From positions 16,421 through 80,420 of the forward strand of contig DASPWZ010000032.1 in NCBI GenBank assembly GCA_035637535.1: a stretch of 64,000 nt of DNA, in the 5' to 3' direction. A program made the position numbers and the translations under genes. Positions 1 through 64,000 of this stretch are shown here, in pieces. The notes beneath the pieces were generated by a model, which was not told the origin of the DNA, searched no databases, and was given only the letters and a program-made list of their open reading frames with translations. How positions within the stretch are numbered: position 1 is the stretch's first letter; each line of letters begins with the position of its first letter. Source of the DNA: Candidatus Dormiibacterota bacterium (GTDB lineage Archaea; Thermoproteota; Bathyarchaeia; 40CM-2-53-6).

Positions 1-351
1 TTGGGATGGTTCATCACATTCGCGGTCGCCGATGTCATGTGCAACTTGTTCTATCATAGAAGTGGAGGGGAACTTAGCCTAATCAATGGAACCGCCTTCG
101 CAATGGTACCACTTCTCCTGGTCCCAGGCCTGATTCTGCTGGTCCAACCTTTTTCCGCGGTGATACAATCCGCGACAGCATTCACGATTCTACTTCAGGT
201 CGGGGTTCAAGTCTGGGTTGTCTGCCTGCTCTCAAGCGCCATTTCAATATCTAAGGGTCTTAAGATGGAGCGGACGGCTCTGATCAGCCTCGCCGTGATG
301 TACCTGAACATCACCGCAGTCATCTTCGCATTATCGCTCGGATTGTTCTAG
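1..351 (+). CDS. hypothetical polytopic membrane protein (ORF open to window edge, possibly 5'-truncated)
   Basis: 116-aa ORF with 3-4 hydrophobic helices (VPLLLVPGLILLV, FTILLQVGVQVWVVCLL, AVMYLNITAVIFALSLGLF). No family recognised. Confidence 0.35.
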   Translation: MGWFITFAVADVMCNLFYHRSGGELSLINGTAFAMVPLLLVPGLILLVQPFSAVIQSATAFTILLQVGVQVWVVCLLSSAISISKGLKMERTALISLAVMYLNITAVIFALSLGLF

Positions 352-494
352 GATCCCAGAACGTTCCAGTTTGGACCCGTAGAACAGGTTCTACTAGTGT
401 AGAAGCTGTAATTTCGCTCCATTTAGAAGAAAAACGCCTAAATCGCGTCTCAAACATATGTCTAGGTTGAAGAAACGGAGATGATTCGAGAACA

Positions 495-1571
495 ATGAAA
501 AGAACCATGACGATGCTGCTCGGAGTCATTGCACTCGCAATCTCAGTACTCGTGGTCCCAGCTGTAGCGGGAGCCCCGCCCACAGGATCGGTCGACTCCT
601 CGAACAGGGTCATCTTCAACAGCGGATCTTTGACGGGAGTGTTCGAGGGAAACGTCCCACACATTACTTTCTATGCGACAAACGAGCTTGGACGAAAAAC
701 CTACCAGCTCAACTTCAGGTCTCTCATAGAATTCAGCACTAGCTCTGGCGTGAGCAGCTACGAGAGCCCTGCGTTGGTTGCAGTGGCCGACTTCGACTCG
801 GCCTCCTGGACCGCCAGCAACTTCTACCCAGTCAAGGACAAAACCACTGGGACTACCATCGGAATGGGTTTCAACTTCACCCTCAACAATCAGATGACCA
901 TCGTTGAAAAGACCCCACCGCCCCAATCCCTCAAATCAGGCGACGTAGTGCTCGTTGTGAAAGCTTACAACAACACTAGGACCATCACTGTCAATGGACA
1001 ATCAGTAACAATCAATACTGCAGAGATCAAGATCGACTTCGTGCTGAAAAACTGGCCCTTCGTATCAACCAGTGACAAACTGGCTTTGCAAGTGAACATG
1101 CACAGCGACTACAACCATTTCGATCTGGATCAGTCTACCGGCACGACGACTGTCGACGCAGCCAATGACGAGGGTGCTACAGTAATGGAGCATCCCTACA
1201 CTGAGACCTCCAAAACGGAACAAGATGTGCGATATGCTTCTGGACCGGCCACGTCAAGCATGAACGTTGGGTTCTTCCACTTCGTCAATACCGCTACTGT
1301 AACATCGGCCAGCGGCACTTCACAATCGGTACCAGTAGTCGCCGCGTACAAGGCGGAAAAGGACGGACCAGAAACATTCCTGAAACTATACCTTGTCTAT
1401 CCCTACTTCGCCAGCGGATCAATCCTAGTTCATGACCCGAGCTTCGGCCTTCAAGGCGGACTGCCAACCCTCTACATCATTGCGGGCGGCGCGGGAGTCG
1501 CAGGACTCGCCGCGGTCCTCGTGATTAGACACCGCCACCTTCAAGTCCAGAGGTTTCCGCAGAGCAATTAG
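495..1571 (+). CDS. secreted, C-terminally membrane-anchored surface protein (hypothetical)
   Basis: 358 aa. N-terminal signal-like helix (MLLGVIALAISVLVVPAVAG), Thr/Ser/Asn-rich beta-type body, C-terminal TM plus basic tail (LYIIAGGAGVAGLAAVLVIRHRH). Confidence 0.6.
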   Translation: MKRTMTMLLGVIALAISVLVVPAVAGAPPTGSVDSSNRVIFNSGSLTGVFEGNVPHITFYATNELGRKTYQLNFRSLIEFSTSSGVSSYESPALVAVADFDSASWTASNFYPVKDKTTGTTIGMGFNFTLNNQMTIVEKTPPPQSLKSGDVVLVVKAYNNTRTITVNGQSVTINTAEIKIDFVLKNWPFVSTSDKLALQVNMHSDYNHFDLDQSTGTTTVDAANDEGATVMEHPYTETSKTEQDVRYASGPATSSMNVGFFHFVNTATVTSASGTSQSVPVVAAYKAEKDGPETFLKLYLVYPYFASGSILVHDPSFGLQGGLPTLYIIAGGAGVAGLAAVLVIRHRHLQVQRFPQSN

Positions 1572-1697
1572 AAAATCTGAAGCGGAGCATGTCTCCGCTC
1601 CCCTTCCTTCCTTTTATCACATTAAGCTTAATCAGGCGAGACTGAGGTTGTGCAAGTTCATTATTTGAAACGCGTAATGTTTGGATAGACTCCTATC

Positions 1698-2642
1698 ATG
1701 AAATACCGGACCCTGGGAAAGACAGATCTCAAAGTCAGCGAAGTAGGATTTGGGGCCTGGGCGATAGGAGGAAACAATTATGGGAACAGCTACGGACCCA
1801 CAGACGACAAAGTCTCGCTCGCTACGGTTGAACGAGCCTTTGAGCTTGGATGCAACTTCTTCGATACGGCTGATGTCTATGGACATGGACATAGCGAAGA
1901 GATTCTCGGCCACGCTCTGAAGGGGCACAGGAACGATGTTATCTTGGCGACCAAAGGGGGGGGCGACTTCTACCATGATCCTCCTCGCATGAACTTCAGC
2001 CCGGACTATCTAGAATTCGCGTCAGCGAAGAGTTGCGAAAGACTGCAGACAGACTGCATCGACCTCTACCAACTGCACAATCCACCTATCCAATTGCTCA
2101 AGAGTGGGAAGATCTTCGAAGATCTAGAGAAACTGAAGGATTCTGGAAGAATCCGACACTACGGCGTCTCCATCCACGATCCGCAGGAGGGACTTCTAGC
2201 TATAAAATATGGACAACCGGCAGCCATCCAAGTTGTCTTCAACGTTCTACGCCAAGAGGCGAAAAACCAGCTCTTCCAAGCAGCTAGAGCACAAAATGTT
2301 GCGATCATCGCGCGAGAACCGCTCTCGAACGGATTCCTCAGTGGCAAGTTCACCATCGACTCGACTTTCCCATCAGGTGATATTCGGAGCAATTTTCCCA
2401 GTAACTATCAAGTGGGCTTGGTAAGAGCGGCTCAACAGCTCAGACTTCTCGAATCGAAGACGAGAACTCTCGCGCAAGCTTCCATCAGATTCGCACTCGA
2501 TCATAAGGACGTGTCAACGGTGATACCTGGCGCGAAGACCCCACAACAGATAGAGGAGAACATGAAAGCGTCGGACCTCCCTCCATTGACAGGCGAAGAG
2601 CTACTGAGAATCAGAATTCTAAGAGAGCAAGGATTCGCATAG
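1698..2642 (+). CDS. aldo/keto reductase family oxidoreductase
   Basis: 314 aa. Has the AKR N-terminus MKYRTLGKTDLKVSEVGFGAWAIGG and the DTADVYGHGHSEEILG block. Confidence 0.85.
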   Translation: MKYRTLGKTDLKVSEVGFGAWAIGGNNYGNSYGPTDDKVSLATVERAFELGCNFFDTADVYGHGHSEEILGHALKGHRNDVILATKGGGDFYHDPPRMNFSPDYLEFASAKSCERLQTDCIDLYQLHNPPIQLLKSGKIFEDLEKLKDSGRIRHYGVSIHDPQEGLLAIKYGQPAAIQVVFNVLRQEAKNQLFQAARAQNVAIIAREPLSNGFLSGKFTIDSTFPSGDIRSNFPSNYQVGLVRAAQQLRLLESKTRTLAQASIRFALDHKDVSTVIPGAKTPQQIEENMKASDLPPLTGEELLRIRILREQGFA

Positions 2643-2929
2643 GCTGAGGTCGAACAGCATCGGCTAGGTACCTTCTCAGAATCTCCAACAAGGACAGTTA
2701 CACTCCGAGAGATGTTCAACAGGTCTCCGCTAGTATCCGGAAGATTCTCGGCTCCCGGGAGAGCGCGAGCCACTTCCGGGTAGGTACTCATGCAGTCGAG
2801 TTCAACATATTCGCCGATAACGAGAAGGAGCTGGAGGAGCAGAAGAGGCTCCTCACAAAGGGCCCGTTCGAAATAGTCAGCCTGAGGGCTCTCGATACTG
2901 CTCCGAAGCTTGTCAGCAAGGAGGAAGCG

Positions 2930-3244
2930 TTGGCTGAAGGGATAGAATTCTTCAATGCGGAAAGGTTCTGGGAGTGCCACGAAGCCCTCGAACAGGCGTG
3001 GCACATAGCGAAGGGTGTTGAACGGGATGCTATCCAGAGTATAATCCTGACGGCGGCTGCATTCGTGCATTATCAGAAGGGTGAAGAGGAAATCTGCTTA
3101 TCCATCATGAAACGGGCACGAGCGAAAATGGCTTTGGTCAAGAGCTACCAAGTGATAGACTTTGAGGATCTTGAAAGGAATATCGATGGCATCCTAGATT
3201 CTGAGAAGGTTCAGCTGTTCAAGCTGCGAACTAGTCGCCCCTAA
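2930..3244 (+). CDS. DUF309-like small helical protein
   Basis: 104 aa with a TTG start. FNAERFWECHEALEQAWH resembles the DUF309 signature. Confidence 0.5.
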   Translation: MAEGIEFFNAERFWECHEALEQAWHIAKGVERDAIQSIILTAAAFVHYQKGEEEICLSIMKRARAKMALVKSYQVIDFEDLERNIDGILDSEKVQLFKLRTSRP

Positions 3245-3327
3245 TGGTACGATTTCTATTAGCCGACGACTCTGGTATCCCTATCCTTTTAGCTGGAATC
3301 CCGAAAAATTCTGAGGGACCTTAAGGC

Positions 3328-3942
3328 TTGGCCATTGTCAACATCGATAATCGGTATTCGACCGTACTAGCCATGATCGCCGGCGTCATGATTACCGCCA
3401 CCCGGCTAGCAATCCCCCAGTTCTATCCATCCCAGGCTACCAACGGCTGGGCGAATCTCTTCGCCGAACTATCTAGCGGTGGTCTCACTCTATTCGCGGT
3501 GCTAGCGGGAATCATATCGTTCCTCGTACAGTTCGGAGGAGTCTCGATATTCATCGGCGGCTTGCTATGCTACAAGAAGCATCTACGATCTGGAAAAGAA
3601 TTTGTTGGAATCGGAACAACTTTTGGTTTCGCCGATCTGCTGCTGGCAATACCCTCGCTAGGGTCCAGTAGCTCTGGCCCAATCTACCTTGTAGTCGTCG
3701 CCTGGACGAGCCTCCTTCTCGCCGTCTTCGCGGGACGCCACATCAAAGGCCCCAAGGGAAGCTATGCAGGTGAGGTGAGGAAGCTGATGGGCGGGATACG
3801 TAGCAGGATTCTTCGACAGGAGAAAAGGAAGAGAAGGGAGAGGCGCATTCGCCGAAGGCGCGCGCAATCGAAAATTACGAGAGGAAGCCTACCCTCTACG
3901 AAACAGTACAACATCAGCAGCGACAAAAACAGTGAGAGCTAA
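3328..3942 (+). CDS. hypothetical membrane protein with Arg/Lys-rich C-terminal tail
   Basis: 204 aa, about 5 TM helices, tail RQEKRKRRERRIRRRRAQSK. Confidence 0.5.
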   Translation: MAIVNIDNRYSTVLAMIAGVMITATRLAIPQFYPSQATNGWANLFAELSSGGLTLFAVLAGIISFLVQFGGVSIFIGGLLCYKKHLRSGKEFVGIGTTFGFADLLLAIPSLGSSSSGPIYLVVVAWTSLLLAVFAGRHIKGPKGSYAGEVRKLMGGIRSRILRQEKRKRRERRIRRRRAQSKITRGSLPSTKQYNISSDKNSES

Positions 3943-4101
3943 GCTTCCCGCGAGAAGAACCCCTGGGACCGGATAGCGCCAGAAAGCGGCGATGGTGAAG
4001 ACCAGAATTACGAGAATTGCGAGAATATCACTCAAAAGTCTCCTGTCAACCTGGTCCAATCTGGACCGACTCTTTGAAGCAGGTTTCTCAGCGCTACTCA
4101 C
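3889..4101 (-). CDS. small two-TM membrane protein (hypothetical)
   Basis: 70 aa with a basic N-terminus and two hydrophobic helices. Overlaps the 3' end of the previous gene convergently. Confidence 0.3.
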   Translation of the reverse strand: MSSAEKPASKSRSRLDQVDRRLLSDILAILVILVFTIAAFWRYPVPGVLLAGSLALTVFVAADVVLFRRG

Positions 4102-4176
4102 TTCCGAGACTCTCGCAGAGAGCCAGCTGAATTTGTAGATAAGTCCTATCAGAGATTTCTGTAGCGTTACGTCAGA

Positions 4177-5028
4177 TTAGCCCGTTATGGATCTGATGAG
4201 GAGCAGGATGTTCCTCTTCCTCTCCCTCATCCTCCTCTTGCTGTAATTGTACCATTCAGGACCATATGGAATGTACTCGCTTACTCTGAATCGGTTTGCG
4301 AGGAGGCTCGATTTCAGATCATCCCTGATCCCTTTCAACAGTTGGAACTCGAAATCAGCCTTGTGATCACGGCTAAGATTCTTGGCTTCAGTGATCATTT
4401 TCTCATCATGCGTGCCAATCGCAAAGAACCCATTCTGTTCAAACAGGATGTGCATTAGTCGTAGATAGTTAGCGTTAAGCTCGCTTCGACGTTTGAAAGC
4501 AACCTCCCCATTCTCTGGGTACGCACCTTTCACGAGCCGTATTTTTCCGCCTCGCGGCAAGAGATCTCTCAGATCACTTTCTGTGCGCTTCATGTTTGCC
4601 TGTAGACACAACCCGAGATCCTTGTGCGTACCGAGGAGTTCGCGGTAGATCTCTACTGTCGACTTTGTGTAAGGGGAGTTTTCCATGTCTATCCAAACGA
4701 AACGTCCTTCCCCCTCGGCCGCCGCTATTATCTTGAGGAGATTTTCTCTGTACAATGGGATCTCGGCTGCCAGCCCTATCTGTGAAGGTTTGACCGATAT
4801 GGTGGCTTGAAGGTTCTCGGTCTGGATCGTCTCTAGAAGTTTCAGGTATTCCTCCACGTATTGCTGTATCAGCTTCCGATCAGGAGTATGTTCTCCAAGA
4901 CGGTTGAGGATAGCGTGTATCTTTCTCTCGTTCGCACTTCGGGCCGCATCCATGGCGTCTTGTAGAGTGTAGCCGGCAATCCAGCGCTTGGCGATTCGGT
5001 AGAAGAGTCGTTCAGTGATTCGTGTCAT
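4177..5028 (-). CDS. proline dehydrogenase (monofunctional PutA-like)
   Basis: 283 aa. Resembles short PRODH TIM-barrel proteins (IAKRWIAGYTLQDA..., ...IRLVKGAY...). Last gene of the minus-strand catabolic operon. Confidence 0.7.
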   Translation of the reverse strand: MTRITERLFYRIAKRWIAGYTLQDAMDAARSANERKIHAILNRLGEHTPDRKLIQQYVEEYLKLLETIQTENLQATISVKPSQIGLAAEIPLYRENLLKIIAAAEGEGRFVWIDMENSPYTKSTVEIYRELLGTHKDLGLCLQANMKRTESDLRDLLPRGGKIRLVKGAYPENGEVAFKRRSELNANYLRLMHILFEQNGFFAIGTHDEKMITEAKNLSRDHKADFEFQLLKGIRDDLKSSLLANRFRVSEYIPYGPEWYNYSKRRMRERKRNILLLIRSITG

Positions 5029-5107
5029 CGTTGAAGGATCTCAGCCAAATTTCGTCTAAGGAGAAGCTCTATTTGTTTCCTGTCGATAAAAGGCTTCGAA
5101 TGGTTAT

Positions 5108-6217
5108 TCACCAAACCTTTTCCAGAATCCGGAGAGCATCGGCCGATTCATGACTATCCACGTCTCGCGCAATTTTTTGCAAATCATCTTTTCTCATCCC
5201 ATAGTCCCTTAATCTCTTCGACAGGCCGAGTCCGCGAACCAGGTCGGCGACTCCATCGGCAGCTTCTAGCGCGGCTTTTTCCGAAGGAACTCCCTCTATG
5301 TTCTTACCTTCGGCCTTTGCGATGAGGGCCAGCCTCTCAGGGTTTCGGGTTGCTTCCATTCGCATGACTTCTGAAAGTGTAATGCAGGAAGTGATACCGT
5401 GAGGAATATTCCAAGTTGCTCCAATTACCCTTCCTATTGAGTGGCTCAATCCTGTTCCAACGCTGAAAACTCCGGCAAACGACATCCAAGCAGCCAGCTG
5501 ACAGTTCAATCTAGACTTGAGGTCCGTAGGATTCTCGGTCGAGACTTTCAGGTTTTGGAATAGGAGATGGATCGCTTCGAGGGCAAGTGTGTCAACGTAT
5601 GATTGATGGTTTGGCGAGTACACAGCCTCTACAGCATGATCCAGACTTCTGATCCCGCTCGAAGCCCACAGCCAGCCTGGTGTGGGAATGGTTAGCTCAG
5701 GGTCGAGAAAGATTGATCGCGGAACCATGCGCAGGTCTCGGAACCCTGTTTTCCGATTCAGTTTCTCATCGGTCATTCCGGCGACGTGGGAGAATTCGGC
5801 GGCGGAAAGGGTCGTGGGAACGGCAATGTGAGGAATGGCGGGATGCTGAAAATCTTCGGACAATTCTTTGACGATGATCTTTGTTGAGTCGATCGAGCTG
5901 CCTCCACCTAGGCTGATTAGGCTATCCGCCTTGGCTTCTCTAACGGCAGTTGCTGCTCGCCTGATTCCACTTAGTGGGGCGTGTTGCCTGATTTCCGAGA
6001 AGACGCCAGCGAGTTTCGTTTCCGCGGCGTTTTCTATTTGTGCGATCAGATCTGACTTTTGTGCGATGCTTTGTCCCGTTAACAGAAAGGGTCTCTTTGA
6101 GCCTATTCTGTTGAGTTCGTTTCGAAGCTTGCTGATTGATCCTGATCCGAAATAGACTCGTTCAATCGGAAGGTAGGTGTACTCGCCTGAAGCTAGACCA
6201 GTCTCGATGGCAGACAA
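5108..6217 (-). CDS. iron-containing alcohol dehydrogenase family protein (maleylacetate reductase-like)
   Basis: 369 aa. Fe-ADH motifs (SLGGGSSIDSTK; His-rich metal site LDHAVE...HSIG). Lies 8 nt downstream of the HGD gene. Confidence 0.75.
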   Translation of the reverse strand: MSAIETGLASGEYTYLPIERVYFGSGSISKLRNELNRIGSKRPFLLTGQSIAQKSDLIAQIENAAETKLAGVFSEIRQHAPLSGIRRAATAVREAKADSLISLGGGSSIDSTKIIVKELSEDFQHPAIPHIAVPTTLSAAEFSHVAGMTDEKLNRKTGFRDLRMVPRSIFLDPELTIPTPGWLWASSGIRSLDHAVEAVYSPNHQSYVDTLALEAIHLLFQNLKVSTENPTDLKSRLNCQLAAWMSFAGVFSVGTGLSHSIGRVIGATWNIPHGITSCITLSEVMRMEATRNPERLALIAKAEGKNIEGVPSEKAALEAADGVADLVRGLGLSKRLRDYGMRKDDLQKIARDVDSHESADALRILEKVW

Positions 6218-6225
6218 GTGTTCTG

Positions 6226-7407
6226 TTATGGTACAGTTGCGCCTATCTTGACAGGACTCGTCCAGCTGAACGGATAATTTGGATCGTCCAACCTCTCCGC
6301 ATTGCTAGTGACTCTGAGCGGCTTTTTCGTCTCTATCATTATTGCCAACTCATTAGTGGAGTCTTTTCCGAGGCTCGCCTCTATCGCGCCCGGCTGGGGT
6401 CCGTGGTGGATTCCTCTCCGGTGCAGTGTGTAGGAGCCTATTTCGATCCCTCTGCGGCTTCCAAAATCGCCGCTGACGTAGTAGAGGATCTCGTCGCTGT
6501 CGATGTTGCTGTGATTGTAGGGGACAGGTATGGCTAGTGGGTGATAGTCCAGTTTTCGCGGGACGAAGGATAAGACGTCGAATCCTGGCGCTTCAAACGT
6601 TTGATGTATCGGTGGCGGCTGATGGACCCTGCCGGTGAGGGGTTCGAAATCGTTGACGTTAAAGATCCACGGGTATAGGTAGCCGTCCCAGCCTACTACA
6701 TCGAGAGGATGAAAATCGAACGTGTACGACATCAGGGAGTTGTCAACTTTCATGCGCACCTCGAATTCTCCCCTCTCATTGTGAATGGCTAGTTCCTCGG
6801 GTTCTCGAAAGTCGCGGTCGGAGTAGGGCGCCAACTCCACCAACTGTCCGTAATCATTCCGGTATCGACGTGGTATCTCAATCGGACCCGCCGACTCAGT
6901 TATCAAGAATCTGCTCTCCTTCGAGTCCAGCATGATCCGGTAGGTTGTCCCCCTCGGGACTATGATGAAGTCGCCCTCGTGAAAGGGGAGGAGCCCGAAT
7001 ACGGATTCTAGGGTTCCCTTCCCTTCGTGGACGAAGTAGAGCTCGTCGCCTTGGGCGTTCCTGAAGAACGACTCCATGGATTGGGTTGGACGAGCTGACG
7101 AGATGAACACGTCATTGTTGTAGAAGAGGGCCTGTCGGCCTTCAACCGCGTCTTTCGTGGTTTCAAGGTTCTTCGTGCGAATGTGGTGATGGCGGTGTTC
7201 ACTTGGTTGCCATTCGGAGATACTGAGATCTCTGAGTTTCTTGATGTGCGAGACCCGAGTCGGAGCGTATTCATGATAGAGGGTTGAATAGACCCCAGAG
7301 AAGGCCTCCGTTCCAAAAATTTCCTCATGGTATAGAGACCCATCAGGCTTTCTGAACTGAGTGTGTCGCTTCTGAGGAAGCTTTCCAAGGCGCTGATAAC
7401 TTGGCAA
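6226..7407 (-). CDS. hmgA: homogentisate 1,2-dioxygenase
   Basis: 393 aa. N-terminus YQRLGKLPQKRHTQF and a cupin core typical of the short prokaryotic HGD family. Flanked by FAH and HPPD genes. Confidence 0.8.
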   Translation of the reverse strand: MPSYQRLGKLPQKRHTQFRKPDGSLYHEEIFGTEAFSGVYSTLYHEYAPTRVSHIKKLRDLSISEWQPSEHRHHHIRTKNLETTKDAVEGRQALFYNNDVFISSARPTQSMESFFRNAQGDELYFVHEGKGTLESVFGLLPFHEGDFIIVPRGTTYRIMLDSKESRFLITESAGPIEIPRRYRNDYGQLVELAPYSDRDFREPEELAIHNERGEFEVRMKVDNSLMSYTFDFHPLDVVGWDGYLYPWIFNVNDFEPLTGRVHQPPPIHQTFEAPGFDVLSFVPRKLDYHPLAIPVPYNHSNIDSDEILYYVSGDFGSRRGIEIGSYTLHRRGIHHGPQPGAIEASLGKDSTNELAIMIETKKPLRVTSNAERLDDPNYPFSWTSPVKIGATVP

Positions 7408-7419
7408 GTTCGTCTAGCG

Positions 7420-8427
7420 CTACGACTTCGCGGTCTCTATAATTCTGTTCCTCAAGACGCCTAACCGTTCGATTTCCAGCTCCACGTGGTCTCCGGGTTT
7501 CAGCCACGGGTGGACTTCCTGCCCTAGCTCCAGCAGAGAGCCAGTTCCTACTGTCCCCGACCCGAAGATCTCTCCGACTCTCAACTCGACTGATTGTGAG
7601 GCTCTGGCGATCATTTGCGGGAAGGTCCAATACATCTTTTTCATGTTCCCGTCCGATAGTTGTTTCCCGTTGACCATTGCTTTCATTTGCAGGTCGAATT
7701 TTCCGGGCCCTATCTTCTTGTCTTGTAGCTCATCAGGAGTGATGAGCCAGGGTCCAATTGAGGTTGCGAAGTCTTTCGCCTTTGCCGGGCCTAGCCCAAT
7801 TTTCATTTCTGGCTGTTGGATGTCCCGTGCGCTCCAATCGTTCATTATTGTGTATCCGGCGATGTGTGTTTCTGCTTCTTCTTCTCGAATATTCGTCCCA
7901 CTTTTTCCGATGATGCAGGCGACCTCAAGCTCATAGTCGAGCATCTTAGTGTACGAAGGGTATGGGATTTGGTCGTCTTGACCGTTTAGCATGGCGGGAT
8001 TGGAATAGTAGAACGCGGGGAACTCGTACCATTCTTCTGGCATCTGAAGGCCTCTTCGAGCTCTTGCTGCTTTTACATGATCCTCGAAGGCGTAGAAGTC
8101 CCTGATAATTGGAGGGCGAGAAATGGGGGGCCGAATTCTCACTTCACTCAGTTTCTCCATTGTTCGGGGGATTTTTTCCGGGTCGATTCGGTTGAAAATC
8201 CGCCAAGATAGTTTCTGAAGATCTTCAAGGACTTTCGGACCCTTCGCAAGTACATCAAGAGTTGAAGAGGCGTTTTGGGACAATGTCTGTAATGTGCGCG
8301 GGATGCGAATGCCAAGAGGAGCGGATACACGTACTAGCTCGTGAATGTCTAGAATCCATTCTCCCCAGAGGAGTGCTGGCCGGGTCCTCAGCGGGGTCTT
8401 AGGCTCGCTGTAGGTGACCAGCTTCAT
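7420..8427 (-). CDS. fahA: fumarylacetoacetate hydrolase (FAH) family protein, probable fumarylacetoacetase
   Basis: 335 aa. FAH-domain blocks (LDYELEVACIIGK, GYTIMNDWSARDIQ, GSGTVGTGSLLE). Operon context supports the call. Confidence 0.8.
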   Translation of the reverse strand: MKLVTYSEPKTPLRTRPALLWGEWILDIHELVRVSAPLGIRIPRTLQTLSQNASSTLDVLAKGPKVLEDLQKLSWRIFNRIDPEKIPRTMEKLSEVRIRPPISRPPIIRDFYAFEDHVKAARARRGLQMPEEWYEFPAFYYSNPAMLNGQDDQIPYPSYTKMLDYELEVACIIGKSGTNIREEEAETHIAGYTIMNDWSARDIQQPEMKIGLGPAKAKDFATSIGPWLITPDELQDKKIGPGKFDLQMKAMVNGKQLSDGNMKKMYWTFPQMIARASQSVELRVGEIFGSGTVGTGSLLELGQEVHPWLKPGDHVELEIERLGVLRNRIIETAKS

Positions 8428-8433
8428 GCGTCG

Positions 8434-9522
8434 TTAGAGATTGCCGCGCTTTGCCTGTTCCTGTTCTATCGACTCGAAGAGGGCTTTGAAATTGCCCTTT
8501 CCAAAGGACTCGCTACCTCTCCGCTGAATCAGTTCGAAGAAGAGGGTAGGCCTGTCCTGGAGAGGCTTGGTAAAGATTTGAAGCATGTAGCCCTTTTCAT
8601 CCTTGTCGACGAGTATGCGGAGTTTCTTGAGATCGTCAATGCGCTCCGAGATTCCTCCAATTCGCTTAGGCAGTTCTGCATAGTATGAGTCGGGAGTATT
8701 CAGGAATTCAATGCCTCTCTGCTGGAGACGCGACACAGTCGCAATCAGGTTGTCAGTTGAAATGGCAAGATGTTGGACGCCGGCTCCCTTGAAATAGTCG
8801 AGATACTCTTGAATCTGCGACTTCCTCTTTCCAGCGGCGGGCTCGTTGATAGGAAACTTGACCGTTCCGGACGGATTCCGCATCACCTTGGAGCGGAGAG
8901 CTGAGTATTCGGTGCTGATGTCCTTATCGTCGAAACTGATTAGCTGTGAAAAGCCGAAGACCTTACCGTAGAACTCAACCCAATAGTCCATCTTACCCTC
9001 TTCGACATTTGCCACGACATGGTCAACGCGTTGAAGTCCAACTGGCTCAGCATTGCCTTTGATCGGCACAAACCCCGGAGCAAACACGCCCTTGTACCCG
9101 TCTCTTTCGATAAACGTGTGAACTGTGTCCCCGTAGGCCGAGATAGCCGAGCCCTTGAGGACCCCATGGTCGTCCTTCAAGCTAGTAGGAGCTCTGATTC
9201 CCTTTGCTCCTCTCTTGATTGCCTCGTTGTAGGTCCATTCCGTGTCTTTTACACGGAGTGCAATATCGGCGACGCCATCGCCGTGCGTCAGAACGAACCT
9301 TGAGATTGGATGGTCAGGGTTTAGGCCTGTGGTTAGGAGTAATCGAATGTCTCCTTGCTGCATCAGGTAGGAGGTCTTGTCCTTGACCCCTGTCTCGGGT
9401 CCGGCGAACGCGATAGGTGTGAATCCAAAGCCGTTCTGATAGAAATAGCTCGCCTGCTTGGCGTTTCCAACGTAGATCTCTACGTAGTCAATTCCTTCGA
9501 TCGGGAGAACCTCAGATTTCAT
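8434..9522 (-). CDS. hppD: 4-hydroxyphenylpyruvate dioxygenase
   Basis: 362 aa. Two VOC domains and a C-terminal FFELIQRRG...GKGNFKALFESIE signature. Confidence 0.85.
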   Translation of the reverse strand: MKSEVLPIEGIDYVEIYVGNAKQASYFYQNGFGFTPIAFAGPETGVKDKTSYLMQQGDIRLLLTTGLNPDHPISRFVLTHGDGVADIALRVKDTEWTYNEAIKRGAKGIRAPTSLKDDHGVLKGSAISAYGDTVHTFIERDGYKGVFAPGFVPIKGNAEPVGLQRVDHVVANVEEGKMDYWVEFYGKVFGFSQLISFDDKDISTEYSALRSKVMRNPSGTVKFPINEPAAGKRKSQIQEYLDYFKGAGVQHLAISTDNLIATVSRLQQRGIEFLNTPDSYYAELPKRIGGISERIDDLKKLRILVDKDEKGYMLQIFTKPLQDRPTLFFELIQRRGSESFGKGNFKALFESIEQEQAKRGNL

Positions 9523-9625
9523 GTCGTCTCAGCGAAGCTTCTGGTTTGGACTACTGGCTATTAATTCATTCCCCCCAGAATGTGACGGGGTGCGAGGGGA
9601 AGTGGGCCATGGTCCGCAGAGTAAG

Positions 9626-10456
9626 CTACAGATTGTGACTTTCAAGAAAATTCTGAACGAGTTTCTCGACTTCTTGAGGTGAATCCTCAGGAACGAAATG
9701 TCCAGCGTTCACTGTCTCGAGCTTCGATTCCGGAATCATCTTGGAGATTCGTTCAGCATAGGTCGTCCCTGATTTTCCTGTGCCCCAAATTATCGTCGTT
9801 GGAACCTTCAGATGAGTGAGACCCTGCTCGACCTCCTTCAGCGGCTTGAAGCTCGGATGATAATTTGAATCGGGAAACATTCTCGCAAACGCTTGGTAGG
9901 CTTGTTTTGACTCGTCATCAGGAAACGGAGCCCAGTAGGCCTTCATAGTCTCCTCGGATATTTTCTCAGGATGCATGGCAGAATCTTTGATTATCGAAGG
10001 AGTAATTTTCGAAGCAGCAGCAGGTGGAATGCGAAAGTCCGTTGTGAGAAATGTGTTGAGAATGACCAGCCCAGCGATATTCTGAGGGTTGCGCACTGCA
10101 TATTGCAACGCGAAGGGAGCCCCCCAATCATGAACGACCAGAACTATATTCCTGAGTCCCAAGGACTGGATTAGCCCAGAGACTATCCGGGAATGATGGG
10201 GAAAGTCGTGGAGCAGAGGGTTTGGCTTGTCAGACTTACCGAACCCCATCAGGTCCATTGCGATGGCCCGGTGACCGGAAGATATTGCGGGTATGAGACT
10301 TCTCCACATATAGGACCAGGCTGGATTGCCATGGACCATTACGACCGGCCGGCTCCCGTAGCCTTCGTCTACATAGTGAATTCCGAGACCGTCGATTTGG
10401 ACCCAACGCTCCTGAAACGGCCAACCCTCAAAGTACGGCCACCCCTGCCTTATCAT
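9626..10456 (-). CDS. alpha/beta hydrolase, haloalkane dehalogenase-like
   Basis: 276 aa. HGNPAWSYMWRSLIP resembles the HGNPTSSYLWR motif; nucleophile elbow VVHDWG. Confidence 0.8.
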   Translation of the reverse strand: MIRQGWPYFEGWPFQERWVQIDGLGIHYVDEGYGSRPVVMVHGNPAWSYMWRSLIPAISSGHRAIAMDLMGFGKSDKPNPLLHDFPHHSRIVSGLIQSLGLRNIVLVVHDWGAPFALQYAVRNPQNIAGLVILNTFLTTDFRIPPAAASKITPSIIKDSAMHPEKISEETMKAYWAPFPDDESKQAYQAFARMFPDSNYHPSFKPLKEVEQGLTHLKVPTTIIWGTGKSGTTYAERISKMIPESKLETVNAGHFVPEDSPQEVEKLVQNFLESHNL

Positions 10457-10586
10457 CTGGTCAGATGCCCTCGGACACTAACGATGAGTGCAATGGGGTC
10501 CGAATCTCAAACGATATAGGAGTGTTGTAACTGCAAAAAGAAACCATAATATTTCGTTGTTCTACTTCCGTCAATGAGGTTTCCAT

Positions 10587-11411
10587 ATGGATTGGGGAAT
10601 GAGAAATCGCCTATCACGAATTATCAAGCCATCTACCGGTCACGCCGTGATGTTAGCAGTAGACCACGGCTACTTCATGGGACCGACTCACAAACTGGAA
10701 GAGCCACGCAAGACGATCGAGCCGCTACTGCCCTACGCAGATGCCATCATGTGCACTCGAGGAGTCCTCCGCACATCAGTCGACCCCAAGACCAGCGTCC
10801 CGATCGTGTTGAGGGTCTCTGGAGGCGCAAGTGTCATTGGGGAGTCGCTGACGAACGAAGCGACTACCACCTCGTTCAAAGACGCGATCCGGCTCAACGT
10901 CGCCGCAGTTGCCTTATCGATCTTCGTCGGGACCCAGCATGAACATCAGACTCTGAAGAGTCTGGGTCAACTAGTGAACCTCGGAGAGGACTATGGGATT
11001 CCGGTGCTCGCAGTTACAGCTGTCGGAAAGGAGTTGGAGAAGAGGGACGTGAGGTACCTGGGACTGGCTTGCCGAATTGCTGCCGAGCTAGGCGCTCACT
11101 TCGTCAAGACCTACTTCTGTGAAGATTTTGGAAGAGTCGTCAAAGGCTGCCCTGTCCCCCTTGTCGTGGCGGGGGGACCGAAGCTAGAAACAGCACTAGA
11201 CGCGTTCGAACTCGCCCATGACGCCATAGCGGACGGGGCGATCGGTGTGGACATGGGACGGAATATTTGGCAGTCAGAACACCCAGTTGCCATGATCACA
11301 GCCATTCGCGAAATAGTCCATAACGGAGCAAGCGTGAGGGAAGCACAGCAAGCATTCGAGGAAGCCAAGACAACGAAAACTCCAGTCTTAGCAAAAACTC
11401 CCATCACGTAA
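10587..11411 (+). CDS. lsrF: LsrF-like class I aldolase/thiolase (DhnA/FbaB superfamily)
   Basis: 274 aa. Aligns by eye along its whole length with E. coli LsrF (DWGMRNRLSRI..MLAVDHGYFMGP..ADAIMCTRGVL..FVKTY..GCPVPLVVAGG..VDMGRNIWQSEHPVAM). Confidence 0.8.
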   Translation: MDWGMRNRLSRIIKPSTGHAVMLAVDHGYFMGPTHKLEEPRKTIEPLLPYADAIMCTRGVLRTSVDPKTSVPIVLRVSGGASVIGESLTNEATTTSFKDAIRLNVAAVALSIFVGTQHEHQTLKSLGQLVNLGEDYGIPVLAVTAVGKELEKRDVRYLGLACRIAAELGAHFVKTYFCEDFGRVVKGCPVPLVVAGGPKLETALDAFELAHDAIADGAIGVDMGRNIWQSEHPVAMITAIREIVHNGASVREAQQAFEEAKTTKTPVLAKTPIT

Positions 11412-11480
11412 ACTCTTTCTCAAAGCATGAATGCTGATCGCACGACTTTTTCGGTCTTCTAACTCTATGGTGACATTCGC

Positions 11481-12182
11481 TTGACGAAGAAGCTCTACTG
11501 GGAACAGCCCTACTCACAAGATTTCACAGGGAAGATAGTCGGGTCCGATGGGACCCGGGTCGAGCTTGACCAGACCTTGTTCTACCCCAGGGGTGGAGGC
11601 GTATCTTGTGATACCGGCGTCTTGGGCGGTATGAAAGTAGTGGAGACTTCGAAGGAGGGAGACAGGATTCTTCACGCCTTAGAATCTCCTCCCAACTTCG
11701 CTGTCGGACAATCCGTCACCGGTAAAATAGACTGGGACAGACGTCACCGACTAATGCGTATGCACACTGCAGGCCATCTGTTGAGCGCTCTCTTCTATTC
11801 TGGCGCCAAGTGTCTCATTACTGGTAATCAGATTGACGTTGACAGATCTCGGATGGACTTTAGCCTCGAGGTATTCGACCGGTCTCAGATCGAGGGATTC
11901 GTAAATGAAGCTAACAAGCTCATTGCCAATGACGCGCCCGTCAAGTCGTACTTCTTAGAGAGAAACGAAGCTCTGAAGATCCCGGAGATGGTGAAATTGG
12001 CGGAAGCGGCTCCCGCGGTTGAAGCTCAACTCCGGATAGTAGAAATCGCAGGGATAGACCGACAGGCCGACGGTGGGCTACACGTAGCGCATCTGAAGGA
12101 GATAGGACGGATCGAACTCTTGAAACTGGAAAACAAGGGAAAGACGAACCGGCGACTGTACTACGACGTCACGAACGCGTGA
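11481..12182 (+). CDS. alaX: AlaX-like alanyl-tRNA editing domain protein
   Basis: 233 aa. HTAGHLLS (HxxxH) motif and tRNA_SAD-like C-terminal half. The usual CGG.H motif is DGGLH here. Confidence 0.7.
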   Translation: MTKKLYWEQPYSQDFTGKIVGSDGTRVELDQTLFYPRGGGVSCDTGVLGGMKVVETSKEGDRILHALESPPNFAVGQSVTGKIDWDRRHRLMRMHTAGHLLSALFYSGAKCLITGNQIDVDRSRMDFSLEVFDRSQIEGFVNEANKLIANDAPVKSYFLERNEALKIPEMVKLAEAAPAVEAQLRIVEIAGIDRQADGGLHVAHLKEIGRIELLKLENKGKTNRRLYYDVTNA

Positions 12183-12344
12183 TAAATTCAAGACCCAGGG
12201 TTTCTACCATTGCTCAACGCTAACACTTGATTGAGATTTCTGGTCAATATGGTACTGCAAAATCGGGTTTTTATTTGGGTCTTCTGACTCCGTGGAATTA
12301 TTCGGGTTTCAGGCGATCTCACAAGCTGTGAAAGAACTCGCATC

Positions 12345-13295
12345 GTGTTTCAGGGGAACACCGCTCTGATTGGCTTCGATAAGGCTGGCAAGAGATTCGG
12401 CACGCTTGATGCCGTCAAAGAGTTCTCGATGACTATTCAGGACGAGGAGATTCTTGGACTTTTGGGTCCGAACGGAGCAGGCAAGACGACCCTGATGCTG
12501 ATGATGGGCACAGTCTATCGCCCAACGAGCGGCAAGATTTCTGTGAATGGATTGGATGTCGTTCAGCATCCGAACGATGTGAGAAAGATGATTGGAATTG
12601 CCTTCCAGGATCCTCGAGTCGACGGAATACTGGGAGCGTTTGATGTGCTCAACTGGCATCTGAAGATGACGACGAACCTCGACAAGGTGGAGCGCGAGGA
12701 TCGTGTAGAGAAGGTCCTGCGGGCTGTCGATCTCTGGGATGCGAGGAACAAGAGAACCTGGTTGATGAGTGGTGGAATGCGGAAGAAGGTTGAGGATTGT
12801 AAGGTCCTGGCGCAGCGTCCGAAGATTGCTGTGTTTGACGAGCCGACCGCTTTCCTCGACGTTCCGAGTAGGTTGCTGATGTGGAAGATGATTCGGGAGC
12901 TTAGGGACGAAGGCTCTACTGTAATTGTTGCGACGAACATGATGGACGAAGCTGAGAGACTCTCCGACCGAGTCGCAATCGTAAACCTCGGCAAACTCGT
13001 CGCCATCGACACGCCTGAACAACTGAAAAGCAAGACGAAGGGTGGGGAAGTCCTAGAACTTACGGTAGGAAACGGGCAGGAGTTTCCACGCGAATGCCTT
13101 ACACAGTTTACCGAAATACAAGACGTGAATCAGGAGAATAACAGAGTTATCGTCTACTTGAGCGGGGGTAGGCTGCTCCTACCGAAGATTGTCGAGACAC
13201 TGACCAACCGGGGAGTGAAGATCGACAGCGTTCATCTAAAGGAGGTCACCTTGGAAGATGTCTTTCTCAACTACACAGGGCACAGACTCGAGTGA
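12345..13295 (+). CDS. ABC transporter ATP-binding protein (ABC-2 exporter type)
   Basis: 316 aa. Walker A GPNGAGKTT, signature MSGGMRKK, Walker B IAVFDEPT. Confidence 0.85.
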   Translation: MFQGNTALIGFDKAGKRFGTLDAVKEFSMTIQDEEILGLLGPNGAGKTTLMLMMGTVYRPTSGKISVNGLDVVQHPNDVRKMIGIAFQDPRVDGILGAFDVLNWHLKMTTNLDKVEREDRVEKVLRAVDLWDARNKRTWLMSGGMRKKVEDCKVLAQRPKIAVFDEPTAFLDVPSRLLMWKMIRELRDEGSTVIVATNMMDEAERLSDRVAIVNLGKLVAIDTPEQLKSKTKGGEVLELTVGNGQEFPRECLTQFTEIQDVNQENNRVIVYLSGGRLLLPKIVETLTNRGVKIDSVHLKEVTLEDVFLNYTGHRLE

Positions 13296-14061
13296 CCTGT
13301 CAGGTCAGACAACCTTCCGGCTATTCCTCCAGATAGCCCAGAGAGACATCGCAACTCTCTTTCGGACCCCCTGGATCATAATATCTAGGAGTCTTGCCTT
13401 CATAATCCAACTATTCGTTTTTGCCTACCTGATCAGTAGGCTCGTAACAAGTTACCCTGGCTACTTCGACTACTACGCCGTGGGAGCCGTAGTTTCTACC
13501 GTTGCGTCGATCTCTTTCATAATCGGTTATGATATTTTCGAAGAGGCTGAAGAGGGTCTGTTGGATTACCTGCTAACACTGCCGATCCCAAGGCGTGAGT
13601 TCATCATCGGCCGTGCCTTCGGGGGCGCGGTCCGTTCTATGATATACACGATTCCATTGTTTGTCATAGTCGCAGTAGTGGAGAACTTTGCGAATCCGCT
13701 CTCTCTACTGGGGGCAGTTCTTGATTTGTTTCTCATTGCATTTGGCGTGACAGGGCTTTCGATAACTGTAGCGGTTAGTGTTCGTAGCGCGAACAGGTTT
13801 GATGTAGTCCTGGCTTTGTTGGAGTTGGCGGTGACAAGGGCAAGCACGGCGTTGTATCCTTTGGTCGCCCTTCCCTCTTATGTGAAGATCCTAGCGCCAT
13901 TTTCCCCCGTTTCATTTGCTGCCGATAGTGCTAGACAAGCATTGATGAAATCCAGCCTAGATGTTCTAGGGCTGGCGGGCCTTGTAGCTTTTGTCGTTAT
14001 TTTCCTTGGTTTAGGAGCCACCTTCTACTTTCGCCGTTTAGAGGGAGGAGTCTACGCATGA
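13258..14061 (+). CDS. ABC-2 type transporter permease
   Basis: 267 aa, about 6 TM helices. Overlaps the ATPase gene end, so it is operonic. Confidence 0.65.
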   Translation: MSFSTTQGTDSSDLSGQTTFRLFLQIAQRDIATLFRTPWIIISRSLAFIIQLFVFAYLISRLVTSYPGYFDYYAVGAVVSTVASISFIIGYDIFEEAEEGLLDYLLTLPIPRREFIIGRAFGGAVRSMIYTIPLFVIVAVVENFANPLSLLGAVLDLFLIAFGVTGLSITVAVSVRSANRFDVVLALLELAVTRASTALYPLVALPSYVKILAPFSPVSFAADSARQALMKSSLDVLGLAGLVAFVVIFLGLGATFYFRRLEGGVYA

Positions 14062-14795
14062 GTTCGATTCATCTCATCCCACGAGTGATCGAGAGAGATG
14101 TTAGGATTCTATTTTCGGACACGTTCCTGATAGGAATAATGTTCGCCAATTTCTGCATAGACTTGTTTGTCACCGCCGCTACGTTCGGAAATCTCATTGG
14201 TTCTAGCTTCTTCCTCAGAATTGCTCCAGGATCCAACCTCATAACAGCGATGGTTGCTGCTTTTCAATCTGGCCGGGACATTTGGAGGGAGAAGTACATC
14301 AAAGATCTCGCCTCGTATCTCTTGACTCTTCCAGTTTCACGCCGATTGTTCGTCCTTTCTAGGATTGTCGGCGGAGTAGCACGAAGCCTAGTAGTTACAA
14401 TTCCAGGCACGCTCGTCATATCATATCTATACGGTATACTCTTCAGCCCCCGCCTTGTCGAAGCATTTGTTATCGTCGGAGTATTTTCCCTGGGCATAGT
14501 CGGCCTCTCGATAGCAGTGTCGGCCTTCGCCGCGACCATTGAGGTGTTCGCGACGGTGAGAAGCGCGATACAGCTCTACCTCTCATTCCTGAGCACAATA
14601 TTCTACGATGTCAGTCTCTTCCCCGCAGCGGTGCAACCGATTGTTCAGACGAACCCCATGACTTGGGCGATGGCGGCGTTCAGAGCGCTTCAGAGCCAAG
14701 GGTCAACATTGTATCCGATATCAGTTCTCGTTGGACCGTCACTGGCGTTTGCGTTGCTGGGGGCTCTCTGTTATCTCTGGTACACCAGACTATGA
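14058..14795 (+). CDS. ABC-2 type transporter permease (second subunit)
   Basis: 245 aa, 6 TM helices, 4-nt overlap with the upstream permease. Confidence 0.65.
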   Translation: MSSIHLIPRVIERDVRILFSDTFLIGIMFANFCIDLFVTAATFGNLIGSSFFLRIAPGSNLITAMVAAFQSGRDIWREKYIKDLASYLLTLPVSRRLFVLSRIVGGVARSLVVTIPGTLVISYLYGILFSPRLVEAFVIVGVFSLGIVGLSIAVSAFAATIEVFATVRSAIQLYLSFLSTIFYDVSLFPAAVQPIVQTNPMTWAMAAFRALQSQGSTLYPISVLVGPSLAFALLGALCYLWYTRL

Positions 14796-14912
14796 TTAGA
14801 AAGAAGCCGATGTCAGAAACCTGCCTAATCAAATCCCCTCATCGAGAGACCTGAGCTAGCGGCTAGTTCGATCTAGGAATAGCCTGAAATAACCAGAATT
14901 GGGACTTAGCGT

Positions 14913-15479
14913 ATGCCTAACTGTCCTGTGTGCGGGAAGGAAGTCCAATCAACGACAACCTACTGCCCGACGTGTGGTACCAGTCTCAAGCAGACCAGTC
15001 CCGGTTCATCCGCGCAGAGCGGAACCTACTCGCCTAACTATTACTCTCCTCAGCCGGGCACCGGAATGCCAGCAACAGGTCAGCCCCCTCACAGCCATCG
15101 GAAGTACATTCTTGCACTCATCATTGTCGGACTAATCGGTCTGATTGTTGGAGGGCTCGTCACCAGCACATTACTCATAGGACCCGACGTGACCGACGTA
15201 ACAGGAACAGTCTCGCTTGGAAGTCCCTACTTTGATCAGTATCATGGCTCCCCGAATCACATACTTTTCACCAGCGCGATAACCGGCAATCTAAGCTCGG
15301 GCGTCTTCCCCGACAAATCCTACCAGGTATACCTCCCCATTCTCTCAAGTGGAAGTTACGCTGTCACAATACAATGGACGAATGTCACAGCCGGGGCGGG
15401 TTCATTCTATAGCTGCACACCTAATCCGAGCACATTCAGTTCATTCAGCCAGAACGCTACGCAGAACTTCTCGTGCTAA
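14913..15479 (+). CDS. zinc-ribbon membrane protein (hypothetical)
   Basis: 188 aa. N-terminal CPVCG..x11..CPTCG ribbon, Pro/Gln-rich linker, one TM, extracellular beta domain. Confidence 0.55.
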   Translation: MPNCPVCGKEVQSTTTYCPTCGTSLKQTSPGSSAQSGTYSPNYYSPQPGTGMPATGQPPHSHRKYILALIIVGLIGLIVGGLVTSTLLIGPDVTDVTGTVSLGSPYFDQYHGSPNHILFTSAITGNLSSGVFPDKSYQVYLPILSSGSYAVTIQWTNVTAGAGSFYSCTPNPSTFSSFSQNATQNFSC

Positions 15480-15573
15480 GCGGGTTGGAGCACCCTTAGC
15501 CATCCAGCCGAACCCCTCCGTCGGCATGTATAAGCTAGATCGACCCCATAAATTCAGCTCCTGATGAACCCCG

Positions 15574-16314
15574 ATGGACTCTCAAGACGAAGACATCGAA
15601 GTTAGAGCGCCCGGGTTCGCCGTTGATCTCGTAAGAGTGTCCAAGGAATATCTCCTGAACGGAAAGGCTGTCAAAGCCCTTGCGTCGATAACCCTTGATG
15701 TCAAGGAGGGAGAGGTTGCGGCTATCGTCGGACCATCTGGAGCTGGCAAGACTACTGTTCTCAACCTAATCGCCGGACTCGAGAAACCTTCGAATGGGGA
15801 TGTGAGAGTCTTAGGGTTGGACTTGACCGTTTCCAATGAACACGCTCTTTCAGCCTTCAGATCCGCAAACATAGGCTTCATCTTTCAATCCTACAATCTC
15901 GTCTCGACTCTGACCGCGGAAGAGAACGTGGAATTGATGATGGAACTTGCCGGATGGAGTGATAGCGGAAGGAATGAGAAATTGACCGCGGAGCTCATCA
16001 GCATGGTTGGGCTCACTGAGAGGGCAAAGCATCTTCCGGCTCAGCTTAGCGGAGGAGAGCAGCAACGTGTTGCGATTGCACGTGCAATTGCCAATGATCC
16101 GCCTCTAATTCTCGCCGACGAGCCGACGGGAAACCTTGACCAGCATACTGGGCTGGAAATCGTCAAGCTTCTCGCGCAGGTGAAAGGGGAGAAGGGCAAG
16201 ACCATTGTTGTCACGACGCATGATGATCGGATCGTTGAGATGGCAGACGTGATCTTTCGTCTCGAGAATGGAAGGTTGGGAAGCGTTGATAGGCCCGCTA
16301 GGGTTCGCAGTTAA
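15574..16314 (+). CDS. ABC transporter ATP-binding protein (MacB/LolD-like)
   Basis: 246 aa. Walker [24 protein letters not shown], Walker [13 protein letters not shown]. Confidence 0.9.
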
Positions 16315-18169
16315 GAGCCTGCGACGGCGAGGCTTTCACTCCTACCTCGCTTTCCTAGGACTGGCTCTCACTGTTGCTACGACGACGTTCCTTCTTCTGC
16401 TTGGTCAGGATCTAGCTACGAGACTCGGGATTGATTCGTCGATGAGATCAACGTTCGGGATTTCTTGGCTGATCTTCGCTTACTTGGTCCTCGCTGTGGG
16501 TCTCATTGGCATCGTGGGACTGCTATCCACGTCCTACTTGGTGTCATCGATGATCAGCCAGCGGATGAGGGACATTGGCGTGATCAAAGCTGCGGGCGCT
16601 CTCCCTAGACGTCTTCTTTCATACGTAACATTCGAGGCTCTTCTCGTGATAGTTTCGAGCTGTCTGGTAGGGGCGCTCTCGGCCCTCCTAGTCTATGCTT
16701 CTTGGTCCTGGCCATCAATTTTACTATTCAAGCAAGTAGGGCCAATTGCTAATGCTGGTGCAACTATTCTGATTGTGGTCCCGATGTTCTCTTTCTTGCT
16801 CGCCTACCTAGTCGCGAGCTTTCGAGTAAGAAGAATTGTCGGGTCCAGCAGCGTCAACGCTATTTCAAAACAGCTCGACAACTTGGATCTGAAGAGTCTC
16901 GGAAAACCCCTCCGGATCAAGAGGTTCGGCTCCGCCTTCAACTTGGCAACAAGAAACGTTTCGCGGGACAGAGGGTTCAACAAAACTCTCCTCAGTATCT
17001 GCGTATGTATCTGTCTCAGCATGGTTGTCCTATCTGGAGCGCTGGTCTCGGCTGATACGTCAGCGAGCTACGTGGTCCGCGCCATGCCTCCACATGTCCT
17101 AATCGTTGCGAACAGTAACATCTACAACCAGTACGTTAGCCTAGCAAAGTCCTTTTCCCGAATAACCCCTCTTGCTTCGATAAACTATGCGAACGAATCA
17201 TACATCATCTCTTCCCAGAACTCATCCGCGTTTAGAGCGATTCCAGGGGTCGAGACGGTCGACACCCGACTGATAACGATGAGCTCGATAACAGGCTACG
17301 TCAAGGCACATTTCGCGAGCAACCAGGACACCGGGGAGAACATCAACACCCAGATCATTCCTGAAGTGGACACTGGTTCAACCGACGCGCTCATAGTGGG
17401 AATCAACGCAACCAGTGCCATAGGTGACTGGTACACTTCTGATGGATTTCTGCAGGGCAGTGATGCACAGTACACTATGATCGCTGGCGACTCGCTGGTA
17501 GGAAATATCGTCCAGACGCCCTTCAATCTTTCCCAGGTAAGCGCCTTCGGCTATCGGTATGACGTCAAGAGCGCGCTGGTAGATCCCCTCAACGCTGGAC
17601 GAGTTCTGTATGCACCTGTCCAAACTCTTCAAAAGAGTCTCGGACTAACCGGCTTCAATGTTCTGCTCTTGAAAGTGAATAATGACCCAACAGTCTTGTC
17701 GGCAGTGTCGCAACTGGCAAGCTCATTGGGGTTGGCAGTCGGTTCCCAAGATCCAATTCTGAACTCAAACTTGGCATTTCTGAATGGTACATGGTCCTAC
17801 ATTTTCATCATCCCGATTCTATCTCTGGCCCTGACGTGCGGGATATTGCTAAGCTACTTAGCAACGAATTTCTCTCGCAGGTTCAATGACTACGTAGTTT
17901 TGAAGGTGTTAGGTGCAAATGTCTGGTACAGGCTGAGACTATTGCTATGGGAATCATGGGGAGTCCTCGCGATCTCCATGTTGATCGCAATCCCGGTCGC
18001 ATGGGCCGTCTCGATCTTCTTCCTTATTCCAGATCCCATCGTATCGATCGCGAATCTTGAGCTTTCAACGATTGTTTCGGCATCAGCTCTCAGCGGCGTA
18101 TCTGTGGCTAGCGCCGCGATTTTATCAAGGAGGATTGGATTAACGACTGTCAAGGATCTGAAACCGTGA
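16268..18169 (+). CDS. FtsX/MacB-type ABC permease with large extracytoplasmic domain
   Basis: 633 aa. Has TM segments at both ends flanking a ~300-aa soluble domain. Overlaps the upstream ATPase gene. Confidence 0.75.
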
Positions 18170-18199
18170 ATCCGATCTTACGAAAAATCGACACATCCA

Positions 18200-18547
18200 G
18201 TGACTCCAGCTAGGCGATGGGAACACAACTTGGCAAAAGACGAGGTGAGGGATTTGCCCTACCCATTTGAAAGCGTTTGGGATTCGGCCCTGATGATCCT
18301 TCAGCAACCGGGGTGGAATGTCGTTAGCGCCGACAAGGGAACAGGTGGTCTAGAATCGAAGATTGTCATGGACCTCCTCACTTGGACAGAGACTTTCTAT
18401 GTGAACATAGTCAGAATCGACGAAAACGCTACCCGCGTACACATGGGAAGGATCGGCGTTTCCCAGCCCCTCGACTGGGGATTAGCAGGTCAATACATTG
18501 ATTCATTCCTCAACAAGCTTGCTAGCGCCCTAAAGGGCGCAAGTTAG
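18200..18547 (+). CDS. hypothetical protein
   Basis: 115 aa soluble ORF with a GTG start. No family recognised. Confidence 0.45.
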   Translation: MTPARRWEHNLAKDEVRDLPYPFESVWDSALMILQQPGWNVVSADKGTGGLESKIVMDLLTWTETFYVNIVRIDENATRVHMGRIGVSQPLDWGLAGQYIDSFLNKLASALKGAS

Positions 18548-18672
18548 ACTGTCGATTTGATCTATCGCGCGGTAGAATTGGCATCTCGCACAGATCCGCA
18601 TGTCACAAACGACCAAGTTTCCTCGGGCACGGTGCCGTACGCCCATCGCCGTTTGTATGTACCGGCAAGAAG

Positions 18673-18854
18673 TGGTGCGGGGGGTGGGATTCGAACCCAC
18701 GAAGGCCTACGCCACGGGATAACACACCCGCGCTCCCAGAGGCATCAAGAAGTCCTCGACACCTCTCTTCATTCGGGTCTTGAGTGTAGCGCGCGCATGC
18801 TAAGGCGCGACCCGCCCATATGGTCAGCGTTTGACCTGACTCTGGTACCCCCGC
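18673..18854 (-). tRNA. tRNA-Leu, 182 nt, multi-intron (probable anticodon UAG)
   Basis: Minus strand reads GCGGGGG...GTGGGTTCGAATCCCAC-CCCCCGC-A-CCA. Has a type II variable arm (TGGCGTAGGCCTTC) and A73. The anticodon arm can be rebuilt as CGCGC-CTTAG//GA-GCGCG after removing ~64 nt. Confidence 0.75.
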
Positions 18855-18880
18855 TGTGAAACAGGCTCCTCTTGCTAAGC

Positions 18881-18890
18881 AAATATATCT
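18881..18890 (-). promoter_or_regulatory. TATA-box candidate for tRNA-Leu
   Basis: Reads agatatattt on the minus strand, 27-36 nt upstream of the tRNA 5' end. Confidence 0.45.
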
Positions 18891-19051
18891 TGAGTGGACG
18901 ACAAAGATGACCACAGAGCCTAGTCATCGTATGATTAGGTCGGAAGGAACGACTGAATATCGATCTAGCTCATGATATGGGCCAAGACCCTATTAGCGAG
19001 TTTTCCCATGCAGAACTCTTAGTTCTAATCTACATCCGCGTCGGTGGGATA

Positions 19052-19489
19052 ATGATGAAAAACAAGATGCTTGCAATCATCGTTATCACCGTGGCCGGAG
19101 TTCTAGGTGGAGGCATCATGACATTAGTAATCAGCCTTCCCAGTTCACCTTGTGCTGGGATAACAAGCGTCACGCATAACTTTACTATCATCGAAAACTT
19201 GAACGGGTACAACGATAGCGCGTACCACCCGGGATCGTGGCTCACGAAACCCTGGCCGGTGATGAATGTACGTCAGTGCGAGATGGTGGTCATCAAGATC
19301 ATGAATACTGACATCCAGACCCACGGCTTCGCGGTGGACTTCTACGCCACGCGAGGAACCGAAGTCCAGGGCGGTCAATCTCTGACCGTCCAATTCCTAG
19401 CGTCAAAGGTAGGTCAGTTCAGAGTGTATTGCATTGTCCCCTGCAGCGTACATTCCTCGATGCTATACGGATCGTTAAACGTCACTTAG
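19052..19489 (+). CDS. membrane-anchored cupredoxin-like protein (CuA-like ligand pattern)
   Basis: ORF 18977-19489; the likely start is MMKNKM at 19052. N-terminal TM, THGF..., C-terminal YCIVPCSVHSSM (C-x3-C-x2-H-x2-M). Confidence 0.55.
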   Translation: MMKNKMLAIIVITVAGVLGGGIMTLVISLPSSPCAGITSVTHNFTIIENLNGYNDSAYHPGSWLTKPWPVMNVRQCEMVVIKIMNTDIQTHGFAVDFYATRGTEVQGGQSLTVQFLASKVGQFRVYCIVPCSVHSSMLYGSLNVT

Positions 19490-21171
19490 AGTGGGCTGTT
19501 ACGAACCGCATCGGACCCTTAGCAATCTCGATAATTCTCTTGACGATTTCCTTCCACTTCGCAGGAGCCCCCCTAACTGGATCGGTTAATGTTTCATCGC
19601 CAGTTCTCTACCGGAATAGTCCAGCGGGAACTAATCCTTATGTGACCACATTTCCTATTTCGAAGAACTCCTCGGACTTTACGCCGTTTGTCCTCTATCC
19701 AGCCAGCAACAAGACCGTCTGGGTTGTCACTATAAAGGAGGGCAATATTGTAAATAATGTCGTTGAGCCTCCCCAAGCACAGATAGTAGACTTCACAATT
19801 GGCGCAAAGCCGCATCCAGTTTTCAACCTCACGAACGCGATTCCGTCCGACATTTTCTACGATCAGAAACGTAACAGGGTATGGTTCCTCGAAAATAACA
19901 GCCTCGCCTACTACGATGCTACGAAGGGATATACGACCATAGAGCACACATTTCCCGGAGGTAGCCCTCAATACATGACGAACGATACCTACGGAAGGAT
20001 ATGGATCACTCTCCTAGGAAGCAACCAGGTCGTTGCATACGATCCATCAGGGATTGTGTCTCCACAATTTTTTGATGCGCCAGCATCAAGCGCGTCGCTA
20101 CAGGGAATTACAATCGGACCAGACGGCACAATATGGTTCGCGGAGACGACCGCAAAGAGGATCGGACACATAATTCCCTGCCTGACAGGGTCCTGCAACG
20201 TTACTGACTACGGTCCGCCGCCCAGCGTTGAAATTGCCTTCCCTATCCAATTGGCAGTCGACCGCGGGGGCGCAGTCTGGTTTACCGATCATGGCCGCGG
20301 CCAGTTCGGTAGCTTCAACCCTTCGACTGGAGAGTGGAGAGTATTTGGCATCGGGTATTGTTCAGAGTCATACAATCCAGACTGTCCTGTCGGGCTCCCT
20401 AACGCAATATCTCTCGATTCCAACGGCATGGTATGGTTCTCTGAGCATTTCGCCGGAAGAGTTGCCAAGTACGATCCAACTACTGGATCATTAACCGAGT
20501 ACTTCGTGCCCGCGACTACGATCCCTTACATTTGGTGGATGTGGCCTGGACCAGGAAATCTGGTCTGGTTCACAGCATTTGGACTCGGGGCCGTCGGATA
20601 CGTTAACGCCAGCTTACCTGTTCCCATCTCTATCAGCGCAGGAGTCCAGCCTGTCAAAGTTGAACAGGGAGCATCCCAAACCATACCTGTATCCATCACG
20701 GACCAAGCGGCCGGTCCCGTCTACCTGAACGTCTCAGCTGACGGCCACGACGCGCCATTCGGGTCCCCACCTTTAGTATACGGATTCGCAGTCCCGAGCG
20801 GGATCGAGCCGACTGGGAACGCAGTACCGGCCACGTTCAGGGTCTCTGCTGCCTGGACCGCGGACCTTGGCGAGAGGTACGTTACTCTGACAGCCTACAA
20901 CAGTAACGTCGCAGTGAATACCTTCGTGAATGTCAACGTAACCCAAACAACCATTCCCTTCATCTTCCGGACAAGCGCGCCATACGTATCAGCAGGATTC
21001 GCGTCCAGCATTGGTGTCGGAAGCCTTGCGCTCTACCTGTTTAGCTTGCCAAAGAACTCCCAGAAAGACCAGGATAGGAGAAAAGCGGACACTAAAACGA
21101 AACTTCGAGACGAAGGCAGACGTGCAGAACATATCCTGAGGACTGGGGCCGTCCAGACAGAAATCCCCTAG
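19429..21171 (+). CDS. secreted beta-propeller protein with Vgb (streptogramin lyase)/NHL-like repeats, C-terminal TM anchor
   Basis: 580 aa. Repeated blades (GITIGPDGTIWFAETTAKRIGHI, AVDRGGAVWFTDHGRGQFGSFNP, SLDSNGMVWFSEHFAGRVAKYDP). Start uncertain because the ORF overlaps the previous gene by 61 nt. Confidence 0.7.
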   Translation: MHCPLQRTFLDAIRIVKRHLEWAVTNRIGPLAISIILLTISFHFAGAPLTGSVNVSSPVLYRNSPAGTNPYVTTFPISKNSSDFTPFVLYPASNKTVWVVTIKEGNIVNNVVEPPQAQIVDFTIGAKPHPVFNLTNAIPSDIFYDQKRNRVWFLENNSLAYYDATKGYTTIEHTFPGGSPQYMTNDTYGRIWITLLGSNQVVAYDPSGIVSPQFFDAPASSASLQGITIGPDGTIWFAETTAKRIGHIIPCLTGSCNVTDYGPPPSVEIAFPIQLAVDRGGAVWFTDHGRGQFGSFNPSTGEWRVFGIGYCSESYNPDCPVGLPNAISLDSNGMVWFSEHFAGRVAKYDPTTGSLTEYFVPATTIPYIWWMWPGPGNLVWFTAFGLGAVGYVNASLPVPISISAGVQPVKVEQGASQTIPVSITDQAAGPVYLNVSADGHDAPFGSPPLVYGFAVPSGIEPTGNAVPATFRVSAAWTADLGERYVTLTAYNSNVAVNTFVNVNVTQTTIPFIFRTSAPYVSAGFASSIGVGSLALYLFSLPKNSQKDQDRRKADTKTKLRDEGRRAEHILRTGAVQTEIP

Positions 21172-21244
21172 AGGATTGGTCACTTGCTTAAGATGCAATT
21201 CTCCGCGATGGACAACAGATTCAAATAATATTTGGCTCATAAAT

Positions 21245-21721
21245 ATGCTGAATAGTATGAGCGTACCGTCGAAACCAGTAGCTGCCTTCGCTCTCAGCCT
21301 CGTTGCAGGGGTCTTCATTCTTTTGGGCTCGGTTGTCATGTCCATGTTCGCGCTCGGCGTCCCAGGAACAATGATGGGTGGGACGGAGGGTATGCAAGTG
21401 GGGACGGGGATGACCGGTAGCGTGATGGGAGGCATGATGGTGCCTTGGATGCTAGGTTCTGTCCCGGTTCTTGCGGCGTTCGGAATAGCCTCTGGGATAA
21501 TGGTGATCTTAGGCTCTGTTATGCTCTACACGCGCTCCGCAGAGAACCAACTGTGGGGAGCCATCATCCTCGCCTTCTCGGTCGTAAGCATCTTGGGAAG
21601 CATGGGCGGCCTTCTGGTGGGACTGGTCTTGGGAATGCTCGGTGGAATCCTCGCTCTTACATGGACCGATGCCGGGAAGCTTAGAGAGCAGACCCGCGTA
21701 GCTCTCTCGACTAGTGCCTAG
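21245..21721 (+). CDS. Gly/Met-rich membrane protein (hypothetical)
   Basis: ORF 21176-21721; the likely start is MLNSMS at 21245. About 4 TM helices. Confidence 0.5.
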   Translation: MLNSMSVPSKPVAAFALSLVAGVFILLGSVVMSMFALGVPGTMMGGTEGMQVGTGMTGSVMGGMMVPWMLGSVPVLAAFGIASGIMVILGSVMLYTRSAENQLWGAIILAFSVVSILGSMGGLLVGLVLGMLGGILALTWTDAGKLREQTRVALSTSA

Positions 21722-21886
21722 TTCCGTAGCGTGGTTTCTCAACCGAGCGGACCGTCCAGTACCGGTAGAGCTCTTCGAGACCGTTGCAATTTCTGGTGCG
21801 GGTAGAAGATCCAATAGATACATCCCCTAGATCCATGTTACCAGAGAGCTGTGAGGAATGACTGCAGAGAGGATTCTTCTACGTGC

Positions 21887-22474
21887 CTAGCCTGAGAGCG
21901 TCATGGCGATCTTCTCGCCGTCCTTGAGAACTACGTCTCCTTTAGCCGATGCTTGCTGGACTCCGTCCACTGTAACAGAAGTCACCGGATGACCATCAAT
22001 GGCGCTCCCGTCACTTGGCTGACCCCAGATCGCGAGAAACTCGTGGAGGGTAAAGTCTCGATGGGATGTGTTGACCTCAACATGGATGGTTCCTGACGTG
22101 TCATGAGTATGTAGAGCCGCCGCCCCACTTCCGTACTGGTCCAAGGAGTGATCTTTCCATAAATTCGAGTTTATCCCTATATCTGTGGGTACCGCGTAGG
22201 GGCTTCCGTTTAGTGTCACGGACAGGTGGGGATGCCAGTGAACCCCTCTGTCATAGCTAGCCGCCGCTACTGACACTCCGATGACAACTAACACCAAGAG
22301 ACCCAGAATCGCGAAGTTTCTCTTCCTATGGCTCCTGAAGACTGAAACCGATTTCACGACTGGTTGTCTTTCAGCCACAAAGCCGGCTCGCTTCGAGTGG
22401 AGCCGCTCCAAGTGTCCCTTCAGATTCTCTTTCTTGACAGAAGCCCCGCAGACAGGACACTTCTCAGTCTCCAA
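21887..22474 (-). CDS. Zn-finger/TM-anchored extracytoplasmic protein (His-rich domain)
   Basis: 195 aa. N-terminus METEKCPVCGASVKKENLKGHLERLH, one TM, then HWHPH...HTHDTSGTIHVE. Confidence 0.6.
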   Translation of the reverse strand: METEKCPVCGASVKKENLKGHLERLHSKRAGFVAERQPVVKSVSVFRSHRKRNFAILGLLVLVVIGVSVAAASYDRGVHWHPHLSVTLNGSPYAVPTDIGINSNLWKDHSLDQYGSGAAALHTHDTSGTIHVEVNTSHRDFTLHEFLAIWGQPSDGSAIDGHPVTSVTVDGVQQASAKGDVVLKDGEKIAMTLSG

Positions 22475-22801
22475 TGCTACCTTTGAATCGGCCGAGTCTC
22501 ACAAAAACCTATCGGCTATGTCGCCACTACGGAGCCATTCGATTCGCGTCCGGTCCGTAAAACTCGCATCGGCATTACGGCAACTCTTGCGGCGTCGACT
22601 CGGCAATTAACTCTGGCTACATATTCATCGGGACGGGTCCTCGCAGCAATCTTCGAGGTTGATGACCGTGACGACCTGGTCGTTATTGCACCCTATAGCA
22701 TTATCAGCGTCTTTGCCAAGGATTCAGCCTGTGACAGATTCTACAGAGGGGACAGTGACGAGAAAGGTCAGATGGGGATAGATTGAGCCACCAGGCCCAT
22801 C

Positions 22802-23557
22802 TCAATTCATCCTCATAGGGCCGGTACCGGTACCACAGCACGCTTCGAGGTCATTGACATGAGCGACCTGTTGTGCAGTGTATCCGTATCTGACAATCAA
22901 TATCTTGGCAAGTCCTTCGTGCTGATACCAGCTCCAACACTGGCAACAACACCAATTCTCCTTTGATAAGGTTGCAGCACTTGCGAATACGGACTGCTGG
23001 TCAGTGGTGAGATTCAGTTTTTGCCCAGCAATGTCAGCCTTTGCTACCGGAGCTGGGATGTTGTATGGATCTTTAGCAATCAGCGAAGATAAGGAAGTGT
23101 AGTTCGAAAGTTCGGAAATTTGATTCTGATAATCCGTTGCGACCATAGGGTTACAGCAGGCTCCCTGAATGTAAGTATCGTCTGCCAAGCTGTTCATCCA
23201 ATTCGTGTAACCCATCTCGTCTCCCATGTTTGCGCCCCACAGACAACGGCTCACTTGTTGGTTCAAATAATTGAACTGTTCAATAGACCCAGGTGAGGCT
23301 GGACCTGGATTTGTTCCTGGCATATTCATGTTCTGCGCTGAAAAAACGACAAAGGCAGTCACGATAACTGCCAGCAGCACCAAGGATGGAATCGCGATGT
23401 TTCTCTTTCGATGGCTGTGAAAGACAGAGCTAGTCTTGACAACGCTAGGAACATTGGTCGGGGAAGTAGGACGACCGGAATGAACCCTACCAAGGTGTCC
23501 TTTCAGATTCTCTTTCTTGACAGAAGTCCCGCAGACAGGACATTTCTCGGTCTCCAA
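22802..23557 (-). CDS. Zn-finger/TM-anchored Cys-rich extracytoplasmic protein (paralogous N-terminus)
   Basis: 251 aa. N-terminus METEKCPVCGTSVKKENLKGHLGRVH, one TM, then Cys clusters (GACCNP, NWCCCQCWSW, EACCGTG). Confidence 0.6.
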   Translation of the reverse strand: METEKCPVCGTSVKKENLKGHLGRVHSGRPTSPTNVPSVVKTSSVFHSHRKRNIAIPSLVLLAVIVTAFVVFSAQNMNMPGTNPGPASPGSIEQFNYLNQQVSRCLWGANMGDEMGYTNWMNSLADDTYIQGACCNPMVATDYQNQISELSNYTSLSSLIAKDPYNIPAPVAKADIAGQKLNLTTDQQSVFASAATLSKENWCCCQCWSWYQHEGLAKILIVRYGYTAQQVAHVNDLEACCGTGTGPMRMN

Positions 23558-23719
23558 TGCTATTCTTCGATTCGGGTTCAGTCTCTAAAGAACATAATGG
23601 TTACGTCCGTAAGGTTTTTCGTGCCCGGAGACCGTTCGTACAACCGCATCGCTAATGCTGTCTCCTTGGAGTCTACGCCGATTACGCTGCAATGAATAAG
23701 AGAGAGGTCGGCACGAAGA

Positions 23720-24028
23720 CTATACGAGTTCAATCTCGATAAAAACGTCGTCCGGGGCGCGAATCCTCATCAGCCGTTTCAGGAAACGCTCGTTGGGGTC
23801 TACATCGATTAGTCGTTTATGAATCCTCATCTCCCACTTGTCGAAGGTGTTTGTGCCTTGGCCTGCCGGAGATTTTCGGGTTGGGACCATCAGCTTCTTG
23901 GTCGGAAGGGGAATCGGACCCTTTAGCTTGACGCCCGTCTTGTCCGCGATCTCTTTGATTTCCGCGCATATTGTGTTGATATCTTGGGGGTCCGTGCTGG
24001 ACAGCCGTATTCTAGCTTTGGAGACCAT
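23720..24028 (-). CDS. rps10: 30S ribosomal protein S10 (uS10)
   Basis: 102 aa. [41 protein letters not shown]. Downstream of EF-1alpha, as is usual in archaea. Confidence 0.95.
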
Positions 24029-24229
24029 TCCAAGATACCTTCATGATTCTACGTTTCTCGCGGAGTTCACAGCCCGCCCCTGTACTGTTAAAAACATTGG
24101 TATCTTGAGAGCAACGATGATCCGTTTGCTCAGGTACTTGTTGATGAAATAGCCGCTGCGCTATTCTTGAACAAATGACGAAAATCCGTTTACCCAAAAA
24201 TATGGAATGGGAAGTGTTCGTGTTGGATT

Positions 24230-25543
24230 CTAGGCTTTCGGAATCTCGCCCTTTTCCTTGATCTCCTGAACGACTCCTACGCCAACCGTAGCTCCCATGT
24301 CGCGGATGGCGAATCGTCCAAGTTCAGGAATGTCCTTGAAGTTCTCGAGCACCATTGGTCTGAGTGGCCTCATCTTGACGAGAGCGCTGTCGCCTACTTT
24401 GAGGAATGAGGGCTTCTCCTCAACCACCTGGCCGGTTCGCGGGTCCAGCTTGCGTATCAGCTCCTCAAAGGTTACCCCGACCGTAGCCGTGTGAGCGTGT
24501 AGTACCGGAGTGTATCCGGCTGCGATGGCGGTTGGATGGTAAATGACGATGATTTGGCCGACGAACGCCTTTGCGACGGTGGGTGGGTTGTCCGTGTGGC
24601 CCATGACCTCGCCTCTCCCAATCTCATTCTTTGCAACACCACGGATGTTGAACCCAATGTTGTCTCCGGGTTCAGCTTTGGTCATTCTAACATGGTGTGT
24701 CTCGATCGTCTTGCACTCGCCGACTTTGCCAGACGGCATGAAGATCACTTTGTCTCCGTCCTTCAATATGCCCGTCTCGACGCGTCCGACGGGAACAGTC
24801 CCGACTCCGGTAATGGTGTAAACGTCCTGGATTGGAACTCTCAATGGCTTGTCGAGAGGCTTGGCCGGTGGAACGATAGCGTCCAACGCATCAAGTATGC
24901 TGGGACCCTTGTACCATGGAGTATTGGAGCTCTTCTTGGCGAGGTTATCTCCTAACCATCCGCTGGTGGGGACGAAATTGATCTTGGAAACATCATAGCC
25001 GACCGTCTTTAGCAGTCCTTCCAGTTCCTTCCTCGCCTCCTTGTAACGCTCTTCAGTGTACTTGACCGTCTGATCATCCATCTTATTGATGGCCACAACC
25101 AGTTGCTTAACGCCGAGGGTCCTTGCGAGGTACGCGTGTTCCCTTGCCTGACCTCCGGGCCCAATGGCTACTTCGAACTCTCCCTTCTTTGCGGAAATTA
25201 CGAGTATAGCAACGTCAGCCTGGCTGGCACCGGTAATCATGTTCTTGATGAAGTCACGATGTCCCGGCGCATCGATGATCGTGTAGAAGTTGTGAGGAGT
25301 TTCGAACTTTTGGAATGAGAGGTCGATGGTGACTCCTCTCTCTCGTTCCTCTTTGATCGTGTCTAGGACCCATGCGAACTTGAAAGTGTCGCCGGCTCCA
25401 GTCTTCTCTGATTCCTTTGCGTAATTATCGATCGTTTTCTGATCGATGTATCCGGCATCGAAGAGCAAGTGACCTGTCAAGGTGCTCTTGCCGTGGTCTA
25501 CGTGACCCATCACGATTAGGTTGAGATGGGGCTTTGCGGACAT
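24230..25543 (-). CDS. tuf: translation elongation factor 1-alpha
   Basis: 437 aa. [21 protein letters not shown]. Confidence 0.97.
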
Positions 25544-25595
25544 TGTCTAGTTCACTCTCTCCTTTCGTGAAACAGAGAGATGAAAGTCTGAGGTC

Positions 25596-25605
25596 TTTAT
25601 AAAAA
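25596..25605 (-). promoter_or_regulatory. TATA-box candidate upstream of EF-1alpha
   Basis: Reads tttttataaa on the minus strand, ~55 nt upstream of the ATG, in the divergent intergenic region. Confidence 0.3.
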
Positions 25606-25767
25606 GCCTTGTCCATCTGCAAAAACGTCCAACAATTTTTCCGTCAAAACAATTTACGCCGTCGGTGAAGAAAGGTCTAAATGGAGAATTTCTCGGTGGC
25701 GTGTCCGATTTAGAAGGCTCGTTTGTTGCTGGAGACTACATCAAAACACGACGCCGCCCCAGTTAGC

Positions 25768-27015
25768 ATGGGGATGCAGAAGACTCAGTATGACATGGCG
25801 CTGGAACAATTCCAAAAAGCCGCCGACATAATGAAACTAGACCCCAACGTTCAGGAGATCCTGCGAAAGCCCAGACGAATTCTTAGCATCAACTTTCCAG
25901 TCAAGATGGATGATGGCCGAATTCTCCTCTACCAAGGCTTCAGGAGCCAGCACAACAACGCCCTCGGACCCTACAAAGGGGGAATAAGATTCCATCCTAA
26001 CGTCACGATAGACGAGGTCAAAGCACTCTCGATGTGGATGACCTGGAAGTGTGCGGTCGCGGGCATCCCATTCGGCGGAGCCAAAGGAGGAGTGACAGTC
26101 AACCCCAAACAACTCTCTCACTCGGAACTAGAGAGACTGTCGAGATCATTCTTTTCCTTGATCAGCGAGATAGTTGGTCCCTTCAGAGACATTCCCGCAC
26201 CTGACGTCTACACAGACTCTCAGACTATGGCGTGGTTCATGGATGAGTACAGCAAGAATGAACGAAATAATCCCTTTGCTGTCGTCACCGGGAAACCGTT
26301 GATAATCGGCGGATCGCTTGGCCGAGATTCTGCCACCGGCCGAGGCGTGTCCATCAATGTCGAAGAAGCGGCTCGGCACCTCAAGATGGACCTGAAGAAG
26401 GCGACGTGTGCGATTCAAGGCTTTGGCAATGTTGGATCTTTTGCTCACATGTTCCTTGAAGAAGCGGGCGTAAAGGTCGTGGCGGTCTCCGATTCTAAGG
26501 GCGGAGCCTACAAGAAGAACGGAATCTGGTTCAACGAAGTCTCAGCTTACAAGAAAAAGACTGGCAACATCGTCAACATGCCAGAGAGCGAACCCATTAC
26601 GAACGAAGAACTACTAGAGCTCGACGTCGACATACTCGTCCCAGCCGCCCTCGAAGACGTTATCACAGAAAAGAACGCGTCCAAGATCAAAGCGAAGCTC
26701 GTGGCCGAAGGCGCCAATGGTCCGACTACGCCAGAGGCGGATGAGATTCTCTTCAAGAGAAATGTGACGTTGATTCCGGACATACTGGCGAATTCTGGAG
26801 GTGTCAGTACAAGTTATCTCGAATGGGTCCAGAATCTCCAGCATCTCTACTGGAGCGCGGAGGAGGTTGACCAGCGCTTGAAGGCGATAATGAAGAAGGC
26901 TTTCGCTGAGGTCTACAAGACAAGCCAGGAGAACAACGTGGACATGCGGACCGGCGCTTACATCTACGCTATTGGCAAGGTGACCGCCGCGATGAAGATT
27001 CGCGGATGGGTTTAG
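25768..27015 (+). CDS. gdhA: glutamate dehydrogenase
   Basis: ORF 25723-27015; the likely start is MGMQKT at 25768. GPYKGGIRFHP and GIPFGGAKGG motifs. Confidence 0.93.
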   Translation: MGMQKTQYDMALEQFQKAADIMKLDPNVQEILRKPRRILSINFPVKMDDGRILLYQGFRSQHNNALGPYKGGIRFHPNVTIDEVKALSMWMTWKCAVAGIPFGGAKGGVTVNPKQLSHSELERLSRSFFSLISEIVGPFRDIPAPDVYTDSQTMAWFMDEYSKNERNNPFAVVTGKPLIIGGSLGRDSATGRGVSINVEEAARHLKMDLKKATCAIQGFGNVGSFAHMFLEEAGVKVVAVSDSKGGAYKKNGIWFNEVSAYKKKTGNIVNMPESEPITNEELLELDVDILVPAALEDVITEKNASKIKAKLVAEGANGPTTPEADEILFKRNVTLIPDILANSGGVSTSYLEWVQNLQHLYWSAEEVDQRLKAIMKKAFAEVYKTSQENNVDMRTGAYIYAIGKVTAAMKIRGWV

Positions 27016-27031
27016 AAGCTATCGAACACTG

Positions 27032-27487
27032 CTATTCTACTAGAGCAGAGATTCTCTGTTCGTCCCGGGCCTCTTCGGCCATGACATCCATTGCCATTCT
27101 GTAGGTTATCAGGTCGCTGTCTCTGGTCTTCAGAGCTAGCTTCTGGAAGAAGTCAATAGAAGCCCTCTCCAGCTTCAGACTATCCTTGATTAGAGCTTTC
27201 AAATCGTTTCCTCTCCTAGGAGGCTCATAATATGGAAGAAAACTTCTCTTCTCCCATTCTGCCGGCCTTGCAAGGGGAACGCCCCCTAGCTGAATGATTC
27301 TTCCCATAAGAGTCGATGCATGAGCCCACTCTTCCTTCGCGATCTCTTGGAAGATTGATGAGAGATGGGCAGAGTTGATACCGTTAGCGATCTTGCTCAG
27401 GTAAAGGTACCGGAAGGCGGCCAGGGTTTCCCCCGCCAGGGCCTGGTTTAGGTCTTCCAGTAAGGTGGACTCTTTCTTGACGGACAT
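27032..27487 (-). CDS. ferritin-like di-iron protein (bacterioferritin/Dps-like)
   Basis: 151 aa four-helix pattern with E...EEWAH ligands. Confidence 0.65.
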   Translation of the reverse strand: MSVKKESTLLEDLNQALAGETLAAFRYLYLSKIANGINSAHLSSIFQEIAKEEWAHASTLMGRIIQLGGVPLARPAEWEKRSFLPYYEPPRRGNDLKALIKDSLKLERASIDFFQKLALKTRDSDLITYRMAMDVMAEEARDEQRISALVE

Positions 27488-27547
27488 ATGTCGATATCGG
27501 CATGTGCCTCGCCAGTTTATTTAGGCTTATTCTGAAAGAATGTAATT

Positions 27548-28456
27548 GTGGAAACCACAAATCCCTCAGATGAGCGGCGACTGAATCCGCCCAGCCCTGC
27601 ATCCTCGTCTCGACTAGCTCCTTTCCTGGCGCTGGTCAGAATTCCCAATTGCCTCATGATCGGGTTGGCTGTCCTCGTGGCGGAGACGATAGGCCTTGGT
27701 ACCCTGCCTTCCGTCATACAGGGAGTCTTTGGCTTCCTCACAGCGTTCTTGCTTCTAGCTGGGACGATGGTGTATAACGACATTCAGGATGTTCAAGCGG
27801 ACAGAGTCAATAGCCCTGACCGGCCAATCCCCTCAGGCAAGGTGACAATCCGAGAGGCTTACGGATTGTCGATCGTTTTGTCGGCCCTTGCGCTGATATC
27901 GTCACTGGTTCTCGGTATCCTGACCTTTCTGACGGCGCTGGTTGCCCTGGCCCTGATGGCGTACTATAACACGCATGGAAAGAAGACTGGGCTGTTAGGA
28001 AATGTCGTCGTAAGTTTCAACGTCGCTCTGCCTTTCTTCTTTGGCGGCTTAGCGGTCAATAGCTTGCGCCCATTGCTCTTCATTTTCTTTCTCCTCGCCT
28101 TCTTGGCTAACACGGCTCGCGAGGTTGCGAAAGGGATTGCGGATGTTGCGGGTGATAGTTCCAAGGGAGTCACGACTATCGCGGTTACGCAAGGACCGAA
28201 GCGTGCCGCGGAACTTGCAGCTGCATTCTTCGTAGTAGCTGTTCTCTTGAGCTTCCTAGTTCCTGTTTTCGATCAGAGAGTCTCGCTGTTCTACTATCCT
28301 ATAGTCGTCGTTGCGGATCTTGGTTTCTTGTACTCATCCTACAGGCTGATCCGTGATCCGACGGCGACAACCGTTCGTAAGGTGAAAAGTCAGGTCTTAG
28401 TTTGGATGCTTCTTGGCCTGGTGGGGTTCTTTGTGGGAGGCATCCCGGCTCTTTGA
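27548..28456 (+). CDS. UbiA-family prenyltransferase (probable digeranylgeranylglyceryl phosphate synthase)
   Basis: 302 aa, 8-9 TM helices. NDIQDVQADRVNSPDRPIPSG Asp-rich motif. Isoprenoid-gene neighbourhood. Confidence 0.8.
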   Translation: METTNPSDERRLNPPSPASSSRLAPFLALVRIPNCLMIGLAVLVAETIGLGTLPSVIQGVFGFLTAFLLLAGTMVYNDIQDVQADRVNSPDRPIPSGKVTIREAYGLSIVLSALALISSLVLGILTFLTALVALALMAYYNTHGKKTGLLGNVVVSFNVALPFFFGGLAVNSLRPLLFIFFLLAFLANTAREVAKGIADVAGDSSKGVTTIAVTQGPKRAAELAAAFFVVAVLLSFLVPVFDQRVSLFYYPIVVVADLGFLYSSYRLIRDPTATTVRKVKSQVLVWMLLGLVGFFVGGIPAL

Positions 28457-29731
28457 GGACCCTATCTCTATGACTAGCTCTTTCGCTCGGTCCAGTCTCA
28501 CCTTCTTCTCTTCTACCATCGCTGCAGCGACCTCGTCGATCATGTCTCCTTCAGCTCCAGCCATGGCGGCGATGTTTCTTGCATGGAGAGACATGTGACC
28601 TCGCTGGATTCCCTCTCCGGCCAAAGCCCTGAGTGCCGCTAGGTTTTGCGCTAGGCCGACCGCTGCCATAACTTCTCCTAGTTCCTTTGCGGTCTTAACT
28701 CTTAGAATCTTTAGGCTGATCCTTGCTGCTGGGTGCACGGAGGTTATTCCTCCTACTATCCCAACAGCAGCGGGTATCTCTATGAATCCTTCAAGGTCAC
28801 CATTCTCATCCTTACTCCAGCGTGTCAGAGGCGAATAGTGCCCTGTCCTAGCCGCGTAAGCATGTGCACCCGCTTCTATCGCGCGAGTATCGTTTCCTGT
28901 CGCGAGGCAGACCGCTGTGACCCCATTCATCACTCCCTTGTTGTGAGTGGCACACCTGTACGGATCCGCGGCCGCAAAAGCATAGGCCTGCACGATTCCG
29001 TCCACAACTTCCCCTCCACCTAGATCATCTTTCGAGAAGTGCGCAGTGGCTCTCGCGATTCGCCTATCTGCTAGATTGGATATGATTCTAAGATTTGCAT
29101 TTCCTCCAGAGAGCTTCTCCAACATGGGAGCTACTGCTTCTGCCATCGTGTTGACGACGTTAGCCCCCATAGCGTCTCGACAATCGACGAGTAATTCAGC
29201 GATCACCATTGTGCCTGCGAGTGAGGGGAGTATTCTGACGCGTAGATCCTTTGCGCCCCCGCCTTTTGAGACCAGTGTCGGGTCCTGTTGGTTCGCCTTG
29301 TTCAGGATCTCCTGCTTGGAGGAGAGAATTGCTTTCTCCGCATCTCTTGGTGATGGGCACTTTACAAGTTGTACTTGCCCGATCATGATCGGCTCAGTGC
29401 TACTGGTCTTGAACCCGCCCTTGGCCCTTGCCATCTTGGCGGCGTGACTGGCTGCCGCAACAACTGAGGGTTCCTCGATGGCCATTGGTATGAGATAGTC
29501 CTTGCCGTTGACAAGGAAGTTCACGGCGATCCCCAAGGGTATTGGTAGAACTCCAACGACGTTTTCGATCATTCTCTGCGCCGAGGGACCGGGCAGAGCG
29601 CCAGTCTTCAGCGTCTGAACTTCTTCGTCGGAGAGTCCTGAGAATTCTTGGACGATACGCAGTCTCTCTTCGGTCGACAGTTTGTAAAATGATCCAATGT
29701 TCGATCCTCTCTCCACACTCTTCACTTCCAA
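28397..29731 (-). CDS. hydroxymethylglutaryl-CoA reductase
   Basis: 444 aa. EEPSVVAAASHAAK, DAMGANVVNT and HMSLHARN blocks. Confidence 0.9.
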   Translation of the reverse strand: MEVKSVERGSNIGSFYKLSTEERLRIVQEFSGLSDEEVQTLKTGALPGPSAQRMIENVVGVLPIPLGIAVNFLVNGKDYLIPMAIEEPSVVAAASHAAKMARAKGGFKTSSTEPIMIGQVQLVKCPSPRDAEKAILSSKQEILNKANQQDPTLVSKGGGAKDLRVRILPSLAGTMVIAELLVDCRDAMGANVVNTMAEAVAPMLEKLSGGNANLRIISNLADRRIARATAHFSKDDLGGGEVVDGIVQAYAFAAADPYRCATHNKGVMNGVTAVCLATGNDTRAIEAGAHAYAARTGHYSPLTRWSKDENGDLEGFIEIPAAVGIVGGITSVHPAARISLKILRVKTAKELGEVMAAVGLAQNLAALRALAGEGIQRGHMSLHARNIAAMAGAEGDMIDEVAAAMVEEKKVRLDRAKELVIEIGSSKSRDASHKEPHQAKKHPN

Positions 29732-29786
29732 CCTTGCAGTCTCCTGAAATCAGATCGTCGGAACAATTATGCGCGAGCATTTGTGG

Positions 29787-30314
29787 TTATAGCTTGCTCC
29801 TGTTTCGCTGGACCAAACCCTCGAACGCTGGCTTCAGCCAAGGAGTATAATGGTCAGGATTCTGAGCGAGATCATTCCTGAGTTCACTCGGAGTGACCCA
29901 CTTCCAATCGTCAATTTCCTCAGGATTTGGCTTTGGAACACCGTTGTACTCTCCAATGAATACGTGATCGAATTCGTGTTCTGTTAGCCCGCTCTTCGGG
30001 TCCTTTGCTTTGTAGAGGAAACTGAAGACCTCCTTCAGTTCTGTATCAAATCCGAACTCCTGCTTGAGTTTTCTATGGGCTGCTTTCTCTAGCTCCTCAC
30101 CTTTCAACGGGTGGCTGCAACACCCATTGCTCCAAAGACTTTGAAAATGGTGTTTTGCGTTAGACCTAAGTTGGAGCAACATTTGATTCCTGGAATTGTA
30201 AATGAAGATAGAAAACGCTCGGTGTAGCTTTCCTCCGTCGGAATGAGCCTTCATCTTCTCCTCGTAGCCAATTGGATGATCTTTCTCGTCTACGAGGACA
30301 ACGATTTCAGACAT
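29787..30314 (-). CDS. idi: isopentenyl-diphosphate delta-isomerase, type 1 (Nudix type)
   Basis: 175 aa. Aligns with E. coli Idi (LHRAFSIFIYN..., WSNGCCSHP, EHEFDHVF, YTPWL). Confidence 0.85.
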   Translation of the reverse strand: MSEIVVLVDEKDHPIGYEEKMKAHSDGGKLHRAFSIFIYNSRNQMLLQLRSNAKHHFQSLWSNGCCSHPLKGEELEKAAHRKLKQEFGFDTELKEVFSFLYKAKDPKSGLTEHEFDHVFIGEYNGVPKPNPEEIDDWKWVTPSELRNDLAQNPDHYTPWLKPAFEGLVQRNRSKL

Positions 30315-30578
30315 GCTTCAATTCACTTTTTCGAGGCGATAAAACCTTTCTCGGCTCCCCTCATCGCATTAGAAGAGACGTAGAATATTTCCGAAGTTTA
30401 GCGCCCCTAGTTTCCTACTTTCCTACTTTTAACAACCACCAACCCCTTTCGAGATCTCTTCCCATCATCATCTCCCCGTAGAAATAGTCGAATCCGCTAC
30501 CCCTTCCGCCCCCCGACTATGACGGCTATGAGCAATGTGCAATGTTCAATTATGGGTCCGCACCACCACGGAGACGTC

Positions 30579-32282
30579 ATGTCTTACATCGTCCCCATGA
30601 AAGCTTTGATTATTCTCCTATTGACCGCCACTGGCGGGTCCCTCGGAGGAGTTGCCTACTACTACCAGGCACGAGCTACATCTCTCAATAACCAGGTCTC
30701 AAATCTCAACAACAATGCCAGCTCACTCAGCGACCAAATTGCCGCCCTCAAGGCCGAGATCGCAAATCTCACAAACCAGATCTACCACCTTCAGACGATC
30801 AACTCTCAACTCAACCATACGTCTCTTCAATTCCAATCGCTCGAAACCCAACTCGCAACAGCAAATGCGCAACTCCAGTCGCTGGAAACTCAACTCTCCA
30901 ACGAAATCAGCAAAGTCCAATCGCTAGAATCATCATTCAGCACTCAACTTAGCGCGCTCAGTGCACAGCTGGCACTAGACCAGACCGAAATTACCCAGCT
31001 TCAGGCTCAAATCTCTCAACTTCAGATTCAGCTTCAACAAAAGGGTAGCTTATGCCTCTCAGGGCAGACCGTCACCATCGGTGAACTTCTCGACCTTTCA
31101 AGCGCACTTGCAGCACAAGGCGTGAGGGCCAAGGACGGTTCAGCACTGGCGATAGATGACATCAACTCCTTTCTCGCCGCGGCCGGTTGCAATCTGAAAT
31201 TCGCAGCGTCGGTCAGCGACTATTCTCTAGATAACTCAAGGGCACTCTCCGAGCTGCAGGCCTTTGCGGCGGCAGGAATCCATGTTGTCGTCGGTCCGTT
31301 GAACAGCGGCGCCATCCAATTCATACTTTCGTTCGCAAATGCTAACCACATTGTTCTCATTAGCCCCTCCTCAACTTCTGTTGCTCTCGCGATTCCGAAT
31401 GACTACCTGTTCCGAACTGCTCCAGACGACAGGTGGCAGGGTCAAGCCGATGCAGCCATGCTGAAAGCGGAAGGAGCAACGAAGGTGGTTATTCTCCAAA
31501 GGCATGACAGCTATGGCGACAATTTGGCGAACGCCACGGCTGTCGATTTCGGCGGCATAGTCGATTATGCGGGATGCATTTCCTCGGACAGCGTCTGCGT
31601 CATTCGTTATGATACTTCGGCTACAACTTTTGCCAGTGTAATTCAGCGGTTGTCTGTTGAATTCCAGGCCTTGAACGCGACGAGCCCAAACAGAGTCGGA
31701 ATTGACGCGATCTCATTTGAAGAGTTTGGGGGTATAGTATCTGAGATAAGTCAGAGTTCGTCTACTTCAATCAGAGCTCTTCTTACTGGTAAGCTTCCCG
31801 GCACCGGAGGCGGCCCGACCTCTGTTTGGACCGGCACAGATGGCGAGGCACAAGACACCGTCCTATCCGCTGACCCAACTTCGGGACCCATCATATCCAG
31901 CATCAGGTTGCCCTCAACAATCTATGGCTTCCTCAACAACACCAAAACCGAACGACTCTACACAACCGTTGCCAGCACATATCCGGGAGCATCATGCGAT
32001 TTCTACTGTACGGGCGCGTACGATGATGTCTGGCTCGCCGCCCTTGCGACGCTACAAGTAGGGTCGTATAATGGGACTCGCATAGAAGCTGCGATGCTTA
32101 CGGTCGCAGACAACTACTATGGGGTTACTGGCTGGACCCAGCTTGAACCAAGCGGCGATCGAGTAGCTTCGATCTACGAGATCTGGAAGGTCATCACACC
32201 CAGTGGCGGAGTCCCAACATGGGTGTTCGCTGGTTACTGGGACGCAAGCTCGAACGGATTCTTGGGCTTTAACCCGTACTAG
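30579..32282 (+). CDS. membrane-anchored type I periplasmic-binding-protein (Leu/Ile/Val-binding-like) with long coiled-coil stalk
   Basis: ORF 30519-32282; the likely start is MSYIVP at 30579. One TM, ~140 aa of Q/L/S heptad repeats (LQSLETQL x2), then a PBP-like domain (VVVGPLNSGA..., LISPSSTS, FRTAPDD). Confidence 0.65.
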   Translation: MSYIVPMKALIILLLTATGGSLGGVAYYYQARATSLNNQVSNLNNNASSLSDQIAALKAEIANLTNQIYHLQTINSQLNHTSLQFQSLETQLATANAQLQSLETQLSNEISKVQSLESSFSTQLSALSAQLALDQTEITQLQAQISQLQIQLQQKGSLCLSGQTVTIGELLDLSSALAAQGVRAKDGSALAIDDINSFLAAAGCNLKFAASVSDYSLDNSRALSELQAFAAAGIHVVVGPLNSGAIQFILSFANANHIVLISPSSTSVALAIPNDYLFRTAPDDRWQGQADAAMLKAEGATKVVILQRHDSYGDNLANATAVDFGGIVDYAGCISSDSVCVIRYDTSATTFASVIQRLSVEFQALNATSPNRVGIDAISFEEFGGIVSEISQSSSTSIRALLTGKLPGTGGGPTSVWTGTDGEAQDTVLSADPTSGPIISSIRLPSTIYGFLNNTKTERLYTTVASTYPGASCDFYCTGAYDDVWLAALATLQVGSYNGTRIEAAMLTVADNYYGVTGWTQLEPSGDRVASIYEIWKVITPSGGVPTWVFAGYWDASSNGFLGFNPY

Positions 32283-32388
32283 CAAATCTGACCGGTCAAC
32301 AGTTGAGGACCAGAACAACAACCTCACCGAATCACTGCTTACCGTCGACATGCTATAGTCCGACGTCAAACAGTCGAGCGCTCCGCTT

Positions 32389-32877
32389 TCAGATTCGACG
32401 ATCTGTTAGTACCTTCCAGCCCCTTGTGAGCCAGGGTGCTGCTTTCTGGGATGAAGCAATCGCGTTAACTTCGTCTCTTGTGTGAAATGATGCTCCAGAG
32501 GATTCCGTTGGATCAATCTTGATAGGATCATCACTTCTGCAGGAGAATACTGCAACGATCTCGTTCTCGGGCGGGATGTGGTACGAGAACTTTCCAAGAT
32601 AGGTGAGTGGTGCCGAGATCCCCGTCTCTTCTTTGAGTTCACGTCTTGCTGCTTGTTCGTAGGTTTCTCCGAACGTGACATGGAAGGAGCTTGATGAATC
32701 CCAGCAGTCTGGGAATATCGTTTTGTTGGGGCTCCGATGCTGAAGCAGTATTCTGCCATCGAAGCGAGCCAGGAAGATCATACCAGACCGATGCAGGATC
32801 TGGTCTCGATGAGCCGTTGATCTTTCTACAGATCCAAGAACAGAATCTTCCTTTGTAACATGATACAATAATTCCAA
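32389..32877 (-). CDS. Nudix hydrolase
   Basis: 162 aa. Nudix box GETYEQAARRELKEETGI. Confidence 0.75.
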   Translation of the reverse strand: MELLYHVTKEDSVLGSVERSTAHRDQILHRSGMIFLARFDGRILLQHRSPNKTIFPDCWDSSSSFHVTFGETYEQAARRELKEETGISAPLTYLGKFSYHIPPENEIVAVFSCRSDDPIKIDPTESSGASFHTRDEVNAIASSQKAAPWLTRGWKVLTDRRI

Positions 32878-32971
32878 GTGTTGCCTCGAGGCGCTCTTCG
32901 AGCTCTGGGCGTGTCTGCTTGGCTATGATGCTAGGCTTTGGATTTTTCTCATCGCAATTCAACAATCCCTC

Positions 32972-34000
32972 TTAGGCAGACTGTGATTCGACGCCAGTGA
33001 TATCCATTGAAACCTTGTATGGCGTCCCGCCCTCCCTTCTGAGAACGCGAGACATTCTATCTCGATCCCTAACACTCCGGCAGAGGACCATCATGCAGCC
33101 TCCTCCTCCAGCCCCGGTAAGTTTCGCTCCCAAGCCGCCTGAGCGCCTTGCTACCTCTACCAAGTGGTCGAGTTTGGGATGGGAAACGCCGATCTTTCGA
33201 AGAAGATCGTGATTCTGGTACATGAGCACACCGAGGTCTTCGTCGTCGCCCTTCCTTAACGCCTTGACGACTCCATTGGAAATGTCGCGAACTTTCGCAA
33301 TGTAATCACGAAAGTCCTCCTTCTCTCTGTGAGATTTCCGAACAACACCTCCTACAAGTGTCCCAGTTGCATGGTGAATGCCAGTGTCACAGACGACGAT
33401 TGCAGGCTCTTTCTCCAGTCGAACGGTTTTCACATTTGACGGACGATTGAACCGAATCAAGCCTCCGTAGATACACGCAGCTTGGTCTACTCCCGAGGGT
33501 TTGCCGTGAAGGAAGTTTTCCGGCACGAAGGCGAGCTTGAAGATCTTCTTCCTGCTCAGTTCTATCCCCCTCGACCTCGCTACGGCCGAAATTATTGCCA
33601 CGGTTGTCGATGCTGACGAGCCGAGGCCCGCCGCGACAGGAATCTCACACTCCACATTCACCCGAAGTCCGCGGTCTTTAGCGCCAACCTGTTTCAAGGT
33701 GGCTTCAGCCGCGAGCTGAAGAGGGCGTAGAAGCTGTCGAGGATCAGGAACCCCCGAGTTTCGATTCTTCCCAGCGAGAAATCGAAGCGGAATGTCCGCA
33801 TCGACATCTACTCCTGAACTATTCTTGGGTGTTACCTGGACCTCAGAGTATAGGTTGATGGCCATAGCTACGGCGGGCGCGCCGAGGACTACGAAGTGTT
33901 CTCCGGCTAGGATTATCTTGCCTGGGGCTCGTGAAATTGCGGGGGAAAGATCGTCGGTCGGCCGCGAGGATTCTTCACTTCTCAAATGAAGCTGCGGCAT
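32972..34000 (-). CDS. mvk: mevalonate kinase
   Basis: 342 aa. APGKIILAGEHFVV, GHMP motif PVAAGLGSSAS, KLTGAGGGGC. Confidence 0.85.
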   Translation of the reverse strand: MPQLHLRSEESSRPTDDLSPAISRAPGKIILAGEHFVVLGAPAVAMAINLYSEVQVTPKNSSGVDVDADIPLRFLAGKNRNSGVPDPRQLLRPLQLAAEATLKQVGAKDRGLRVNVECEIPVAAGLGSSASTTVAIISAVARSRGIELSRKKIFKLAFVPENFLHGKPSGVDQAACIYGGLIRFNRPSNVKTVRLEKEPAIVVCDTGIHHATGTLVGGVVRKSHREKEDFRDYIAKVRDISNGVVKALRKGDDEDLGVLMYQNHDLLRKIGVSHPKLDHLVEVARRSGGLGAKLTGAGGGGCMMVLCRSVRDRDRMSRVLRREGGTPYKVSMDITGVESQSA

Positions 34001-34823
34001 AGCCTACCACTGCGCTCTTGTTCCCGGTGACGTCTCCACTAGTCTGATAGGAGAGTAGATTCCCACTCTTTGCTCCGCGGAGCTTTGCCGCGTGGATCAT
34101 CGCGGTAACTGGACCGTATCCGCAAGCCGAGACGGAGCGTTCCTCGATTATTTCCTGGAATTTTTTCTCGTTCATTTGCAGCGCTTCTTCGATCGCTTGC
34201 TCGTCCTTGGATTGAGCTTGCTCTTGTGGTTCGTAATGGGTCCAGTCCGAGGAAGCTAGGACGATGGCCCGATGATTCTCCGCCGCTTTTGCTATAGCCT
34301 CGCCGACTTCGATGCTGGTCTGAAGGTCTTGGAGCATCATGCAGATGGGAACGAACTTGAATCGTCTCGGATAGATGAATTGCAAGAATGGCAGCTGAAC
34401 TTCGATGGAGTGCTCGTTTCTGTGAGCCTCGTCTTCGACGTCTACCAAGTGGGAGCTGTCGACGATTTCTTGAGCGAGATCCGTGTCTATGGGCACGTCT
34501 CCTAGAGGGGTGCTCCATTCGCCCTCAGTCATTGTCGATACTCCGCTTCCAATCCCTGTATGGTTGGGTCCGAGGATGATTATGGACTCGAAGATTCCAG
34601 CCGACGCCAGGAGGTAGTAGCTGTGTGCCGCGACGGGTCCAGAGTACCTGTAGCCCGCGTGTGGAACTATCAATCCTAGTAGGTTCTGGTTTCGCGTTCC
34701 AGGAGTCGTCGGTATGGCTCCTGGTCCCAAGGGATGGAGGAACGACTGTTGGATCTGGGTTCTTAGGGCTCCTTCAGTGTCCGGGTAGAAAGTTCCTGCT
34801 TGAGCTGGAAGGCGCCTTTTCAC
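33975..34823 (-). CDS. MEMO1 / AmmeMemoRadiSam system protein B family
   Basis: 282 aa. AGTFYP and IVPHAGYRYSG motifs. Confidence 0.8.
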   Translation of the reverse strand: MKRRLPAQAGTFYPDTEGALRTQIQQSFLHPLGPGAIPTTPGTRNQNLLGLIVPHAGYRYSGPVAAHSYYLLASAGIFESIIILGPNHTGIGSGVSTMTEGEWSTPLGDVPIDTDLAQEIVDSSHLVDVEDEAHRNEHSIEVQLPFLQFIYPRRFKFVPICMMLQDLQTSIEVGEAIAKAAENHRAIVLASSDWTHYEPQEQAQSKDEQAIEEALQMNEKKFQEIIEERSVSACGYGPVTAMIHAAKLRGAKSGNLLSYQTSGDVTGNKSAVVGYAAASFEK

Positions 34824-35497
34824 GCCTCGCCACCCGAAGCTCGTCCCACAGGCATGGCGGCGAGCTTCGTCTCGAAATCGTCTATCGTCAACGGGATTGT
34901 CCCTTCCTGTGGGATTTCTCCTCTCTCTCTGAGAATTTGGCGGGCTAGCAACCAGTAAACCACCGCCAGTGCTCTCCGTCCCTTGTTGTTTACTGGAATT
35001 ACTAGGTCAACTCCCGAGAATACGTTGTCTGTGTCACAGAGTGCGATGACTGGTATGCCAACGGCTGTTGCTTCTTTGATGGCTTGCCAGTCAGCCCTCG
35101 GGTCCGTTACCAGTACTACTTGCGGTTCGGCATGTTTTGGCTGTAGTGGATTGGATATGAGACCAGGCATGAATCGGCCAACAATCGGCATGGCCTTGGT
35201 CAGCTCGGCAAATCTGTCTATCGGAGTCTTGCCATAGAGTCTTGATGATACGGCCAGTACTCGGCCCGGTTCGAACCGCGCCATGAACTTGGCGGCTACT
35301 CGGATCTTCTCATTCGTCTCTCCGATGTTTAGTATGAAGAGCCCGTCGGGTCTGACTCGAAAAATGTACTTCTCCATATCCACCGTTTTGATCCGGGTTC
35401 CAATGTGGAGACCCGCGGCCAAGAGCTCTTCCAGCGAGAGGAGAAGGTTCTCCGCTCGGGGGATTGCTTCTCTATCCTCAAACTCTTGGCTCTCCAT
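34820..35497 (-). CDS. rps2: 30S ribosomal protein S2 (uS2)
   Basis: 225 aa. LLAAGLHIGT..., VTDPRADWQAIKEA. Confidence 0.93.
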   Translation of the reverse strand: MESQEFEDREAIPRAENLLLSLEELLAAGLHIGTRIKTVDMEKYIFRVRPDGLFILNIGETNEKIRVAAKFMARFEPGRVLAVSSRLYGKTPIDRFAELTKAMPIVGRFMPGLISNPLQPKHAEPQVVLVTDPRADWQAIKEATAVGIPVIALCDTDNVFSGVDLVIPVNNKGRRALAVVYWLLARQILRERGEIPQEGTIPLTIDDFETKLAAMPVGRASGGEA

Positions 35498-35509
35498 TCG
35501 ACCAAGATC

Positions 35510-35734
35510 CTAAGCGAGTTCAGCCCGTCTCTTCGCGGTCACTTGCGGATATTTCAGAAACTCGTCGATTAGCTCGACATGAGTTATGAGCATTCGTCTA
35601 CAGCAGTATCGCCTGATTCCTAGTTCGTCGAGGACTTTCTGGGGCTTGTCGCCTGCTCTTACCCTCTGATTGAAGGTTTCCCACCTGTCAGCGATCTGCT
35701 TCCCACAGGTAAAGCATCTTACTGGTATTATCAT
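35510..35734 (-). CDS. rpoN: DNA-directed RNA polymerase subunit N (Rpo10)
   Basis: 74 aa. [12 protein letters not shown]...RYCCRRML. Confidence 0.93.
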
Positions 35735-35745
35735 CGCGCAACCAT

Positions 35746-36156
35746 TTACCTGTACGATTTCTGTTTTCTTCTTCGCGCGCTGGGTCCGCCGAACTTTTTG
35801 GGTTCTGCGACTCTCTGGTCTCCAGCTATCATGACTCTATCGTAGGCGAGGAACGTCTTTCTCAACTCACTGCCCTTCGTCCAGCCTGCCAACGCCCGGG
35901 CTATAGCTATGCGTGCAGCTTCTGCCTGAGCCATCACTCCGCCACCCTCGATGCTGACTCTAATATCGACGCCCTTCGACCTATCCCCGGCGATCAACAA
36001 TGGCTCCTCGATCTTCATTCTTGCAACTTCTGGATACATGTGATCGAGCGATTGATCATTGATGTAAATGCGTCCCTTCCCGGGTCTCATTACTGCTCTC
36101 GCTATTGCAGTTTTCCTCTTGCCTGTTTCAAGCGAGAGTTTCTTCTTCTCGCTCAC
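35746..36156 (-). CDS. rps9: 30S ribosomal protein S9 (uS9)
   Basis: 136 aa. [20 protein letters not shown]-terminus ...RRRKQKSYR. Confidence 0.93.
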
Positions 36157-36611
36157 TGTGGATAGCCTCCAATCTCACCGGATAATTGGGCGATCGTGAT
36201 GTAAGGAACTCTCAGTCTTGAGGCGTCAGCGTCAGCGACTCTGGTTGCTGGACGATCCTGATATTCGCTCGGGGTCCCGATGTAGACTTTGACTCTATGG
36301 AAAGCGTCTTTGCCTCCTGGTTTTTTCCAAGGTAGCATTCCCCGTATGACTCTTCGGACGTAACCGTCAGGCTTGCGCGGATGCGTCGGGCTTTTTTCCA
36401 AGTTTCCGAGCGTTCGAGTCTTTAGTTTGAGCTTAGCTCTTGCGACAACTCGCTGTTTGGTCCCGGAAATGACTGCGCGTTCTGCGTTGATGACCACCAT
36501 GCTTTTTCCGTCAAGGGCCTTCTTGGCAACGTAACTAGCCATTCTTCCGAGGATAAGATTGGAAGCGTCAACAATCTCTTCGGGTTGGGCGACGGCTACT
36601 GTCTTTTTCAC
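36153..36611 (-). CDS. rpl13: 50S ribosomal protein L13 (uL13)
   Basis: 152 aa. DASNLILGRMASYVAKKAL. Confidence 0.93.
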   Translation of the reverse strand: MKKTVAVAQPEEIVDASNLILGRMASYVAKKALDGKSMVVINAERAVISGTKQRVVARAKLKLKTRTLGNLEKSPTHPRKPDGYVRRVIRGMLPWKKPGGKDAFHRVKVYIGTPSEYQDRPATRVADADASRLRVPYITIAQLSGEIGGYPQ

Positions 36612-37243
36612 TTTTCAGAAATTCCTCCGAGTCCTTCCTCGAATCCCAAGGTTTTCGCGCTGATGAGCCGAGCGGCGTCTAGAACCAACTTCTCGGGCGG
36701 TAGGGTTCCAGTTGATTCGACAAAAAAATTGAAAGTCTTCGCCTTCGGGTCGTAGCTGTAGGTGCATGCTGATGCTGGTTGCCACTTTGCATGGTCTCTT
36801 CCCCTTCCAAGCCGCGCGTATGCTTCAAGCTTGATTCTCTGGCCTTGAGCCAATTTAACGATCGGGACCTTGTCGGAGACTGGTTTCACTTCGGGGTTCT
36901 CAGGTTTCAGGTTTGAGGTGTACACAACCTCAACAGGGTCCGAGGCCTCGACTTCTAAAGAGAGTGATGCTCTGCACTTTTCGCACCCGAGTTCGCTCTT
37001 GCAAGTGCATTCCTCGGGAAGATTGTAACTCTGATCGGTTGTGATGGGGATGAGTCCGAGGCGGTGGGCCAGAATCTCATCGTACATGACCGAACTGTTT
37101 TCAAGAATCATGACGTCCTCGATCGCCATCACCGGGACTTCGGCGAGGATTATGCGGCGAAGCGCGTTGGCAAATGCCGGGGAGACATCAGAGAGGACAA
37201 AACGTATAGTGTCTTGTTCTTTGGTAAGGAGCTTTATGTCCAT
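36608..37243 (-). CDS. rpoD: DNA-directed RNA polymerase subunit D (Rpo3)
   Basis: 211 aa. FANALRRIILAEVPVMAIEDV. Short form; the Cys cluster is reduced. Confidence 0.9.
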   Translation of the reverse strand: MDIKLLTKEQDTIRFVLSDVSPAFANALRRIILAEVPVMAIEDVMILENSSVMYDEILAHRLGLIPITTDQSYNLPEECTCKSELGCEKCRASLSLEVEASDPVEVVYTSNLKPENPEVKPVSDKVPIVKLAQGQRIKLEAYARLGRGRDHAKWQPASACTYSYDPKAKTFNFFVESTGTLPPEKLVLDAARLISAKTLGFEEGLGGISEK

Positions 37244-37468
37244 CTAGTTATCATGCTTCCAACGCGAAGTGTCCAGCCGAACCGGTCGGACTTTATTTAA
37301 AGCTGACGAGTTTTACGAGGATTTTGAACGCAATTATCCAAATTCTATCATGATCGTAGCACTTGATACTGCTCGTCGTCTTCCCGGCCTCGCTTCACAT
37401 CATGCTGCACGGAGCCATGCTGGGAAAATGAAGGAGGGGCCATTGCAGTTTCGGTTGATCATGATTGA

Positions 37469-38014
37469 CTAGGCGACGCCGGCGACGATTCCAAAGTATA
37501 CGCTTACGAGGCCTACGACTATGGCGATGGGTGGGAAGGCAAGGATCGAGCCGATCGTCTCGAGAATGTCTTCCACAAATCTCAGAAGGGTGTAAAGGAT
37601 CAGAGTAATGATCAGGAAAATTATGCCCAGTTCAAGATTGTTCAGCAAGCCCGGAAACGCAACTCGGAGATAAGCCGCGACAAGTATTCCGATGCCGAGG
37701 GAGATCAGTGATGCCCAGCGCAGGTTTTTCAGAGGACGGGAGATAAGTAGTATTCCGAGGACTGCCATGATGGGGAGATAGTACTTGAGATATGGATAGT
37801 TCGAGTTTGTATTTGGCTCGAATACTATCCCGAATATGTTAGAGAGAAAGTTGAGACCGAGTGCCAGATCTATGGCCACTATGATTACAGCTATGCCTAC
37901 AAAGAAGCCGATGATCGACAGGAAGCGCGCGAGATCCTTTGATGCGCGTTTGAAGAGCGGTGCGGTTGCGCATACTCCTCCGACTATGAGGAGGATTGCT
38001 GTGGAGACGACCAT
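37469..38014 (-). CDS. hypothetical polytopic membrane protein (sits where S11 normally is)
   Basis: 181 aa, 5-6 TM helices, no ribosomal-protein similarity. Confidence 0.55.
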   Translation of the reverse strand: MVVSTAILLIVGGVCATAPLFKRASKDLARFLSIIGFFVGIAVIIVAIDLALGLNFLSNIFGIVFEPNTNSNYPYLKYYLPIMAVLGILLISRPLKNLRWASLISLGIGILVAAYLRVAFPGLLNNLELGIIFLIITLILYTLLRFVEDILETIGSILAFPPIAIVVGLVSVYFGIVAGVA

Positions 38015-38056
38015 TGGTACCGAGTCTGTTTCGAAGCTTGAGGTTTAAGCAGGTTG

Positions 38057-38743
38057 CTACTGTTTCTCTGTTCCGGGCTCCGCAGGTGCTTCCTCTTCGG
38101 TCTCGGTCTCTGGCATTACGAGGGGTTCTTCGGCCAAGACTTCTTCCTTAACTTCAGGTGGGACTTCGGGAAGAACGGGAGCAGTCGGGGGCGCTACTTC
38201 CTCTATGATTCTAGAGATTCTCTTGCCTGTTGCCGCCGCTCTGGCAGGGTGTTGAGCATTGCTGAGGGGGCTGCGGGCGTGGAAGGCTATTCTGGATTCT
38301 TGTTCGCGTTGAACAATGTAACTTGGCACAGAGACAACGTCTCCGGCGATGCTGATGTGTCCGTGAGTGACGAACTGGCGTGCCTGGTGGATTGACTTGG
38401 CGAGACCTGTTCTATGCACTATTGTCTGTAGTCTGCGTTCCATTAGATCTTTGACGTTGAGGTCTAGAATGTTGTCGACGGTTGCTGATTCTGGGAGGAT
38501 TCCGAGTCTTGCGAGTCGTTTCAGGTACTGGCTTTCGAGTGGGCCTCGTTCCCCTGCTTCTGCGCCGAGTAGTGTTCTAGCGATACCTCTGATTTGTGAG
38601 AGCTCGGTCTCATGGCCGCGTAGTTCTCTCTTGTTTCGTAGTCCGTATTCGCCGACTAGGTGGAGTTCTTCCTCAAGCTGGTCTTTTCGCCATGGGTGGC
38701 GCGGAGTCTGGTAGGCTTTTCTAGGCTTTCGTGGATCTCCCAT
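38057..38743 (-). CDS. rps4: 30S ribosomal protein S4 (uS4) with acidic/Pro-rich C-terminal extension
   Basis: 228 aa. MGDPRKPRKAYQTPRHPW... plus an S4 domain. The last ~50 aa are EEVAPPTAPVLPEVPPEVKEEV... Confidence 0.93.
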   Translation of the reverse strand: MGDPRKPRKAYQTPRHPWRKDQLEEELHLVGEYGLRNKRELRGHETELSQIRGIARTLLGAEAGERGPLESQYLKRLARLGILPESATVDNILDLNVKDLMERRLQTIVHRTGLAKSIHQARQFVTHGHISIAGDVVSVPSYIVQREQESRIAFHARSPLSNAQHPARAAATGKRISRIIEEVAPPTAPVLPEVPPEVKEEVLAEEPLVMPETETEEEAPAEPGTEKQ

Positions 38744-38757
38744 GGCATTACCCTTGT

Positions 38758-39258
38758 CTACTTTTTCTCTTCTTCTTTCTCCTTCCTCCCTGCAGCTCTT
38801 GCTGCTTCCATGAGAACCTTCTTCTTCACTCCTACTGCCTTTCCTGATCTGCCTGTGGTTCTTGTTCTCTGGCCTCGGACTTTGAGGCCGAGGGAGTGTC
38901 GGATTCCCTTCCAGCTCTTGATGTCTTTCATGAGGTCGATGTCAGATTTGATCTTCAGAGCCAAATCAGCCCCAACAAGATGCATGTCTCGACCGGTCTC
39001 GATGTCCTTGCGTCTGTTGACCATTCTAGGGGGTATGCCGTGTTTCAGAGGATCTTTGATTACGTCTTCTACTCTTGACAATTCGCCGTCTGAGAGGGCT
39101 CCCATGCGGGCTTCGGGGTTGATCTTTGCTGCTCTGACGACTGCAAAGGCAAGGTTGGGTCCTACGCCGCGTATCTTGCCGAGACCGTAGGCTACTTTCT
39201 TGGTCCCGTCTATGTCGGTTCCCATGAAGCGGAGTATGAGCCTGAACTCTCGGGACAT
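38758..39258 (-). CDS. rps13: 30S ribosomal protein S13 (uS13)
   Basis: 166 aa. GTDIDGTKKVAYGLGKIRGVGPNLA. Confidence 0.93.
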   Translation of the reverse strand: MSREFRLILRFMGTDIDGTKKVAYGLGKIRGVGPNLAFAVVRAAKINPEARMGALSDGELSRVEDVIKDPLKHGIPPRMVNRRKDIETGRDMHLVGADLALKIKSDIDLMKDIKSWKGIRHSLGLKVRGQRTRTTGRSGKAVGVKKKVLMEAARAAGRKEKEEEKK

Positions 39259-39799
39259 GATTTCACTGTGAGACTAGGAATCGCCAGTCTCCTCGCGTAA
39301 TTTAACGTTTCCACTTTGCAGATCCCTCTTGACTCTGTCGCTTAGCTTCCAAACGATATGCTGGAAGCTGAGACTCTTAGTCGATAGGCATCTCGATTGT
39401 CCGCAGTTATTTCCTGGGTCGAAAAGGGTTGAACATTGTTAGGAAGTTCAAGCTTCTCAAGGATTTCCGAGAGTCCAATAATCGTCGGAACGATTGACGA
39501 CTCGCACGTCAAATTGTCTAGGTGAAGGGCAAATTTGTTGTACACGAGGCGCCCGAAGAACTCGGCAGCGCCGACTTTGCTACAACTATGTGTGTTTGTC
39601 TCATTCCGATGTCAGTGCACATCTAGTTGTCCGATTCTGCCGTTGTCTGCGGAATTTTTATCTACGATTTCTTGCTCGCAAGCAACCGGATGATCTTTTT
39701 TCGGTGAAAAAGTTCGTGGAGAGAAAATTTTCTCCGTTGACTGAAAAAAATTCTCGCGGAAAAAATTACTGTCGCGATCGATCTGCGCGCAAACAATTC

Positions 39800-39806
39800 T
39801 TAAATA
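39800..39806 (+). promoter_or_regulatory. TATA-box candidate for the SAM decarboxylase gene
   Basis: ttaaata lies 58 nt upstream of the ATG at 39864. This argues against the TTG start at 39822. Confidence 0.3.
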
Positions 39807-39863
39807 CGCGTCGAGCAGCAATTGTTATCATCCGGAAAATTCGGACTAGAAAATCTTCCAGAA

Positions 39864-40286
39864 ATGTTTGGACCACACCTTACGCTTGATTTGTCGGAAT
39901 GTGACCGTCGAAAGCTCTCCGACCTCTCTCACATCTATGATCTCTTAGATGAGCTTCCCGACGTTATCGGGATGCACAAGATCACCCCGCCCTATACTTT
40001 CATCTATCGCCCAGGCGACAATCCGTCTGAATGGGGAGTCAGCGGCTTCGTCATAATCGCTGAGAGCCACATCAGCATTCACACCTTCCCGGACAGAAAC
40101 TCAGCCTTCGTCGACATCTTCAGCTGCAAACAATTCGACATTCACAAGGCCGTCGACTACATCGTCGCCAAGCTGGACGCTCACAAGGCAGACAAGAAAC
40201 TCTCCGGGCGAGGAAAAGAATACCCCCGACAGGTTGAAGCTGCTAGAGAGATTGTAATACGATCCCGCCCCAGCCTAAAGCAGTAG
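39864..40286 (+). CDS. speH: S-adenosylmethionine decarboxylase proenzyme (pyruvoyl type)
   Basis: ORF 39822-40286; the likely start is MFGPHL at 39864. Self-cleavage motif IIAESHISIHTFPD. Confidence 0.85.
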   Translation: MFGPHLTLDLSECDRRKLSDLSHIYDLLDELPDVIGMHKITPPYTFIYRPGDNPSEWGVSGFVIIAESHISIHTFPDRNSAFVDIFSCKQFDIHKAVDYIVAKLDAHKADKKLSGRGKEYPRQVEAAREIVIRSRPSLKQ

Positions 40287-40289
40287 GCT

Positions 40290-40407
40290 GAGCCTGGAAC
40301 ATTCTCTCTAGATCTTCTCTTTCTCTTTTTCTACTAACTATTTCTCGACCCCCCTAGGGGTATGTCTGAACAAAAAAAGTCCTTCACACTTTACAGGCGA
40401 GAACTGT
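40290..40407 (-). repeat. tRNA-trailer module, copy L (inverted copy of 60545-60660)
   Basis: Core 40326-40394 matches the reverse complement of 60559-60626 with 1 mismatch plus 1 indel in ~68 bp. Similarity decays outward on both sides. Confidence 0.8.
40371..40377 (-). terminator. oligo-T (T7) terminator candidate downstream of the tRNA-Leu locus
   Basis: A T7 run on the minus strand, ~32-38 nt beyond the (displaced) tRNA 3' end. Same position as in copy R. Confidence 0.35.
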
Positions 40408-40453
40408 ATGGTGCGGGAGGTGGGATTTGAACCCACGAACCCCTACGGGACAG
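40408..40453 (-). repeat. att direct repeat, distal copy
   Basis: atggtgcgggaggtgggatttgaacccacgaacccctacgggacag, identical to 53293-53338. Confidence 0.9.
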
Positions 40454-40467
40454 AGTCCTGAACCCTG
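40409..40467 (-). pseudogene. tRNA-Leu-like 3' fragment carrying a CAG anticodon arm (element side of att)
   Basis: Minus strand reads CAGGG-TTCAGGA-CTCTG-TCCCGTAGGGGTTC-GTGGGTTCAAATCCCAC-CTCCCGC-A-CCA. No 5' acceptor or D arm is found upstream. Confidence 0.75.
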
Positions 40468-40558
40468 CGGGTTCGGACTGGCGCCTTTTTCTTGCAAGTT
40501 GGTTCAGTCATAGGTACCTACTAAGGCATATATGGTTTTGGGTACCTACTGATCTCAT

Positions 40559-40735
40559 ATGCGTACCATTCGCCTACAGAAGCAGTTGAACCGTAGCGAG
40601 AACGGGAAGAATTACTACAAGTATGTCGTAGTAGTTCCCAGTGAGGCGATAGAAATTTTGGAGTGGTTTGAGGTACGCGAGTTGCATTATCAAGTTAAAG
40701 GACACAACCTAATTCTGAACCCAGCTATCCAATAA
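40559..40735 (+). CDS. small AbrB/SpoVT-like DNA-binding protein (putative; 58 aa, not in the ORF track)
   Basis: MRTIRLQKQLNRSENGKNYYKYVVVVPSEAIEILEW... resembles swapped-hairpin (AbrB-type) regulators. First ORF inside the element. Confidence 0.4.
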   Translation: MRTIRLQKQLNRSENGKNYYKYVVVVPSEAIEILEWFEVRELHYQVKGHNLILNPAIQ

Positions 40736-41009
40736 CTCTCCCATACTGAGAGGTTATTACGCGATAACCCGGTGATATGTCCGTATGACCAATTTTTTTT
40801 TCACCGAGATGTGTCGCTACCCAATTCGCTTATTAGGTGGGGAAGCCCCATTTGATCACAGAAACGCATGATGGTTTTCATGAACGACTGAGGAAGCGCG
40901 ACCCAAATCCGTTTGCCCGTTTTGTGGAAGTTCCGTCTCACCGGACTACGAAGACGAACTATGGGAATGGTTCGAAGGCCGAATTGATGCCATAATAGGA
41001 AAAGCGCCT

Positions 41010-41219
41010 TTGGATTGTGACCCATTCGGCCCCCTCGTCGCGACCAAACCTTGGCATTGTATCCGACAAGCTATCATCGCCGAGTACCCCCGACGAGCCC
41101 TGATGCTCTATTTGACGCTCAAGATCGAGCGCGTTGCAAGAGAAAGGGGCATATCGCGGCGAGCAGCTTCCAACTGGCTCAGAAGACACAAATTCAATCT
41201 TCCGCTGAAGGACAAGTGA
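41010..41219 (+). CDS. HTH DNA-binding protein; possibly the 3' part of a frameshifted Zn-ribbon-HTH gene starting near 40868
   Basis: IERVARERGISRRAASNWLRRH is HTH-like. The frame stays open upstream to 40884 and encodes CPFCG, with no canonical start codon there. Confidence 0.5.
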   Translation: MDCDPFGPLVATKPWHCIRQAIIAEYPRRALMLYLTLKIERVARERGISRRAASNWLRRHKFNLPLKDK

Positions 41220-41325
41220 TGACGCGATGTGGTATATGCATACAGCAAGCGTGTGTCATCATTGTCCTAATCGTTTGCAATCCTTCCGGTTCCGTGTGAT
41301 TTGAAACGCAGATGAGCGAGAATGA

Positions 41326-41580
41326 GTGACTAGTTACTCGGTTGAACTTCAGGATGTGATTAGCGAAGTCTTGAGCAAACACCAGCGAATGTTAAGCCCC
41401 GAGTTTATCGTTAGAGAGGCACGAAGAATTTTCCATGAACGATATGGGCGCTGGATTCGAGGATCAAGCATTGATCGATGCCTCCGCTGGATGGCGAATG
41501 ACCTTGACACAATAACTTCGACCAGGAACGGACGTCACATATTCTACACTCGTCGGAGGGCCCCGAGCCTCCTAGAATAA
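41326..41580 (+). CDS. hypothetical protein (possible winged-helix)
   Basis: 84-aa basic helical ORF in the element's regulatory end. Confidence 0.4.
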   Translation: MTSYSVELQDVISEVLSKHQRMLSPEFIVREARRIFHERYGRWIRGSSIDRCLRWMANDLDTITSTRNGRHIFYTRRRAPSLLE

Positions 41581-41621
41581 GGGCGGCTGATCCTCGAAGT
41601 TAATCAAGATAATGATGAACC

Positions 41622-42035
41622 ATGACACCAACATGTCCGCAATGCAGGAGCGCCAACCCTGATGGCTCGAAGTTCTGCGCTTCCTGTGGACATATTCTTG
41701 TGCTTCTTACTTCGCCTCGATTCGAGCCGCCCATTCTGTGGAAATGTAAGTCAACACTTGGACCTGATGGCGGCTATGTTGTAGATTGGAGCGGAAGTCC
41801 TACCTTTCGAGTAACGTTCGGAGCAATCGGTCAAGACTATTCGGAATTGCACATGGTGCCAGTTCTGACAGGAGTCGGCATCGCGGTCCCGGCTGGAAGT
41901 TGGTTGTTGGAGCGTGTCTCATGCCTGGATTCTTTGAACTGCTACGTGATTGACCCCAAAGAGGTCGCAGTGAAGTACCAAGTAATCAGCAGTAAGCTAA
42001 GTGCGGACGATGTGATTGTTGTTCGAGTTCACTAA
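41622..42035 (+). CDS. zinc-ribbon domain protein (hypothetical)
   Basis: 137 aa. CPQCRSANPDGSKFCASCG at the N-terminus. Confidence 0.5.
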   Translation: MTPTCPQCRSANPDGSKFCASCGHILVLLTSPRFEPPILWKCKSTLGPDGGYVVDWSGSPTFRVTFGAIGQDYSELHMVPVLTGVGIAVPAGSWLLERVSCLDSLNCYVIDPKEVAVKYQVISSKLSADDVIVVRVH

Positions 42036-42089
42036 AAACCCCTAGAAGAAGAGCTGCCTAGGCAGTTCAGCGAAGAAGATGTGTGAGAC

Positions 42090-42287
42090 ATGAGAGACCG
42101 CACTATTGTCATTGCCTTCTTTGGAATATTTGTCGCAGTAGGACTGTTCGTCTCGGGTACGATACTTGGATTGGTGTTGGGACTTGTCGCCTTGTTACTC
42201 GTCGGAATATTCGTGTCACTAGAGCCGAGAAAGGACTATAATGGGGAAGGTCCACTTGCACCGGAAGCGCTGTCAGTCTATCGGTAG
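42090..42287 (+). CDS. small membrane protein (hypothetical)
   Basis: 65 aa, two TM helices. Confidence 0.4.
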   Translation: MRDRTIVIAFFGIFVAVGLFVSGTILGLVLGLVALLLVGIFVSLEPRKDYNGEGPLAPEALSVYR

Positions 42288-42291
42288 TCGC

Positions 42292-42510
42292 TCAAGGTCT
42301 TTTTTCTGGGTCATGTCTGGGCAGTAGCCCTTTCGGCACCTTCTTGGTGGTTCTGATGTACTCGTAGGATGGAGGCAATCCCACCTTCAGTTTGTGTCCA
42401 GTAGTTTTTTCCACTTCCTTCCACACTATCTGTTTCTTTCGAGGATTCCTACTGGCCTTTCTGCCAAGGGCGCTACCACTAAGTTTTCCCATTTTCGTAT
42501 CTGGAGTCAT
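42292..42510 (-). CDS. small basic protein (hypothetical)
   Basis: 72 aa, Lys/Arg-rich. Lies downstream of the TBP gene on the same strand. Confidence 0.3.
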   Translation of the reverse strand: MTPDTKMGKLSGSALGRKASRNPRKKQIVWKEVEKTTGHKLKVGLPPSYEYIRTTKKVPKGLLPRHDPEKRP

Positions 42511-42599
42511 ACTTCGAGCGACTGATACAAAAGACTGTTTCCCCTAGCAGGGTCAAAAATGCAACCATTGAGGTAGGAGGCTGTCCATCATTCGTCGGA

Positions 42600-43142
42600 C
42601 TATTCATCCAGTTTTCTCAATATGTGTCTGGCGCTTTCTAGCAATCGTAGACTCTTCAGACCTGCAAACACCACCTTACCACTCGCAAAAACCAAGACCG
42701 ACGCTCCCTCAAGTTCTTCCGCATAATATATTGCTCCTGAGAATTGCTCTGGCTCATAGAGAACGTTTGGTCTGGTGGCAAGCCGCTCAATGTCTATGGG
42801 CTTTCCAAGTCCGCCTGTTGCCACAATATTTCGGAGCTTTACGACTAGCTTTGTTGGTTTAATCAGCCTGAGTTTCGCAACCTTTCTTGCTGCATATTCA
42901 AGGTCAAGCCTAGCATCTTCTAGACCCTTCGCACCCACACAAATCATCCTTCCAGTGGAAAAAATGGAGACTTTGCCCTTCATTTCCGAATCTTTGAGAT
43001 ACGCACATCTGTACACTGTCGGGTCATAACGGAAACCTTCGATTCCAACCAGCATCTGTAAGTTGACGAGTTGATTGAGGTCTGCTGTTGCAACTAGGTT
43101 CACAATGTTGAGCTTTGGAAGCAGTTCTTGCAGGGCTTGCAA
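42600..43142 (-). CDS. tbp: TATA-box binding protein, element-encoded paralog
   Basis: 180 aa with two TBP repeats (NIVNLVATADL...KVSIFSTGRMICVGAK; LRNIVATGGL...SVLVFASGKVVFAGLK). Confidence 0.9.
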   Translation of the reverse strand: MQALQELLPKLNIVNLVATADLNQLVNLQMLVGIEGFRYDPTVYRCAYLKDSEMKGKVSIFSTGRMICVGAKGLEDARLDLEYAARKVAKLRLIKPTKLVVKLRNIVATGGLGKPIDIERLATRPNVLYEPEQFSGAIYYAEELEGASVLVFASGKVVFAGLKSLRLLESARHILRKLDE

Positions 43143-45541
43143 TCTCCGAAATGGTCTGGGATATGCTTCAACCTACATCTCAGCGGACGACTAAAGGTCT
43201 TATTCCCTTCAAAACAGCGGATGGCGGACCATTGGCTCCATCCAGAGACTTTGAGAACCAAGTTGCAGCCTCACTAGCTGGCATTGTGAAGCAACTGGCC
43301 ACGGGACCAACTCCCCCTTCGGGGGAAGGCAAGGAAAGAGTCCTGCGAACCCTCATCCGAGACAGACTTCTGATCGACACCCTTGGCTGGCCAAGAGAAA
43401 AGCTCCTCTTCGGAGAAATTTACGACATCTACGGGTTTGACCTTCTCAACTATCTTGTAACTTACGTAGAGACAAAGACACCCAATCTTCCAAGACTCAA
43501 CGCCGACGCGATTAACCAATTCGAAAGAAATCTGAAGAGACTTGGGACCTGCGATTTTGGATTCATCACAAACGGCCATCAACTGATTGGGTATGATTGC
43601 ACAACTGGACCTTCTGGAATCAAAGTTTCCCAGAATGAATCAATCGATCTGGAAGACGTAGCTACACAATACCAATCCGGAAAAATCAACGAAAGAACAA
43701 TCGAGAAGCTCTTAACCATCTTTCGACCTCTGAAAGCGAGCCGTTACTTAACAGCGGGACCTTCCTCTTATGAAGTGGAGTTCGGGAAAGTTCACCCAAA
43801 GCCTCAGCGTTCTGACGAAATTCGGATTCTTAGCACCCAAATGAAGAGTGCACTGGACGAGCTAACGGACATGCTTGTGGATGTACTCAGAACATTCCTG
43901 GGGACAAGCATTCCGATCGGCTCATCAAACGGTACCGGATTTACCATATGGGCCCCACTCGATGACTGGAGCACATACTCGGGAAGAGTCCCACCTACCA
44001 CTATCGGCAATTACCTTGATGACAAAGTTAGGAAGCTAAGCGAACTTCGCAAGTCCAGTAAACTCAACAATGCTACATTGAAAAGAGAAGCAAGGCTAGC
44101 AAAGAGGAATCTAGGAATCGAGGCCAAAGAGGAATTGCTGAGCGAATTAATCGCCAGCTTCGTAACGGATCAAGATGGATTCGATACTCATCTAAGAGAT
44201 GAGTTGCTTGAGTTAATCGATGCAGACCATGTCCAAGTTTTCGCGAGGCAAACCGCTCACGTCATCCTCAGTCGGATCTTGCTGTATCGAGTCGCCGAAG
44301 ACAAAGGCCTTGTCGCAAGAAAACTGTCGGGAGCGAGCGTAGACCGACGTCTAAAGGACGTCGGAGGCGGACTACTCGATTGGTATCAGAAGGCGACGGC
44401 CTTCAGAAACATGGTTGATGAGGCTGAAAAGTTGATGGCTGATGTATTCTATTCTCACCTCTACCTCCATGGACTATTTGATTGGTGGGTAGTTCCGTCT
44501 GAAACAAAGGAAGAATATGATGAGAATGAAGAGGCCATCTATAGACGGGCCGAAAGATCAATTGACATTTCCCTGGAAAAATGCATCCGAATTCTCAACC
44601 GATTCGATCTCTCTGAAATTGAAAGAGATATTTGGAAAGATGTGTACCAAGAATATCTTCCCCCGAAAGAGAGAGCCAGACTTGGAGGGTTTTACACCCC
44701 GGATGAAATTGTCAACCTCATTCTCGATCGAGTCGGCTACAACGAAGCCGCGCCACTTTGCAAACTCAAGGTACTTGATCCTGCTTGTGGCAGCGGTACC
44801 TTCTTAGTTGAAGCGGCGAAGAGGCTCAGAACCCACCTAGAAACCAAGAAGATTTGCCATTCAGACCTATCGGAAATCAAGGACAATCGAGAATTGGCAT
44901 GGCGGGTTTTGAACAAAATCGTCGCGGGTTTGTTCGGGCTAGACATCCATCCATTTGCTTGTTTCTTGACCGAAATGAATGTCCTCTTTTACGTCGTAGA
45001 CCTGTTGTTAGTCGCGAAGAAACTTGAGCCGAGCCGCAAAGTCCGAGAACTGAGCATTGGTTGCGACGATTCGCTTCGGCCTCCTGAACAGGAAGTACAA
45101 CTTCAGCTGTCCCAGTTCACACAAACGAATTCTCGTGCCGAGAGCCTCGTGAAAGATCGTGAGAAAGCGCGCCGAATCAAGGGTACGGCTTTCGACATTG
45201 TGGTAGGGAATCCGCCTTGGAGTGGTGTGTTGCGAGGTGAGCTAAGCCCGCTATTTGATGAGGCAACTAAGGCTCTCTACAAACATTACCCGAGTGCGAC
45301 GGACAAGTACGACATATACGTCCTGTTTCTTGAGAGAGGCATTCGGTGGCTACCTGCTAAGGGACATCTTGGCTTTATCACGCAAAACCGATACTTGAGA
45401 AGAAGATATGGTCGCGGAATCCGGCGGTTCATAAGAGAGACCTGTTCTATGATAACACTCATCGATCTCTGGCCGGCGGGCCCTGTGGTATTTCCAGGAC
45501 GGACCAATTACCCATGCATAACGGTATTAGAGCGAATGTAA
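43115..45541 (+). CDS. type IIG/IIL (MmeI-like) restriction-modification enzyme, nuclease plus gamma-N6A methyltransferase part
   Basis: 808 aa. N-terminal D-x9-E-x-K (GFDLLNYLVTYVETK), motif I LDPACGSGTFLVEA, motif IV VVGNPPWSG. The true start is probably 43151 or 43163. Confidence 0.85.
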   Translation: MEAVLAGLAISEMVWDMLQPTSQRTTKGLIPFKTADGGPLAPSRDFENQVAASLAGIVKQLATGPTPPSGEGKERVLRTLIRDRLLIDTLGWPREKLLFGEIYDIYGFDLLNYLVTYVETKTPNLPRLNADAINQFERNLKRLGTCDFGFITNGHQLIGYDCTTGPSGIKVSQNESIDLEDVATQYQSGKINERTIEKLLTIFRPLKASRYLTAGPSSYEVEFGKVHPKPQRSDEIRILSTQMKSALDELTDMLVDVLRTFLGTSIPIGSSNGTGFTIWAPLDDWSTYSGRVPPTTIGNYLDDKVRKLSELRKSSKLNNATLKREARLAKRNLGIEAKEELLSELIASFVTDQDGFDTHLRDELLELIDADHVQVFARQTAHVILSRILLYRVAEDKGLVARKLSGASVDRRLKDVGGGLLDWYQKATAFRNMVDEAEKLMADVFYSHLYLHGLFDWWVVPSETKEEYDENEEAIYRRAERSIDISLEKCIRILNRFDLSEIERDIWKDVYQEYLPPKERARLGGFYTPDEIVNLILDRVGYNEAAPLCKLKVLDPACGSGTFLVEAAKRLRTHLETKKICHSDLSEIKDNRELAWRVLNKIVAGLFGLDIHPFACFLTEMNVLFYVVDLLLVAKKLEPSRKVRELSIGCDDSLRPPEQEVQLQLSQFTQTNSRAESLVKDREKARRIKGTAFDIVVGNPPWSGVLRGELSPLFDEATKALYKHYPSATDKYDIYVLFLERGIRWLPAKGHLGFITQNRYLRRRYGRGIRRFIRETCSMITLIDLWPAGPVVFPGRTNYPCITVLERM

Positions 45542-45542
45542 T

Positions 45543-46664
45543 ATGGCCGGCAATTTTCCTTTTGTCGAGGTAAAACAAAAAGCCCGTAAACTCGACTTAC
45601 AAGCGATTGTCAAAGAAATTGAGATGGGTCTCGCAACCGCTTCCTCCGGAGAGATGGTTGACAACGAATACATCAGAGCTTACTCCCTAGACCAAACCGT
45701 AATTCAGACCAACTCCGGCGAACCATGGAATCTCGCAGCCCCGGAAGTGTCCACGTTGAAGAAACGCATCCTATCGGTAAGCAACTGCGACCGATTGGAT
45801 TCAGTGTTTGAAATGACTCAAGGGGTGACTCCTGGAGGAGGGTGCCTCGACATCTTTCTGCTCGATTCTGCCGAATCTGTCGAAGCCGCACTCATGTCGC
45901 CGGCAGTAGAGGCTGAGGATATTGCAGATTGGAGAATCGGACTTCCTAGGAAGTGGTTGCTGTATCCTTATGCCGCTGACGGCAGGCTGATTAATTTGGG
46001 TAAGTTGGATTATGACTTGGAACAAGCAGATGCCCAAAAAAGAATAGATGCACTAATTGCTACAGGCTCAATAAAATATCCAAGGGCCTCGCGTTACCTC
46101 GTTAGGTCTTACGACAGGCTAGTTGCCCGTGAGGCTGAAAAGAAAACGTGGGACGACTACGGCAAAGAATGGTATGAGTATCACCGGCCGCGAGATCCAG
46201 CTGTAATGAAATCCTCACCAAAGATTCTCACGAGAAGGATGACTCATGACATGGAATTTGCCCTCGACGACCGTGGCTCCGTGCCCACGGATGGCTGTAT
46301 CGCTCTCACATTCAAAAAGAACAATAGGTGGCTAAAGCAAGCTCTTGAGCAAGGTCTGACAAATAACGAAGCGTTTCTTTTTTGTGTTGCAGTGTTGAAT
46401 TCATCTCTCATGAAACTCGTATTGAAGTCGAGTTCTGACGCTTGGCAGGGGAACTTTTTGCAAGTGCGGGAGGACAGTATTGGTCTATTCCCGATCAAGA
46501 TACTTGCAAATGGAGTAATGAAAAATGTCCGTCACATAGTATCGCTCACGAACGGTGCCCTGGCAGATTCTGAGAAACGCAAAGACGTGGACAAGGCAGT
46601 CATTCAATTATACGGCTTAAAATCCGATAGCGACTCGATCGTCTCTCACTCCGTCAACTCATGA
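45543..46664 (+). CDS. TaqI/Eco57I-type C-terminal target-recognition domain protein (separate ORF)
   Basis: 373 aa. Starts 1 nt after the upstream TAA. GKEWYEYHRPRD and ILTRRMTHDMEFALDD resemble the TRD of fused type IIG enzymes. Confidence 0.7.
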   Translation: MAGNFPFVEVKQKARKLDLQAIVKEIEMGLATASSGEMVDNEYIRAYSLDQTVIQTNSGEPWNLAAPEVSTLKKRILSVSNCDRLDSVFEMTQGVTPGGGCLDIFLLDSAESVEAALMSPAVEAEDIADWRIGLPRKWLLYPYAADGRLINLGKLDYDLEQADAQKRIDALIATGSIKYPRASRYLVRSYDRLVAREAEKKTWDDYGKEWYEYHRPRDPAVMKSSPKILTRRMTHDMEFALDDRGSVPTDGCIALTFKKNNRWLKQALEQGLTNNEAFLFCVAVLNSSLMKLVLKSSSDAWQGNFLQVREDSIGLFPIKILANGVMKNVRHIVSLTNGALADSEKRKDVDKAVIQLYGLKSDSDSIVSHSVNS

Positions 46665-46687
46665 CCCCAAGGTTATGAGTTCTCGGT

Positions 46688-47161
46688 TTACTTGTCCGGA
46701 ACGGATCCACGGGCTTTACCTGCCCGTTTGAGGCGACGGTACTCGGTGAGTCCATAAAACCAGTCGTTGATGATTTGGCTTTCATTTTTCGAAACGACGT
46801 TTCTTAGAACTTCGTCAGATGAGGTCTTGGCAATCTTCGCCAACGATTCGAGTCGATGCAAAGGAACACCTCTTGTTCCCTTCCACATCTCGCGAATTGA
46901 TCCGTTTAGTCCATCGCCAGATAAGTAACCCATAGCCAATGCTATTGAGTGCAGACTTCCCTCAGCTTCATAGGCTCTTGAGAAAAGGCTGTTTCGAAAC
47001 TCGGACCGGAGAAAGACTACTTGGTTTTTCTTCATCGTCGAAGGCATTGTTTCCCCGATCGACGGCAAGTCGCAGGACACTTGAGTGACGTTTAGGAACC
47101 AAGGGCCAATTATGTCTTCGCAAGAAAGGTAGCCGATGCAACGCCCGAATGACAACCTCAA
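46688..47161 (-). CDS. hypothetical protein, possible HTH regulator (likely start 47047)
   Basis: 157-aa ORF. The internal MPSTMKKNQ start gives 119 aa. Has a helical segment, SLHSIALAMGYLS...GVPLHRLESLAKIAK. Confidence 0.4.
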   Translation of the reverse strand: MRLSFGRCIGYLSCEDIIGPWFLNVTQVSCDLPSIGETMPSTMKKNQVVFLRSEFRNSLFSRAYEAEGSLHSIALAMGYLSGDGLNGSIREMWKGTRGVPLHRLESLAKIAKTSSDEVLRNVVSKNESQIINDWFYGLTEYRRLKRAGKARGSVPDK

Positions 47162-47301
47162 TCCATTCGTCTAAAGTTAGCATTAGACTGGAACCTTAAG
47201 AGTGAATGGACGGGACTAAGCAATCCGATGCAGTCCAACAATAGAGAAGACTTTGCGATGATAAGGTAGGTTTTGACTGGTGACGGTTATAGCTGGCTTG
47301 A

Positions 47302-47634
47302 CTACTGTCTTCGGACTTCCGCTATGATCTCTTTCAGGCTCCCTAGCGGAATGGGTGGGCTCGCCTCAATCTTCTTGATGAGTGTATCAAGAAATTCCAG
47401 TCTACGCTCAAACTTCGCGTTCTGACCTTTGAGCGTTATCCAGACGACCACCTCGGCTGCAACGCCGATAGGCGAGAATTCAATTAATTCGAGTTGTTTG
47501 GCGAGAATCGCTGCAACGAGAACGGCAAAGCCAGCTACAAGAGTTGTCACGAGAAAGATAGCCATATTCAGGTATGCGCTCGTGATGTAATTAGAGACAA
47601 GCTCAATTCTCATGCGTTCGCCTTCTTTGCTCAT
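47302..47634 (-). CDS. hypothetical two-TM membrane protein
   Basis: 110 aa, with two hydrophobic helices in the N-terminal half and a soluble helical C-terminal half. Confidence 0.4.
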   Translation of the reverse strand: MSKEGERMRIELVSNYITSAYLNMAIFLVTTLVAGFAVLVAAILAKQLELIEFSPIGVAAEVVVWITLKGQNAKFERRLEFLDTLIKKIEASPPIPLGSLKEIIAEVRRQ

Positions 47635-47659
47635 GAATTATCAACTAAGGGCATCCAGC

Positions 47660-47818
47660 TTAGAGTTTTTCCACCACGATATTCGCGCATTCCTTACACA
47701 TGAAGCACCTTCCGCCCCAACGGAATGTAATCTCATGTGCCGTGACCTTGCCGCATGTCCAGCACCATACTGATGAAAAGCGGGCGAAGAAGTCGGGATT
47801 CTTCTCTAAGGATGGCAT
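47660..47818 (-). CDS. small zinc-ribbon protein (52 aa, not in the ORF track)
   Basis: MPSLEKNPDFFARFSSVWCWTCGKVTAHEITFRWGGRCFMCKECANIVVEKL, giving CxxC...CxxC. Confidence 0.35.
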   Translation of the reverse strand: MPSLEKNPDFFARFSSVWCWTCGKVTAHEITFRWGGRCFMCKECANIVVEKL

Positions 47819-47877
47819 GAAAGCCTAAGCTCTGTTAGAGACTGTTAAGTAAGAGATGGGTCCGAAACTCTTCACCG

Positions 47878-48942
47878 TTGGAACAAGGTTCTAATCTGGA
47901 ATCGAGGACATTATTTCAGAATTCGAAAGAGGGTGATGGAAAGTTGCCCAATGATTCGGTTAAAGTGTACTTGCCCGAGGAAGCACTCCAAGGTGAAGAG
48001 ATACCGTCGTTCGCGTTATGGCATGGAGCTACCTTCGAGGGGATACAGGTACGCATTCCTCGCGGGTTGAAAGTGTCGGAAGTGTACAATGTGGCAAACG
48101 ATGATTGGACTCTCTCTGAAACCGAATTGTCGGTCAAACAGGTGGAAGTAAACGGTTACTTGGGGCTCGTAATCACCTCTGAACAAATGGAAGAGACATC
48201 GAAAGAGGTCGAACTCCATTGGGATTTCTTTCATAAGGATGGAAAGTTTTCGGAGTCGAAGCGAATTCATGTCTTCCGGCCGCTGATTGAAGTTGAAGTG
48301 CCATCCGAGGTTCGGCTTGAGAAATCTCCGAAGGTTGTCGCCAACCCGTTGCGAATAGAAAACAAAGGGCTGGGAACTGTTATCATCGGAGTAAGAGCAT
48401 TAGATGACAGCAAGGCGACGTTGGAAGAACCAGCAGTAGTATCAGATTTCGTAAAGTCGTTCAACGAAGATGTCAAAGCCGGTTTCGGTGAGATGAAGAC
48501 TCGATTTCCTGACCTTCACCGTCTCATTGGCGAAGTCGCCCGCATCTTCAGCGACCCTCCGAATCTGTCAGAAAAGGCAGGCGTGCAAAGGCTTCAACGA
48601 ATTGGAGAGGAAGTGAAGCAGACGAACCAAGAGTACACGGACTTCGGGAAATCGATTGGAGAGGTTCTCGGTAGCGCCCTGCTGGCGAACCTTCAGAAAT
48701 TCAACATATTCCAGCAACTCGCTGAGTACATTCACTCAGTTCAAGGTAGAAAGGTCCTCGTGAGAGATCCATTGAACACTGTACATGTTGGACCTGGAAA
48801 ATCCAAGTTGCATTTTAGAGTCGAGTACACTGACCTTGCGTACGGGTACTATCCGCACGTCGAAATCAAGACCATGATTCAATCAGATGAAGACAAGATT
48901 TTCCCCCTTTACAAGCTTTTCAGGTGGAGTGGGACGAGATGA
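47878..48942 (+). CDS. unknown protein A of a coupled pair (no recognisable domain)
   Basis: 354 aa with a TTG start. Soluble, with no catalytic or NTP-binding motifs seen. Confidence 0.6.
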   Translation: MEQGSNLESRTLFQNSKEGDGKLPNDSVKVYLPEEALQGEEIPSFALWHGATFEGIQVRIPRGLKVSEVYNVANDDWTLSETELSVKQVEVNGYLGLVITSEQMEETSKEVELHWDFFHKDGKFSESKRIHVFRPLIEVEVPSEVRLEKSPKVVANPLRIENKGLGTVIIGVRALDDSKATLEEPAVVSDFVKSFNEDVKAGFGEMKTRFPDLHRLIGEVARIFSDPPNLSEKAGVQRLQRIGEEVKQTNQEYTDFGKSIGEVLGSALLANLQKFNIFQQLAEYIHSVQGRKVLVRDPLNTVHVGPGKSKLHFRVEYTDLAYGYYPHVEIKTMIQSDEDKIFPLYKLFRWSGTR

Positions 48943-49901
48943 CCGTTCCAATCGTCGCCCAAGAAGGGAAGGCAGCGCTCAAGATAGTAGAGAAGATCGG
49001 TAAGATCCTAGACACTCTAAAACGGTCAGTAACAAAGGAATCAGAGGTCCTCTCCTTAAGGTTGCCCGACCACACTGGAGAGTATTCCGTAGTGCTGAAA
49101 GTTAAGTCGGGCTATTACGGAGGAAAAGTTGCCTTTTCCATCCCTAACATAATCAGACTGCAAGCCGTCTGTTTACCCGCTTTTCGTCGTGAGGAGGCTG
49201 CTGTCTCTCGGGAAGGCGACACCTTCCAATTTGACCCGGGCAAACTTTCCGCCGGCGCGGAAACTGTATTGTTGAAGTTTCTCTTCCAGATAGAAGAAAG
49301 AACTGTTCTTGAGAATCTTGTGAAGCTAAACTCCCAACTTGACCCTTTGGGGTCGGACTCTTCTGCCGAAGACAAATACTGGCTCACTGCTCAAATCAAG
49401 TTTCCAGCCTCTCTTCAGAAGCTATACAGCAGTTTGGAAGTGCTCGGGGTCGATTTTCGAGTAGATGTTGGTGTCCATCAGCAGATAAAGACCGTTCCTA
49501 GCGAAATTAGGGGAATTATCGAAAGGACAGCCGACTTCAGTGGCACTGCGGACCGAGAGAAACTCCTTAGACTCGTCGGGGAACAACGCAGGGCGGCGAA
49601 GTTTGCATCAAGATTCAGAGAAGACTTTCGCGAACTTGCACTGTTATTCATGCCTACTCGCTTTAGCCGCTACATAGTAGTCCAACAACCTTTCAGGTAT
49701 ACAGAATGTGAGCCCGGACTCGAACTATTCGAGTCTTCATTCGCCCCGTTGCCGAAGTTCATGACCGTTACCTCTCGAACTGACCTCAGCCTAGAGGAAC
49801 CTGCTAAGGAGGGGGTTCTGGTCTACAAGAAGAAGGAGGTAAAAGACGAAATTCAACGCATATTTCCCGCGTCAAAGGACTACAAGTCTTCCTCAAGCTG
49901 A
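48924..49901 (+). CDS. unknown protein B of a coupled pair (no recognisable domain)
   Basis: 325 aa. Its start overlaps the end of A by 19 nt. Soluble, no motifs seen. Confidence 0.6.
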   Translation: MEWDEMTVPIVAQEGKAALKIVEKIGKILDTLKRSVTKESEVLSLRLPDHTGEYSVVLKVKSGYYGGKVAFSIPNIIRLQAVCLPAFRREEAAVSREGDTFQFDPGKLSAGAETVLLKFLFQIEERTVLENLVKLNSQLDPLGSDSSAEDKYWLTAQIKFPASLQKLYSSLEVLGVDFRVDVGVHQQIKTVPSEIRGIIERTADFSGTADREKLLRLVGEQRRAAKFASRFREDFRELALLFMPTRFSRYIVVQQPFRYTECEPGLELFESSFAPLPKFMTVTSRTDLSLEEPAKEGVLVYKKKEVKDEIQRIFPASKDYKSSSS

Positions 49902-50064
49902 ATGAGTGCTGTCCCAGCTGTAAGTTGCTTCGGGGGCGTCACCTGCCCCGTTTGTTCAGCACATACCGCTACTTCCCGGGCCTCAAGGAACGGAGTCCGA
50001 AGGGCGGGGCTTTCGACTGAGATTGTTAAGTAAGAGATGAGACCACGCACTCTGGGGTCCAAGA

Positions 50065-51015
50065 TTGGTACTGCCAGATTACCAAACCCTAATGCTTCCG
50101 TTGATGCAGACAATCGGAGACAACCAAGTGCACGATCTGCACGACATTATCGAGTCTCTCGCCAAACAATTCAAGCTGAGGGACCCGGATAGGGTCGAAA
50201 TGCTTCCAAGCGGTAAACAGAGAACGTTCGACAATAGGGTTGGTTGGGCAAGGACTTACCTCAAGAAAGCAGGGCTTCTTGAGACTCCCAGCATGGGAAA
50301 GCTCAAGATAACCGCCCGTGGATTAGATATGTTGAAGAACAATCCGCCCAATCTTGACCGAAAGTTTCTCATGCAGTTTCCCGAGTTTGTCGAGTTCCAG
50401 AAGGTTCAACAAAAAACACTCTTGAAAAAGATTGAAACCGACGAGGACAAGAACCTGTTTAAGAGATTTCAAGCTATCTCGGATTTTGCAGCGGCCTCTA
50501 CGCCTACTGAATTGTTAGAAGCAAGTTATCAGGGTCTACGGGCCGCGTTGGCAGAAGAACTCTTAGACCGTGTTAAGAAATGCTCGCCACGGTTTTTCGA
50601 GGATCTTGTTCTGGACCTGCTTGTGCAGATGGGCTATGGTGGGTCTCGGAAAGACGCAGAGCGTGTTGGACGAAGTGGTGACGGTGGAATAGACGGCACC
50701 ATTAACGAAGATAAGTTAGGGCTGGATGTTGTCTATGTTCAGGCAAAGCGGTGGGATAAGGGAACGGTGGCGAGGAAGGAAATACAGGCATTTGTTGGCA
50801 GTCTTGAACCGAAGAAAGCTAAGAAAGGGGTCTTCATTACAACTTCCCAGTTCTCCGAGGACGCCAGAGACTACGTGAAGGGGACTGAGAAGAGAATAGT
50901 GCTCATAGACGGGGAAGAACTCGCCCAATTGATGATTGACCACGGGATTGGGGTCACCTTAGAGAACCGCTATGATATCAAGAAGGTGGACGTGGACTAC
51001 TTCAGCGAGGGATAA
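50065..51015 (+). CDS. mrr: Mrr-family type IV restriction endonuclease
   Basis: 316 aa. Mrr_N-like winged helix (LPDYQTLMLPLMQ) and an Mrr catalytic core (GDGGIDG...DVVYVQAKRW). Confidence 0.88.
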   Translation: MVLPDYQTLMLPLMQTIGDNQVHDLHDIIESLAKQFKLRDPDRVEMLPSGKQRTFDNRVGWARTYLKKAGLLETPSMGKLKITARGLDMLKNNPPNLDRKFLMQFPEFVEFQKVQQKTLLKKIETDEDKNLFKRFQAISDFAAASTPTELLEASYQGLRAALAEELLDRVKKCSPRFFEDLVLDLLVQMGYGGSRKDAERVGRSGDGGIDGTINEDKLGLDVVYVQAKRWDKGTVARKEIQAFVGSLEPKKAKKGVFITTSQFSEDARDYVKGTEKRIVLIDGEELAQLMIDHGIGVTLENRYDIKKVDVDYFSEG

Positions 51016-51289
51016 TTAGGAAAACTCTGCTCGGTCTCACGATCTGTGACTTGAATATGCTGGTTGCCCCGTTAGAAGGGCGATTGTAGGTGTTGTCGGT
51101 ACCTGTTGTATCCATATATCACATCTACTCCCTTCACTAAGAATTCGTAGATCCACTAAGACGGCAAAGCTTGTGATTGAGGAGCGCCAAAACTTCTACC
51201 TCCTTTCGCGACCCAGCGCGAGTAAGAGACCTTAGAGGCGACCCCATCTCGGCATTATGCCCAGGAATTTGGGGTGGATGAGATAGTGC

Positions 51290-52417
51290 TCAAATGATTC
51301 CAATCATTAGCAGGAACAACACGGTAACTAGGAGTGCAGCGTAGACTGCGGCTACGAGTCTGTTCTGTAGAATTGTTCTCGCATGCTTGGTTGGAGTCTT
51401 GATTTGGACTGTTGGCACGAGGCTTAGTCCTTTGGATCTGGGAACGAACATCATTCCAGAACCATTCCTAGACGCCCATCCAGTCCATCCAAGCTCGCTA
51501 CGGTTCACGAGTGCCCGCTCTTCTTTCTCGCGCAATTGGTTGTAGACCGAATCGCCCAGCATGCTTCGAACAGTTCTCGCATCGAATGTTCCCGGCGTAC
51601 CCGTAGACCGAACTAACAGAAGGTCCGCATCAGCCCTCAGGTCGATTGGCGTCGAGTAGAATCTATGAACTGCGCTAAGAACTATCACTAATCCCTCGGT
51701 CATGCCAGCACAGCGCTTCAACGCACCGCGGATATCATAGAGTGCCCCAAGCAGTATTCCACGAGTCCTGCGGTCAACGTTGTCGAGCGCCTTGGTCATG
51801 TCGTCTAAGAATAGCAACACAGCCTTGTAGGGACGGGCTGGAAGATTGTCCAACAGGGCTACCAAGTCGCGACTTGAGCGGACCGCATAGACTGACCCAG
51901 CGCCATATCTTGAAACAAGATATTCGCAGATAGAGGACCCAATCGAGGTCTTCCCAGTGTTTGGTTTGCCGAATGCTACGATATTCAAGTGGTGTATCGC
52001 ATTGTCGTCTATGCCTTGGCTTCTCGGCAAGGGTTCTGGGATTAGCTTGTCAAGTATGCTCGCCAAAGTGGCCTCTGGATTTGGTTGGAGAATGGCAAGT
52101 GCTGCTCGTTTCAATGAACGCTCATGCAAGTGCGTTGAGCCGGAGGCTTTTTGTTTGGATTGGCCGCTAAGGTCTTTGCCGGGTCTACCGATCGCCCAGT
52201 GACCGAAGCCCAAGAATTCTAAGGCTCGATCAATCCAGCCGCCTTCGAAAAGCTCGTACGCCTCTGGCTTGTTGCCATCCCGCAAGCCACTTTGGAACCG
52301 TGATTGCTGGAACATGCTTTCAGCTTGGGTCAGAACGGCTTGCGCGCGCTCGTTGCTGAACTGGGCTCTGAGTCCGCCGAAAATCTTGGAGTTCAGCTCG
52401 ACTAGGGACGCCATCAC
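51290..52417 (-). CDS. element P-loop ATPase with C-terminal TM anchor
   Basis: 375 aa. Walker A FGKPNTGKTS, Walker B VLLFLDDMT, C-terminal LVAAVYAALLVTVLFLLMIGII. 4-nt overlap with the integrase stop. Confidence 0.75.
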   Translation of the reverse strand: MMASLVELNSKIFGGLRAQFSNERAQAVLTQAESMFQQSRFQSGLRDGNKPEAYELFEGGWIDRALEFLGFGHWAIGRPGKDLSGQSKQKASGSTHLHERSLKRAALAILQPNPEATLASILDKLIPEPLPRSQGIDDNAIHHLNIVAFGKPNTGKTSIGSSICEYLVSRYGAGSVYAVRSSRDLVALLDNLPARPYKAVLLFLDDMTKALDNVDRRTRGILLGALYDIRGALKRCAGMTEGLVIVLSAVHRFYSTPIDLRADADLLLVRSTGTPGTFDARTVRSMLGDSVYNQLREKEERALVNRSELGWTGWASRNGSGMMFVPRSKGLSLVPTVQIKTPTKHARTILQNRLVAAVYAALLVTVLFLLMIGII

Positions 52418-53268
52418 TTACGCCTCCTAAAGACTTGGACACCGTCCTCTAGTTTGCAGACAAATTCGAACCCGGTTTCGACCAGAGCTGTGACCTCTGA
52501 GAGAGTTCTAGCCGCTTTGCAATGGAAGGCGTCATCTTCCGTAGTTTGGAGTTGGATGTAGCGTAGCGTGTTCTGGATTGATTTGTGTCCTAGGAGTCTA
52601 GAGACGTGGACTATGTCCTTTGTTCGAGCATACTCCACCGTTCCTCTCCAATGGCGAAGAGTATGAAAGTGGATTGACTGTATCCTAGGGTTTCCTAGTT
52701 TGGAGGCTATTCTCTTTCTCTGCTTCTGGAACAGCCTGCCGAAGTGGTTAAGCGTTCCATCTCCCCAAACCTTCTGACTATTCCTAGGCAGCGTGCCCAG
52801 TCGCTCGGTCAATCTCAGACTTAGCTTGAGCAGTCTAGCGTTGGAGTTCTTCTCTGGTGTTACTCTTACAGTTCTCTGCTCAAGGTCTAGGTCCGTCCAT
52901 CGGACGCTCCAAGCCTCACCAGCCCTAGCCCCCGTATCTTTCAAGAAGAGCAGGAAAGAGCCTACCCTTCGTGAACATCCTCCAATCAGTTGATCTATCT
53001 CTGCTTCAGTTGGTAGGAAAGGTACCTTGTCTATTCTGCGATATCGTGGCTTGGTGAACGAAACGCCTCGAAACTTGTAGAAACTGTATAGAACGTTAGA
53101 AGCAATCTCCTTGGTTCCGAGAGACCAATCCAGTTTCGAGAGATAGCCCTTGACAGCTTCACCGTCGGCAAGGTTGCTGTGCTGGGACAGTCGTCGTAGG
53201 ATTCTGATACTTCTATCGACGCTGGATTCTCGGTATCCTTCTTTCTGTAAGTGGAAGCCGTATTCCAC
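52414..53268 (-). CDS. int: tyrosine recombinase/integrase
   Basis: 284 aa. ARAGEAWSVRW (Arg), HTLRHWRGT (HxxR), LLGHKSIQNTLRYI (His...Tyr). Adjacent to the tRNA 3' end. Confidence 0.9.
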   Translation of the reverse strand: MEYGFHLQKEGYRESSVDRSIRILRRLSQHSNLADGEAVKGYLSKLDWSLGTKEIASNVLYSFYKFRGVSFTKPRYRRIDKVPFLPTEAEIDQLIGGCSRRVGSFLLFLKDTGARAGEAWSVRWTDLDLEQRTVRVTPEKNSNARLLKLSLRLTERLGTLPRNSQKVWGDGTLNHFGRLFQKQRKRIASKLGNPRIQSIHFHTLRHWRGTVEYARTKDIVHVSRLLGHKSIQNTLRYIQLQTTEDDAFHCKAARTLSEVTALVETGFEFVCKLEDGVQVFRRRK

Positions 53269-53292
53269 TATCGAAGGTTCGTAGGTTGGAAC

Positions 53293-53338
53293 ATGGTGCG
53301 GGAGGTGGGATTTGAACCCACGAACCCCTACGGGACAG
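53293..53338 (-). repeat. att direct repeat, tRNA-proximal copy
   Basis: Identical to 40408-40453. Confidence 0.9.
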
Positions 53339-53434
53339 GCGCCTCAGGCCTGCGCGTCCAAGACCCTACGGTCGACGGGTCTCTTTGACCTGGCTTGGCA
53401 ACACGAGCCGCCCACATACAAGGCGGACTCCCGC
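53294..53434 (-). tRNA. tRNA-Leu(GAG), 141 nt, with two non-canonical insertions
   Basis: Minus strand reads GCGGGAG...CAGGC-CTGAGGC-GCCTG-TCCCGTAGGGGTTC-GTGGGTTCAAATCCCAC-CTCCCGC-A-CCA. Hairpin inserts follow the acceptor strand and sit in the D loop. A second GCGGGAG lies at 53449-53455. Confidence 0.8.
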
Positions 53435-53602
53435 AAACACCAGGCCCGCTCCCGCAAAGACCCAAACCTAAACGACGCCCCTAATTGGCTTTCGCCAATC
53501 AGACAAAATCATCAGAATCCTGATAATGTTTAATTCAAGCCCGCCCCGGAACCCAACACAACCGAAACCCTGCTTGTCCCATACAACAGGAAACATGTTC
53601 CC

Positions 53603-54058
53603 ATGGCCACCCGACGCAGAAAAACCCGACGCCTACGAGGCAGCAGATGCCACGGTTGGGGACGATCCGGACAACACCGCGACAGCGGAATGCAAGGAGG
53701 ACACGGAAACGCCGGCTGGAAACGCCACCGATGGAGCAGCGTCATACGCTACGGCTGGGAGATCGGAAAAACAGGCTTCACACCCATCAACCCTAAACAC
53801 CAACGAACCATTAACATAGACCAGCTCAGCCAGAACCTCCAGACACTATCCGAACAGGGCAAGACAAAACCCGCTGGGAACCGGATAGAAGTTGACCTAG
53901 GCCAGATAGGCTACACCAAATTGCTAGGCAACGGAAGAGTCACTCAACCTCTCAGAATCATCGTCGCGCAGTGCACCGAAAAAGCAGCCAGTAAGATATC
54001 CGAGGCAGGCGGCGAAGTAGTACTGCCCAAGCCCGCTGAAGCCAGTAAAGAAGGCTGA
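53603..54058 (+). CDS. rpl15: 50S ribosomal protein L15 (uL15)
   Basis: 151 aa. RRKTRRLRGSRCHGWGRSGQHRDSGMQGGHGNAG. Confidence 0.93.
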   Translation: MATRRRKTRRLRGSRCHGWGRSGQHRDSGMQGGHGNAGWKRHRWSSVIRYGWEIGKTGFTPINPKHQRTINIDQLSQNLQTLSEQGKTKPAGNRIEVDLGQIGYTKLLGNGRVTQPLRIIVAQCTEKAASKISEAGGEVVLPKPAEASKEG

Positions 54059-54064
54059 TCCCAA

Positions 54065-55552
54065 ACGGTCCGCTTCATCGAAATCTTCAGACCCCTAACC
54101 CGTATTCTCCCCAGCGTCCGCCCCCCCGATCGCGAAGTAGGATTCACGGAGAAACTCATCTGGACAGCCCTAGCCCTAGTGATCTACCTCATAATGGCCG
54201 AGACCCCGATCTACGGCGTCCCACACACCGGAGGAGTCAACGATCCCTTTGGACCCCTACGAGTCATCTTCGCCAGCCAGAGAGGCACACTCGTCGAACT
54301 CGGAATCGGACCAATAGTCACAGCGGGACTCATACTCCAAGTCCTATCCGGCTCCAAGATGATCAACGTCGACTTCAGCAACCCAGGCGACAGGGCACTC
54401 TTCACCGGAGCAAGCAAAGTACTCTCCGTATTCATGACCCTGTTCGAAGGACTCGCCTTCCTACTCGGCGGAGCATACAACGTCACCAATTCCGCGGGAC
54501 AACCGATCCCGCCCAGCCTACAGAATGAATTCTTCATTCTAGTACAACTCGTATTCGCAGGAATAGTCATAATCCTCCTAGACGAAATGCTCCAGAAAAA
54601 ATGGGGCTTCGGAAGCGGAATCAGCCTCTTCATAGCAGCAGGAGTCTGCCTCCAAATAGTCTGGAGCAGCCTCGGACCTATCTCCCCCGTCTCCGACGGA
54701 AAATACCTGGGAGCGATAATCGCCTTCTTCCAATCCCTCGGACCAGTAATCGCCAGTCCACTCAGTTTCACATCATGGCAGGGCGCACTCTACAGAGGCG
54801 GCAACCTTCCAGACATGCTCGGATTCATCACAACAATAGCGGTGTTTCTAATCGTCATTTACCTTAACGGACTCCGAGTCGAAGTACCAGTCTCCTACGC
54901 TAGATATCGAGGATTCAGAGGCCGATTCCCCATCAAATTCTTCTACGTGTCAAACATACCCGTCATCTTCGCAGCCGCTCTCTTCGGAAACATATTCTTC
55001 ATCGGCCAACTCATCTTCAACAGATACAACCCCGGCTGCTCCAACACAGGAATAAACTTCTGGCTAAGCCTAATCCCCGGATGCTACCAGTCCCAACCAC
55101 AGACTGGACAGCTGATCCCTATCAAGGGCCTAGCATACTACACGTTCGCCCCACGCTCGCTAGGAGTTGTGCTTGGCGATCCGATAAGAGCAGGGGTCTA
55201 CATGCTCATCTTCGTACTTGCATGCGTATTCTTCGCCGTAACATGGGTCGAAGTCGGAGGAATGGACTCGAAAACCGTTTCCAAACAACTCATCGACTCT
55301 GGAATGCAGATAGAAGGATTCAGAAGATCCGGCTCAACCATCAGACAAATTCTTGACAGATACATCCCTGCGGTTACAGTGATAGGTGGAATCACAATCG
55401 GAGTAATAGCTGCCAGTGCAGACTTCCTCGGCGCCTTCGGCACGGGAACAGGAATCCTGCTCACCGTAGGCATTATACAGCAATATTATGAAATTCTTGT
55501 AAAGGAAAGAATTACTGAGATATACCCGGGAACCAAGGGCCTCTTGGGATAG
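54065..55552 (+). CDS. secY: preprotein translocase subunit SecY (start codon unresolved)
   Basis: The track ORF starts at GTG 54179, but the conserved N-terminus (..LPSVRPPDREVGFTEKLIWTALALVIY) is encoded in frame from 54059. No ATG/GTG/TTG occurs there; ACG at 54065 is a guess. Confidence 0.88.
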   Translation, partial: TVRFIEIFRPLTRILPSVRPPDREVGFTEKLIWTALALVIYLIMAETPIYGVPHTGGVNDPFGPLRVIFASQRGTLVELGIGPIVTAGLILQVLSGSKMINVDFSNPGDRALFTGASKVLSVFMTLFEGLAFLLGGAYNVTNSAGQPIPPSLQNEFFILVQLVFAGIVIILLDEMLQKKWGFGSGISLFIAAGVCLQIVWSSLGPISPVSDGKYLGAIIAFFQSLGPVIASPLSFTSWQGALYRGGNLPDMLGFITTIAVFLIVIYLNGLRVEVPVSYARYRGFRGRFPIKFFYVSNIPVIFAAALFGNIFFIGQLIFNRYNPGCSNTGINFWLSLIPGCYQSQPQTGQLIPIKGLAYYTFAPRSLGVVLGDPIRAGVYMLIFVLACVFFAVTWVEVGGMDSKTVSKQLIDSGMQIEGFRRSGSTIRQILDRYIPAVTVIGGITIGVIAASADFLGAFGTGTGILLTVGIIQQYYEILVKERITEIYPGTKGLLG

Positions 55553-56151
55553 TGAGAGGCCAAGCCTTGCAGGCAACAATCATAGTAGCCGGTGTACCGG
55601 GGGTCGGCAAGACAACAGTCCTCCAAGAGCTGGAGGCTGTGGCCAAGGAGAGAAAGGTTCCGCTCAAGATTGTCAATTTCGGAAACGTCATGAATGAGCT
55701 TTTCAAAAAGCATGGGGTTGAGATTCACCGGGACCACATGCGCAAGGAGGACATTACCCTCCAGGCGAAGATACAGGAACAAGCCGCACGAATGATTTCA
55801 AAGACCCCAGGAAACTCTACCCTCGTCGTCGACACTCACATGTTTGTAAGAACAAACGATGGCATATGGCCCGGCACTCCCCGGAAGGTCCTTGAAGCCT
55901 TGGACCCGAGCATGATTATCCTGATAGAAGCAGACCCTGAGGAGGTCGCTCGAAGAAGAGCCGCCGACACCACCCGTTACCGAGACAGTCAGAACCTGGA
56001 AGATGCTAAGGCCGACCTGCAATGGTCGAGGAACATGGCAAGCGCAATAGCCGTCCTGGCCGGAGTTCCAATTCAGATATTGCAGAACCAAAACGGCCAG
56101 CAGCGACAATCGGCTGAGGAACTCCTCAAGATTATCGAGAAGCGTAACTAG
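55552..56151 (+). CDS. adkA: adenylate kinase, archaeal type
   Basis: 199 aa. IIVAGVPGVGKTTVLQEL. Confidence 0.9.
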   Translation: MRGQALQATIIVAGVPGVGKTTVLQELEAVAKERKVPLKIVNFGNVMNELFKKHGVEIHRDHMRKEDITLQAKIQEQAARMISKTPGNSTLVVDTHMFVRTNDGIWPGTPRKVLEALDPSMIILIEADPEEVARRRAADTTRYRDSQNLEDAKADLQWSRNMASAIAVLAGVPIQILQNQNGQQRQSAEELLKIIEKRN

Positions 56152-56152
56152 C

Positions 56153-56740
56153 ATGAGCTTCATAGACGACATCATCCACTTCCTCGGCGGTCCAGTTCAG
56201 GACCTCTGCAACCCAAACCACGTCTCACCCGCCCCATCCTGTGCACCCCTCTCAGCCTTCATTGTACTCACAGCCGCGCTCATTCTCTCCCTCATCGCTA
56301 TGCTAGCTAACCGGTTCCTTGTGAACTACAAGATGGTCGCGAGCTACAGACGAGAATATATGAACTGGATGAACGCCGTAAGAAAAGCCCGCAAAGACGG
56401 AGACGAAAAACAGCTGGACAAACTAATGAAACGCCAATCAGCAGTCATGAAAATGAGCTCGAGAGCGACACTCGAACAGCTGAAAACGTATCCAATCACT
56501 ATCGTCCCCTTCTACCTGATTTACGCAGTGCTAGGCTACGCCCTATCATCAACCCCATACACGGCCTACGCCCCCTTCTTGTTTCCCTTCGCCACAATCA
56601 TCGGAACCGGAGTCGCCGCTGGACTACCCCTCTTCTTCTGGTACCTCGTCTGCTCATTCACAATCAGCATCCCCCTGTCGAGAATCTTCGGTGTCTCAGC
56701 CGCGTTCTCGATGGCACCGACCACGGGAGACACGAAATGA
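56153..56740 (+). CDS. DUF106 / EMC3-TMCO1-like membrane protein (archaeal Oxa1-superfamily)
   Basis: 195 aa with 3 TM helices and a basic coiled loop (RKARKDGDEKQLDKLMKRQ). Conserved position after adk. Confidence 0.75.
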   Translation: MSFIDDIIHFLGGPVQDLCNPNHVSPAPSCAPLSAFIVLTAALILSLIAMLANRFLVNYKMVASYRREYMNWMNAVRKARKDGDEKQLDKLMKRQSAVMKMSSRATLEQLKTYPITIVPFYLIYAVLGYALSSTPYTAYAPFLFPFATIIGTGVAAGLPLFFWYLVCSFTISIPLSRIFGVSAAFSMAPTTGDTK

Positions 56741-57009
56741 CAAACCCGCATCAGAGGACTCACGGCCGAAGAAGGCTCCCTGTAAGATTACCTTCAGGGA
56801 GGAGAACTTTGCATTTTGAGCCAAGAGCCCCCGCGAAGGCACAGTGTTCCCGCTGTGGAAGGGAACTGCATGGAGTTCCAACGTTAAAGCCGTTGAGATA
56901 TTCAAGGAGCGCTCGCGCCCCATCAAGGCCATTTGGAGGAGTATTGTGCCCGAACTGTCTCTCGACAGAGGTTCGTGCCCTGGTCCGTTCTTCCAGCGTT
57001 TCAACATGA
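56737..57009 (+). CDS. rpl34e: 50S ribosomal protein L34e
   Basis: 90 aa. RRRLPVRLPSGRRTLHF...CSRCGRELHGV. Confidence 0.9.
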   Translation: MTNPHQRTHGRRRLPVRLPSGRRTLHFEPRAPAKAQCSRCGRELHGVPTLKPLRYSRSARAPSRPFGGVLCPNCLSTEVRALVRSSSVST

Positions 57010-57566
57010 TCGTTACCGTCAGCGGGCCGCACGGCACAGGCAAGTCAACCTATGCTGCCCGACTGGCTGAGGCGTTGCGCATTCGGCATGTCTCAGCCGG
57101 GGCCGTGTTTCGACGAATCGCGAAAGAGAAGAAGATCTCTCTCGAAGAATTGGGTGAGAAGGCTCTGGACGATCCTTCCGTTGACAGACTAGTTGATGAG
57201 CGAACTATAGCTGAAGCCGACAAGGGTAATGTTGTTGTTGACGGTCAACTCGCAGGCTGGATTCTGAGGGACAGGTCGGATTTGCGGATCTACCTCACCG
57301 CTCCCGAAGATGTCCGTTTGGAACGAATTGCTAGGCGGGACAAAGTAAGCCTCCAGGAGGCTCGGGCTCAGACCGAACAGAGGGAATCTGTTCAGCGGGA
57401 AAGATATCTCAGACACTACGGGTTTCAAGTTGAAGATCGCTCCCTCTACCATCTCATTCTCGATACGAGTCTCGGTTCGATTGAGGATACAGCCAAAGTT
57501 CTTGTCTCGGCGGGTGTGATGGTTCGAAGAGCGAAGAGAGCCCGGCGGAAATCGACGAAACCTTAA
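57006..57566 (+). CDS. cmk: cytidylate kinase, archaeal type
   Basis: The track ORF runs 56844-57566. The real start is MIVTVSGPHGTGKST at 57006, with an ATGA overlap with L34e. Confidence 0.9.
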   Translation: MIVTVSGPHGTGKSTYAARLAEALRIRHVSAGAVFRRIAKEKKISLEELGEKALDDPSVDRLVDERTIAEADKGNVVVDGQLAGWILRDRSDLRIYLTAPEDVRLERIARRDKVSLQEARAQTEQRESVQRERYLRHYGFQVEDRSLYHLILDTSLGSIEDTAKVLVSAGVMVRRAKRARRKSTKP

Positions 57567-57609
57567 ATGAGGATTTCGACCGCGAAAGCCTTCTAGGAAG
57601 ATCGTCCCG

Positions 57610-57906
57610 ATGCCCACCATCGAAGTCGGACGCGTCTGTGTGAAACTCAACGGTCGGGAAACGGGACAGAAATGCGTCATAGTCGACGTGATCGACAAGA
57701 ACTTCGTCCTCGTCACCGGCCCCCAGAAGATCTCGGGTGTACGCCGTAGAAGAACAAACGTGAAACATATCGAACCTACCGAAGACTCCATCGATATCAA
57801 GAAAGGAGCCTCGGACGAGGATGTGACAAAGGCCATCGGCAAAGGAAAGAAAGCCGACACCTTCAAAGAAGCCGTTCTACCGAAGCAGGTTCTCGTAACA
57901 GCCTGA
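57610..57906 (+). CDS. rpl14e: 50S ribosomal protein L14e
   Basis: 98 aa. MPTIEVGRVCVKLNGRETGQKCVIVDVIDKNFVLVTGP. Confidence 0.9.
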   Translation: MPTIEVGRVCVKLNGRETGQKCVIVDVIDKNFVLVTGPQKISGVRRRRTNVKHIEPTEDSIDIKKGASDEDVTKAIGKGKKADTFKEAVLPKQVLVTA

Positions 57907-58013
57907 CAGATACCCGGCAAAAGCTAGGATCTATTTCCTCTCGGCAACCGTCTGCTTTTCGGTTGAGATTCTTTAAGAGACGCCGGATTCCACTGTTGAA
58001 GTGGAGATGATGA

Positions 58014-59043
58014 GTGTCTCAGCGGGCTCCCTGGGAAGAGCAGAGAAAGCTACTGGTCAAGCTTGAAGAGGAAACCGATCCCGCCCTAGGCTGTCCACCG
58101 ACGAAGAGGCCTCTCGATCAGCATCTTCGTTTCGGACTGATCAACCTGGACAAGCCTTCGGGGCCGTCCAGCCACGAAGTTGTGGCTTGGGTCAAACGAA
58201 TGTTGCGGATGAAGCATGCTGGCCATGGCGGAACTCTAGAGACCTTCGCCAGGTTGGAGCAATCCGATGGTTACAGGCGTGCTTCCTCTAGCTCTTGAAG
58301 ACGCAACAAAGACAATACAGGCGTTCCTGCTTACCGGCAAAGAGTACGTCTGCCTGATGGCGCTCCACGGTGACGTGGAAGAAAAGAAAGTCCAAGCAGT
58401 TCTCGAGGAGTTCGTCGGGGACATTCTTCAGAGGCCTCCTGTCAGAGCAGCAGTGAGGAGAGACGTGAGAAAAAGGAGAATCTACTATATTCGAGATGTC
58501 GAGATGGGTGGCCGCGACGTTCTGTTTAGGGTTGGATGTCAGGCAGGAACCTACATTCGGAAGCTCGTCTACGACGTTGGCGAGGTGCTTGGGGTTGGTG
58601 CGCACATGCGTGAGCTTCGGCGGACCCGGGCGGGAAGCTTCACTGATGAGGAATCATTCTCATTGTACGACCTGATGGAGCTGTCTGAGGCTAAGACTGA
58701 GGAGAGAGAAGTGTTGGCGAGGCGAATGGTGAAACCGATGGAGTCAGCCTTCGAGTACGTCCCAAGGATCTACATTCGTGACTCGACCGTCAGCTCAATT
58801 TGTCACGGAGCAGAGCTGGCTGTTCCAGGAATTGTCCGTCTGAGTGAGGGTATTGTTCCTAAGATGTCCATTGCGTTGTTTACATTGAAGGACGAACTTG
58901 TCGCCTTGTCGAAGGCGCTAATGTCGAGCGACCAGATGATGAAGGAGGATCACGGACTGGCTGCGAAAACGGTGAGAGTAATAATGCCTGCTGAGGCCTA
59001 TCCGCGCATGTGGAGAACGAAGACCGTCACAGTTCAGGCCTAG
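58014..59043 (+). CDS. cbf5: tRNA/rRNA pseudouridine synthase Cbf5 (TruB family), interrupted by a 22-nt BHB intron; exons 58014-58239 and 58262-59043
   Basis: The two track ORFs (58014-58298, 58267-59043) join into a 335-aa protein with [14 protein letters not shown] once 58240-58261 is removed. A PUA domain is at the C-terminus. Confidence 0.9.
58240..58261 (+). other. bulge-helix-bulge intron in cbf5 pre-mRNA
   Basis: agaccttcgccaggttggagca. The central helix is CTCT/GGAG, flanked by 3-nt bulges AGA and CAA. Cutting after the 2nd bulge nt on both strands restores the frame and the catalytic Asp codon. Confidence 0.75.
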
Positions 59044-59056
59044 AGCTGACCCGCTA

Positions 59057-59209
59057 GTGACTGAGAGTCAAGTCTCGTTCGTCTGCAACTGTGGAGAAGA
59101 GATCGTGATGGAAGTTAGGGCGGAAGAGGAGTACAATGTTGCATGTCCCAAGTGCGGCCAGGAGTACCGTTTCTTTGGTCAGAGTGTCTTGAGATGGAAG
59201 TCAGAGTAG
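59057..59209 (+). CDS. small zinc-ribbon protein (50 aa, not in the ORF track)
   Basis: GTG start. ...FVCNCGEEIVMEVRAEEEYNVACPKCGQEYRFFG... Confidence 0.35.
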   Translation: MTESQVSFVCNCGEEIVMEVRAEEEYNVACPKCGQEYRFFGQSVLRWKSE

Positions 59210-60061
59210 CTAGGATAATTGGAGAATGAGCGCAGCCGCGGTTGCCAGCCAGAGGGGAATCGTGACCAGTGCCCAGATGGCTCGGTTCCAAGTTAGGACT
59301 TTCTGCCCGTCGAGTATGAAGAAGGGTATCATGTTGAAAGCTCCCAGCCAGAGATTGACGAAGATGGCCCATGGAAGGAAATTGAAACCGTTGATGACGA
59401 ATGCTCTGATTCCAGCAGCTGAGAGCGCGGTGTACGCTAGACCGAAGATGCCTGCGGCGGCTATGTTGACCAGTGGTCCCATGAGAGAGATTATGCCGTT
59501 GGCTTTTCGATTCGTCGAATCGCCAATGTAGCTGGATCTAGACGCGATGTAGACGGCGCCTGGGGCGGCGAATACGAAGGTTCCGGGTGGTATGGCTGCA
59601 AAGACAAGGGCCATTATCGCTCCTATAGTCCAGAGTCTGAACTCTGCCCACGCGCCATATCTCTGCGCGGTGAACTTGTGCGCTAGCTCGTGGCCAAGAA
59701 ATCCTGTTCCAATTACGAGCATGGTGAGGAGGAAAACTTCTAGAAATGCGATTGGAGTTGCGAACCAGCCTGAGAACATGTATCTCGTCGAGAAGCTTAT
59801 TCCAAGAACAATCCATGCAGTAGTGAGGGCTACGAGCTCGCGTCTGGGCATCATGCCCAATCGTGGGGATTGAAGGAGTCTTAGAGTCGTTCCTGTCCGA
59901 CGGCGTTCCATCACGATGGGTTGCTTAGGGGCGCGGGCCTGCTGGATGTTGGGGCATTCATGGTTCTCAGGTAGGCGATGGTAGACGCAGTGTGTACGGC
60001 CGCAGTACCGGCAGACGTATGGGATGAATTCTTCTGCTCCGCATACTGCACAGCGTTCCAA
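59210..60061 (-). CDS. AN1-type zinc finger fused to an M50/site-2-protease-like membrane metalloprotease
   Basis: 283 aa. N-terminus CAVCG...CRYCGRTHCVYHRLPENHEC, HExxH (GHELAHKF), and multiple TM helices. Confidence 0.75.
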   Translation of the reverse strand: MERCAVCGAEEFIPYVCRYCGRTHCVYHRLPENHECPNIQQARAPKQPIVMERRRTGTTLRLLQSPRLGMMPRRELVALTTAWIVLGISFSTRYMFSGWFATPIAFLEVFLLTMLVIGTGFLGHELAHKFTAQRYGAWAEFRLWTIGAIMALVFAAIPPGTFVFAAPGAVYIASRSSYIGDSTNRKANGIISLMGPLVNIAAAGIFGLAYTALSAAGIRAFVINGFNFLPWAIFVNLWLGAFNMIPFFILDGQKVLTWNRAIWALVTIPLWLATAAALILQLS

Positions 60062-60412
60062 GATTGCCTCGTGTTAGAGGGTCTTAGTCACTTAAAATCG
60101 TGCCTCCAAAGGAGTTTGTGATAGTTACGAGCGCTTGGGAATCCGGGTAACGCCAGGCTTAGAATCATTATTCCTCACGTTAATGTTTCAAGGGTGGCGT
60201 CCCCCGGGCGCGAGCACTGCCATTCGCCCGTTAAGGGTTGTTGGCTGGCTCGCTCCCATCGCCACTCTCGTTAATCTTCTCAAGAAACATCTCATGCTTC
60301 CATCCTCCAAGGGCGATTTTTGTGGGAGTTTCGCATACTGATTTCCTTGGGTTAGCGTCTTCTGGCGCGCTTTCCAAAAGGGAAAATAGTCGGTGAAACG
60401 TTGCCCAGTTTA

Positions 60413-60536
60413 GCCGGGATTCCGGAGCCTGGTACCGGGCAGTCTGCCTAGCACGCGGGCCCATGTCTGGAATAGGCTCTACTGTCAGCCTGTGCCCCTT
60501 CGGGGCGCGTGGGTTCAAATCCCACTCCCGGCGCCA
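60413..60536 (+). tRNA. tRNA-Ser (type II, G73), 124 nt, intron-containing; anticodon unresolved (CTGGAAT = GGA is the candidate)
   Basis: GCCGGGA-TT-CCGG-AGCCTGGTA-CCGG...GCCCCTTCGGGGC...GTGGGTTCAAATCCCAC-TCCCGGC-G-CCA. About 36 nt are surplus around the anticodon region. Confidence 0.75.
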
Positions 60537-60544
60537 ACACGCTA

Positions 60545-60660
60545 TACGGTTCTAGCTCGTAAAGTGTGAAGGAGTTTTTTTGTTCAGACATACCCCTAGG
60601 GGGGTCGAGAAATAGTTAGTAGAAAAGAAAAGATAACAGATCCTAGAGAACTCCCAAAGC
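60545..60660 (+). repeat. tRNA-trailer module, copy R
   Basis: See 40290-40407. Contains the palindrome cccctagggg and a T7 run. Confidence 0.8.
60575..60581 (+). terminator. oligo-T (T7) terminator candidate downstream of tRNA-Ser
   Basis: A T7 run 39-45 nt after the CCA end. Confidence 0.35.
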
Positions 60661-61012
60661 GCTGTTTTGTGTCGCAGGAATTTTTTATTTTCTAAATTCT
60701 AGAAGAGGGGCTGCTCGCTGCCTGGAACGTTTCTGGGCGAATTTTCCGATTTTTCTCGCAGAATGGCCGAATCAGCCATTTTCAACTGGGCATTTGCTGA
60801 ATCATGCAAGCGTGAAACTGGGCTCCATATGGAACCCCCTCCTAGATTCCGGATCAGGGCTGATTCTGAACGATTTCTCTTAGGATCGTTCTGTGTGCTG
60901 AAAACCACGCTTTTGGATCATCCTGACTACGGGCCGGCTTTTGTCGTGTGAGCCTTCCTAGTCTTTCTTCTTGAAGTGTTTTTCCCAGAAGCCTTGCTTT
61001 CTCTTTGCGATT

Positions 61013-61045
61013 CTCGAGAAATAGTTAGTAGAAAAAAGAAAAACT
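61013..61045 (+). repeat. third, partial copy of the trailer module (direct repeat of 60606-60638)
   Basis: tcgagaaatagttagtagaaaa is identical in both copies, followed by A/G-rich similarity. Confidence 0.6.
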
Positions 61046-61247
61046 GTTGAATGGTTTTCGAGATCGCATTGTGACTGAACCGCTGACAAATTCGAAGCTG
61101 CGACGTCAAGGATTCAGCTTAGACAATCAACCTGTTTCGGTATCATGAAGCGTCTAGTCGTGAAACCCTCGCTCTATAGACGTCTTTTTGCGAATTCTCC
61201 CCGGTATAGCCCCTTATACTAGGAAGGCGAAACCTATACTGTTCCAG

Positions 61248-61559
61248 ATGGCAAACGGTCTCGACCTAACCACCATAACCTCCGTGCTCTCCGTTACAAC
61301 ATTCATCATCGGAATCCTACTAGGTGTGATTATCAAGAGAGCGATCAAGCTCGCCCTAGCTATCGTAGCCTTGGTCGGACTGCTCGTGGTCACAGGCTAC
61401 CTCAACTTCGCCTGGAGCATGCCCTCAGCAAATACAATCTACTACGTCTTCAACGGGGCACAACCAGTAGCCGCCCAAGCAGTCGGACTCGCTAGCCTGT
61501 TACCGATATCCTCAGTCGCATTTCTAGCAGGGGCCGCAATAGGACTCTGGAAAGGCTGA
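61248..61559 (+). CDS. hypothetical membrane protein
   Basis: ORF 61188-61559; the likely start is MANGLD at 61248. Three TM helices. Confidence 0.45.
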   Translation: MANGLDLTTITSVLSVTTFIIGILLGVIIKRAIKLALAIVALVGLLVVTGYLNFAWSMPSANTIYYVFNGAQPVAAQAVGLASLLPISSVAFLAGAAIGLWKG

Positions 61560-61665
61560 CCTTGTCCTACGGACTCTATCAACGATAATTCCCAACTCGA
61601 GAGCTCTGGAAGTTTCGGCCACTGGAGGAATTCTACAGAAAGACTGAGAGCCCACCTACTGTTCC

Positions 61666-62787
61666 TTATCTAAGAAAGGGCCAAACGTACTTCCAGGCCA
61701 AGAACGCTATGATCAAGACACCCGCAACCGCTAGGACTATTGAAACACGGCGGCCCCGTTTGCTTCTATGCTGTTTGGGCTGAAGATGCTGTTTTGGTTG
61801 AACGACCGATTTCTCCTCGACGGCTGCTTTTCTCTTGGGCTCAACTTCCTCGAGAGCTGATTTCTTCTTAGGCTCGTCTATCTCGACGGCCAATTCTTGG
61901 AAGGTCTCGACAGATCCAACATTTCGCATCAGCCATTTCGTGGAAACTGAGGGACGTGGGACACGGAAGACCCCTGAGCCTGTCTTTGCCACGAAGGCGG
62001 TCCATGCAAGTTCTTTCCTGTCCCGTAGCGCGTCGACCTCATGCTGGCGCATGGCGTAGTAGACGACTGAGCCGAGCATCTTCTCGACCTTGTTCGCGTC
62101 AAATGTGCCGGGTGTTCCCGTGCTTCTGACAAGCAACAGGTCCGCATCAGCCCGCAGATCTATATCGCCCCCGTAGAAACGGTGGAGACCCGCAACCATG
62201 ACCACCAACCCCTGGCGCATGCCACGCTTGAAGAGTTCGCCTCTAATGTCGTACCACTTGTCCAGCCAGTAATCGATCCTCCGCATCTTCTCCAACTGTC
62301 CATTGGAGTTTTTCACCTCGACGGTCCCAGAAAGTTTTCTCAGCGCCTTCGTCATATCATCAGCAAACAAGAGTATCGCCTTCGGAGGCTTCCGGAAACG
62401 GCCGAAGAGCTTGTCGATATTCTGAAACAAACCTGGAAGGTCACGCGAAGCGCGCAGTGCTTTCACATTCCTCTGACCATATCTACGCGCTAACGCTTGA
62501 GAAATCGATTCCGCCAACGTGGTTTTGCCAGTGTTTGGCTTTCCAAAGATTATGATGTTCAAGTGATGAATAGCATTGTCTTTGCCGCCCGATTCCGGAA
62601 GCGGATCAGGAATAAGCCCGTCAAGGATAGTGTCAAGGTCGAGCTTGTAGTGAGTAACTTTCGCGAGCGAGTCCTGGCTTGGGATAGCTGGCTTGGCAAG
62701 GGATGAGTTCAGAGTAGTGATATCTGTAGGCGCCCGTACGATACTCGTTGGCGCAGGAATAATGTCAGTATCTTCCGATTCTGACAT
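61666..62787 (-). CDS. P-loop ATPase with C-terminal TM anchor, paralog of the element ATPase at 51290-52417
   Basis: 373 aa. AIHHLNIIIFGKPNTGKTT, ILLFADDMTKAL and DLRADADLLLVRSTGTPGTFDA are near-identical to the first copy. Confidence 0.75.
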   Translation of the reverse strand: MSESEDTDIIPAPTSIVRAPTDITTLNSSLAKPAIPSQDSLAKVTHYKLDLDTILDGLIPDPLPESGGKDNAIHHLNIIIFGKPNTGKTTLAESISQALARRYGQRNVKALRASRDLPGLFQNIDKLFGRFRKPPKAILLFADDMTKALRKLSGTVEVKNSNGQLEKMRRIDYWLDKWYDIRGELFKRGMRQGLVVMVAGLHRFYGGDIDLRADADLLLVRSTGTPGTFDANKVEKMLGSVVYYAMRQHEVDALRDRKELAWTAFVAKTGSGVFRVPRPSVSTKWLMRNVGSVETFQELAVEIDEPKKKSALEEVEPKRKAAVEEKSVVQPKQHLQPKQHRSKRGRRVSIVLAVAGVLIIAFLAWKYVWPFLR

Positions 62788-62876
62788 GACTATCCTACCT
62801 AACGCTTCGAGGCCTTAACCGGGGTAGTTACGCACATCGTCGGCCCCCGCCATATCAGACATCACGAGTACTTCTT

Positions 62877-63497
62877 TCAGGTCCATTCGGGAACGAAGCT
62901 CCCGACAAGAATCACGATGAAAGCCAACCAGAACAGATTCCAGTCGAATGAGATAACTGAAAGCGTGTTTAGTGCGCCAATAATGCTGAGGAGCGGAAAG
63001 AAGATCCCGTCTATTCTGCAGTGGACCCTCCCGCAAGATCGACCGTTTATCAAGCAGCCGGTCCCCGCCCACGCGACAGCGATTACCCAAAGAGCTCCTC
63101 TAGCCGTAAGGGAGATTATCGAAGCACCGTAAGCTGCACTCGCTCCTATTACGAGAACAACAGGAACGCCCCAAAGCAGATAGCACCAGGGAGCCTTCTC
63201 GAAGTTTCTTCTACGTGACGAGTGTGCCGTAGGCTGGACTGGGAGTTCCATGACCAAACTATCTCTCGGAGACTTCGCGGGTGAGGATTTACGCTGGACG
63301 TGCTGATAGTGTTTCCGGATTATTGAAGGATCATGGGTCGTTACGCTGAAACTATTCCGGCAAGGACGGGGAGAACTCCCGAGAAGTTTCTGGAAAGTGT
63401 AGCGAACAAACAGTTCTGCGCGAAGATGAGAGTCCGCGGAGATCGCATGGGTCTTGCTCATCGCCCATGCCATCGGTATGTCCAATAGGCTTATCAT
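62877..63497 (-). CDS. hypothetical membrane protein with Cys motif (alternative start 63251)
   Basis: 206-aa ORF. The C-terminal 125 aa have 4 TM helices and GCLINGRSCGRVHC. The N-terminal 82 aa are of uncertain reality. Confidence 0.4.
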   Translation of the reverse strand: MISLLDIPMAWAMSKTHAISADSHLRAELFVRYTFQKLLGSSPRPCRNSFSVTTHDPSIIRKHYQHVQRKSSPAKSPRDSLVMELPVQPTAHSSRRRNFEKAPWCYLLWGVPVVLVIGASAAYGASIISLTARGALWVIAVAWAGTGCLINGRSCGRVHCRIDGIFFPLLSIIGALNTLSVISFDWNLFWLAFIVILVGSFVPEWT

Positions 63498-63519
63498 GTA
63501 AACGTGAAATCAAGATACG

Positions 63520-63922
63520 ATGCAGTCCTCTTCACCGAAGCCTAGGAGACCAGTCGGTGTCACGATAGTAGCGATTGTCGCTGCCGCGGGAGGTTTGCTC
63601 TCTCTCTTTGGGGGCGCGTCGGTTCTTGCTGGAATGGCTTCGGGACCTCTCGCCCTTGCAATCATAGTCATAATATTCGGAATCCTCGTGCCTAGCACTC
63701 GGCGCCGGATTCTTTACAGGAGCAAAATGGTGCTGGATGGGGGGCATCATGATCTACGTCATCTCGATAGGTCTCGGAATCGTTGAGATCATTTGCGGCG
63801 GCAACGTGGGCTTTATCGGAGGCATCATCAGAACCATTGCTGGAATAGTCATCCCGGTTTATCTTACTAGACCTGGTCCGAAAAGCTTCTTCGGCAAGGG
63901 CGCAAGCTCGCCCAGCAAATAG
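63520..63922 (+). pseudogene. small membrane protein disrupted by a +1 frameshift near 63689
   Basis: Frame 1 (..IIVIIFGILV) continues sensibly only in frame 2 (LALGAGFFTGAKWCWMGGIMIYVISIGLG...). Removing one c from gtgcctagc restores the frame. Confidence 0.45.
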
Positions 63923-64000
63923 TCTGACTTTACGGACTTCGGTCAACGCGGGGATTCGGCTACAATCCAATCGAACTCTCTAGGCTTTGTTGAGCTGTCA

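Follow-up and report, generated by a model that had tools for sequence, protein, structure and literature searches.

The locus raises the question of whether the 12.84 kb lying between speH (an AdoMet_dc match) on the left and rpl15-secY on the right in a soil Bathyarchaeia MAG of 1.72 Mb are a mobile element and, if so, of what kind. A sequence-only reading of the window (the whole 64,000-nucleotide stretch of DNA analyzed here) had named these flanking genes, which our searches bear out. We consider it very probable that the locus is an integrative mobile element that belongs to the "cryptic integrated element" (CIE) kind and resides in a soil Bathyarchaeon. The case is well supported and fairly ordinary, since archaeal integrated elements of this kind are already known.

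Attachment sites in an intron-bearing tRNA gene

The element is delimited by two copies of tRNA-derived sequence, with an integrase gene next to the copy that lies in the functional tRNA gene:

40408..40453, minus strand: attL, the distal copy of the 46-bp core, a displaced 3' part of tRNA-Leu (exact repeat)
40454..40467, minus strand: element-side extension of attL (read from sequence)
52414..53268, minus strand: intact tyrosine integrase, 284 aa (Pfam Phage_integrase PF00589, 1.7e-16; phrog_1)
53293..53338, minus strand: attR, the 46-bp core within the functional tRNA gene (exact repeat)
53294..53434, minus strand: tRNA-Leu(GAG), 141 nt (in-silico splicing and homology)
53434-53428, 53401-53383 and 53355-53294, minus strand: exons of tRNA-Leu(GAG) (boundaries +/- 1-2 nt, set by homology)
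53427-53402 (26 nt) and 53382-53356 (27 nt), minus strand: introns of tRNA-Leu(GAG) (boundaries +/- 1-2 nt, by homology)

The 46-bp direct repeat (40408-40453 and 53293-53338) is exact, with 0 mismatches, just as it had been reported from the sequence, and brackets 12,839 bp. The 46-mer occurs twice in the window, where 0 matches are expected by chance, and these 2 copies are the only ones in the entire MAG. It had been described as the 3' part of a tRNA-Leu(GAG) gene from the variable arm onward; the gene is right, and the starting point has to be moved into the anticodon stem, 3 nt of which belong to the repeat. In other words, the core covers the last 3 nt of the anticodon stem, the variable arm, the T arm, the acceptor 3' strand, the discriminator and CCA, plus 1 nt.

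The tRNA gene itself was called neither by ARAGORN (default and intron modes) nor by Rfam (gathering and E-value modes), because it contains two non-canonical introns. Once two inserts had been removed in silico, one of 26 nt that follows position 7 and another of 27 nt within the D arm, 1451 of 1467 ARAGORN calls returned tRNA-Leu(gag). Both inserts are kept as hairpins in three related genomes (G013, G010 and G015), and the spliced D arm equals that of the intron-less tRNA-Leu(CAG) genes. Since intron-laden bathyarchaeal tRNAs are missed by standard finders, att sites inside them will be under-reported.

Integration leaves the tRNA-Leu(GAG) gene intact because the element brings an identical 3' part. 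The original tRNA trailer is found on the host side of attL (from 40407 downwards), where it matches the post-tRNA sequence of empty sites in two congeners, G013 and G010. In both of these, as the proposed check of related genomes had anticipated, speH, trailer, tRNA-Leu and rpl15 follow one another with the junction precisely at the core; the flank of G013 is 97.8% identical, and G015 is collinear. The composition of the element is foreign to the genome, in line with a second check proposed from the sequence: its GC content of 0.489 versus 0.518 ± 0.007 for the genome falls in the lowest 0.5% of windows, and its tetranucleotide distance in the top 2% of genome windows. These results bear directly on the reading that denies any element and explains the repeat by two neighboring tRNA-Leu genes or a segmental duplication. 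Beyond the repeat itself nothing speaks for this explanation, and we regard it as refuted: upstream of the left copy a tRNA 5' half is missing (there is neither D arm nor 5' acceptor strand), and this copy is therefore not a second tRNA gene; the empty sites join both flanks exactly at the core, and the interior is foreign in composition and carries an integrase.

That integrase is, as described from the sequence, an intact tyrosine integrase. The 25 nt given as its distance from the tRNA separate its start from the tRNA 3' end, which places it directly downstream of the tRNA gene, and its whole catalytic set (R, K, HxxR, H, Y) aligns with that of XerA (4a8e, 33 bits). The gene is one intact, unsplit ORF, and the core lies outside it without overlap; the integration is therefore of the pNOB8 type rather than the SSV type, as the sequence-only reading had it. 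The integrase would recombine the attP of a circular element with the tRNA gene (attB) inside the 46-bp core. The extension at 40454..40467, taken with the core's first 3 nt, reads as an anticodon arm of the tRNA-Leu(CAG) kind (CAGGG-TTCAGGA-CTCTG); in 14 congeners, genuine tRNA-Leu(CAG) genes have an arm that differs from it by 2 nt. This suggests that attP would hold a tRNA-Leu-like stretch of ~63 nt with a CAG-type anticodon arm.

The integrase has 135 relatives in Bathyarchaeia, many of which adjoin tRNA-derived repeats. The same attB is used in G003 by a 4.3-kb element with a 75% identical integrase and a 37-bp core copy; at this attB G020 likewise has an integrase, located at the end of a contig, and G021 retains a remnant of one. 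Across 80 loci of the integrase family in which a common backbone was sought, the integrase alone was shared; an apparent match to the element's ATPase at the G003 locus turned out to be a chromosomal paralogue.

Signs of recent spread

The element recurs in identical or nearly identical form in other soil assemblies, with flanks that differ by 0.3-4.5%. Over the 12.8-kb element 0 differences were counted, versus 15 over 4.7 kb and 126 over 2.8 kb of flanking sequence. The divergence steps up at the att boundary, the step in the right flank being set back by 310 nt of conserved sequence (the tRNA and what lies upstream of it). We therefore conclude that the element has spread recently, with the assembly caveat that metagenome contigs can be chimeric. 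The perfect repeats had been taken as the mark of a recent or still mobile element. Identical copies in diverged hosts support this claim indirectly; all of the ~7 independent contigs show the integrated form, and none an excised circle or attP junction. Contigs of 13.3-13.6 kb were considered as excised circles and rejected, because the sequence at their ends is that of attR and continues into speH.

An element that is always found integrated might be an immobilized relic, i.e., a once-mobile island that has become fixed in the lineage and no longer excises, its repeats being kept through selection on the tRNA. The integrated state of contigs from several samples is consistent with this, and two population variants, one with a split methylase gene and another with a 321-nt deletion, can be read as signs of decay. 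We nevertheless regard it as unlikely. Selection on the tRNA would leave the distal repeat copy unprotected, yet it is identical at 46 of 46 positions; the integrase is intact with full catalytic residues; and both the step in divergence between element and flanks and the empty sites in relatives with 97.8% identical flanks argue against a relic.

Gene content and the sibling element

The interior matches the gene list drawn up from the sequence (small regulators, TBP, R-M, Mrr, an unknown pair and a membrane ATPase). From left to right, it holds:

40559..42510, both strands: cluster of small ORFs, 58-84 aa (ORF list; several are called as genes in other assemblies)
41622..42035, plus strand: Zn-ribbon protein, 137 aa, a shared backbone gene (Pfam Zn_Ribbon_1, 1.3e-6)
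42600..43142, minus strand: divergent TATA-box-binding protein (TBP) paralogue, 180 aa, two repeats (Pfam TBP, 2.9e-31)
43115..45541, plus strand: type IIG-like R-M protein, 808 aa (Pfam Eco57I 2.8e-24, N6_Mtase, MmeI_Mtase; PADLOC REase_MTase_IIG 7e-30)
45543..46664, plus strand: specificity subunit (TaqI_C-type TRD), 373 aa (Pfam TaqI_C 6.8e-6; PADLOC MTase_II and IIG C-terminal regions)
46688..47161, minus strand: 157-aa ORF (no matches in Pfam, PHROGs, PADLOC or NCBIfam)
47302..47634, minus strand: small membrane protein, 110 aa (hydropathy: one strong and one weak hydrophobic helix)
47878..48942, plus strand: first member of the conserved pair (AF2 model, pLDDT 84)
48924..49901, plus strand: second member of the pair, 325 aa, overlapping the first by 19 nt
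50065..51015, plus strand: Mrr-type (type IV, modification-dependent) restriction endonuclease (Pfam Mrr_N and Mrr_cat)
51290..52417, minus strand: P-loop ATPase, 375 aa, an integrase-linked backbone gene (weak Pfam AAA and RuvB_N matches)

Judged from these matches, most of the cargo appears to be defence: a predicted two-ORF type IIG-like R-M system, Mrr, and a candidate two-gene module that elsewhere accompanies defence-type nuclease-like genes. Restriction genes take up about 45% of the element. The 808-aa R-M protein has an N-terminal region with a D...ExK motif, a nuclease motif judged by eye only, followed by an Eco57I/MmeI-type N6-adenine methylase. Type IIG enzymes unite nuclease, gamma-class N6-adenine methylase and TRD in one polypeptide; here the TRD sits on a separate ORF that begins 1 nt past the methylase stop codon in another frame, a layout that resembles the two-subunit BcgI-like one. 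The Mrr protein has the marks of a type IV enzyme, with Pfam matches to the Mrr_N winged helix and the Mrr_cat PD-(D/E)xK domain at 2.6e-30 and 7.9e-39 and a full-length PADLOC mREase_IV match at 2.2e-91.

The same MAG carries, on contig C26, a sibling element of ~13.4 kb in tRNA-Ser(CGA), a type that is also found in metagenomes. The two elements share the ATPase (87% aa identity), the conserved pair (95% and 97%) and the Zn-ribbon protein (67%); the sibling's integrase is just 42% identical, and its restriction genes differ. The integrase adjoins the ATPase in three element types. The element is thus part of a modular family in which ATPase, pair and Zn-ribbon are shared, and integrase and restriction genes are exchanged. 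The sibling shows this module swapping within the same cell: a new integrase comes with a new tRNA target, and defence cassettes are exchanged.

For the conserved pair, the 95-97% identity kept in the sibling led us to consider core backbone or virion genes, which we rejected for a defence-linked module because of the other contexts of the pair: in other loci it always adjoins a DUF4145/PD-T7-4-like gene and integrases. The families are small (~10 proteins for the first member, ~13 for the second), and the pair is patchy, occurring in 1 of 59 family genomes. In the model of the first member, two Ig-like beta-sandwiches are accompanied by a helical bundle and a beta domain, and a fold search with it gave generic Ig-like matches only.

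With the two TBPs of the host, encoded on contigs C3 and C24, the element's TBP shares 35-37% identity. It scores 107.6 bits against a Pfam cut-off of 22.9, whereas its NCBIfam score of 102.8 is below all TBP cut-offs there (181 or more); repeat 1 has TVYRC in place of the EQFPG stirrup. We found nothing direct in the literature on TBP carried by archaeal mobile elements. The small ORFs at 40559..42510 gave no Pfam or PHROGs matches; they could be regulators or an excision factor.

The ATPase, the kind of element and known systems

Consistent with the sequence-only reading, which had seen no replicase or capsid gene, profile searches of the element (Pfam, PHROGs, NCBIfam) recognized no gene for capsid, replicase or replication, conjugation, terminase or excisionase. 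The element thereby lacks the capsid, packaging-terminase and conjugation hallmark genes whose absence defines a CIE. One candidate for moving it is the integrase-linked ATPase, whose ORF overlaps the integrase stop codon. Its AF2 model (pLDDT 77) has an FtsK/HerA/A32-like core and a C-terminal transmembrane helix. The top Foldseek match in the PDB is the pCW3 coupling protein TcpA, with EccC and STIV B204 also found, and among viral proteins the best matches come from an uncultured archaeal virus and from NSV (Nitrosopumilus spindle-shaped virus), followed by A32/FtsK packaging ATPases; all are modest (TM 0.3-0.5, TcpA about 0.3). A profile search against PDB sequences gave P-loop-level matches only, and the gene contexts of distant relatives were uninformative. 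We tentatively suggest that this membrane-anchored ATPase may move or partition the element's DNA. A conserved chromosomal paralogue lies at 61666-62787 of the window, and the ATPase therefore need not serve mobility.

Two alternatives to a CIE turn on this protein. The first is a provirus, or a defective or satellite one, of an undescribed spindle-shaped or pleomorphic archaeal virus, with the ATPase in morphogenesis or packaging and small hydrophobic proteins, such as that of the 110-aa ORF, as capsid. The viral fold matches, together with STIV B204, and the helices of the 110-aa ORF would fit, and Huangdivirus likewise has an integrase beside an AAA+ ATPase and small two-helix capsid proteins (PMC10848311). 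We still hold a provirus to be quite unlikely: there are no PHROGs or Pfam virion matches, searches of IMG/VR for the ATPase and the pair turned up no relatives, the 110-aa ORF has no Pfam or PHROGs family match and no conserved counterpart in the sibling, nearly half of the element is restriction genes, and the ATPase family has a conserved chromosomal member.

The second is a minimal conjugative or mobilizable element whose ATPase would act as DNA translocase or coupling protein, by analogy with the AICEs of actinomycetes, which transfer dsDNA via a single FtsK-like pump. The TcpA and EccC matches, the C-terminal helix, the recurrent link between integrase and ATPase, and the cell-to-cell transfer implied by identical copies in diverged hosts would agree with it. 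However, the TcpA match reaches a TM-score of just about 0.3, Pfam searches of the element found no VirB4/TraG-type ATPases, relaxase, or archaeal conjugation or pilus genes, and the chromosomal paralogue suggests a cellular role, so that we would rate this possibility as very unlikely. We know of no archaeal precedent for AICE-like conjugative transfer by a single ATPase.

Finally, element and sibling can be joined in one reading that we offer as speculative and, taken as a whole, doubtful: an undescribed bathyarchaeal mobile-element family whose core would be an integrase and a membrane-anchored FtsK/A32-like DNA pump derived from the conserved cellular paralogue. It would move from cell to cell by a minimal single-ATPase route, virus-like or AICE-like, and be retargeted among tRNAs by integrase swap, and between tRNA-Leu isoacceptors via the 46-bp core that they share. 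Its cargo would be interchangeable defence cassettes, among them a new three-gene system (pair and nuclease), and a TBP that redirects host transcription.

Whichever route it takes, the element described here is fully delimited, with an empty-site control, a same-cell sibling and evidence from populations that it spread recently. Bathyarchaeia rank with the most abundant archaea in soils and sediments that have not been cultured; the literature on their mobile DNA deals chiefly with viruses (PMC10848311), and a light literature search found no systematic account of their non-viral integrated elements. We believe that the locus is a starting point for studying how DNA moves between uncultured Bathyarchaeia, for archaeal defence mining (with the pair beside Mrr or DUF4145/PD-T7-4-like genes as candidate), and for asking what role an element-borne TBP plays.

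Among known systems, the arrangement is that of pNOB8-type (type II) archaeal integration, which She et al. (2002/2004) reportedly opposed to the SSV type: the integrase gene is intact, att lies outside its ORF and overlaps the tRNA 3' end, and direct repeats flank the element. The likeness is one of arrangement; the integrase is XerA-like at the sequence level only, and the conjugation genes of the plasmid are missing. Defence islands also occur on integrative elements of bacteria, e.g., at P4-like or integrase-associated hotspots. As there, the integrase-proximal backbone is kept and cassettes (R-M, Mrr, TIR, HEPN, Cas4-like) are exchanged between siblings; unlike there, the host is archaeal, the target tRNA bears introns, a TBP is included and no helper virus is known.

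Within Bathyarchaeia, Huangdivirus is a spindle-shaped provirus with fusellovirus-like VP1-3 capsid proteins and an ATV-like AAA+ ATPase (PMC10848311, Duan et al. 2024). It shares with our element the host class, the integrated state and a tyrosine integrase beside an ATPase gene, but no capsid homologue was found here, and our ATPase core is FtsK/HerA/A32-like. The CIEs of Thaumarchaeota are tyrosine-integrase elements that lie mostly in the 3'-distal part of tRNA genes, intron-containing ones included, and that lack viral and conjugative hallmark genes, with cargo that includes R-M, Zn-ribbon proteins and TFIIB; att sites have a median of 17 bp in Thaumarchaeota and measure 29-69 bp in Crenarchaeota (PMC6563490, Krupovic et al. 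2019). The bathyarchaeal element differs in its host, in a crenarchaeal-like att of 46 bp, in carrying TBP rather than TFB, and in a backbone of integrase and membrane-anchored FtsK/A32-like ATPase in which no recognizable replication protein was found. It resembles them in its target at the 3' end of an intron-containing tRNA gene, in being free of hallmark genes, and in its combination of R-M, Zn-ribbon protein and a basal transcription factor.

Delimitation of the element at tRNA-Leu(GAG)

An inspection of the sequence alone (hereafter the sequence-only reading) had proposed that a 12.9-kb element, spanning 40408-53338, is integrated in tRNA-Leu(GAG) between the perfect copies of a 46-bp core, and that its integrase gene was left unsplit. 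The features that define this integration are:

40408-40453: attL, the left core copy
52414-53268, minus strand: tyrosine recombinase of 284 aa (Pfam 1.7e-16, phrog_1, XerA-like)
53293-53338: attR, the right core copy, whose minus strand reads as a tRNA end

The window contains the 46-mer ATGGTGCGGGAGGTGGGATTTGAACCCACGAACCCCTACGGGACAG at these two positions and nowhere else, with 0 mismatches, where chance would yield none, and its count across the whole metagenome-assembled genome (MAG; 1.72 Mb, 54 contigs, ~76% complete) is likewise 2. Neither ARAGORN nor Rfam calls a tRNA at attR. The right copy contains an anticodon arm CAGGC-CUGAGGC-GCCUG with anticodon GAG, a long variable arm, a T arm, the acceptor CTCCCGC, discriminator A and CCA, and a 5' acceptor strand GCGGGAG that pairs with CTCCCGC is found at 53434. 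The 5' half in between is broken by two hairpin inserts, one of 26 nt after position 7 and one of 27 nt in the D arm, both of which are kept as hairpins with variable loops in 3 congeners. Once both inserts were removed in silico, ARAGORN called tRNA-Leu(gag) in 1451/1467 cases, confirming that the core is the 3' part of a complete tRNA-Leu(GAG); the D arm after splicing is the same as in intron-less congener tRNA-Leu(CAG) genes. Two neighbouring tRNA-Leu genes as the source of the repeat are ruled out by the left copy, which has neither a D arm nor a 5' acceptor strand upstream and is therefore a displaced 3' fragment rather than a second tRNA gene. The integrase start and the 3' end of the tRNA, on the same strand, are 25 nt apart, and att lies outside the intact integrase ORF; the integration is thus of the unsplit pNOB8 type and not of the SSV type, as had been read. 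Its catalytic set, aligned with XerA 4a8e, is complete: R (TGARAGE), K (EKNSNAR), HxxR (HTLRH), H (LGHKS) and Y (LRY).

Empty sites in relatives show the same locus before insertion. In two congeneric genomes (G013 and G010), speH, the same trailer (the host sequence directly after the tRNA 3' end), a single tRNA-Leu(GAG) and rpl15 follow one another with no DNA between, so that the flanks are joined through one core. Followed in the direction of the tRNA, the path leads from an attR-like tRNA 5' part through the core into the trailer of the window's left flank without a gap (...CACCAT, then ACGGTTCT...GTAAAGTGTGAAGGA...). Flank identity between G013 and the window is 97.8%, and a third congener (G015) is likewise collinear. 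The composition of the 12,839-bp interior deviates as well: its GC is 0.489 against 0.518 ± 0.007 for 197 same-size genome windows (lowest 0.5%), and its tetranucleotide distance is 0.0124 against 0.0075 ± 0.0014 (top 2% of genome windows).

Some features of the surrounding genome are recorded here in their own right. With introns allowed, ARAGORN finds just 17 tRNAs across the 76%-complete MAG, and no gene is called at several 3' ends that resemble tRNAs; many tRNAs, and hence att sites, are therefore probably hidden by non-canonical introns in this lineage. A short hairpin with a T-run, GTAAAGTGTGAAGGACTTTTTT, lies at window 40372-40393 and at 14 other places in the MAG (<=3 mismatches), directly 3' of tRNA genes in the cases inspected, and may serve as a conserved module for termination or processing. 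Finally, the 7.3-kb block from tRNA-Leu to tRNA-Ser(GCT) (window 53293-60636; rpl15, secY, adk, cbf5 and others) lies in the opposite orientation with respect to speH in 4 congeners (G020, G012, G003 and G009; loci L025-L028). The trailers of the two tRNAs form a 68-bp inverted repeat of 98.5% identity (40327-40394 vs 60558-60625), which can mediate such an inversion.

Repeated use of the site and signs of recent spread

The integrase family is widespread in Bathyarchaeia (135 tblastn-confirmed relatives in a scan of named genomes), a result that likewise places the host in this class, and many of its loci have 20-44-bp tRNA-derived direct repeats beside the integrase, enclosing 2-10 kb. Within the genus, the same attB is occupied repeatedly. 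G003, too, carries an element in tRNA-Leu(GAG), a mini-element of ~4.3 kb (L062, G003:C43, 1-4474), in which an integrase of 75% identity is followed by 3.4 kb and then by a 37-bp exact core copy and the trailer, and which holds two further ORFs of ~166-169 aa. An integrase N-terminus of 79% identity abuts tRNA-Leu at a contig end in G020, and G021 has a truncated integrase beside its tRNA-Leu.

The same-site element was also assembled in several independent soil assemblies, integrated in all of them; no attP junction was found among these contigs, all of which run into the host tRNA 5' half upstream of the integrase. Contig k141_857348 of ERZ27253182 shows 15 differences in 4.7 kb of left flank and 126 in 2.8 kb of right flank, against 0 in the 12.8 kb of the element, where ~41 would be expected at the left-flank rate. 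A contig of GCA_009772155.1 (L189), which leaves the right flank uncovered, has 21 differences in 0.76 kb of left flank, which end at 40405, 3 nt short of the core, against 4 in ~2 kb of element plus a 321-nt deletion (window 41754-42076) that takes part of the Zn-ribbon gene. A further copy (L186, JGI 3300012356) has 16 element substitutions, and its 808-aa methylase is split into 469 + 299 aa. Such a step in divergence, placed exactly at att, would be expected if the element had recently been inserted into diverged hosts or passed among them. These are metagenome contigs, for which chimeras are possible; simple chimeras are made less likely by the core, which at 46 bp falls short of the final k-mer used in the k141 assemblies. 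The suggestion that the element is recent or still mobile gains indirect support from an unchanged element between diverged flanks.

The element side of attL holds a well-formed anticodon arm, CAGGG-TTCAGGA-CTCTG, with anticodon CAG. Genuine tRNA-Leu(CAG) genes are intron-less and unoccupied in 14 congeners; their arm, CAGGG-CTCAGGA-CCCTG, is 2 positions from that of attL, and a single acceptor position separates their 3' parts from the core. In the host itself, tRNA-Leu(CAG) (contig C49, ~70.70-70.86 kb) has a different arm and an intron, a ~34-nt insert between D arm and anticodon arm, that the 14 orthologues lack. The CAG-type arm beside the core implies that attP is a ~63-nt tRNA-Leu-like stretch of CAG type; the element now sits in the gene of the GAG isoacceptor. 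The simplest reading of these sequences would be a past tie to tRNA-Leu(CAG), followed by recombination inside the common 3' core.

Gene content and probable exchange with a sibling element

The interior had been read as containing TBP, R-M and Mrr genes and no recognisable replicase or capsid gene, and profile searches agree on both counts. No capsid, terminase, replication or conjugation gene was found in the element by Pfam, PHROGs or NCBIfam, and its small ORFs gave no profile matches. The remaining genes are:

R-M enzyme: 808 aa, Eco57I/MmeI-type N6-adenine methylase domain (PADLOC type IIG, 7e-30)
Specificity protein: 373 aa, TaqI_C, beginning 1 nt past the stop of the 808-aa ORF in another frame
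Mrr: full-length type IV enzyme (PADLOC 2.2e-91)
TBP: 180 aa, two repeats, over the Pfam cut-off and under every NCBIfam TBP cut-off
Zn-ribbon protein: profile-confirmed
47878-48942 and 48924-49901: two adjacent conserved genes of unknown function (the pair)
51290-52417: ATPase, overlapping the integrase stop codon

Considering that the methylase stop and the specificity ATG lie 1 nt apart in differing frames (window 45539-45545), the two ORFs are not one gene cut by an in-frame stop; the arrangement would represent either a two-subunit (BcgI-like) layout or a frameshift. The TBP shares only 35-37% identity with the two canonical host TBPs (contigs C3 and C24), and the EQFPG motif of its repeat 1 is replaced.

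Sequence profiles give the ATPase only weak AAA and RuvB_N P-loop matches. Its AlphaFold model (27 homologues; pLDDT 77) has an N-terminal helical domain, an ASCE core and a C-terminal transmembrane helix (344-373), and the modelled core appears nearest to FtsK/HerA-type DNA pumps. Foldseek matches in the PDB (TM ~0.3-0.5) are the pCW3 coupling protein TcpA (2.5e-5), the STIV B204 packaging NTPase and EccC; those in BFVD are an uncultured archaeal virus protein and a Nitrosopumilus spindle-shaped virus protein (TM 0.41-0.53), followed by A32-like packaging ATPases. The fold suggests an FtsK/HerA/A32-like rather than a classical AAA+ fold for this family, which is large in Bathyarchaeia, uncharacterised and called 'AAA family ATPase'. 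The genome has 3 members: the element copy, one on a sibling element, and a chromosomal paralogue (window 61666-62787, minus strand; 373 aa, C-terminal TM helix) that is 53% identical to the element ATPase over the core and is conserved and syntenic in G003 and G009.

The sibling lies outside the window on contig C26 of the same MAG (~60160-73752, ~13.4 kb), in tRNA-Ser(CGA). In metagenome contigs that encode this closest ATPase homologue, an intron-bearing tRNA-Ser(CGA) is followed ~35 nt downstream by an integrase. The ATPase comes next, and after it, in order, a DpnII/MboI-like REase, an Eco57I-type methylase that is split differently, a protein combining DUF8426 with Mrr_cat (PADLOC PDC-S02, 2e-139), the unknown pair again, TIR and the Zn-ribbon protein. 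The element is closed at its distal end by a partial tRNA-Ser copy, in which 26 bp match exactly and an adjoining 15 bp match at an offset due to indels. Compared with the functional tRNA-Ser(CGA), the T-arm halves of this distal att (C26:73691-73752) are separated by a hairpin-like insert of 21 nt, GGGCCCCTTGTAGGCCCAATA, either a T-arm intron of the displaced original 3' part or an acquired insertion.

Amino acid identity between sibling and element is 87% for the ATPase, 95% and 97% for the pair (92% nt over 2.08 kb), 67% for the Zn-ribbon protein and 42% for the integrase; the R-M and Mrr genes are non-homologous or very distant, and the sibling has no TBP. So close a match in the pair suggests that the co-resident elements exchanged it recently. 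A third type (L153-155) has the int-ATPase module at the tRNA-Ser site; its cargo comprises an unknown protein of 648 aa, a Cas4-like protein and HEPN. In other words, comparison of these types indicates that the target is determined by the integrase module, that the ATPase moves along with this module, and that defence cassettes are swapped.

The pair itself is rare, with 10-13 relatives per member among 5.8 billion proteins, and within the host family it is present in 1 of 59 species representatives, namely this MAG, with one copy per element. In distant contexts it is always adjoined by a DUF4145 protein matching PADLOC PD-T7-4 (1e-14 to 1e-19), with integrases nearby and, in one case, a protein-primed PolB. 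In that case (L176, GCA_030157125.1), the DUF4145 gene and the pair adjoin the integrase and the family B polymerase, and hence reside on another kind of mobile element. In the window element and the sibling, an Mrr-type nuclease takes the place of the DUF4145 protein. The first pair member is modelled with confidence (pLDDT 84) as two Ig-like sandwiches plus a helical bundle and a beta domain, and its structure matches are generic Ig-like only. Together with its swappable nuclease-like partner, the pair would be a candidate defence module.

Relation to known integrated elements

Published work on Bathyarchaeia covers viruses, including a spindle-shaped provirus with an integrase and an ATPase (PMC10848311), and a light literature search found no description of this element family. 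The best fit is with the cryptic integrated elements defined for Thaumarchaeota, which use a tyrosine integrase, reside mainly in the 3' part of tRNA genes, intron-containing ones included, are free of viral and conjugative hallmarks, and have R-M systems, Zn-ribbon proteins and TFIIB as cargo (PMC6563490). The present element differs from these in its host class, its long crenarchaeal-style att, its int-ATPase backbone, the lack of a recognisable replication gene, and in carrying TBP where they carry TFB. Both the observation of an element integrated in tRNA-Leu(GAG) and its interpretation stand. Further interest lies in the co-resident sibling with its swapped modules, the TBP, the CAG-type arm of attP and the population signs of recent spread; the element is well delimited and new, but belongs to an already known class of integrated elements.

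Follow-up and report, generated by a model that had tools for sequence, protein, structure and literature searches.

In the window (the whole 64,000-nucleotide stretch of DNA that was analysed), two adjacent genes, A and B, appear to make up a two-gene cassette that is self-contained and horizontally mobile, present in several archaeal lineages and otherwise unrelated contexts. Together they represent a compact, well-conserved family without known domains, spreading between integrative elements. Because this conserved mobile cassette is often found beside restriction enzymes and other nucleases, it is regarded as a candidate defence module: A and B would act in the conflict between hosts and mobile elements, most likely against viruses or plasmids (probability of roughly 0.45). 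This reading, a case of guilt by association drawn entirely from genomic context, is reasonable but unproven. The two genes are as follows.

47944..48942, + strand: gene A, 332 aa (the longest ORF, from 47878, has 354 aa)
48939..49901, + strand: gene B, 320 aa; its ATG overlaps the TGA of A (ATGA)

The preliminary description had listed two same-strand ORFs, 47878-48942 (354 aa, TTG start) and 48924-49901 (325 aa, GTG start), overlapping by 19 nt. Both exist on the + strand, with their starts now corrected to give proteins of 332 and 320 aa. The start of A is most likely at 47944, since the sister element L061 carries an in-frame TGA just 5´ of the conserved TTG equivalent to this position, the NCBI annotation for the protein cluster of A is 332 aa long, and residues 1-22 of the long ORF have a pLDDT <50 in the AlphaFold model. 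An exact look-up of the 354-aa version returned zero records, which fits the shorter annotated start. For B, the ATG at 48939 is the most likely start; it is kept among the homologs, and its 320-aa product matches the deposited protein HYU55832.1 residue for residue. With the start of B corrected, the overlap between the genes becomes 4 nt (ATGA), not 19 nt. Family members of ~380-397 aa were considered as carriers of an extra N-terminal domain, a possibility rejected because the extensions are of low complexity and resemble mis-called starts. That A and B are real genes follows from the existence of homologs and from the dN/dS values obtained against L061 (0.084 for A and 0.026 for B), which point to strong purifying selection on both.

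A profile search for relatives of A recovered 356 representatives (one per 50%-identity cluster), all of them unnamed. Loci were located with an 18-sequence alignment, the 58-sequence alignment (A4) being too divergent for this purpose. B lies directly 3´ of A in 29/29 non-redundant loci containing both genes, which originate from Bathyarchaeia, Halobacteria and Methanococcoides MAGs and from metagenomes; the other A loci, outside these 29, have a contig end or a fragmentary A. The pairing noticed in the window is thus conserved among homologs. In most of the 29 loci the junction is tight (a short overlap, abutting codons or a start within ~12 nt), and the pairwise identities of A and B correlate with r = 0.945, showing that the two genes co-diverge. 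Adjacency and order in every locus, the tight junctions and this correlation argue for an operon, and the ATGA overlap indicates translational coupling, as the preliminary description had supposed. No matches were obtained by tblastn of A and B against GenBank phage/virus records and plasmid records, and a scan of IMG/VR with four peptide patterns yielded no relatives.

Comparison with related elements supports the mobility of the pair. The A-B block is 92% identical to that of the sister element L061 and sharply bounded, from position 47857; other blocks common to the two elements are 71-87% identical. In L027, the homology block corresponds to 47659-49893 of the window, with 88% identity. 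The sister elements have kept the pair while their flanking R-M and Mrr genes were swapped, and the two Mrr proteins encoded 3´ of B are unrelated beyond their fold. Furthermore, one MAG contains two copies of the pair, each in a different element, and in L057 a truncated remnant adjoins a type I R-M system.

The window copy is the cargo of a cryptic tRNA-integrated element of 12.9 kb, which is delimited by 46-nt exact direct repeats (40408-40453 and 53293-53338, 12,885 bp apart) and encodes an integrase.

40408..40453, no strand assigned: left attachment-site copy, 46-nt exact repeat of the 3´ part of the tRNA, with a weak tRNA-like Rfam match
51290..52417, - strand: 375-aa weak P-loop/AAA-like protein with a hydrophobic C-terminus, overlapping the integrase gene by 4 nt
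52414..53268, - strand: tyrosine recombinase (integrase), Pfam Phage_integrase E 1.7e-16, adjacent to the right repeat copy
53294..53455, - strand: target tRNA gene with intervening sequence(s), containing the right attachment-site copy 53293-53338

The repeat is the 3´ part of this minus-strand tRNA. Standard ARAGORN and Rfam searches reported no tRNA anywhere in the window; relaxed ARAGORN recovered an acceptor stem and a T arm at 53294-53455, with 86 nt of intervening sequence. The integration of the element at a tRNA-Leu gene, proposed earlier, is upheld as regards the tRNA repeats and the integrase, while the identity of the target as tRNA-Leu(GAG) was read only by eye, from the anticodon loop CTGAGGC and a long variable arm. 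The 375-aa protein is assigned to the backbone of the element because it is conserved in the sister element (87% nt identity). Contigs of 13.6 kb that carry the element were considered as possible episomal forms and rejected, L060 being the same chromosomal insertion with contig ends near the att sites.

Within the element, the pair is flanked by restriction genes on both sides, and a repeated box precedes both A and the Mrr gene.

43115-45541, + strand: type IIG R-M, methyltransferase ORF (Eco57I/N6_Mtase)
45543-46664, + strand: type IIG R-M, TaqI_C specificity-domain ORF
46688..47818, - strand: three small ORFs between R-M and A (157 aa, 110 aa and 52 aa)
47838..47863, + strand: 26-nt box GAGACTGTTAAGTAAGAGATGGGTCC, upstream of A
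50019..50044, + strand: second copy of the 26-nt box, 23/26 identical, 21 nt 5´ of the Mrr start codon
50065..51015, + strand: Mrr-type type IV restriction endonuclease, Mrr_N + Mrr_cat (Pfam E 8e-39 and 3e-30)

The type IIG enzyme previously placed at 43115-46664 is present, although split into two ORFs separated by TAA plus 1 nt, and the Mrr nuclease is confirmed by its two domains. The latter is a separate transcription unit located 163 nt 3´ of B; among PADLOC profiles it matches mREase_IV (E 2e-91) and, weakly, LmuA (E 1.4e-4). Regarding the small ORFs, the 110-aa one contains a TM segment and the 52-aa one is a CxxC...CxxC zinc ribbon that also accompanies A-B in L027, with no significant families for any of the three in Pfam, NCBIfam or PHROGs. 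The 16-nt core of the box occurs only twice in the window (before A and before Mrr) versus 0 expected, and a variant of the box is found upstream of A in L027. The box may be promoter-like; it also lies where the A-B homology block common to the sister element begins on the left.

The absence of recognisable domains in the two proteins, reported earlier, was confirmed. Pfam-A, NCBIfam and PHROGs returned 0 families at E<=1, as did the profile HMMs of PADLOC-DB v2.0.0, which dates from 2023 and whose coverage excludes systems described later, and there was no match among PDB sequences. Weak matches in PDB profile searches, between the helical part and designed helical bundles, were treated as compositional. 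Neither TM-like segments nor signal peptides were detected by sequence scan, in agreement with the preliminary description. A is acidic (pI ~5.5) and the B family is basic (median pI ~8.7), giving the pair complementary charge. Paralogy of A and B was rejected, as there is no detectable sequence relationship (hhalign probability 0.1) despite their alike secondary-structure layout.

AlphaFold2 modelling reached a pLDDT of 81.3 for A (354-aa version) and of 80.6 for B (pTM 0.71). The predicted structure of A has a beta-sandwich region resembling Ig-like domains, continues into a helical bundle and closes with a small beta region at the C-terminus, while in that of B a beta-sandwich would follow an N-terminal helix and precede a helical region, with a further beta region at the C-terminus. 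In Foldseek searches, A gave only Ig-like matches in the PDB (TM ~0.2), the top one being the Ig-like part of an archaeal fusexin, and B gave only generic beta-sandwich matches in the PDB and BFVD (TM ~0.2). Since the similarity is generic, the fold yields no mechanistic lead. The 50 best Foldseek matches of each protein include no nuclease, and conservation in >=85% of 26 diverse sequences falls mainly on G, P, W and L residues, without a catalytic D/E/H/K constellation. Sequence and models thus suggest that A and B lie outside the PD-(D/E)xK, HNH and HEPN nucleases, consistent with the lack of nuclease signatures noted at first. An ATPase or SMC domain was not found in either protein (Pfam, PADLOC, AF2 models), nor was an effector-like domain. 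Two motifs of B were discarded: the Walker-like GYYGGK, which lies within the beta-sandwich and whose G and K are not conserved in >=85% of the 26 sequences, and D-x-x-x-D...Q-x-x-K as a PD-ExK-like motif, there being no nuclease among the top Foldseek matches.

The genes surrounding the pair were surveyed across 140 proteins from 29 loci, as raw counts: Phage_integrase 8, N6_Mtase 5, Eco57I 4, Mrr_cat 4, TaqI_C 3, DUF4145 3, ResIII 2, AAA_21 2 and TIR_2 2. Integrases are the commonest family, and the other common neighbours are type I and IIG R-M, Mrr-type nucleases, RAZR-like HEPN proteins, TIR, OLD and NERD. Recurrence is limited to A, B, integrases, methyltransferases and DUF4145, the rest not being conserved. 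R-M, Mrr, HEPN, OLD, TIR or NERD genes lie <=5 kb away in ~10/29 loci, again as a raw count. The following loci carry such genes.

L022/L061: TIR ahead of A-B and, behind the pair, a different Mrr_cat protein along with a type IIG methyltransferase and a DpnII REase
L042: Mrr_cat and REase-ARP near the pair
L038: OLD-like nuclease near the pair
L036: type IIG R-M near the pair
L001, L007, L008: zinc-ribbon + DUF4145 HEPN protein immediately adjoining A-B
L021: pair immediately follows a tRNA-Thr and has a NERD nuclease 1.5 kb downstream of it

In L007 the zinc-ribbon + DUF4145 HEPN gene overlaps the start of A. A search for DUF4145 in other neighbours of ~200-240 aa (local HMM, jackhmmer) found only the three known groups. 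The position and strand of the nuclease relative to the pair vary between loci, and the nuclease is sometimes absent. A protein-primed PolB is present in L008.

Under the defence reading, A and B would assemble into a cytoplasmic, non-enzymatic heteromer directed against viruses or plasmids during host/mobile-element conflicts. Its beta-sandwich domains could bind an invader component, and the heteromer would act either alone or via a neighbouring stand-alone nuclease, the putative partner in the window being Mrr, which shares the 26-nt upstream box with A-B. RAZR, Mrr, OLD and R-M systems each work on their own; nearness may therefore mean only landing in the same islands and not cooperation. 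A more specific proposal, that A+B is a non-enzymatic archaeal immune sensor licensing interchangeable adjacent nucleases (Mrr-type, HEPN/RAZR-like or NERD), is rather doubtful; if true, it would represent a core-plus-effector architecture built from protein folds new to defence systems. Of the undescribed defence module put forward in the preliminary description, the conserved pair and the neighbourhoods rich in R-M, nucleases and integrases stand, protective activity being hypothetical.

The pair could serve the mobile elements themselves, through addiction (in the manner of toxin-antitoxin systems), superinfection exclusion or as anti-defence cargo, a possibility judged unlikely. The predominance of integrases among the neighbours (8/140 proteins) agrees with it, together with the presence of the pair in several unrelated integrase-bearing elements, its retention in two sister elements that swapped their flanking R-M and Mrr genes, and the coupling of one acidic and one basic product, as in many toxin-antitoxin pairs. 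However, each protein is longer than 300 aa and neither carries an enzymatic domain of toxin type or a DNA-binding domain of antitoxin type, the solitary chromosomal copies L020 and L049 have no mobile-element genes nearby, and tblastn detected no homologs in sequenced plasmids or viruses.

Some loci have housekeeping genes as their only neighbours on both sides, amounting to ~1/4 of the informative loci, and these count against the defence reading.

L020: DeoC, a thioredoxin-reductase-like protein and an Obg-like GTPase, the pair standing alone between two housekeeping genes
L049: ThrRS and PfkB beside the pair
L017: aminotransferase and MatE beside the pair
L037: glycosyltransferase beside the pair

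They favour an ordinary cellular role unconnected with conflict, in which A and B would form a complex of structural or adaptor type that mobile elements and genomic islands merely pick up on occasion; the predicted non-enzymatic beta-sandwich/helical make-up of both proteins and the strong purifying selection also fit. Such a role is nevertheless improbable, given that the search pattern used gave 5 matches only in 185,579 species-representative genomes, that the neighbourhood is conserved only for mobile-element and defence genes, and that there is cassette-like transfer between elements at 92% identity, a truncated remnant beside type I R-M and a genome with two copies. The virion alternative raised in the preliminary description, with A and B as structural proteins of an unrecognised small archaeal provirus, is very improbable: virion-associated proteins often contain Ig-like beta-sandwich domains, the top Foldseek match of A is part of a fusexin, the 12.9-kb element encodes an integrase, a P-loop protein and small TM proteins, and L008 has its PolB, but no capsid, spike, tail or other viral structural fold was found for A (PDB) or B (PDB, BFVD), the IMG/VR scan and GenBank phage/virus records gave no relatives, both proteins lack signal peptides and TM segments, the pair stands alone between housekeeping genes in L020, and it occurs in elements that share nothing else.

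To our knowledge, few archaeal defence systems have been characterised, and candidate systems come mostly from bacterial genomes. If A-B is protective, it would add a system without a recognisable enzymatic part and provide a handle on the control of stand-alone nucleases such as Mrr. The defence idea is testable because cultivated relatives of the Methanococcoides and Halobacteria MAGs are genetically manipulable. If it is not protective, A-B is an unannotated archaeal protein pair still worth a family entry.

Among known systems, Lamassu consists of an LmuB/LmuC core with Mrr-, Cap4- or other effectors, LmuB being an SMC-like ATPase and LmuA the effector. A-B resembles it as a two-gene core beside differing nucleases (two unrelated Mrr_cat proteins, DUF4145 HEPN and NERD), located on mobile elements and in putative defence islands, with an Mrr in the window that weakly matches LmuA. 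In contrast, neither A nor B has an SMC/ATPase domain or any other known one, or matches a PADLOC model, and the nuclease near them is not constant and varies in position and strand. Sequence and models would therefore place A-B outside the Lamassu-like systems, only the neighbouring Mrr being weakly LmuA-like. With type II toxin-antitoxin systems, A-B shares coupled genes, oppositely charged products, horizontal mobility and a location on integrative elements; unlike them, each protein is >300 aa, without a toxin fold or an antitoxin DNA-binding domain, and neither matched known toxin-antitoxin families in Pfam, PADLOC or profile libraries.

RAZR / PD-T7-4 combines a zinc finger with a DUF4145 HEPN RNase (PMC13017515), the architecture of the protein immediately adjoining A-B in L001, L007 and L008. 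However, RAZR is a single-gene system absent from the window and unrelated to A and B, and the RAZR-like gene beside them may reflect island co-residence only. Finally, the cryptic integrated elements of Thaumarchaeota are <20 kb long and have tRNA repeats, a XerC/D-like integrase, R-M cargo and unannotated genes (Krupovic et al. 2019, PMC6563490). The carrier in the window matches them in each of these features, most of its genes being unannotated; this likeness covers the carrier only, whereas the A-B pair also occurs outside such elements.

The coding capacity of the two coupled genes was analysed first at the level of their ORFs, both of which are present where the preliminary description placed them:

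47878-48942, + strand, longest form of A, 354 aa, TTG start
48924-49901, + strand, longest form of B, 325 aa, GTG start

In both cases, this longest-ORF start probably lies too far upstream. A probably starts at the TTG in position 47944, yielding 332 aa, as supported by three lines of evidence: L061 (a locus of the sister element, a relative of the window's integrated element) has an in-frame TGA just 5´ of the conserved equivalent TTG, the annotation deposited for the protein cluster of A is 332 aa long, and pLDDT falls below 50 at residues 1-22 when the long ORF is modelled by AlphaFold2. The conserved start of B is the ATG at 48939, and the resulting 320-aa protein is identical to the deposited HYU55832.1; therefore, the overlap between both genes, previously given as 19 nt, is a 4-nt ATGA. 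Both are real genes under selection, as indicated by their low dN/dS against the sister element (0.084 for A and 0.026 for B).

Word-index searches retrieved few relatives (10 for A, 14 for B), while an A profile scored against 1.84 billion representatives detected 356, 253 of them with E <1e-10. Every cluster member with any name in the sources is a "hypothetical protein". The loci from MAGs are labelled Bathyarchaeia (2), Halobacteria, Methanococcoides and one unclassified archaeon, and 38 further loci are metagenomic. In 29/29 non-redundant loci containing both genes, the order is A then B on one strand, and most of these loci show closely joined genes (a brief overlap, abutting codons or no more than ~12 nt to the next start); at the remaining A loci, A is either a fragment or lies just before the end of the contig. 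The pairwise identities of A and B are strongly correlated (r = 0.945).

The absence of recognizable domains noted earlier was borne out, as Pfam, PADLOC, PHROGs and NCBIfam gave zero matches for either protein even at E<=1, and neither has a TM-like segment. PDB profile searches returned nothing meaningful. The AlphaFold2 models are of usable quality (pLDDT 81.3 and pTM 0.60 for A; 80.6 and 0.71 for B) and share a layout of ~150 residues of beta strands, 60-100 helical residues and, at the C-terminus, another ~50 residues of beta structure. Foldseek searches of the PDB found generic matches only (TM ~0.2): fusexin domain, pilins and complement MG domains for A; the M1 aminopeptidase beta domain, an oligosaccharyltransferase (OST) complex subunit and the COPI delta-subunit MHD domain for B. 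A BFVD structure search with B gave no significant match. Paralogy between A and B was considered and rejected, their relationship being undetectable. Across 26 diverse sequences, conservation falls mainly on G, P, W and L and forms no catalytic constellation, and the family median pI is acidic for A (5.3) and basic for B (8.7).

The carrier of the pair in the window is a 12.9-kb element with the following features, together with three small ORFs and the Mrr enzyme as further cargo:

40408-40453 and 53293-53338, exact 46-nt direct repeat
42600-43142, - strand, full-length TBP homolog, 180 aa (JGI PF00352 TBP match for the identical gene in L060, the same chromosomal insertion)
43115-46664, + strand, type IIG restriction-modification (R-M) enzyme, split in two ORFs, cargo
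47838-47863 (upstream of A) and 50019-50044 (upstream of Mrr), 26-nt imperfect direct repeat flanking A-B
51290-53268, - strand, tyrosine integrase and a weak P-loop protein (375 aa, hydrophobic C-terminal tail), genes overlapping by 4 nt

In reverse complement, the 46-nt repeat reads as the T arm, acceptor stem and CCA of a tRNA. The proposed integration at a tRNA-Leu holds for the tRNA-derived boundaries, while the identity of the target, tRNA-Leu(GAG), is an interpretation by eye only. Standard ARAGORN, and Rfam at gathering thresholds, predicted no tRNA in the whole 64-kb window; under relaxed settings, ARAGORN placed a T arm and an acceptor stem at 53294-53455 (-), with 86 nt intervening. 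The target gene seems to hold a non-canonical intervening sequence of about this length (~86 nt), and prediction may systematically overlook intron-rich tRNAs of the host genome.

The element fits a published class of cryptic integrated elements (PMC6563490) and, given the TBP homolog inside it, has its own TBP paralog. The MAG under which proteins identical to those of the window are deposited (NCBI locus tags VEL71_) is labelled 'Candidatus Dormibacteraeota bacterium'. As the window encodes a TBP homolog along with an L15-SecY-adenylate kinase gene cluster, however, the contig looks archaeal and either mis-binned or mislabelled. A TAA followed by one base and an ATG interrupts the type IIG gene at 45539-45543. 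The residues closing ORF1 (YPCITVLERM) and those opening ORF2 (FPFVEVKQK) are similar to one and the same segment of the intact 909-aa homolog neighbouring the pair in L036. This points to a swap of the specificity domain, with a duplicated junction left behind, or else to a pseudogene; the gene calls in L060 and L022 are fragmented as well. The P-loop protein, with weak AAA and RuvB_N matches only, and the integrase are both conserved in the sister element at 87% nt identity; the P-loop gene is likely a backbone gene (replication or maintenance) of the element family.

The sister element (L061 7091-18451, also L022 and L063) lies between a V4R-domain gene and enolase, and both elements occur in one MAG. 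Its order in L022/L061 is TIR, A-B, DUF8426 + Mrr_cat, split type IIG methyltransferase, DpnII REase (DpnII/MboI), P-loop protein and integrase, making it a compact defence-gene carrier; its Mrr is unrelated to that of the window beyond the fold. The A-B block has sharp bounds (47857-49935) and an identity of 92% across the two elements, compared with 71-87% for the other common blocks. Homology to L061 begins at the right edge of the 26-nt box, whose core, TGTTAAGTAAGAGATG, is present in exactly two copies in the window; the Mrr-side copy lies 21 nt 5´ of the Mrr start and a variant precedes A in L027, another A locus. We read the box as a putative shared promoter-like or operator element that would co-regulate A-B and Mrr, a cassette junction being a possible alternative. 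An all-against-all comparison showed no recurrent neighbours other than A and B themselves, integrases, methyltransferases and DUF4145 proteins, indicating that A-B travels as a cassette. The pair is a coupled, co-evolving, selected and mobile two-gene cassette, encoding non-enzymatic beta-sandwich/helical proteins.

Among 140 neighbouring proteins (>=140 aa, within 5 kb, 29 loci), the commonest Pfam families, by raw count, were Phage_integrase 8, N6_Mtase 5, Eco57I and Mrr_cat 4 each, TaqI_C, DUF4145 and SMC_N 3 each, and ResIII, AAA_21 and TIR_2 2 each, the PADLOC R-M matches being in agreement. Individual loci place the pair beside Mrr_cat and REase-ARP (L042) or an OLD-like nuclease (L038). 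In L057, a truncated A (9989-10486, 165 aa, without B) directly follows a full type I R-M operon (HsdR, HsdS, HsdM) and precedes a 1224-aa SF1 helicase-like gene, probably as a decayed cassette in a defence island. A zinc-ribbon + DUF4145 HEPN neighbour in L001, L007 and L008 has the RAZR architecture (PMC3710099, PMC13017515). In L008, a protein-primed family B DNA polymerase (162-2447, -) and an integrase adjoin the RAZR-like gene and A-B, and this element may be casposon- or virus-like. In Methanococcoides (L021), the pair lies directly after tRNA-Thr at the edge of a ~10-kb repeat-bounded island, with a NERD nuclease 1.5 kb downstream; a 15-nt T-rich unit (TTTGTGGCTTATT-like), repeated in tandem ~8 times, stands just downstream of this pair (12230-12390). 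Context alone suggests, with a probability of roughly 0.45, that A and B would form a heteromer that takes part in conflict between host and mobile elements, most likely in defence and possibly in concert with the adjoining nucleases.

It is unlikely, though worth weighing, that the pair instead serves the mobile element through addiction, exclusion or anti-defence. A tblastn search of PLSDB plasmids with A gave no match.

An ordinary cellular role is similarly improbable. Four loci have housekeeping neighbours only (DeoC aldolase and a thioredoxin-reductase-like gene, one on each side of the pair, in L020, ThrRS and PfkB in L049, an aminotransferase and MatE in L017, a glycosyltransferase in L037), which counts against a simple defence reading; the other side is the recurrence of integrases and methyltransferases beside the pair. 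That A and B are virion proteins is very improbable, despite their beta-rich models, with no tblastn match of A in GenBank phage/virus records and no relative in IMG/VR scanned with four peptide patterns.

Compared with known systems, the A and B protein families are unannotated and match none of them; uncharacterised cassettes in defence or mobile-element islands are, as a kind of object, already familiar.

What the first reader, a model, noticed from the sequence alone, without database searches (positions are those of the whole stretch)
58240..58261. 22-nt bulge-helix-bulge intron in the cbf5 mRNA, splitting the catalytic Asp codon
The ORF track breaks the pseudouridine synthase into 58014-58298 and 58267-59043, a +1 shift. 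Frame A reads ...[10 protein letters not shown] and then nonsense ([19 protein letters not shown]). Frame B resumes with [12 protein letters not shown]. Deleting 58240-58261 joins cta-g|at-ccg-atg to give [14 protein letters not shown]. This restores the universal TruB/Cbf5 GTLDP motif, with the Asp codon built from G (exon 1) plus AT (exon 2), and yields a 335-aa ORF. The flanks fold as hBHBh'. The outer helix is GGA(58230-32)/TCC(58263-65). The 4-bp central helix is CTCT(58234-37)/GGAG(58256-59). The 3-nt bulges are AGA(58238-40) and CAA(58260-62). The inner helix is GACC/GGTT with a 7-nt loop. Cutting after the second bulge nucleotide on both strands gives exactly the required junction. cbf5 is the classic protein-coding gene reported to carry a splicing-endonuclease intron in Crenarchaeota.
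Basis: partly seen in the sequence, partly recalled or inferred. Interest (0 to 1): 0.65.

Follow-up and report, generated by a model that had tools for sequence, protein, structure and literature searches.

The report
Spliced mini-intron in Bathyarchaeal cbf5 gene
A 22-base intron of the type normally cut out of archaeal tRNAs interrupts the catalytic codon of the pseudouridine synthase gene cbf5 in this soil Bathyarchaeon; it is the same kind of intron already known from hot-spring Crenarchaeota, now found across a second major archaeal class.

Summary
Removing window 58240-58261 (22 nt) joins cta-g|at-ccg and restores HGGTLDP. The result is a 335-aa Cbf5 that aligns without a gap to Pyrococcus Cbf5 (E 1e-115). 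The flanks fold into a bulge-helix-bulge (BHB) whose cut sites give exactly that junction. The motif is relaxed, not strict: A58233 is unpaired opposite the 3' bulge.

The fold alone is not significant, because such motifs are common in the window. The proof is comparative:
- 70 cbf5 loci carry an insert at this codon (18-39 nt, 64 distinct sequences).
- All 70 keep the 4-bp central helix, and 69 keep the full BHB.
- Compensatory changes occur in all three helices.
- All 26 frame-preserving inserts contain a stop codon.
- Both exons are under purifying selection (dN/dS 0.03-0.14).

The window comes from a soil Bathyarchaeon. The published cbf5 intron (Desulfurococcales and Sulfolobales) has the same position, size range and unconventional BHB. 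This is therefore a new member of a known kind. It extends the intron's range to most Bathyarchaeia and reopens the question of when it arose.

The same window holds a tRNA-Leu gene with two non-canonical BHB introns, which shows that the organism splices relaxed motifs. No RNA data were available.

The parts
58014..58239 (+). cbf5 exon 1. It runs from the GTG start through the first letter (G) of the catalytic Asp codon and encodes the DKCLD domain and the start of the TruB_N domain, ending ...KHAGHGGTL-(D).
   Evidence: ORF listing, spliced translation, Pfam DKCLD and TruB_N, alignment to Pyrococcus Cbf5 residues 11-85, dN/dS 0.03-0.14.
58240..58261 (+). The 22-nt BHB intron AGACCUUCGCCAGGUUGGAGCA. 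The alternative 58241-58262 gives the same product; the BHB cut rule selects 58239|58240 and 58261|58262.
   Evidence: It is the only deletion that restores GTLDPMVTG. The blind BHB scan finds this intron. Homologous inserts of 18-39 nt sit at the same codon in 69 other loci.
58262..59043 (+). cbf5 exon 2. It begins with the AT of the Asp codon and encodes the rest of TruB_N, TruB_C_2 and the PUA domain. The stop codon is included.
   Evidence: dN/dS 0.06-0.11.
58229..58232 (+). Outer helix (h), 5' strand CGGA. It pairs with 58263-58266.
   Evidence: MFE fold. Pair 11-59 of alignment A1 is A-U 15, G-C 3, G-U 3, other 1.
58233..58233 (+). Unpaired A, the first letter of the Thr codon, opposite the 3' bulge. 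This nucleotide makes the motif relaxed rather than a strict hBHBh'.
   Evidence: 33 of 70 loci need this unpaired nucleotide and 36 of 70 can form the strict motif.
58234..58237 (+). Central 4-bp helix (H), 5' (exonic) strand CUCU.
   Evidence: It is 100% paired in 22 of 22 sequences and in 70 of 70 loci, with six different strand combinations.
58238..58240 (+). 5' bulge AGA. The cut falls after its second nucleotide (58239|58240).
   Evidence: [quoted passage not shown]
58241..58255 (+). Inner helix (h') GACCU/AGGUU (58241-45 / 58251-55) closing a 5-nt loop UCGCC (58246-50).
   Evidence: All five inner-helix pairs show changes on both sides among relatives.
58256..58259 (+). Central helix, 3' (intronic) strand GGAG.
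58260..58262 (+). 3' bulge CAA. The cut falls after its second nucleotide (58261|58262).
58263..58266 (+). Outer helix, 3' strand UCCG (the third letter of the Asp codon plus the Pro codon).

Best explanation
Window 58240-58261 is a 22-nt archaeal bulge-helix-bulge intron in the cbf5 pre-mRNA.

Proposed mechanism:
1. The transcript folds so that exon-1 sequence (CGGA-A-CUCU) pairs with the 3' end of the intron (GGAG) and with the start of exon 2 (UCCG). This presents two 3-nt bulges separated by a 4-bp helix.
2. The tRNA-splicing endonuclease (EndA) cuts after the second nucleotide of each bulge.
3. An RtcB-type ligase joins the exons.
4. Joining recreates the GAU codon of the catalytic aspartate and an mRNA for a full-length 335-aa Cbf5, the H/ACA-guided and tRNA Psi55 pseudouridine synthase.
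5. Unspliced mRNA yields only a truncated 94-aa peptide that lacks the catalytic Asp.

Shown here: the junction, the fold, its conservation with covariation, selection on both exons, and that this genome also carries relaxed BHB introns in a tRNA gene.

Inferred: the cleavage and ligation themselves, and which enzymes carry them out.
For: 1. Splicing restores HGGTLDP and a 335-aa protein with DKCLD, TruB_N, TruB_C_2 and PUA domains. It aligns without a gap across the junction to P. abyssi and P. furiosus Cbf5 (E 1.8e-115).
2. The MFE fold gives the BHB with cut sites at exactly the required junction. A blind BHB scan finds it.
3. In 24 of 25 insert-bearing genome loci and 69 of 70 loci overall, a BHB sits at the same offset although insert lengths range from 18 to 39 nt (64 distinct sequences).
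4. Covariation on alignment A1: 93% of cells are paired, against 25-54% when partners are slid; 8 of 13 pairs change on both sides; 0 of 500 shuffles reach the observed score.
5. The central helix is paired in 70 of 70 loci through six strand combinations (CUCU/GGAG, CUCU/AGAG, CCCU/GGGG, CCCU/AGGG, CCUU/AAGG, CCUU/AGGG). This couples synonymous Thr and Leu codon positions to intron bases.
6. Insert length is indifferent to reading frame (26 of 70 are multiples of 3). All 26 in-frame inserts contain a stop codon, where shuffles give a mean chance of 0.31 each.
7. dN/dS is 0.03-0.14 for each exon separately.
8. There is no second cbf5 in the window.
9. The same window holds a tRNA-Leu(GAG) gene that becomes recognisable only after two BHB-bounded introns at non-canonical positions are removed.
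10. Literature: the crenarchaeal cbf5 intron has the same boundary, a size of 16-44 nt and an unconventional BHB, and its cleavage by heterotetrameric EndA has been demonstrated (PMC2738675). EndA and RtcB were found in all near-complete Bathyarchaeia genomes of a metatranscriptome study that also detected circularised 23S rRNA (PMC12918454).
Against: - There are no transcript data for this organism or any Bathyarchaeon, so splicing is inferred.
- The fold is not more stable than shuffled sequence (z -0.95), and the bare motif is common by chance.
- The 3' site is not a clean 3-nt bulge because A58233 is unpaired opposite it. Homotetrameric and homodimeric EndA types are reported not to cleave non-canonical introns (PMC5829648 abstract), and the EndA type of this organism is unknown.
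- No EndA or RtcB gene lies in the 64-kb window (Pfam scans of all ORFs of at least 110 aa).
Confidence: 0.9

Rival explanations
1. The gene is a frameshifted pseudogene, or the 22 nt are a sequencing or assembly error, and no functional Cbf5 is made from this locus.
For: Gene callers split the gene. Public collections hold many 258-262-aa C-terminal fragments for this clade. The unspliced sequence has a +1 shift and an early stop.
Against: - The insert is present at the same codon in dozens of independently assembled genomes and metagenomes.
- Both exons show dN/dS of 0.03-0.14.
- Insert sequences change in a way that preserves base-pairing.
- No second copy is present in the window.
Confidence: 0.02
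2. Translational recoding: the ribosome shifts +1 or hops over the 22 nt, so a full-length protein is made without RNA splicing.
For: The two ORFs overlap (58267-58298) in frames offset by +1, which is the usual signature of programmed frameshifts.
Against: - A simple +1 shift anywhere in the overlap would leave extra residues inside the GTLDP active-site motif and replace the catalytic Asp.
- Relatives have inserts of 18, 21, 24, 33 and 39 nt that need no frameshift, yet every one contains a stop codon.
- What is conserved is an RNA helix-bulge geometry at a fixed offset, not a slippery site or a peptide.
Confidence: 0.03
3. The gene is truly split. The 94-aa N-terminal and 258-aa C-terminal polypeptides are translated separately and assemble into an active enzyme.
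For: In the window, exon 2 happens to offer an ATG (58267) right after the junction.
Against: - Neither polypeptide would contain the catalytic Asp: one ends ...GGTLE..., the other starts MVTG....
- In many relatives the residue after DP is Lys or Asn, not Met, so no start codon lies at the exon-2 boundary.
- A split gene gives no reason for BHB covariation.
Confidence: 0.02
4. EndA cuts the BHB but the exons are not rejoined. The element would then be an mRNA-decay or down-regulation site rather than an intron.
For: Endonuclease-initiated mRNA decay without ligation is known for yeast TSEN (PMC10485636). A negative regulatory role for the cbf5 intron was proposed earlier (PMC2738675).
Against: - Without ligation the organism would make no active Cbf5 from its only detected copy.
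- Both exons, and the exact phase relation across the junction, are conserved under purifying selection in 70 loci.
- Spliced cbf5 cDNAs were reported for several Crenarchaeota with the homologous intron (PMC2738675).
Confidence: 0.03

Closest known systems
The cbf5 pre-mRNA intron of Crenarchaeota (Desulfurococcales and Sulfolobales; Watanabe et al. 2002, Yoshinari et al. 2006, Yokobori et al. 2009, PMC2738675)
   Same: - Same gene.
[quoted passage not shown]
- Same size class (16-44 nt published; 22 nt here, 18-39 nt in relatives).
- Same mostly 'unconventional' BHB, cut between the second and third bulge nucleotides.
- Too short to encode anything.
- Some lengths preserve the frame.
- Evidence of secondary loss in sub-lineages.
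- Two Sulfolobales-like metagenomic loci fetched here (L081, L082; 68-69% identical to S. tokodaii Cbf5) show the identical architecture, including the unpaired A in L081.
   Different: - The host is a soil Bathyarchaeon, outside the two orders to which the intron was assigned.
- The 2009 survey found none in Thermoproteales, Thaumarchaeota or Korarchaeum. [quoted passage not shown]
- The intron sequence itself shares only the parts forced by pairing to the exons.
- Splicing has been shown experimentally in Crenarchaeota, not here.
Archaeal tRNA and rRNA BHB introns and processing stems cleaved by EndA and ligated by RtcB
   Same: Two 3-nt bulges separated by a 4-bp helix, with symmetric cuts. 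The same window contains a tRNA-Leu(GAG) gene with two such introns, at positions 7/8 and in the D-arm.
   Different: - It lies in a protein-coding sequence.
- The exonic half of the motif is built from codons (Gly-Thr-Leu-Asp-Pro).
- The 3' bulge faces one unpaired nucleotide.
BHB intron in the 5' UTR of Haloferax volcanii HVO_1309 mRNA (PMC7714728)
   Same: It is an mRNA substrate of the archaeal splicing endonuclease.
   Different: It lies in a 5' UTR, not inside a codon, and it is in a euryarchaeon with a homodimeric EndA. It is unrelated in gene and position.

Membership tests
Archaeal BHB (splicing-endonuclease) intron | Two 3-nt bulges on opposite strands separated by a 4-bp helix | tested here: met
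   The MFE fold gives CUCU/GGAG between bulges AGA and CAA. The central helix is paired in 70 of 70 homologous loci and covaries.
Archaeal BHB (splicing-endonuclease) intron | Cuts after the second nucleotide of each bulge give a functional mature RNA | tested here: met
   Cuts at 58239|58240 and 58261|58262 recreate the GAU (Asp) codon and the GTLDP motif. The same holds in 69 of 70 loci.
Strict canonical hBHBh' motif | Both bulges closed directly by flanking helices of at least 2 Watson-Crick pairs, with no unpaired nucleotide opposite a bulge | tested here: not met
   The inner helix h' is fine (5 bp). The outer helix forms only if A58233 is left unpaired opposite the 3' bulge; without that only 1 bp forms. 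36 of 70 related introns can form the strict motif, and 33 of 70, including the window, cannot.
Archaeal BHB (splicing-endonuclease) intron | Cleavage by EndA and ligation by RtcB in vivo or in vitro | not testable with these tools
   No transcript or enzyme data are available. Indirect support: the window's tRNA-Leu needs two BHB introns removed, and EndA and RtcB were reported in all near-complete Bathyarchaeia genomes examined in PMC12918454.
Archaeal BHB (splicing-endonuclease) intron | The genome encodes a splicing endonuclease able to cut relaxed motifs ((alpha-beta)2 or epsilon2 type) | tested here: inconclusive
   No PF01974, PF02778 or PF01139 protein was found among the window ORFs of at least 110 aa. 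The rest of the genome is not available. The subunit type in Bathyarchaeia was not found in the literature searched.
cbf5 pre-mRNA intron (as defined for Crenarchaeota) | [quoted passage not shown] | tested here: met
   Definition from PMC2738675.
cbf5 pre-mRNA intron (as defined for Crenarchaeota) | Short (16-44 nt), non-coding, with variable interior and conserved pairing to the exons | tested here: met
   22 nt here and 18-39 nt in relatives. Loops vary while helices covary.
cbf5 pre-mRNA intron (as defined for Crenarchaeota) | Common descent with the Desulfurococcales and Sulfolobales intron | tested here: inconclusive
   A rough NJ tree of about 175 Cbf5 positions puts the intron-bearing Bathyarchaeia and the intron-bearing Sulfolobales/Desulfurococcales in separate clusters. 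Intron-less Thermoproteales, Thermofilum, Korarchaeum, Nitrosopumilus and Methanomethylicia appear as separate groups. This fits either an old intron with many losses or repeated gain at one site. Single-gene NJ cannot decide.
Cbf5 / TruB pseudouridine synthase | DKCLD + TruB_N + TruB_C_2 + PUA architecture with the catalytic Asp in the GTLDP motif | tested here: met
   All four Pfam domains score above their curated cut-offs on the spliced product. Identity to solved Cbf5 structures runs over residues 6-328.

The most novel reading that the evidence does not exclude
The cbf5 BHB intron is not a local curiosity of two thermophilic orders. It is a single, very old insertion that predates the split of Bathyarchaeia from the other Thermoproteota. 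It has been kept at one codon since then and lost repeatedly.

On this reading it persists because it has a function. Cbf5 synthesis would depend on EndA/RtcB activity, which couples the pseudouridylation machinery to tRNA and rRNA processing capacity. The obligatory in-intron stop codon, or frameshift, would act as a fail-safe against making a catalytically dead Cbf5 that could still bind its partners.

The alternative that is also not excluded is repeated independent gain at the same codon, because the conserved exon sequence GGN-GGN-ACN-CUN-GAU-CCN already supplies half of a BHB. That would be equally interesting, as a mechanism of intron gain.
Probability: 0.35. Interest if true: 0.7.

Novelty: new member of a known kind. 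Interest (0 to 1): 0.5.

Why it matters
1. Range and origin of the intron. The only well-documented intron inside an archaeal coding sequence is moved from 'two orders of hyperthermophiles' to most of a globally abundant, largely mesophilic class, plus a few further unnamed lineages. The published inference that the intron arose in the common ancestor of Desulfurococcales and Sulfolobales therefore needs re-examination.

2. Annotation. Gene callers systematically report Bathyarchaeal cbf5 as a fragment of about 260 aa (52 of the 54 best database hits). This distorts annotation, and probably also marker-gene counts where cbf5 is used as a marker. The marker-gene point rests on my own knowledge and was not tested here.

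3. Selection on the intron. Every frame-preserving intron carries a stop codon, and synonymous codon positions of Gly, Thr, Leu and Asp covary with intron bases. Together these give a clean natural example of selection acting on an mRNA as a splicing substrate. They also give a testable hint that unspliced mRNA must not be translated through.

Tried and rejected
- Rfam at gathering threshold over the whole window found nothing, and ARAGORN found no tRNA. Both turned out to miss an intron-bearing tRNA-Leu.
- Fold stability as evidence: rejected. The z-score is -0.95, and relaxed BHB motifs are as frequent in the window as in shuffled sequence.
- Search for EndA or RtcB in the window: none among all ORFs of at least 110 aa. 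One search failed because I gave non-ORF coordinates.
- Suspected second split gene: the slot where ribosomal protein S11 is usually encoded (37469-38014, minus strand) holds an ORF with no Pfam hit. It is simply a hydrophobic membrane protein, not an interrupted S11.
- Permissive Rfam scans of the ORF-poor stretch 59.9-61.3 kb gave only a chance-level snoRNA hit.
- Literature searches for the cbf5 intron in Bathyarchaeota, or for the EndA subunit type of Bathyarchaeia, found nothing specific. The library is incomplete, so this is absence of evidence only.
- Reference Cbf5 sequences for Crenarchaeota were re-typed from an OCR'd supplementary alignment and contain errors. They were used only as a probe and as rough labels.
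- The automated two-intron search for the tRNA gave 122 permissive solutions. I replaced it with a manual parse, which was then verified.
- The NJ trees are single-gene, unbootstrapped and only indicative.

Full report
**The observation**

The window has two overlapping ORFs, 58014-58298 and 58267-59043, offset by +1. The first ends ...[28 protein letters not shown] and the second begins [12 protein letters not shown]. Deleting 58240-58261 (AGACCTTCGCCAGGTTGGAGCA) joins CTA-G to AT-CCG. The result is an uninterrupted 335-codon frame reading ...[14 protein letters not shown]....

I enumerated every frame-restoring deletion of 4-79 nt in the region. Only this one, and its 1-nt slide 58241-58262, recreate GTLDPMVTG. 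The two give an identical product because both boundaries are A.

The spliced protein has the full Cbf5 architecture: DKCLD, TruB_N, TruB_C_2 and PUA, all above Pfam's cut-offs. It aligns over residues 6-328 with the solved Pyrococcus Cbf5 structures at E about 1e-115, with no gap at the junction ([16 protein letters not shown] against AGHGGTLDPKVSGVLP). tblastn of the spliced protein against the window finds only the two exons, so there is no second copy here.

**The RNA fold in this sequence**

The minimum-free-energy fold of 58215-58285 has these parts:
- Outer helix: CGGA 58229-32 / UCCG 58263-66.
- Unpaired A58233.
- Central helix: CUCU 58234-37 / GGAG 58256-59.
- Bulges: AGA 58238-40 and CAA 58260-62.
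- Inner helix: GACCU / AGGUU around a 5-nt loop.

Cutting after the second nucleotide of each bulge gives exactly the required junction. That is the rule stated for archaeal BHB introns, including the cbf5 ones (PMC2738675).

Two caveats apply. The fold is not more stable than shuffled sequence (z = -0.95). A relaxed BHB of this kind is also a frequent chance pattern: about 270 per strand in the window, the same as in shuffles. The single-sequence argument therefore rests only on the coincidence of the motif with the one junction that repairs the gene, which is roughly 1-2 in 10,000 for a pre-specified pair of sites.

**Comparative evidence, which settles the matter**

A scan of one genome per species places the window in soil Bathyarchaeia. 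The closest locus is L001 at 96% identity. L002, L020 and L036 are 90-92% identical and come from soil metagenome bins.

Of the 28 Bathyarchaeia loci retrieved, 24 have an insert at exactly this codon, with lengths of 18, 20, 21, 22, 23, 24 or 39 nt. None of the Methanomethylicia, Hadarchaeota, Hydrothermarchaeota, methanogen, DPANN or Asgard loci has one.

A second scan, of metagenome contigs, used an approximate Sulfolobus Cbf5 as probe. It added 45 more insert-bearing loci.

Across the window plus 69 loci (64 distinct insert sequences):
- The four bases at the fixed offset upstream of the 5' cut pair perfectly with the four bases at the fixed offset upstream of the 3' cut in 70 of 70 loci.
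- The full BHB is present in 69 of 70.
- The central helix occurs as CUCU/GGAG, CUCU/AGAG, CCCU/GGGG, CCCU/AGGG, CCUU/AAGG and CCUU/AGGG. Synonymous changes in the Thr codon (ACU/ACC) and the Leu codon (CUN/UUA) are therefore matched by changes in the intron.
- In the outer helix, the third letter of a Gly codon (GGA/GGG) tracks the third letter of the Asp codon (GAU/GAC).

A formal count on 22 Bathyarchaeal sequences gives these figures:
- 93% of cells are paired, against 25-54% when the 3' partners are slid by 1-3 columns.
- 8 of 13 pairs have changes on both sides.
- All five inner-helix pairs covary.
- None of 500 column shuffles reaches the observed covariation score.

**Evidence that the insert is not translated and the gene is not dead**

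Insert length ignores the reading frame: 26 of 70 are multiples of three, as expected by chance. All 26 frame-preserving inserts nevertheless contain an in-frame stop. Composition-preserving shuffles give a stop in only 31% of cases on average. The sequences are not independent, but the stops sit at different places in at least eight unrelated-looking inserts.

Each exon on its own shows dN/dS of 0.03-0.14 against relatives whose synonymous divergence reaches 0.6 or more.

Together these results exclude a pseudogene, an assembly artefact and a simple programmed frameshift. They also make separate translation of two half-proteins implausible, since neither half would contain the catalytic Asp.

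**Mechanism**

The best-supported mechanism is the established archaeal pathway. EndA recognises the BHB and cuts both bulges, and an RtcB-type ligase joins the exons. This step is inferred.

Two facts support it for this organism. First, the window contains a tRNA-Leu(GAG) gene (53434-53297, minus strand) that ARAGORN and Rfam miss. It becomes a perfect 88-nt class-II tRNA only when two segments are both removed: 53427-53402 (26 nt, between positions 7 and 8) and 53382-53356 (27 nt, in the D-arm). Each segment is bounded by a 4-bp central helix and a 5-bp inner helix, with a weak outer helix. The organism must therefore splice relaxed BHB introns at non-canonical positions. In the literature this ability is tied to the (alpha-beta)2 and epsilon2 endonuclease types (PMC5829648 abstract).

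Second, a metatranscriptome study reports EndA and RtcB in all near-complete Bathyarchaeia genomes it examined, together with circularised 23S rRNA (PMC12918454). No EndA or RtcB gene lies in this window.

**Comparison with what is known**

The cbf5 intron was discovered in Aeropyrum and Sulfolobus in 2002 and surveyed in 43 Crenarchaeota in 2009. Its published properties (PMC2738675) are:
- It is 16-44 nt long.
- It mostly has an unconventional BHB.
- It is cleaved by the heterotetrameric endonuclease.
- It was inferred to have arisen in the ancestor of Desulfurococcales and Sulfolobales, with secondary losses.
- It was absent from Thermoproteales, Cenarchaeum, Nitrosopumilus and Korarchaeum.

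Position, size, motif type and cut rule are all met here. Two Sulfolobales-like loci that I retrieved (L081, L082) have the same architecture as the window, including the unpaired A in L081. The feature is thus a member of a known kind.

What is not in the literature I could search is its presence in Bathyarchaeia. The only papers mentioning both terms do so in unrelated contexts. [quoted passage not shown]

**Distribution**

On rough neighbour-joining trees:
- The intron-bearing sequences cover nearly the whole Bathyarchaeia cluster.
- Several intron-less groups are nested inside it: L029/L052, L140/L146/L149/L151/L154, L089/L115-L118/L137/L138 and others. This suggests repeated loss.
- L025 is intron-less and falls basal in the Bathyarchaeia cluster, and inside it.
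- The Methanomethylicia loci, which lie nearest the Bathyarchaeia cluster, have no intron.
- A few further intron-bearing loci fall elsewhere: L133 near Thermofilum, L095 and L139 near an unnamed 'Thermoprotei' bin, and L101 with no close reference.

This pattern fits either one ancient gain with many losses or repeated gain at one codon. The conserved exon sequence already provides the exonic half of the BHB, which could favour repeated gain. These trees are single-gene and unbootstrapped, and they cannot decide between the two.

**Context and limits**

The gene sits at the end of the conserved archaeal cluster L15-SecY-adenylate kinase-EMC3/TMCO1-like-L34e-cytidylate kinase-L14e-cbf5. Everything about actual RNA processing is inferred from sequence; no expression data were available. 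The reference crenarchaeal protein sequences were re-typed from an OCR'd supplement and are only approximate.

**Verdict**

The finding is a well-supported new lineage for a known intron, with moderate interest for archaeal RNA biology and for genome annotation.

Noticed in passing
window 53297-53434 (minus strand): A tRNA-Leu(GAG) gene with an encoded CCA carries two introns at non-canonical positions. One is 53427-53402 (26 nt, between tRNA positions 7 and 8). The other is 53382-53356 (27 nt, in the D-arm). Each has a 4-bp central helix and a 5-bp inner helix but almost no outer helix. ARAGORN and Rfam do not see the gene. After both segments are removed, ARAGORN calls a perfect 88-nt tRNA-Leu.
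   Followed up: yes
window 40408-40472 and 53293-53357, and the 12.9 kb between them: A 65-nt direct repeat (first 46 nt identical) equals the 3' part of the tRNA-Leu gene. It brackets an island that encodes a TBP (42603-43142, minus strand), an Eco57I-like type IIG restriction-modification enzyme (43115-45538), a TaqI_C specificity protein (45543-46661), Mrr (50065-51012) and a tyrosine integrase (52417-53268, minus strand). This looks like an element integrated into tRNA-Leu, lying between two ribosomal-protein clusters.
   Followed up: partly
cbf5 introns of L003, L005-L007, L014, L017, L022, L023, L027, L093, L095, L109, L110, L123, L128, L134-L136, L141-L143, L147, L148, L155, L156, L158: Every one of the 26 frame-preserving cbf5 introns contains an in-frame stop codon. 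Shuffled introns have one in about 31% of cases. This suggests selection against read-through of unspliced mRNA. The loci are phylogenetically non-independent, and that was not corrected for.
   Followed up: partly
L095, L101, L133, L139 (metagenome contigs Ga0180302_10001316, Ga0078972_1000058, Ga0209410_1004968, Ga0180301_10000796): These cbf5 loci carry the same intron (20-24 nt), but their proteins match neither Bathyarchaeia nor Sulfolobales/Desulfurococcales references well (48-65% best identity). They are possibly further lineages with the intron. Their taxonomy was not determined.
   Followed up: no
window 37469-38014 (minus strand): Between the S4 and RpoD genes, where archaea usually encode ribosomal protein S11, there is instead a 181-aa strongly hydrophobic ORF with no Pfam match. 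No S11 gene was seen in the window.
   Followed up: partly
window 60062-61187: About 1.1 kb downstream of the cbf5 neighbourhood has no ORF of at least 110 aa and no credible Rfam match; the only hit is a chance-level snoRNA model at E 0.87.
   Followed up: partly
public protein collection: For this clade the database holds almost only cbf5 fragments of 258-262 aa, some named 'tRNA pseudouridine55 synthase' or 'H/ACA ribonucleoprotein complex subunit 4'. The intron therefore causes systematic truncated gene calls in Bathyarchaeia.
   Followed up: no
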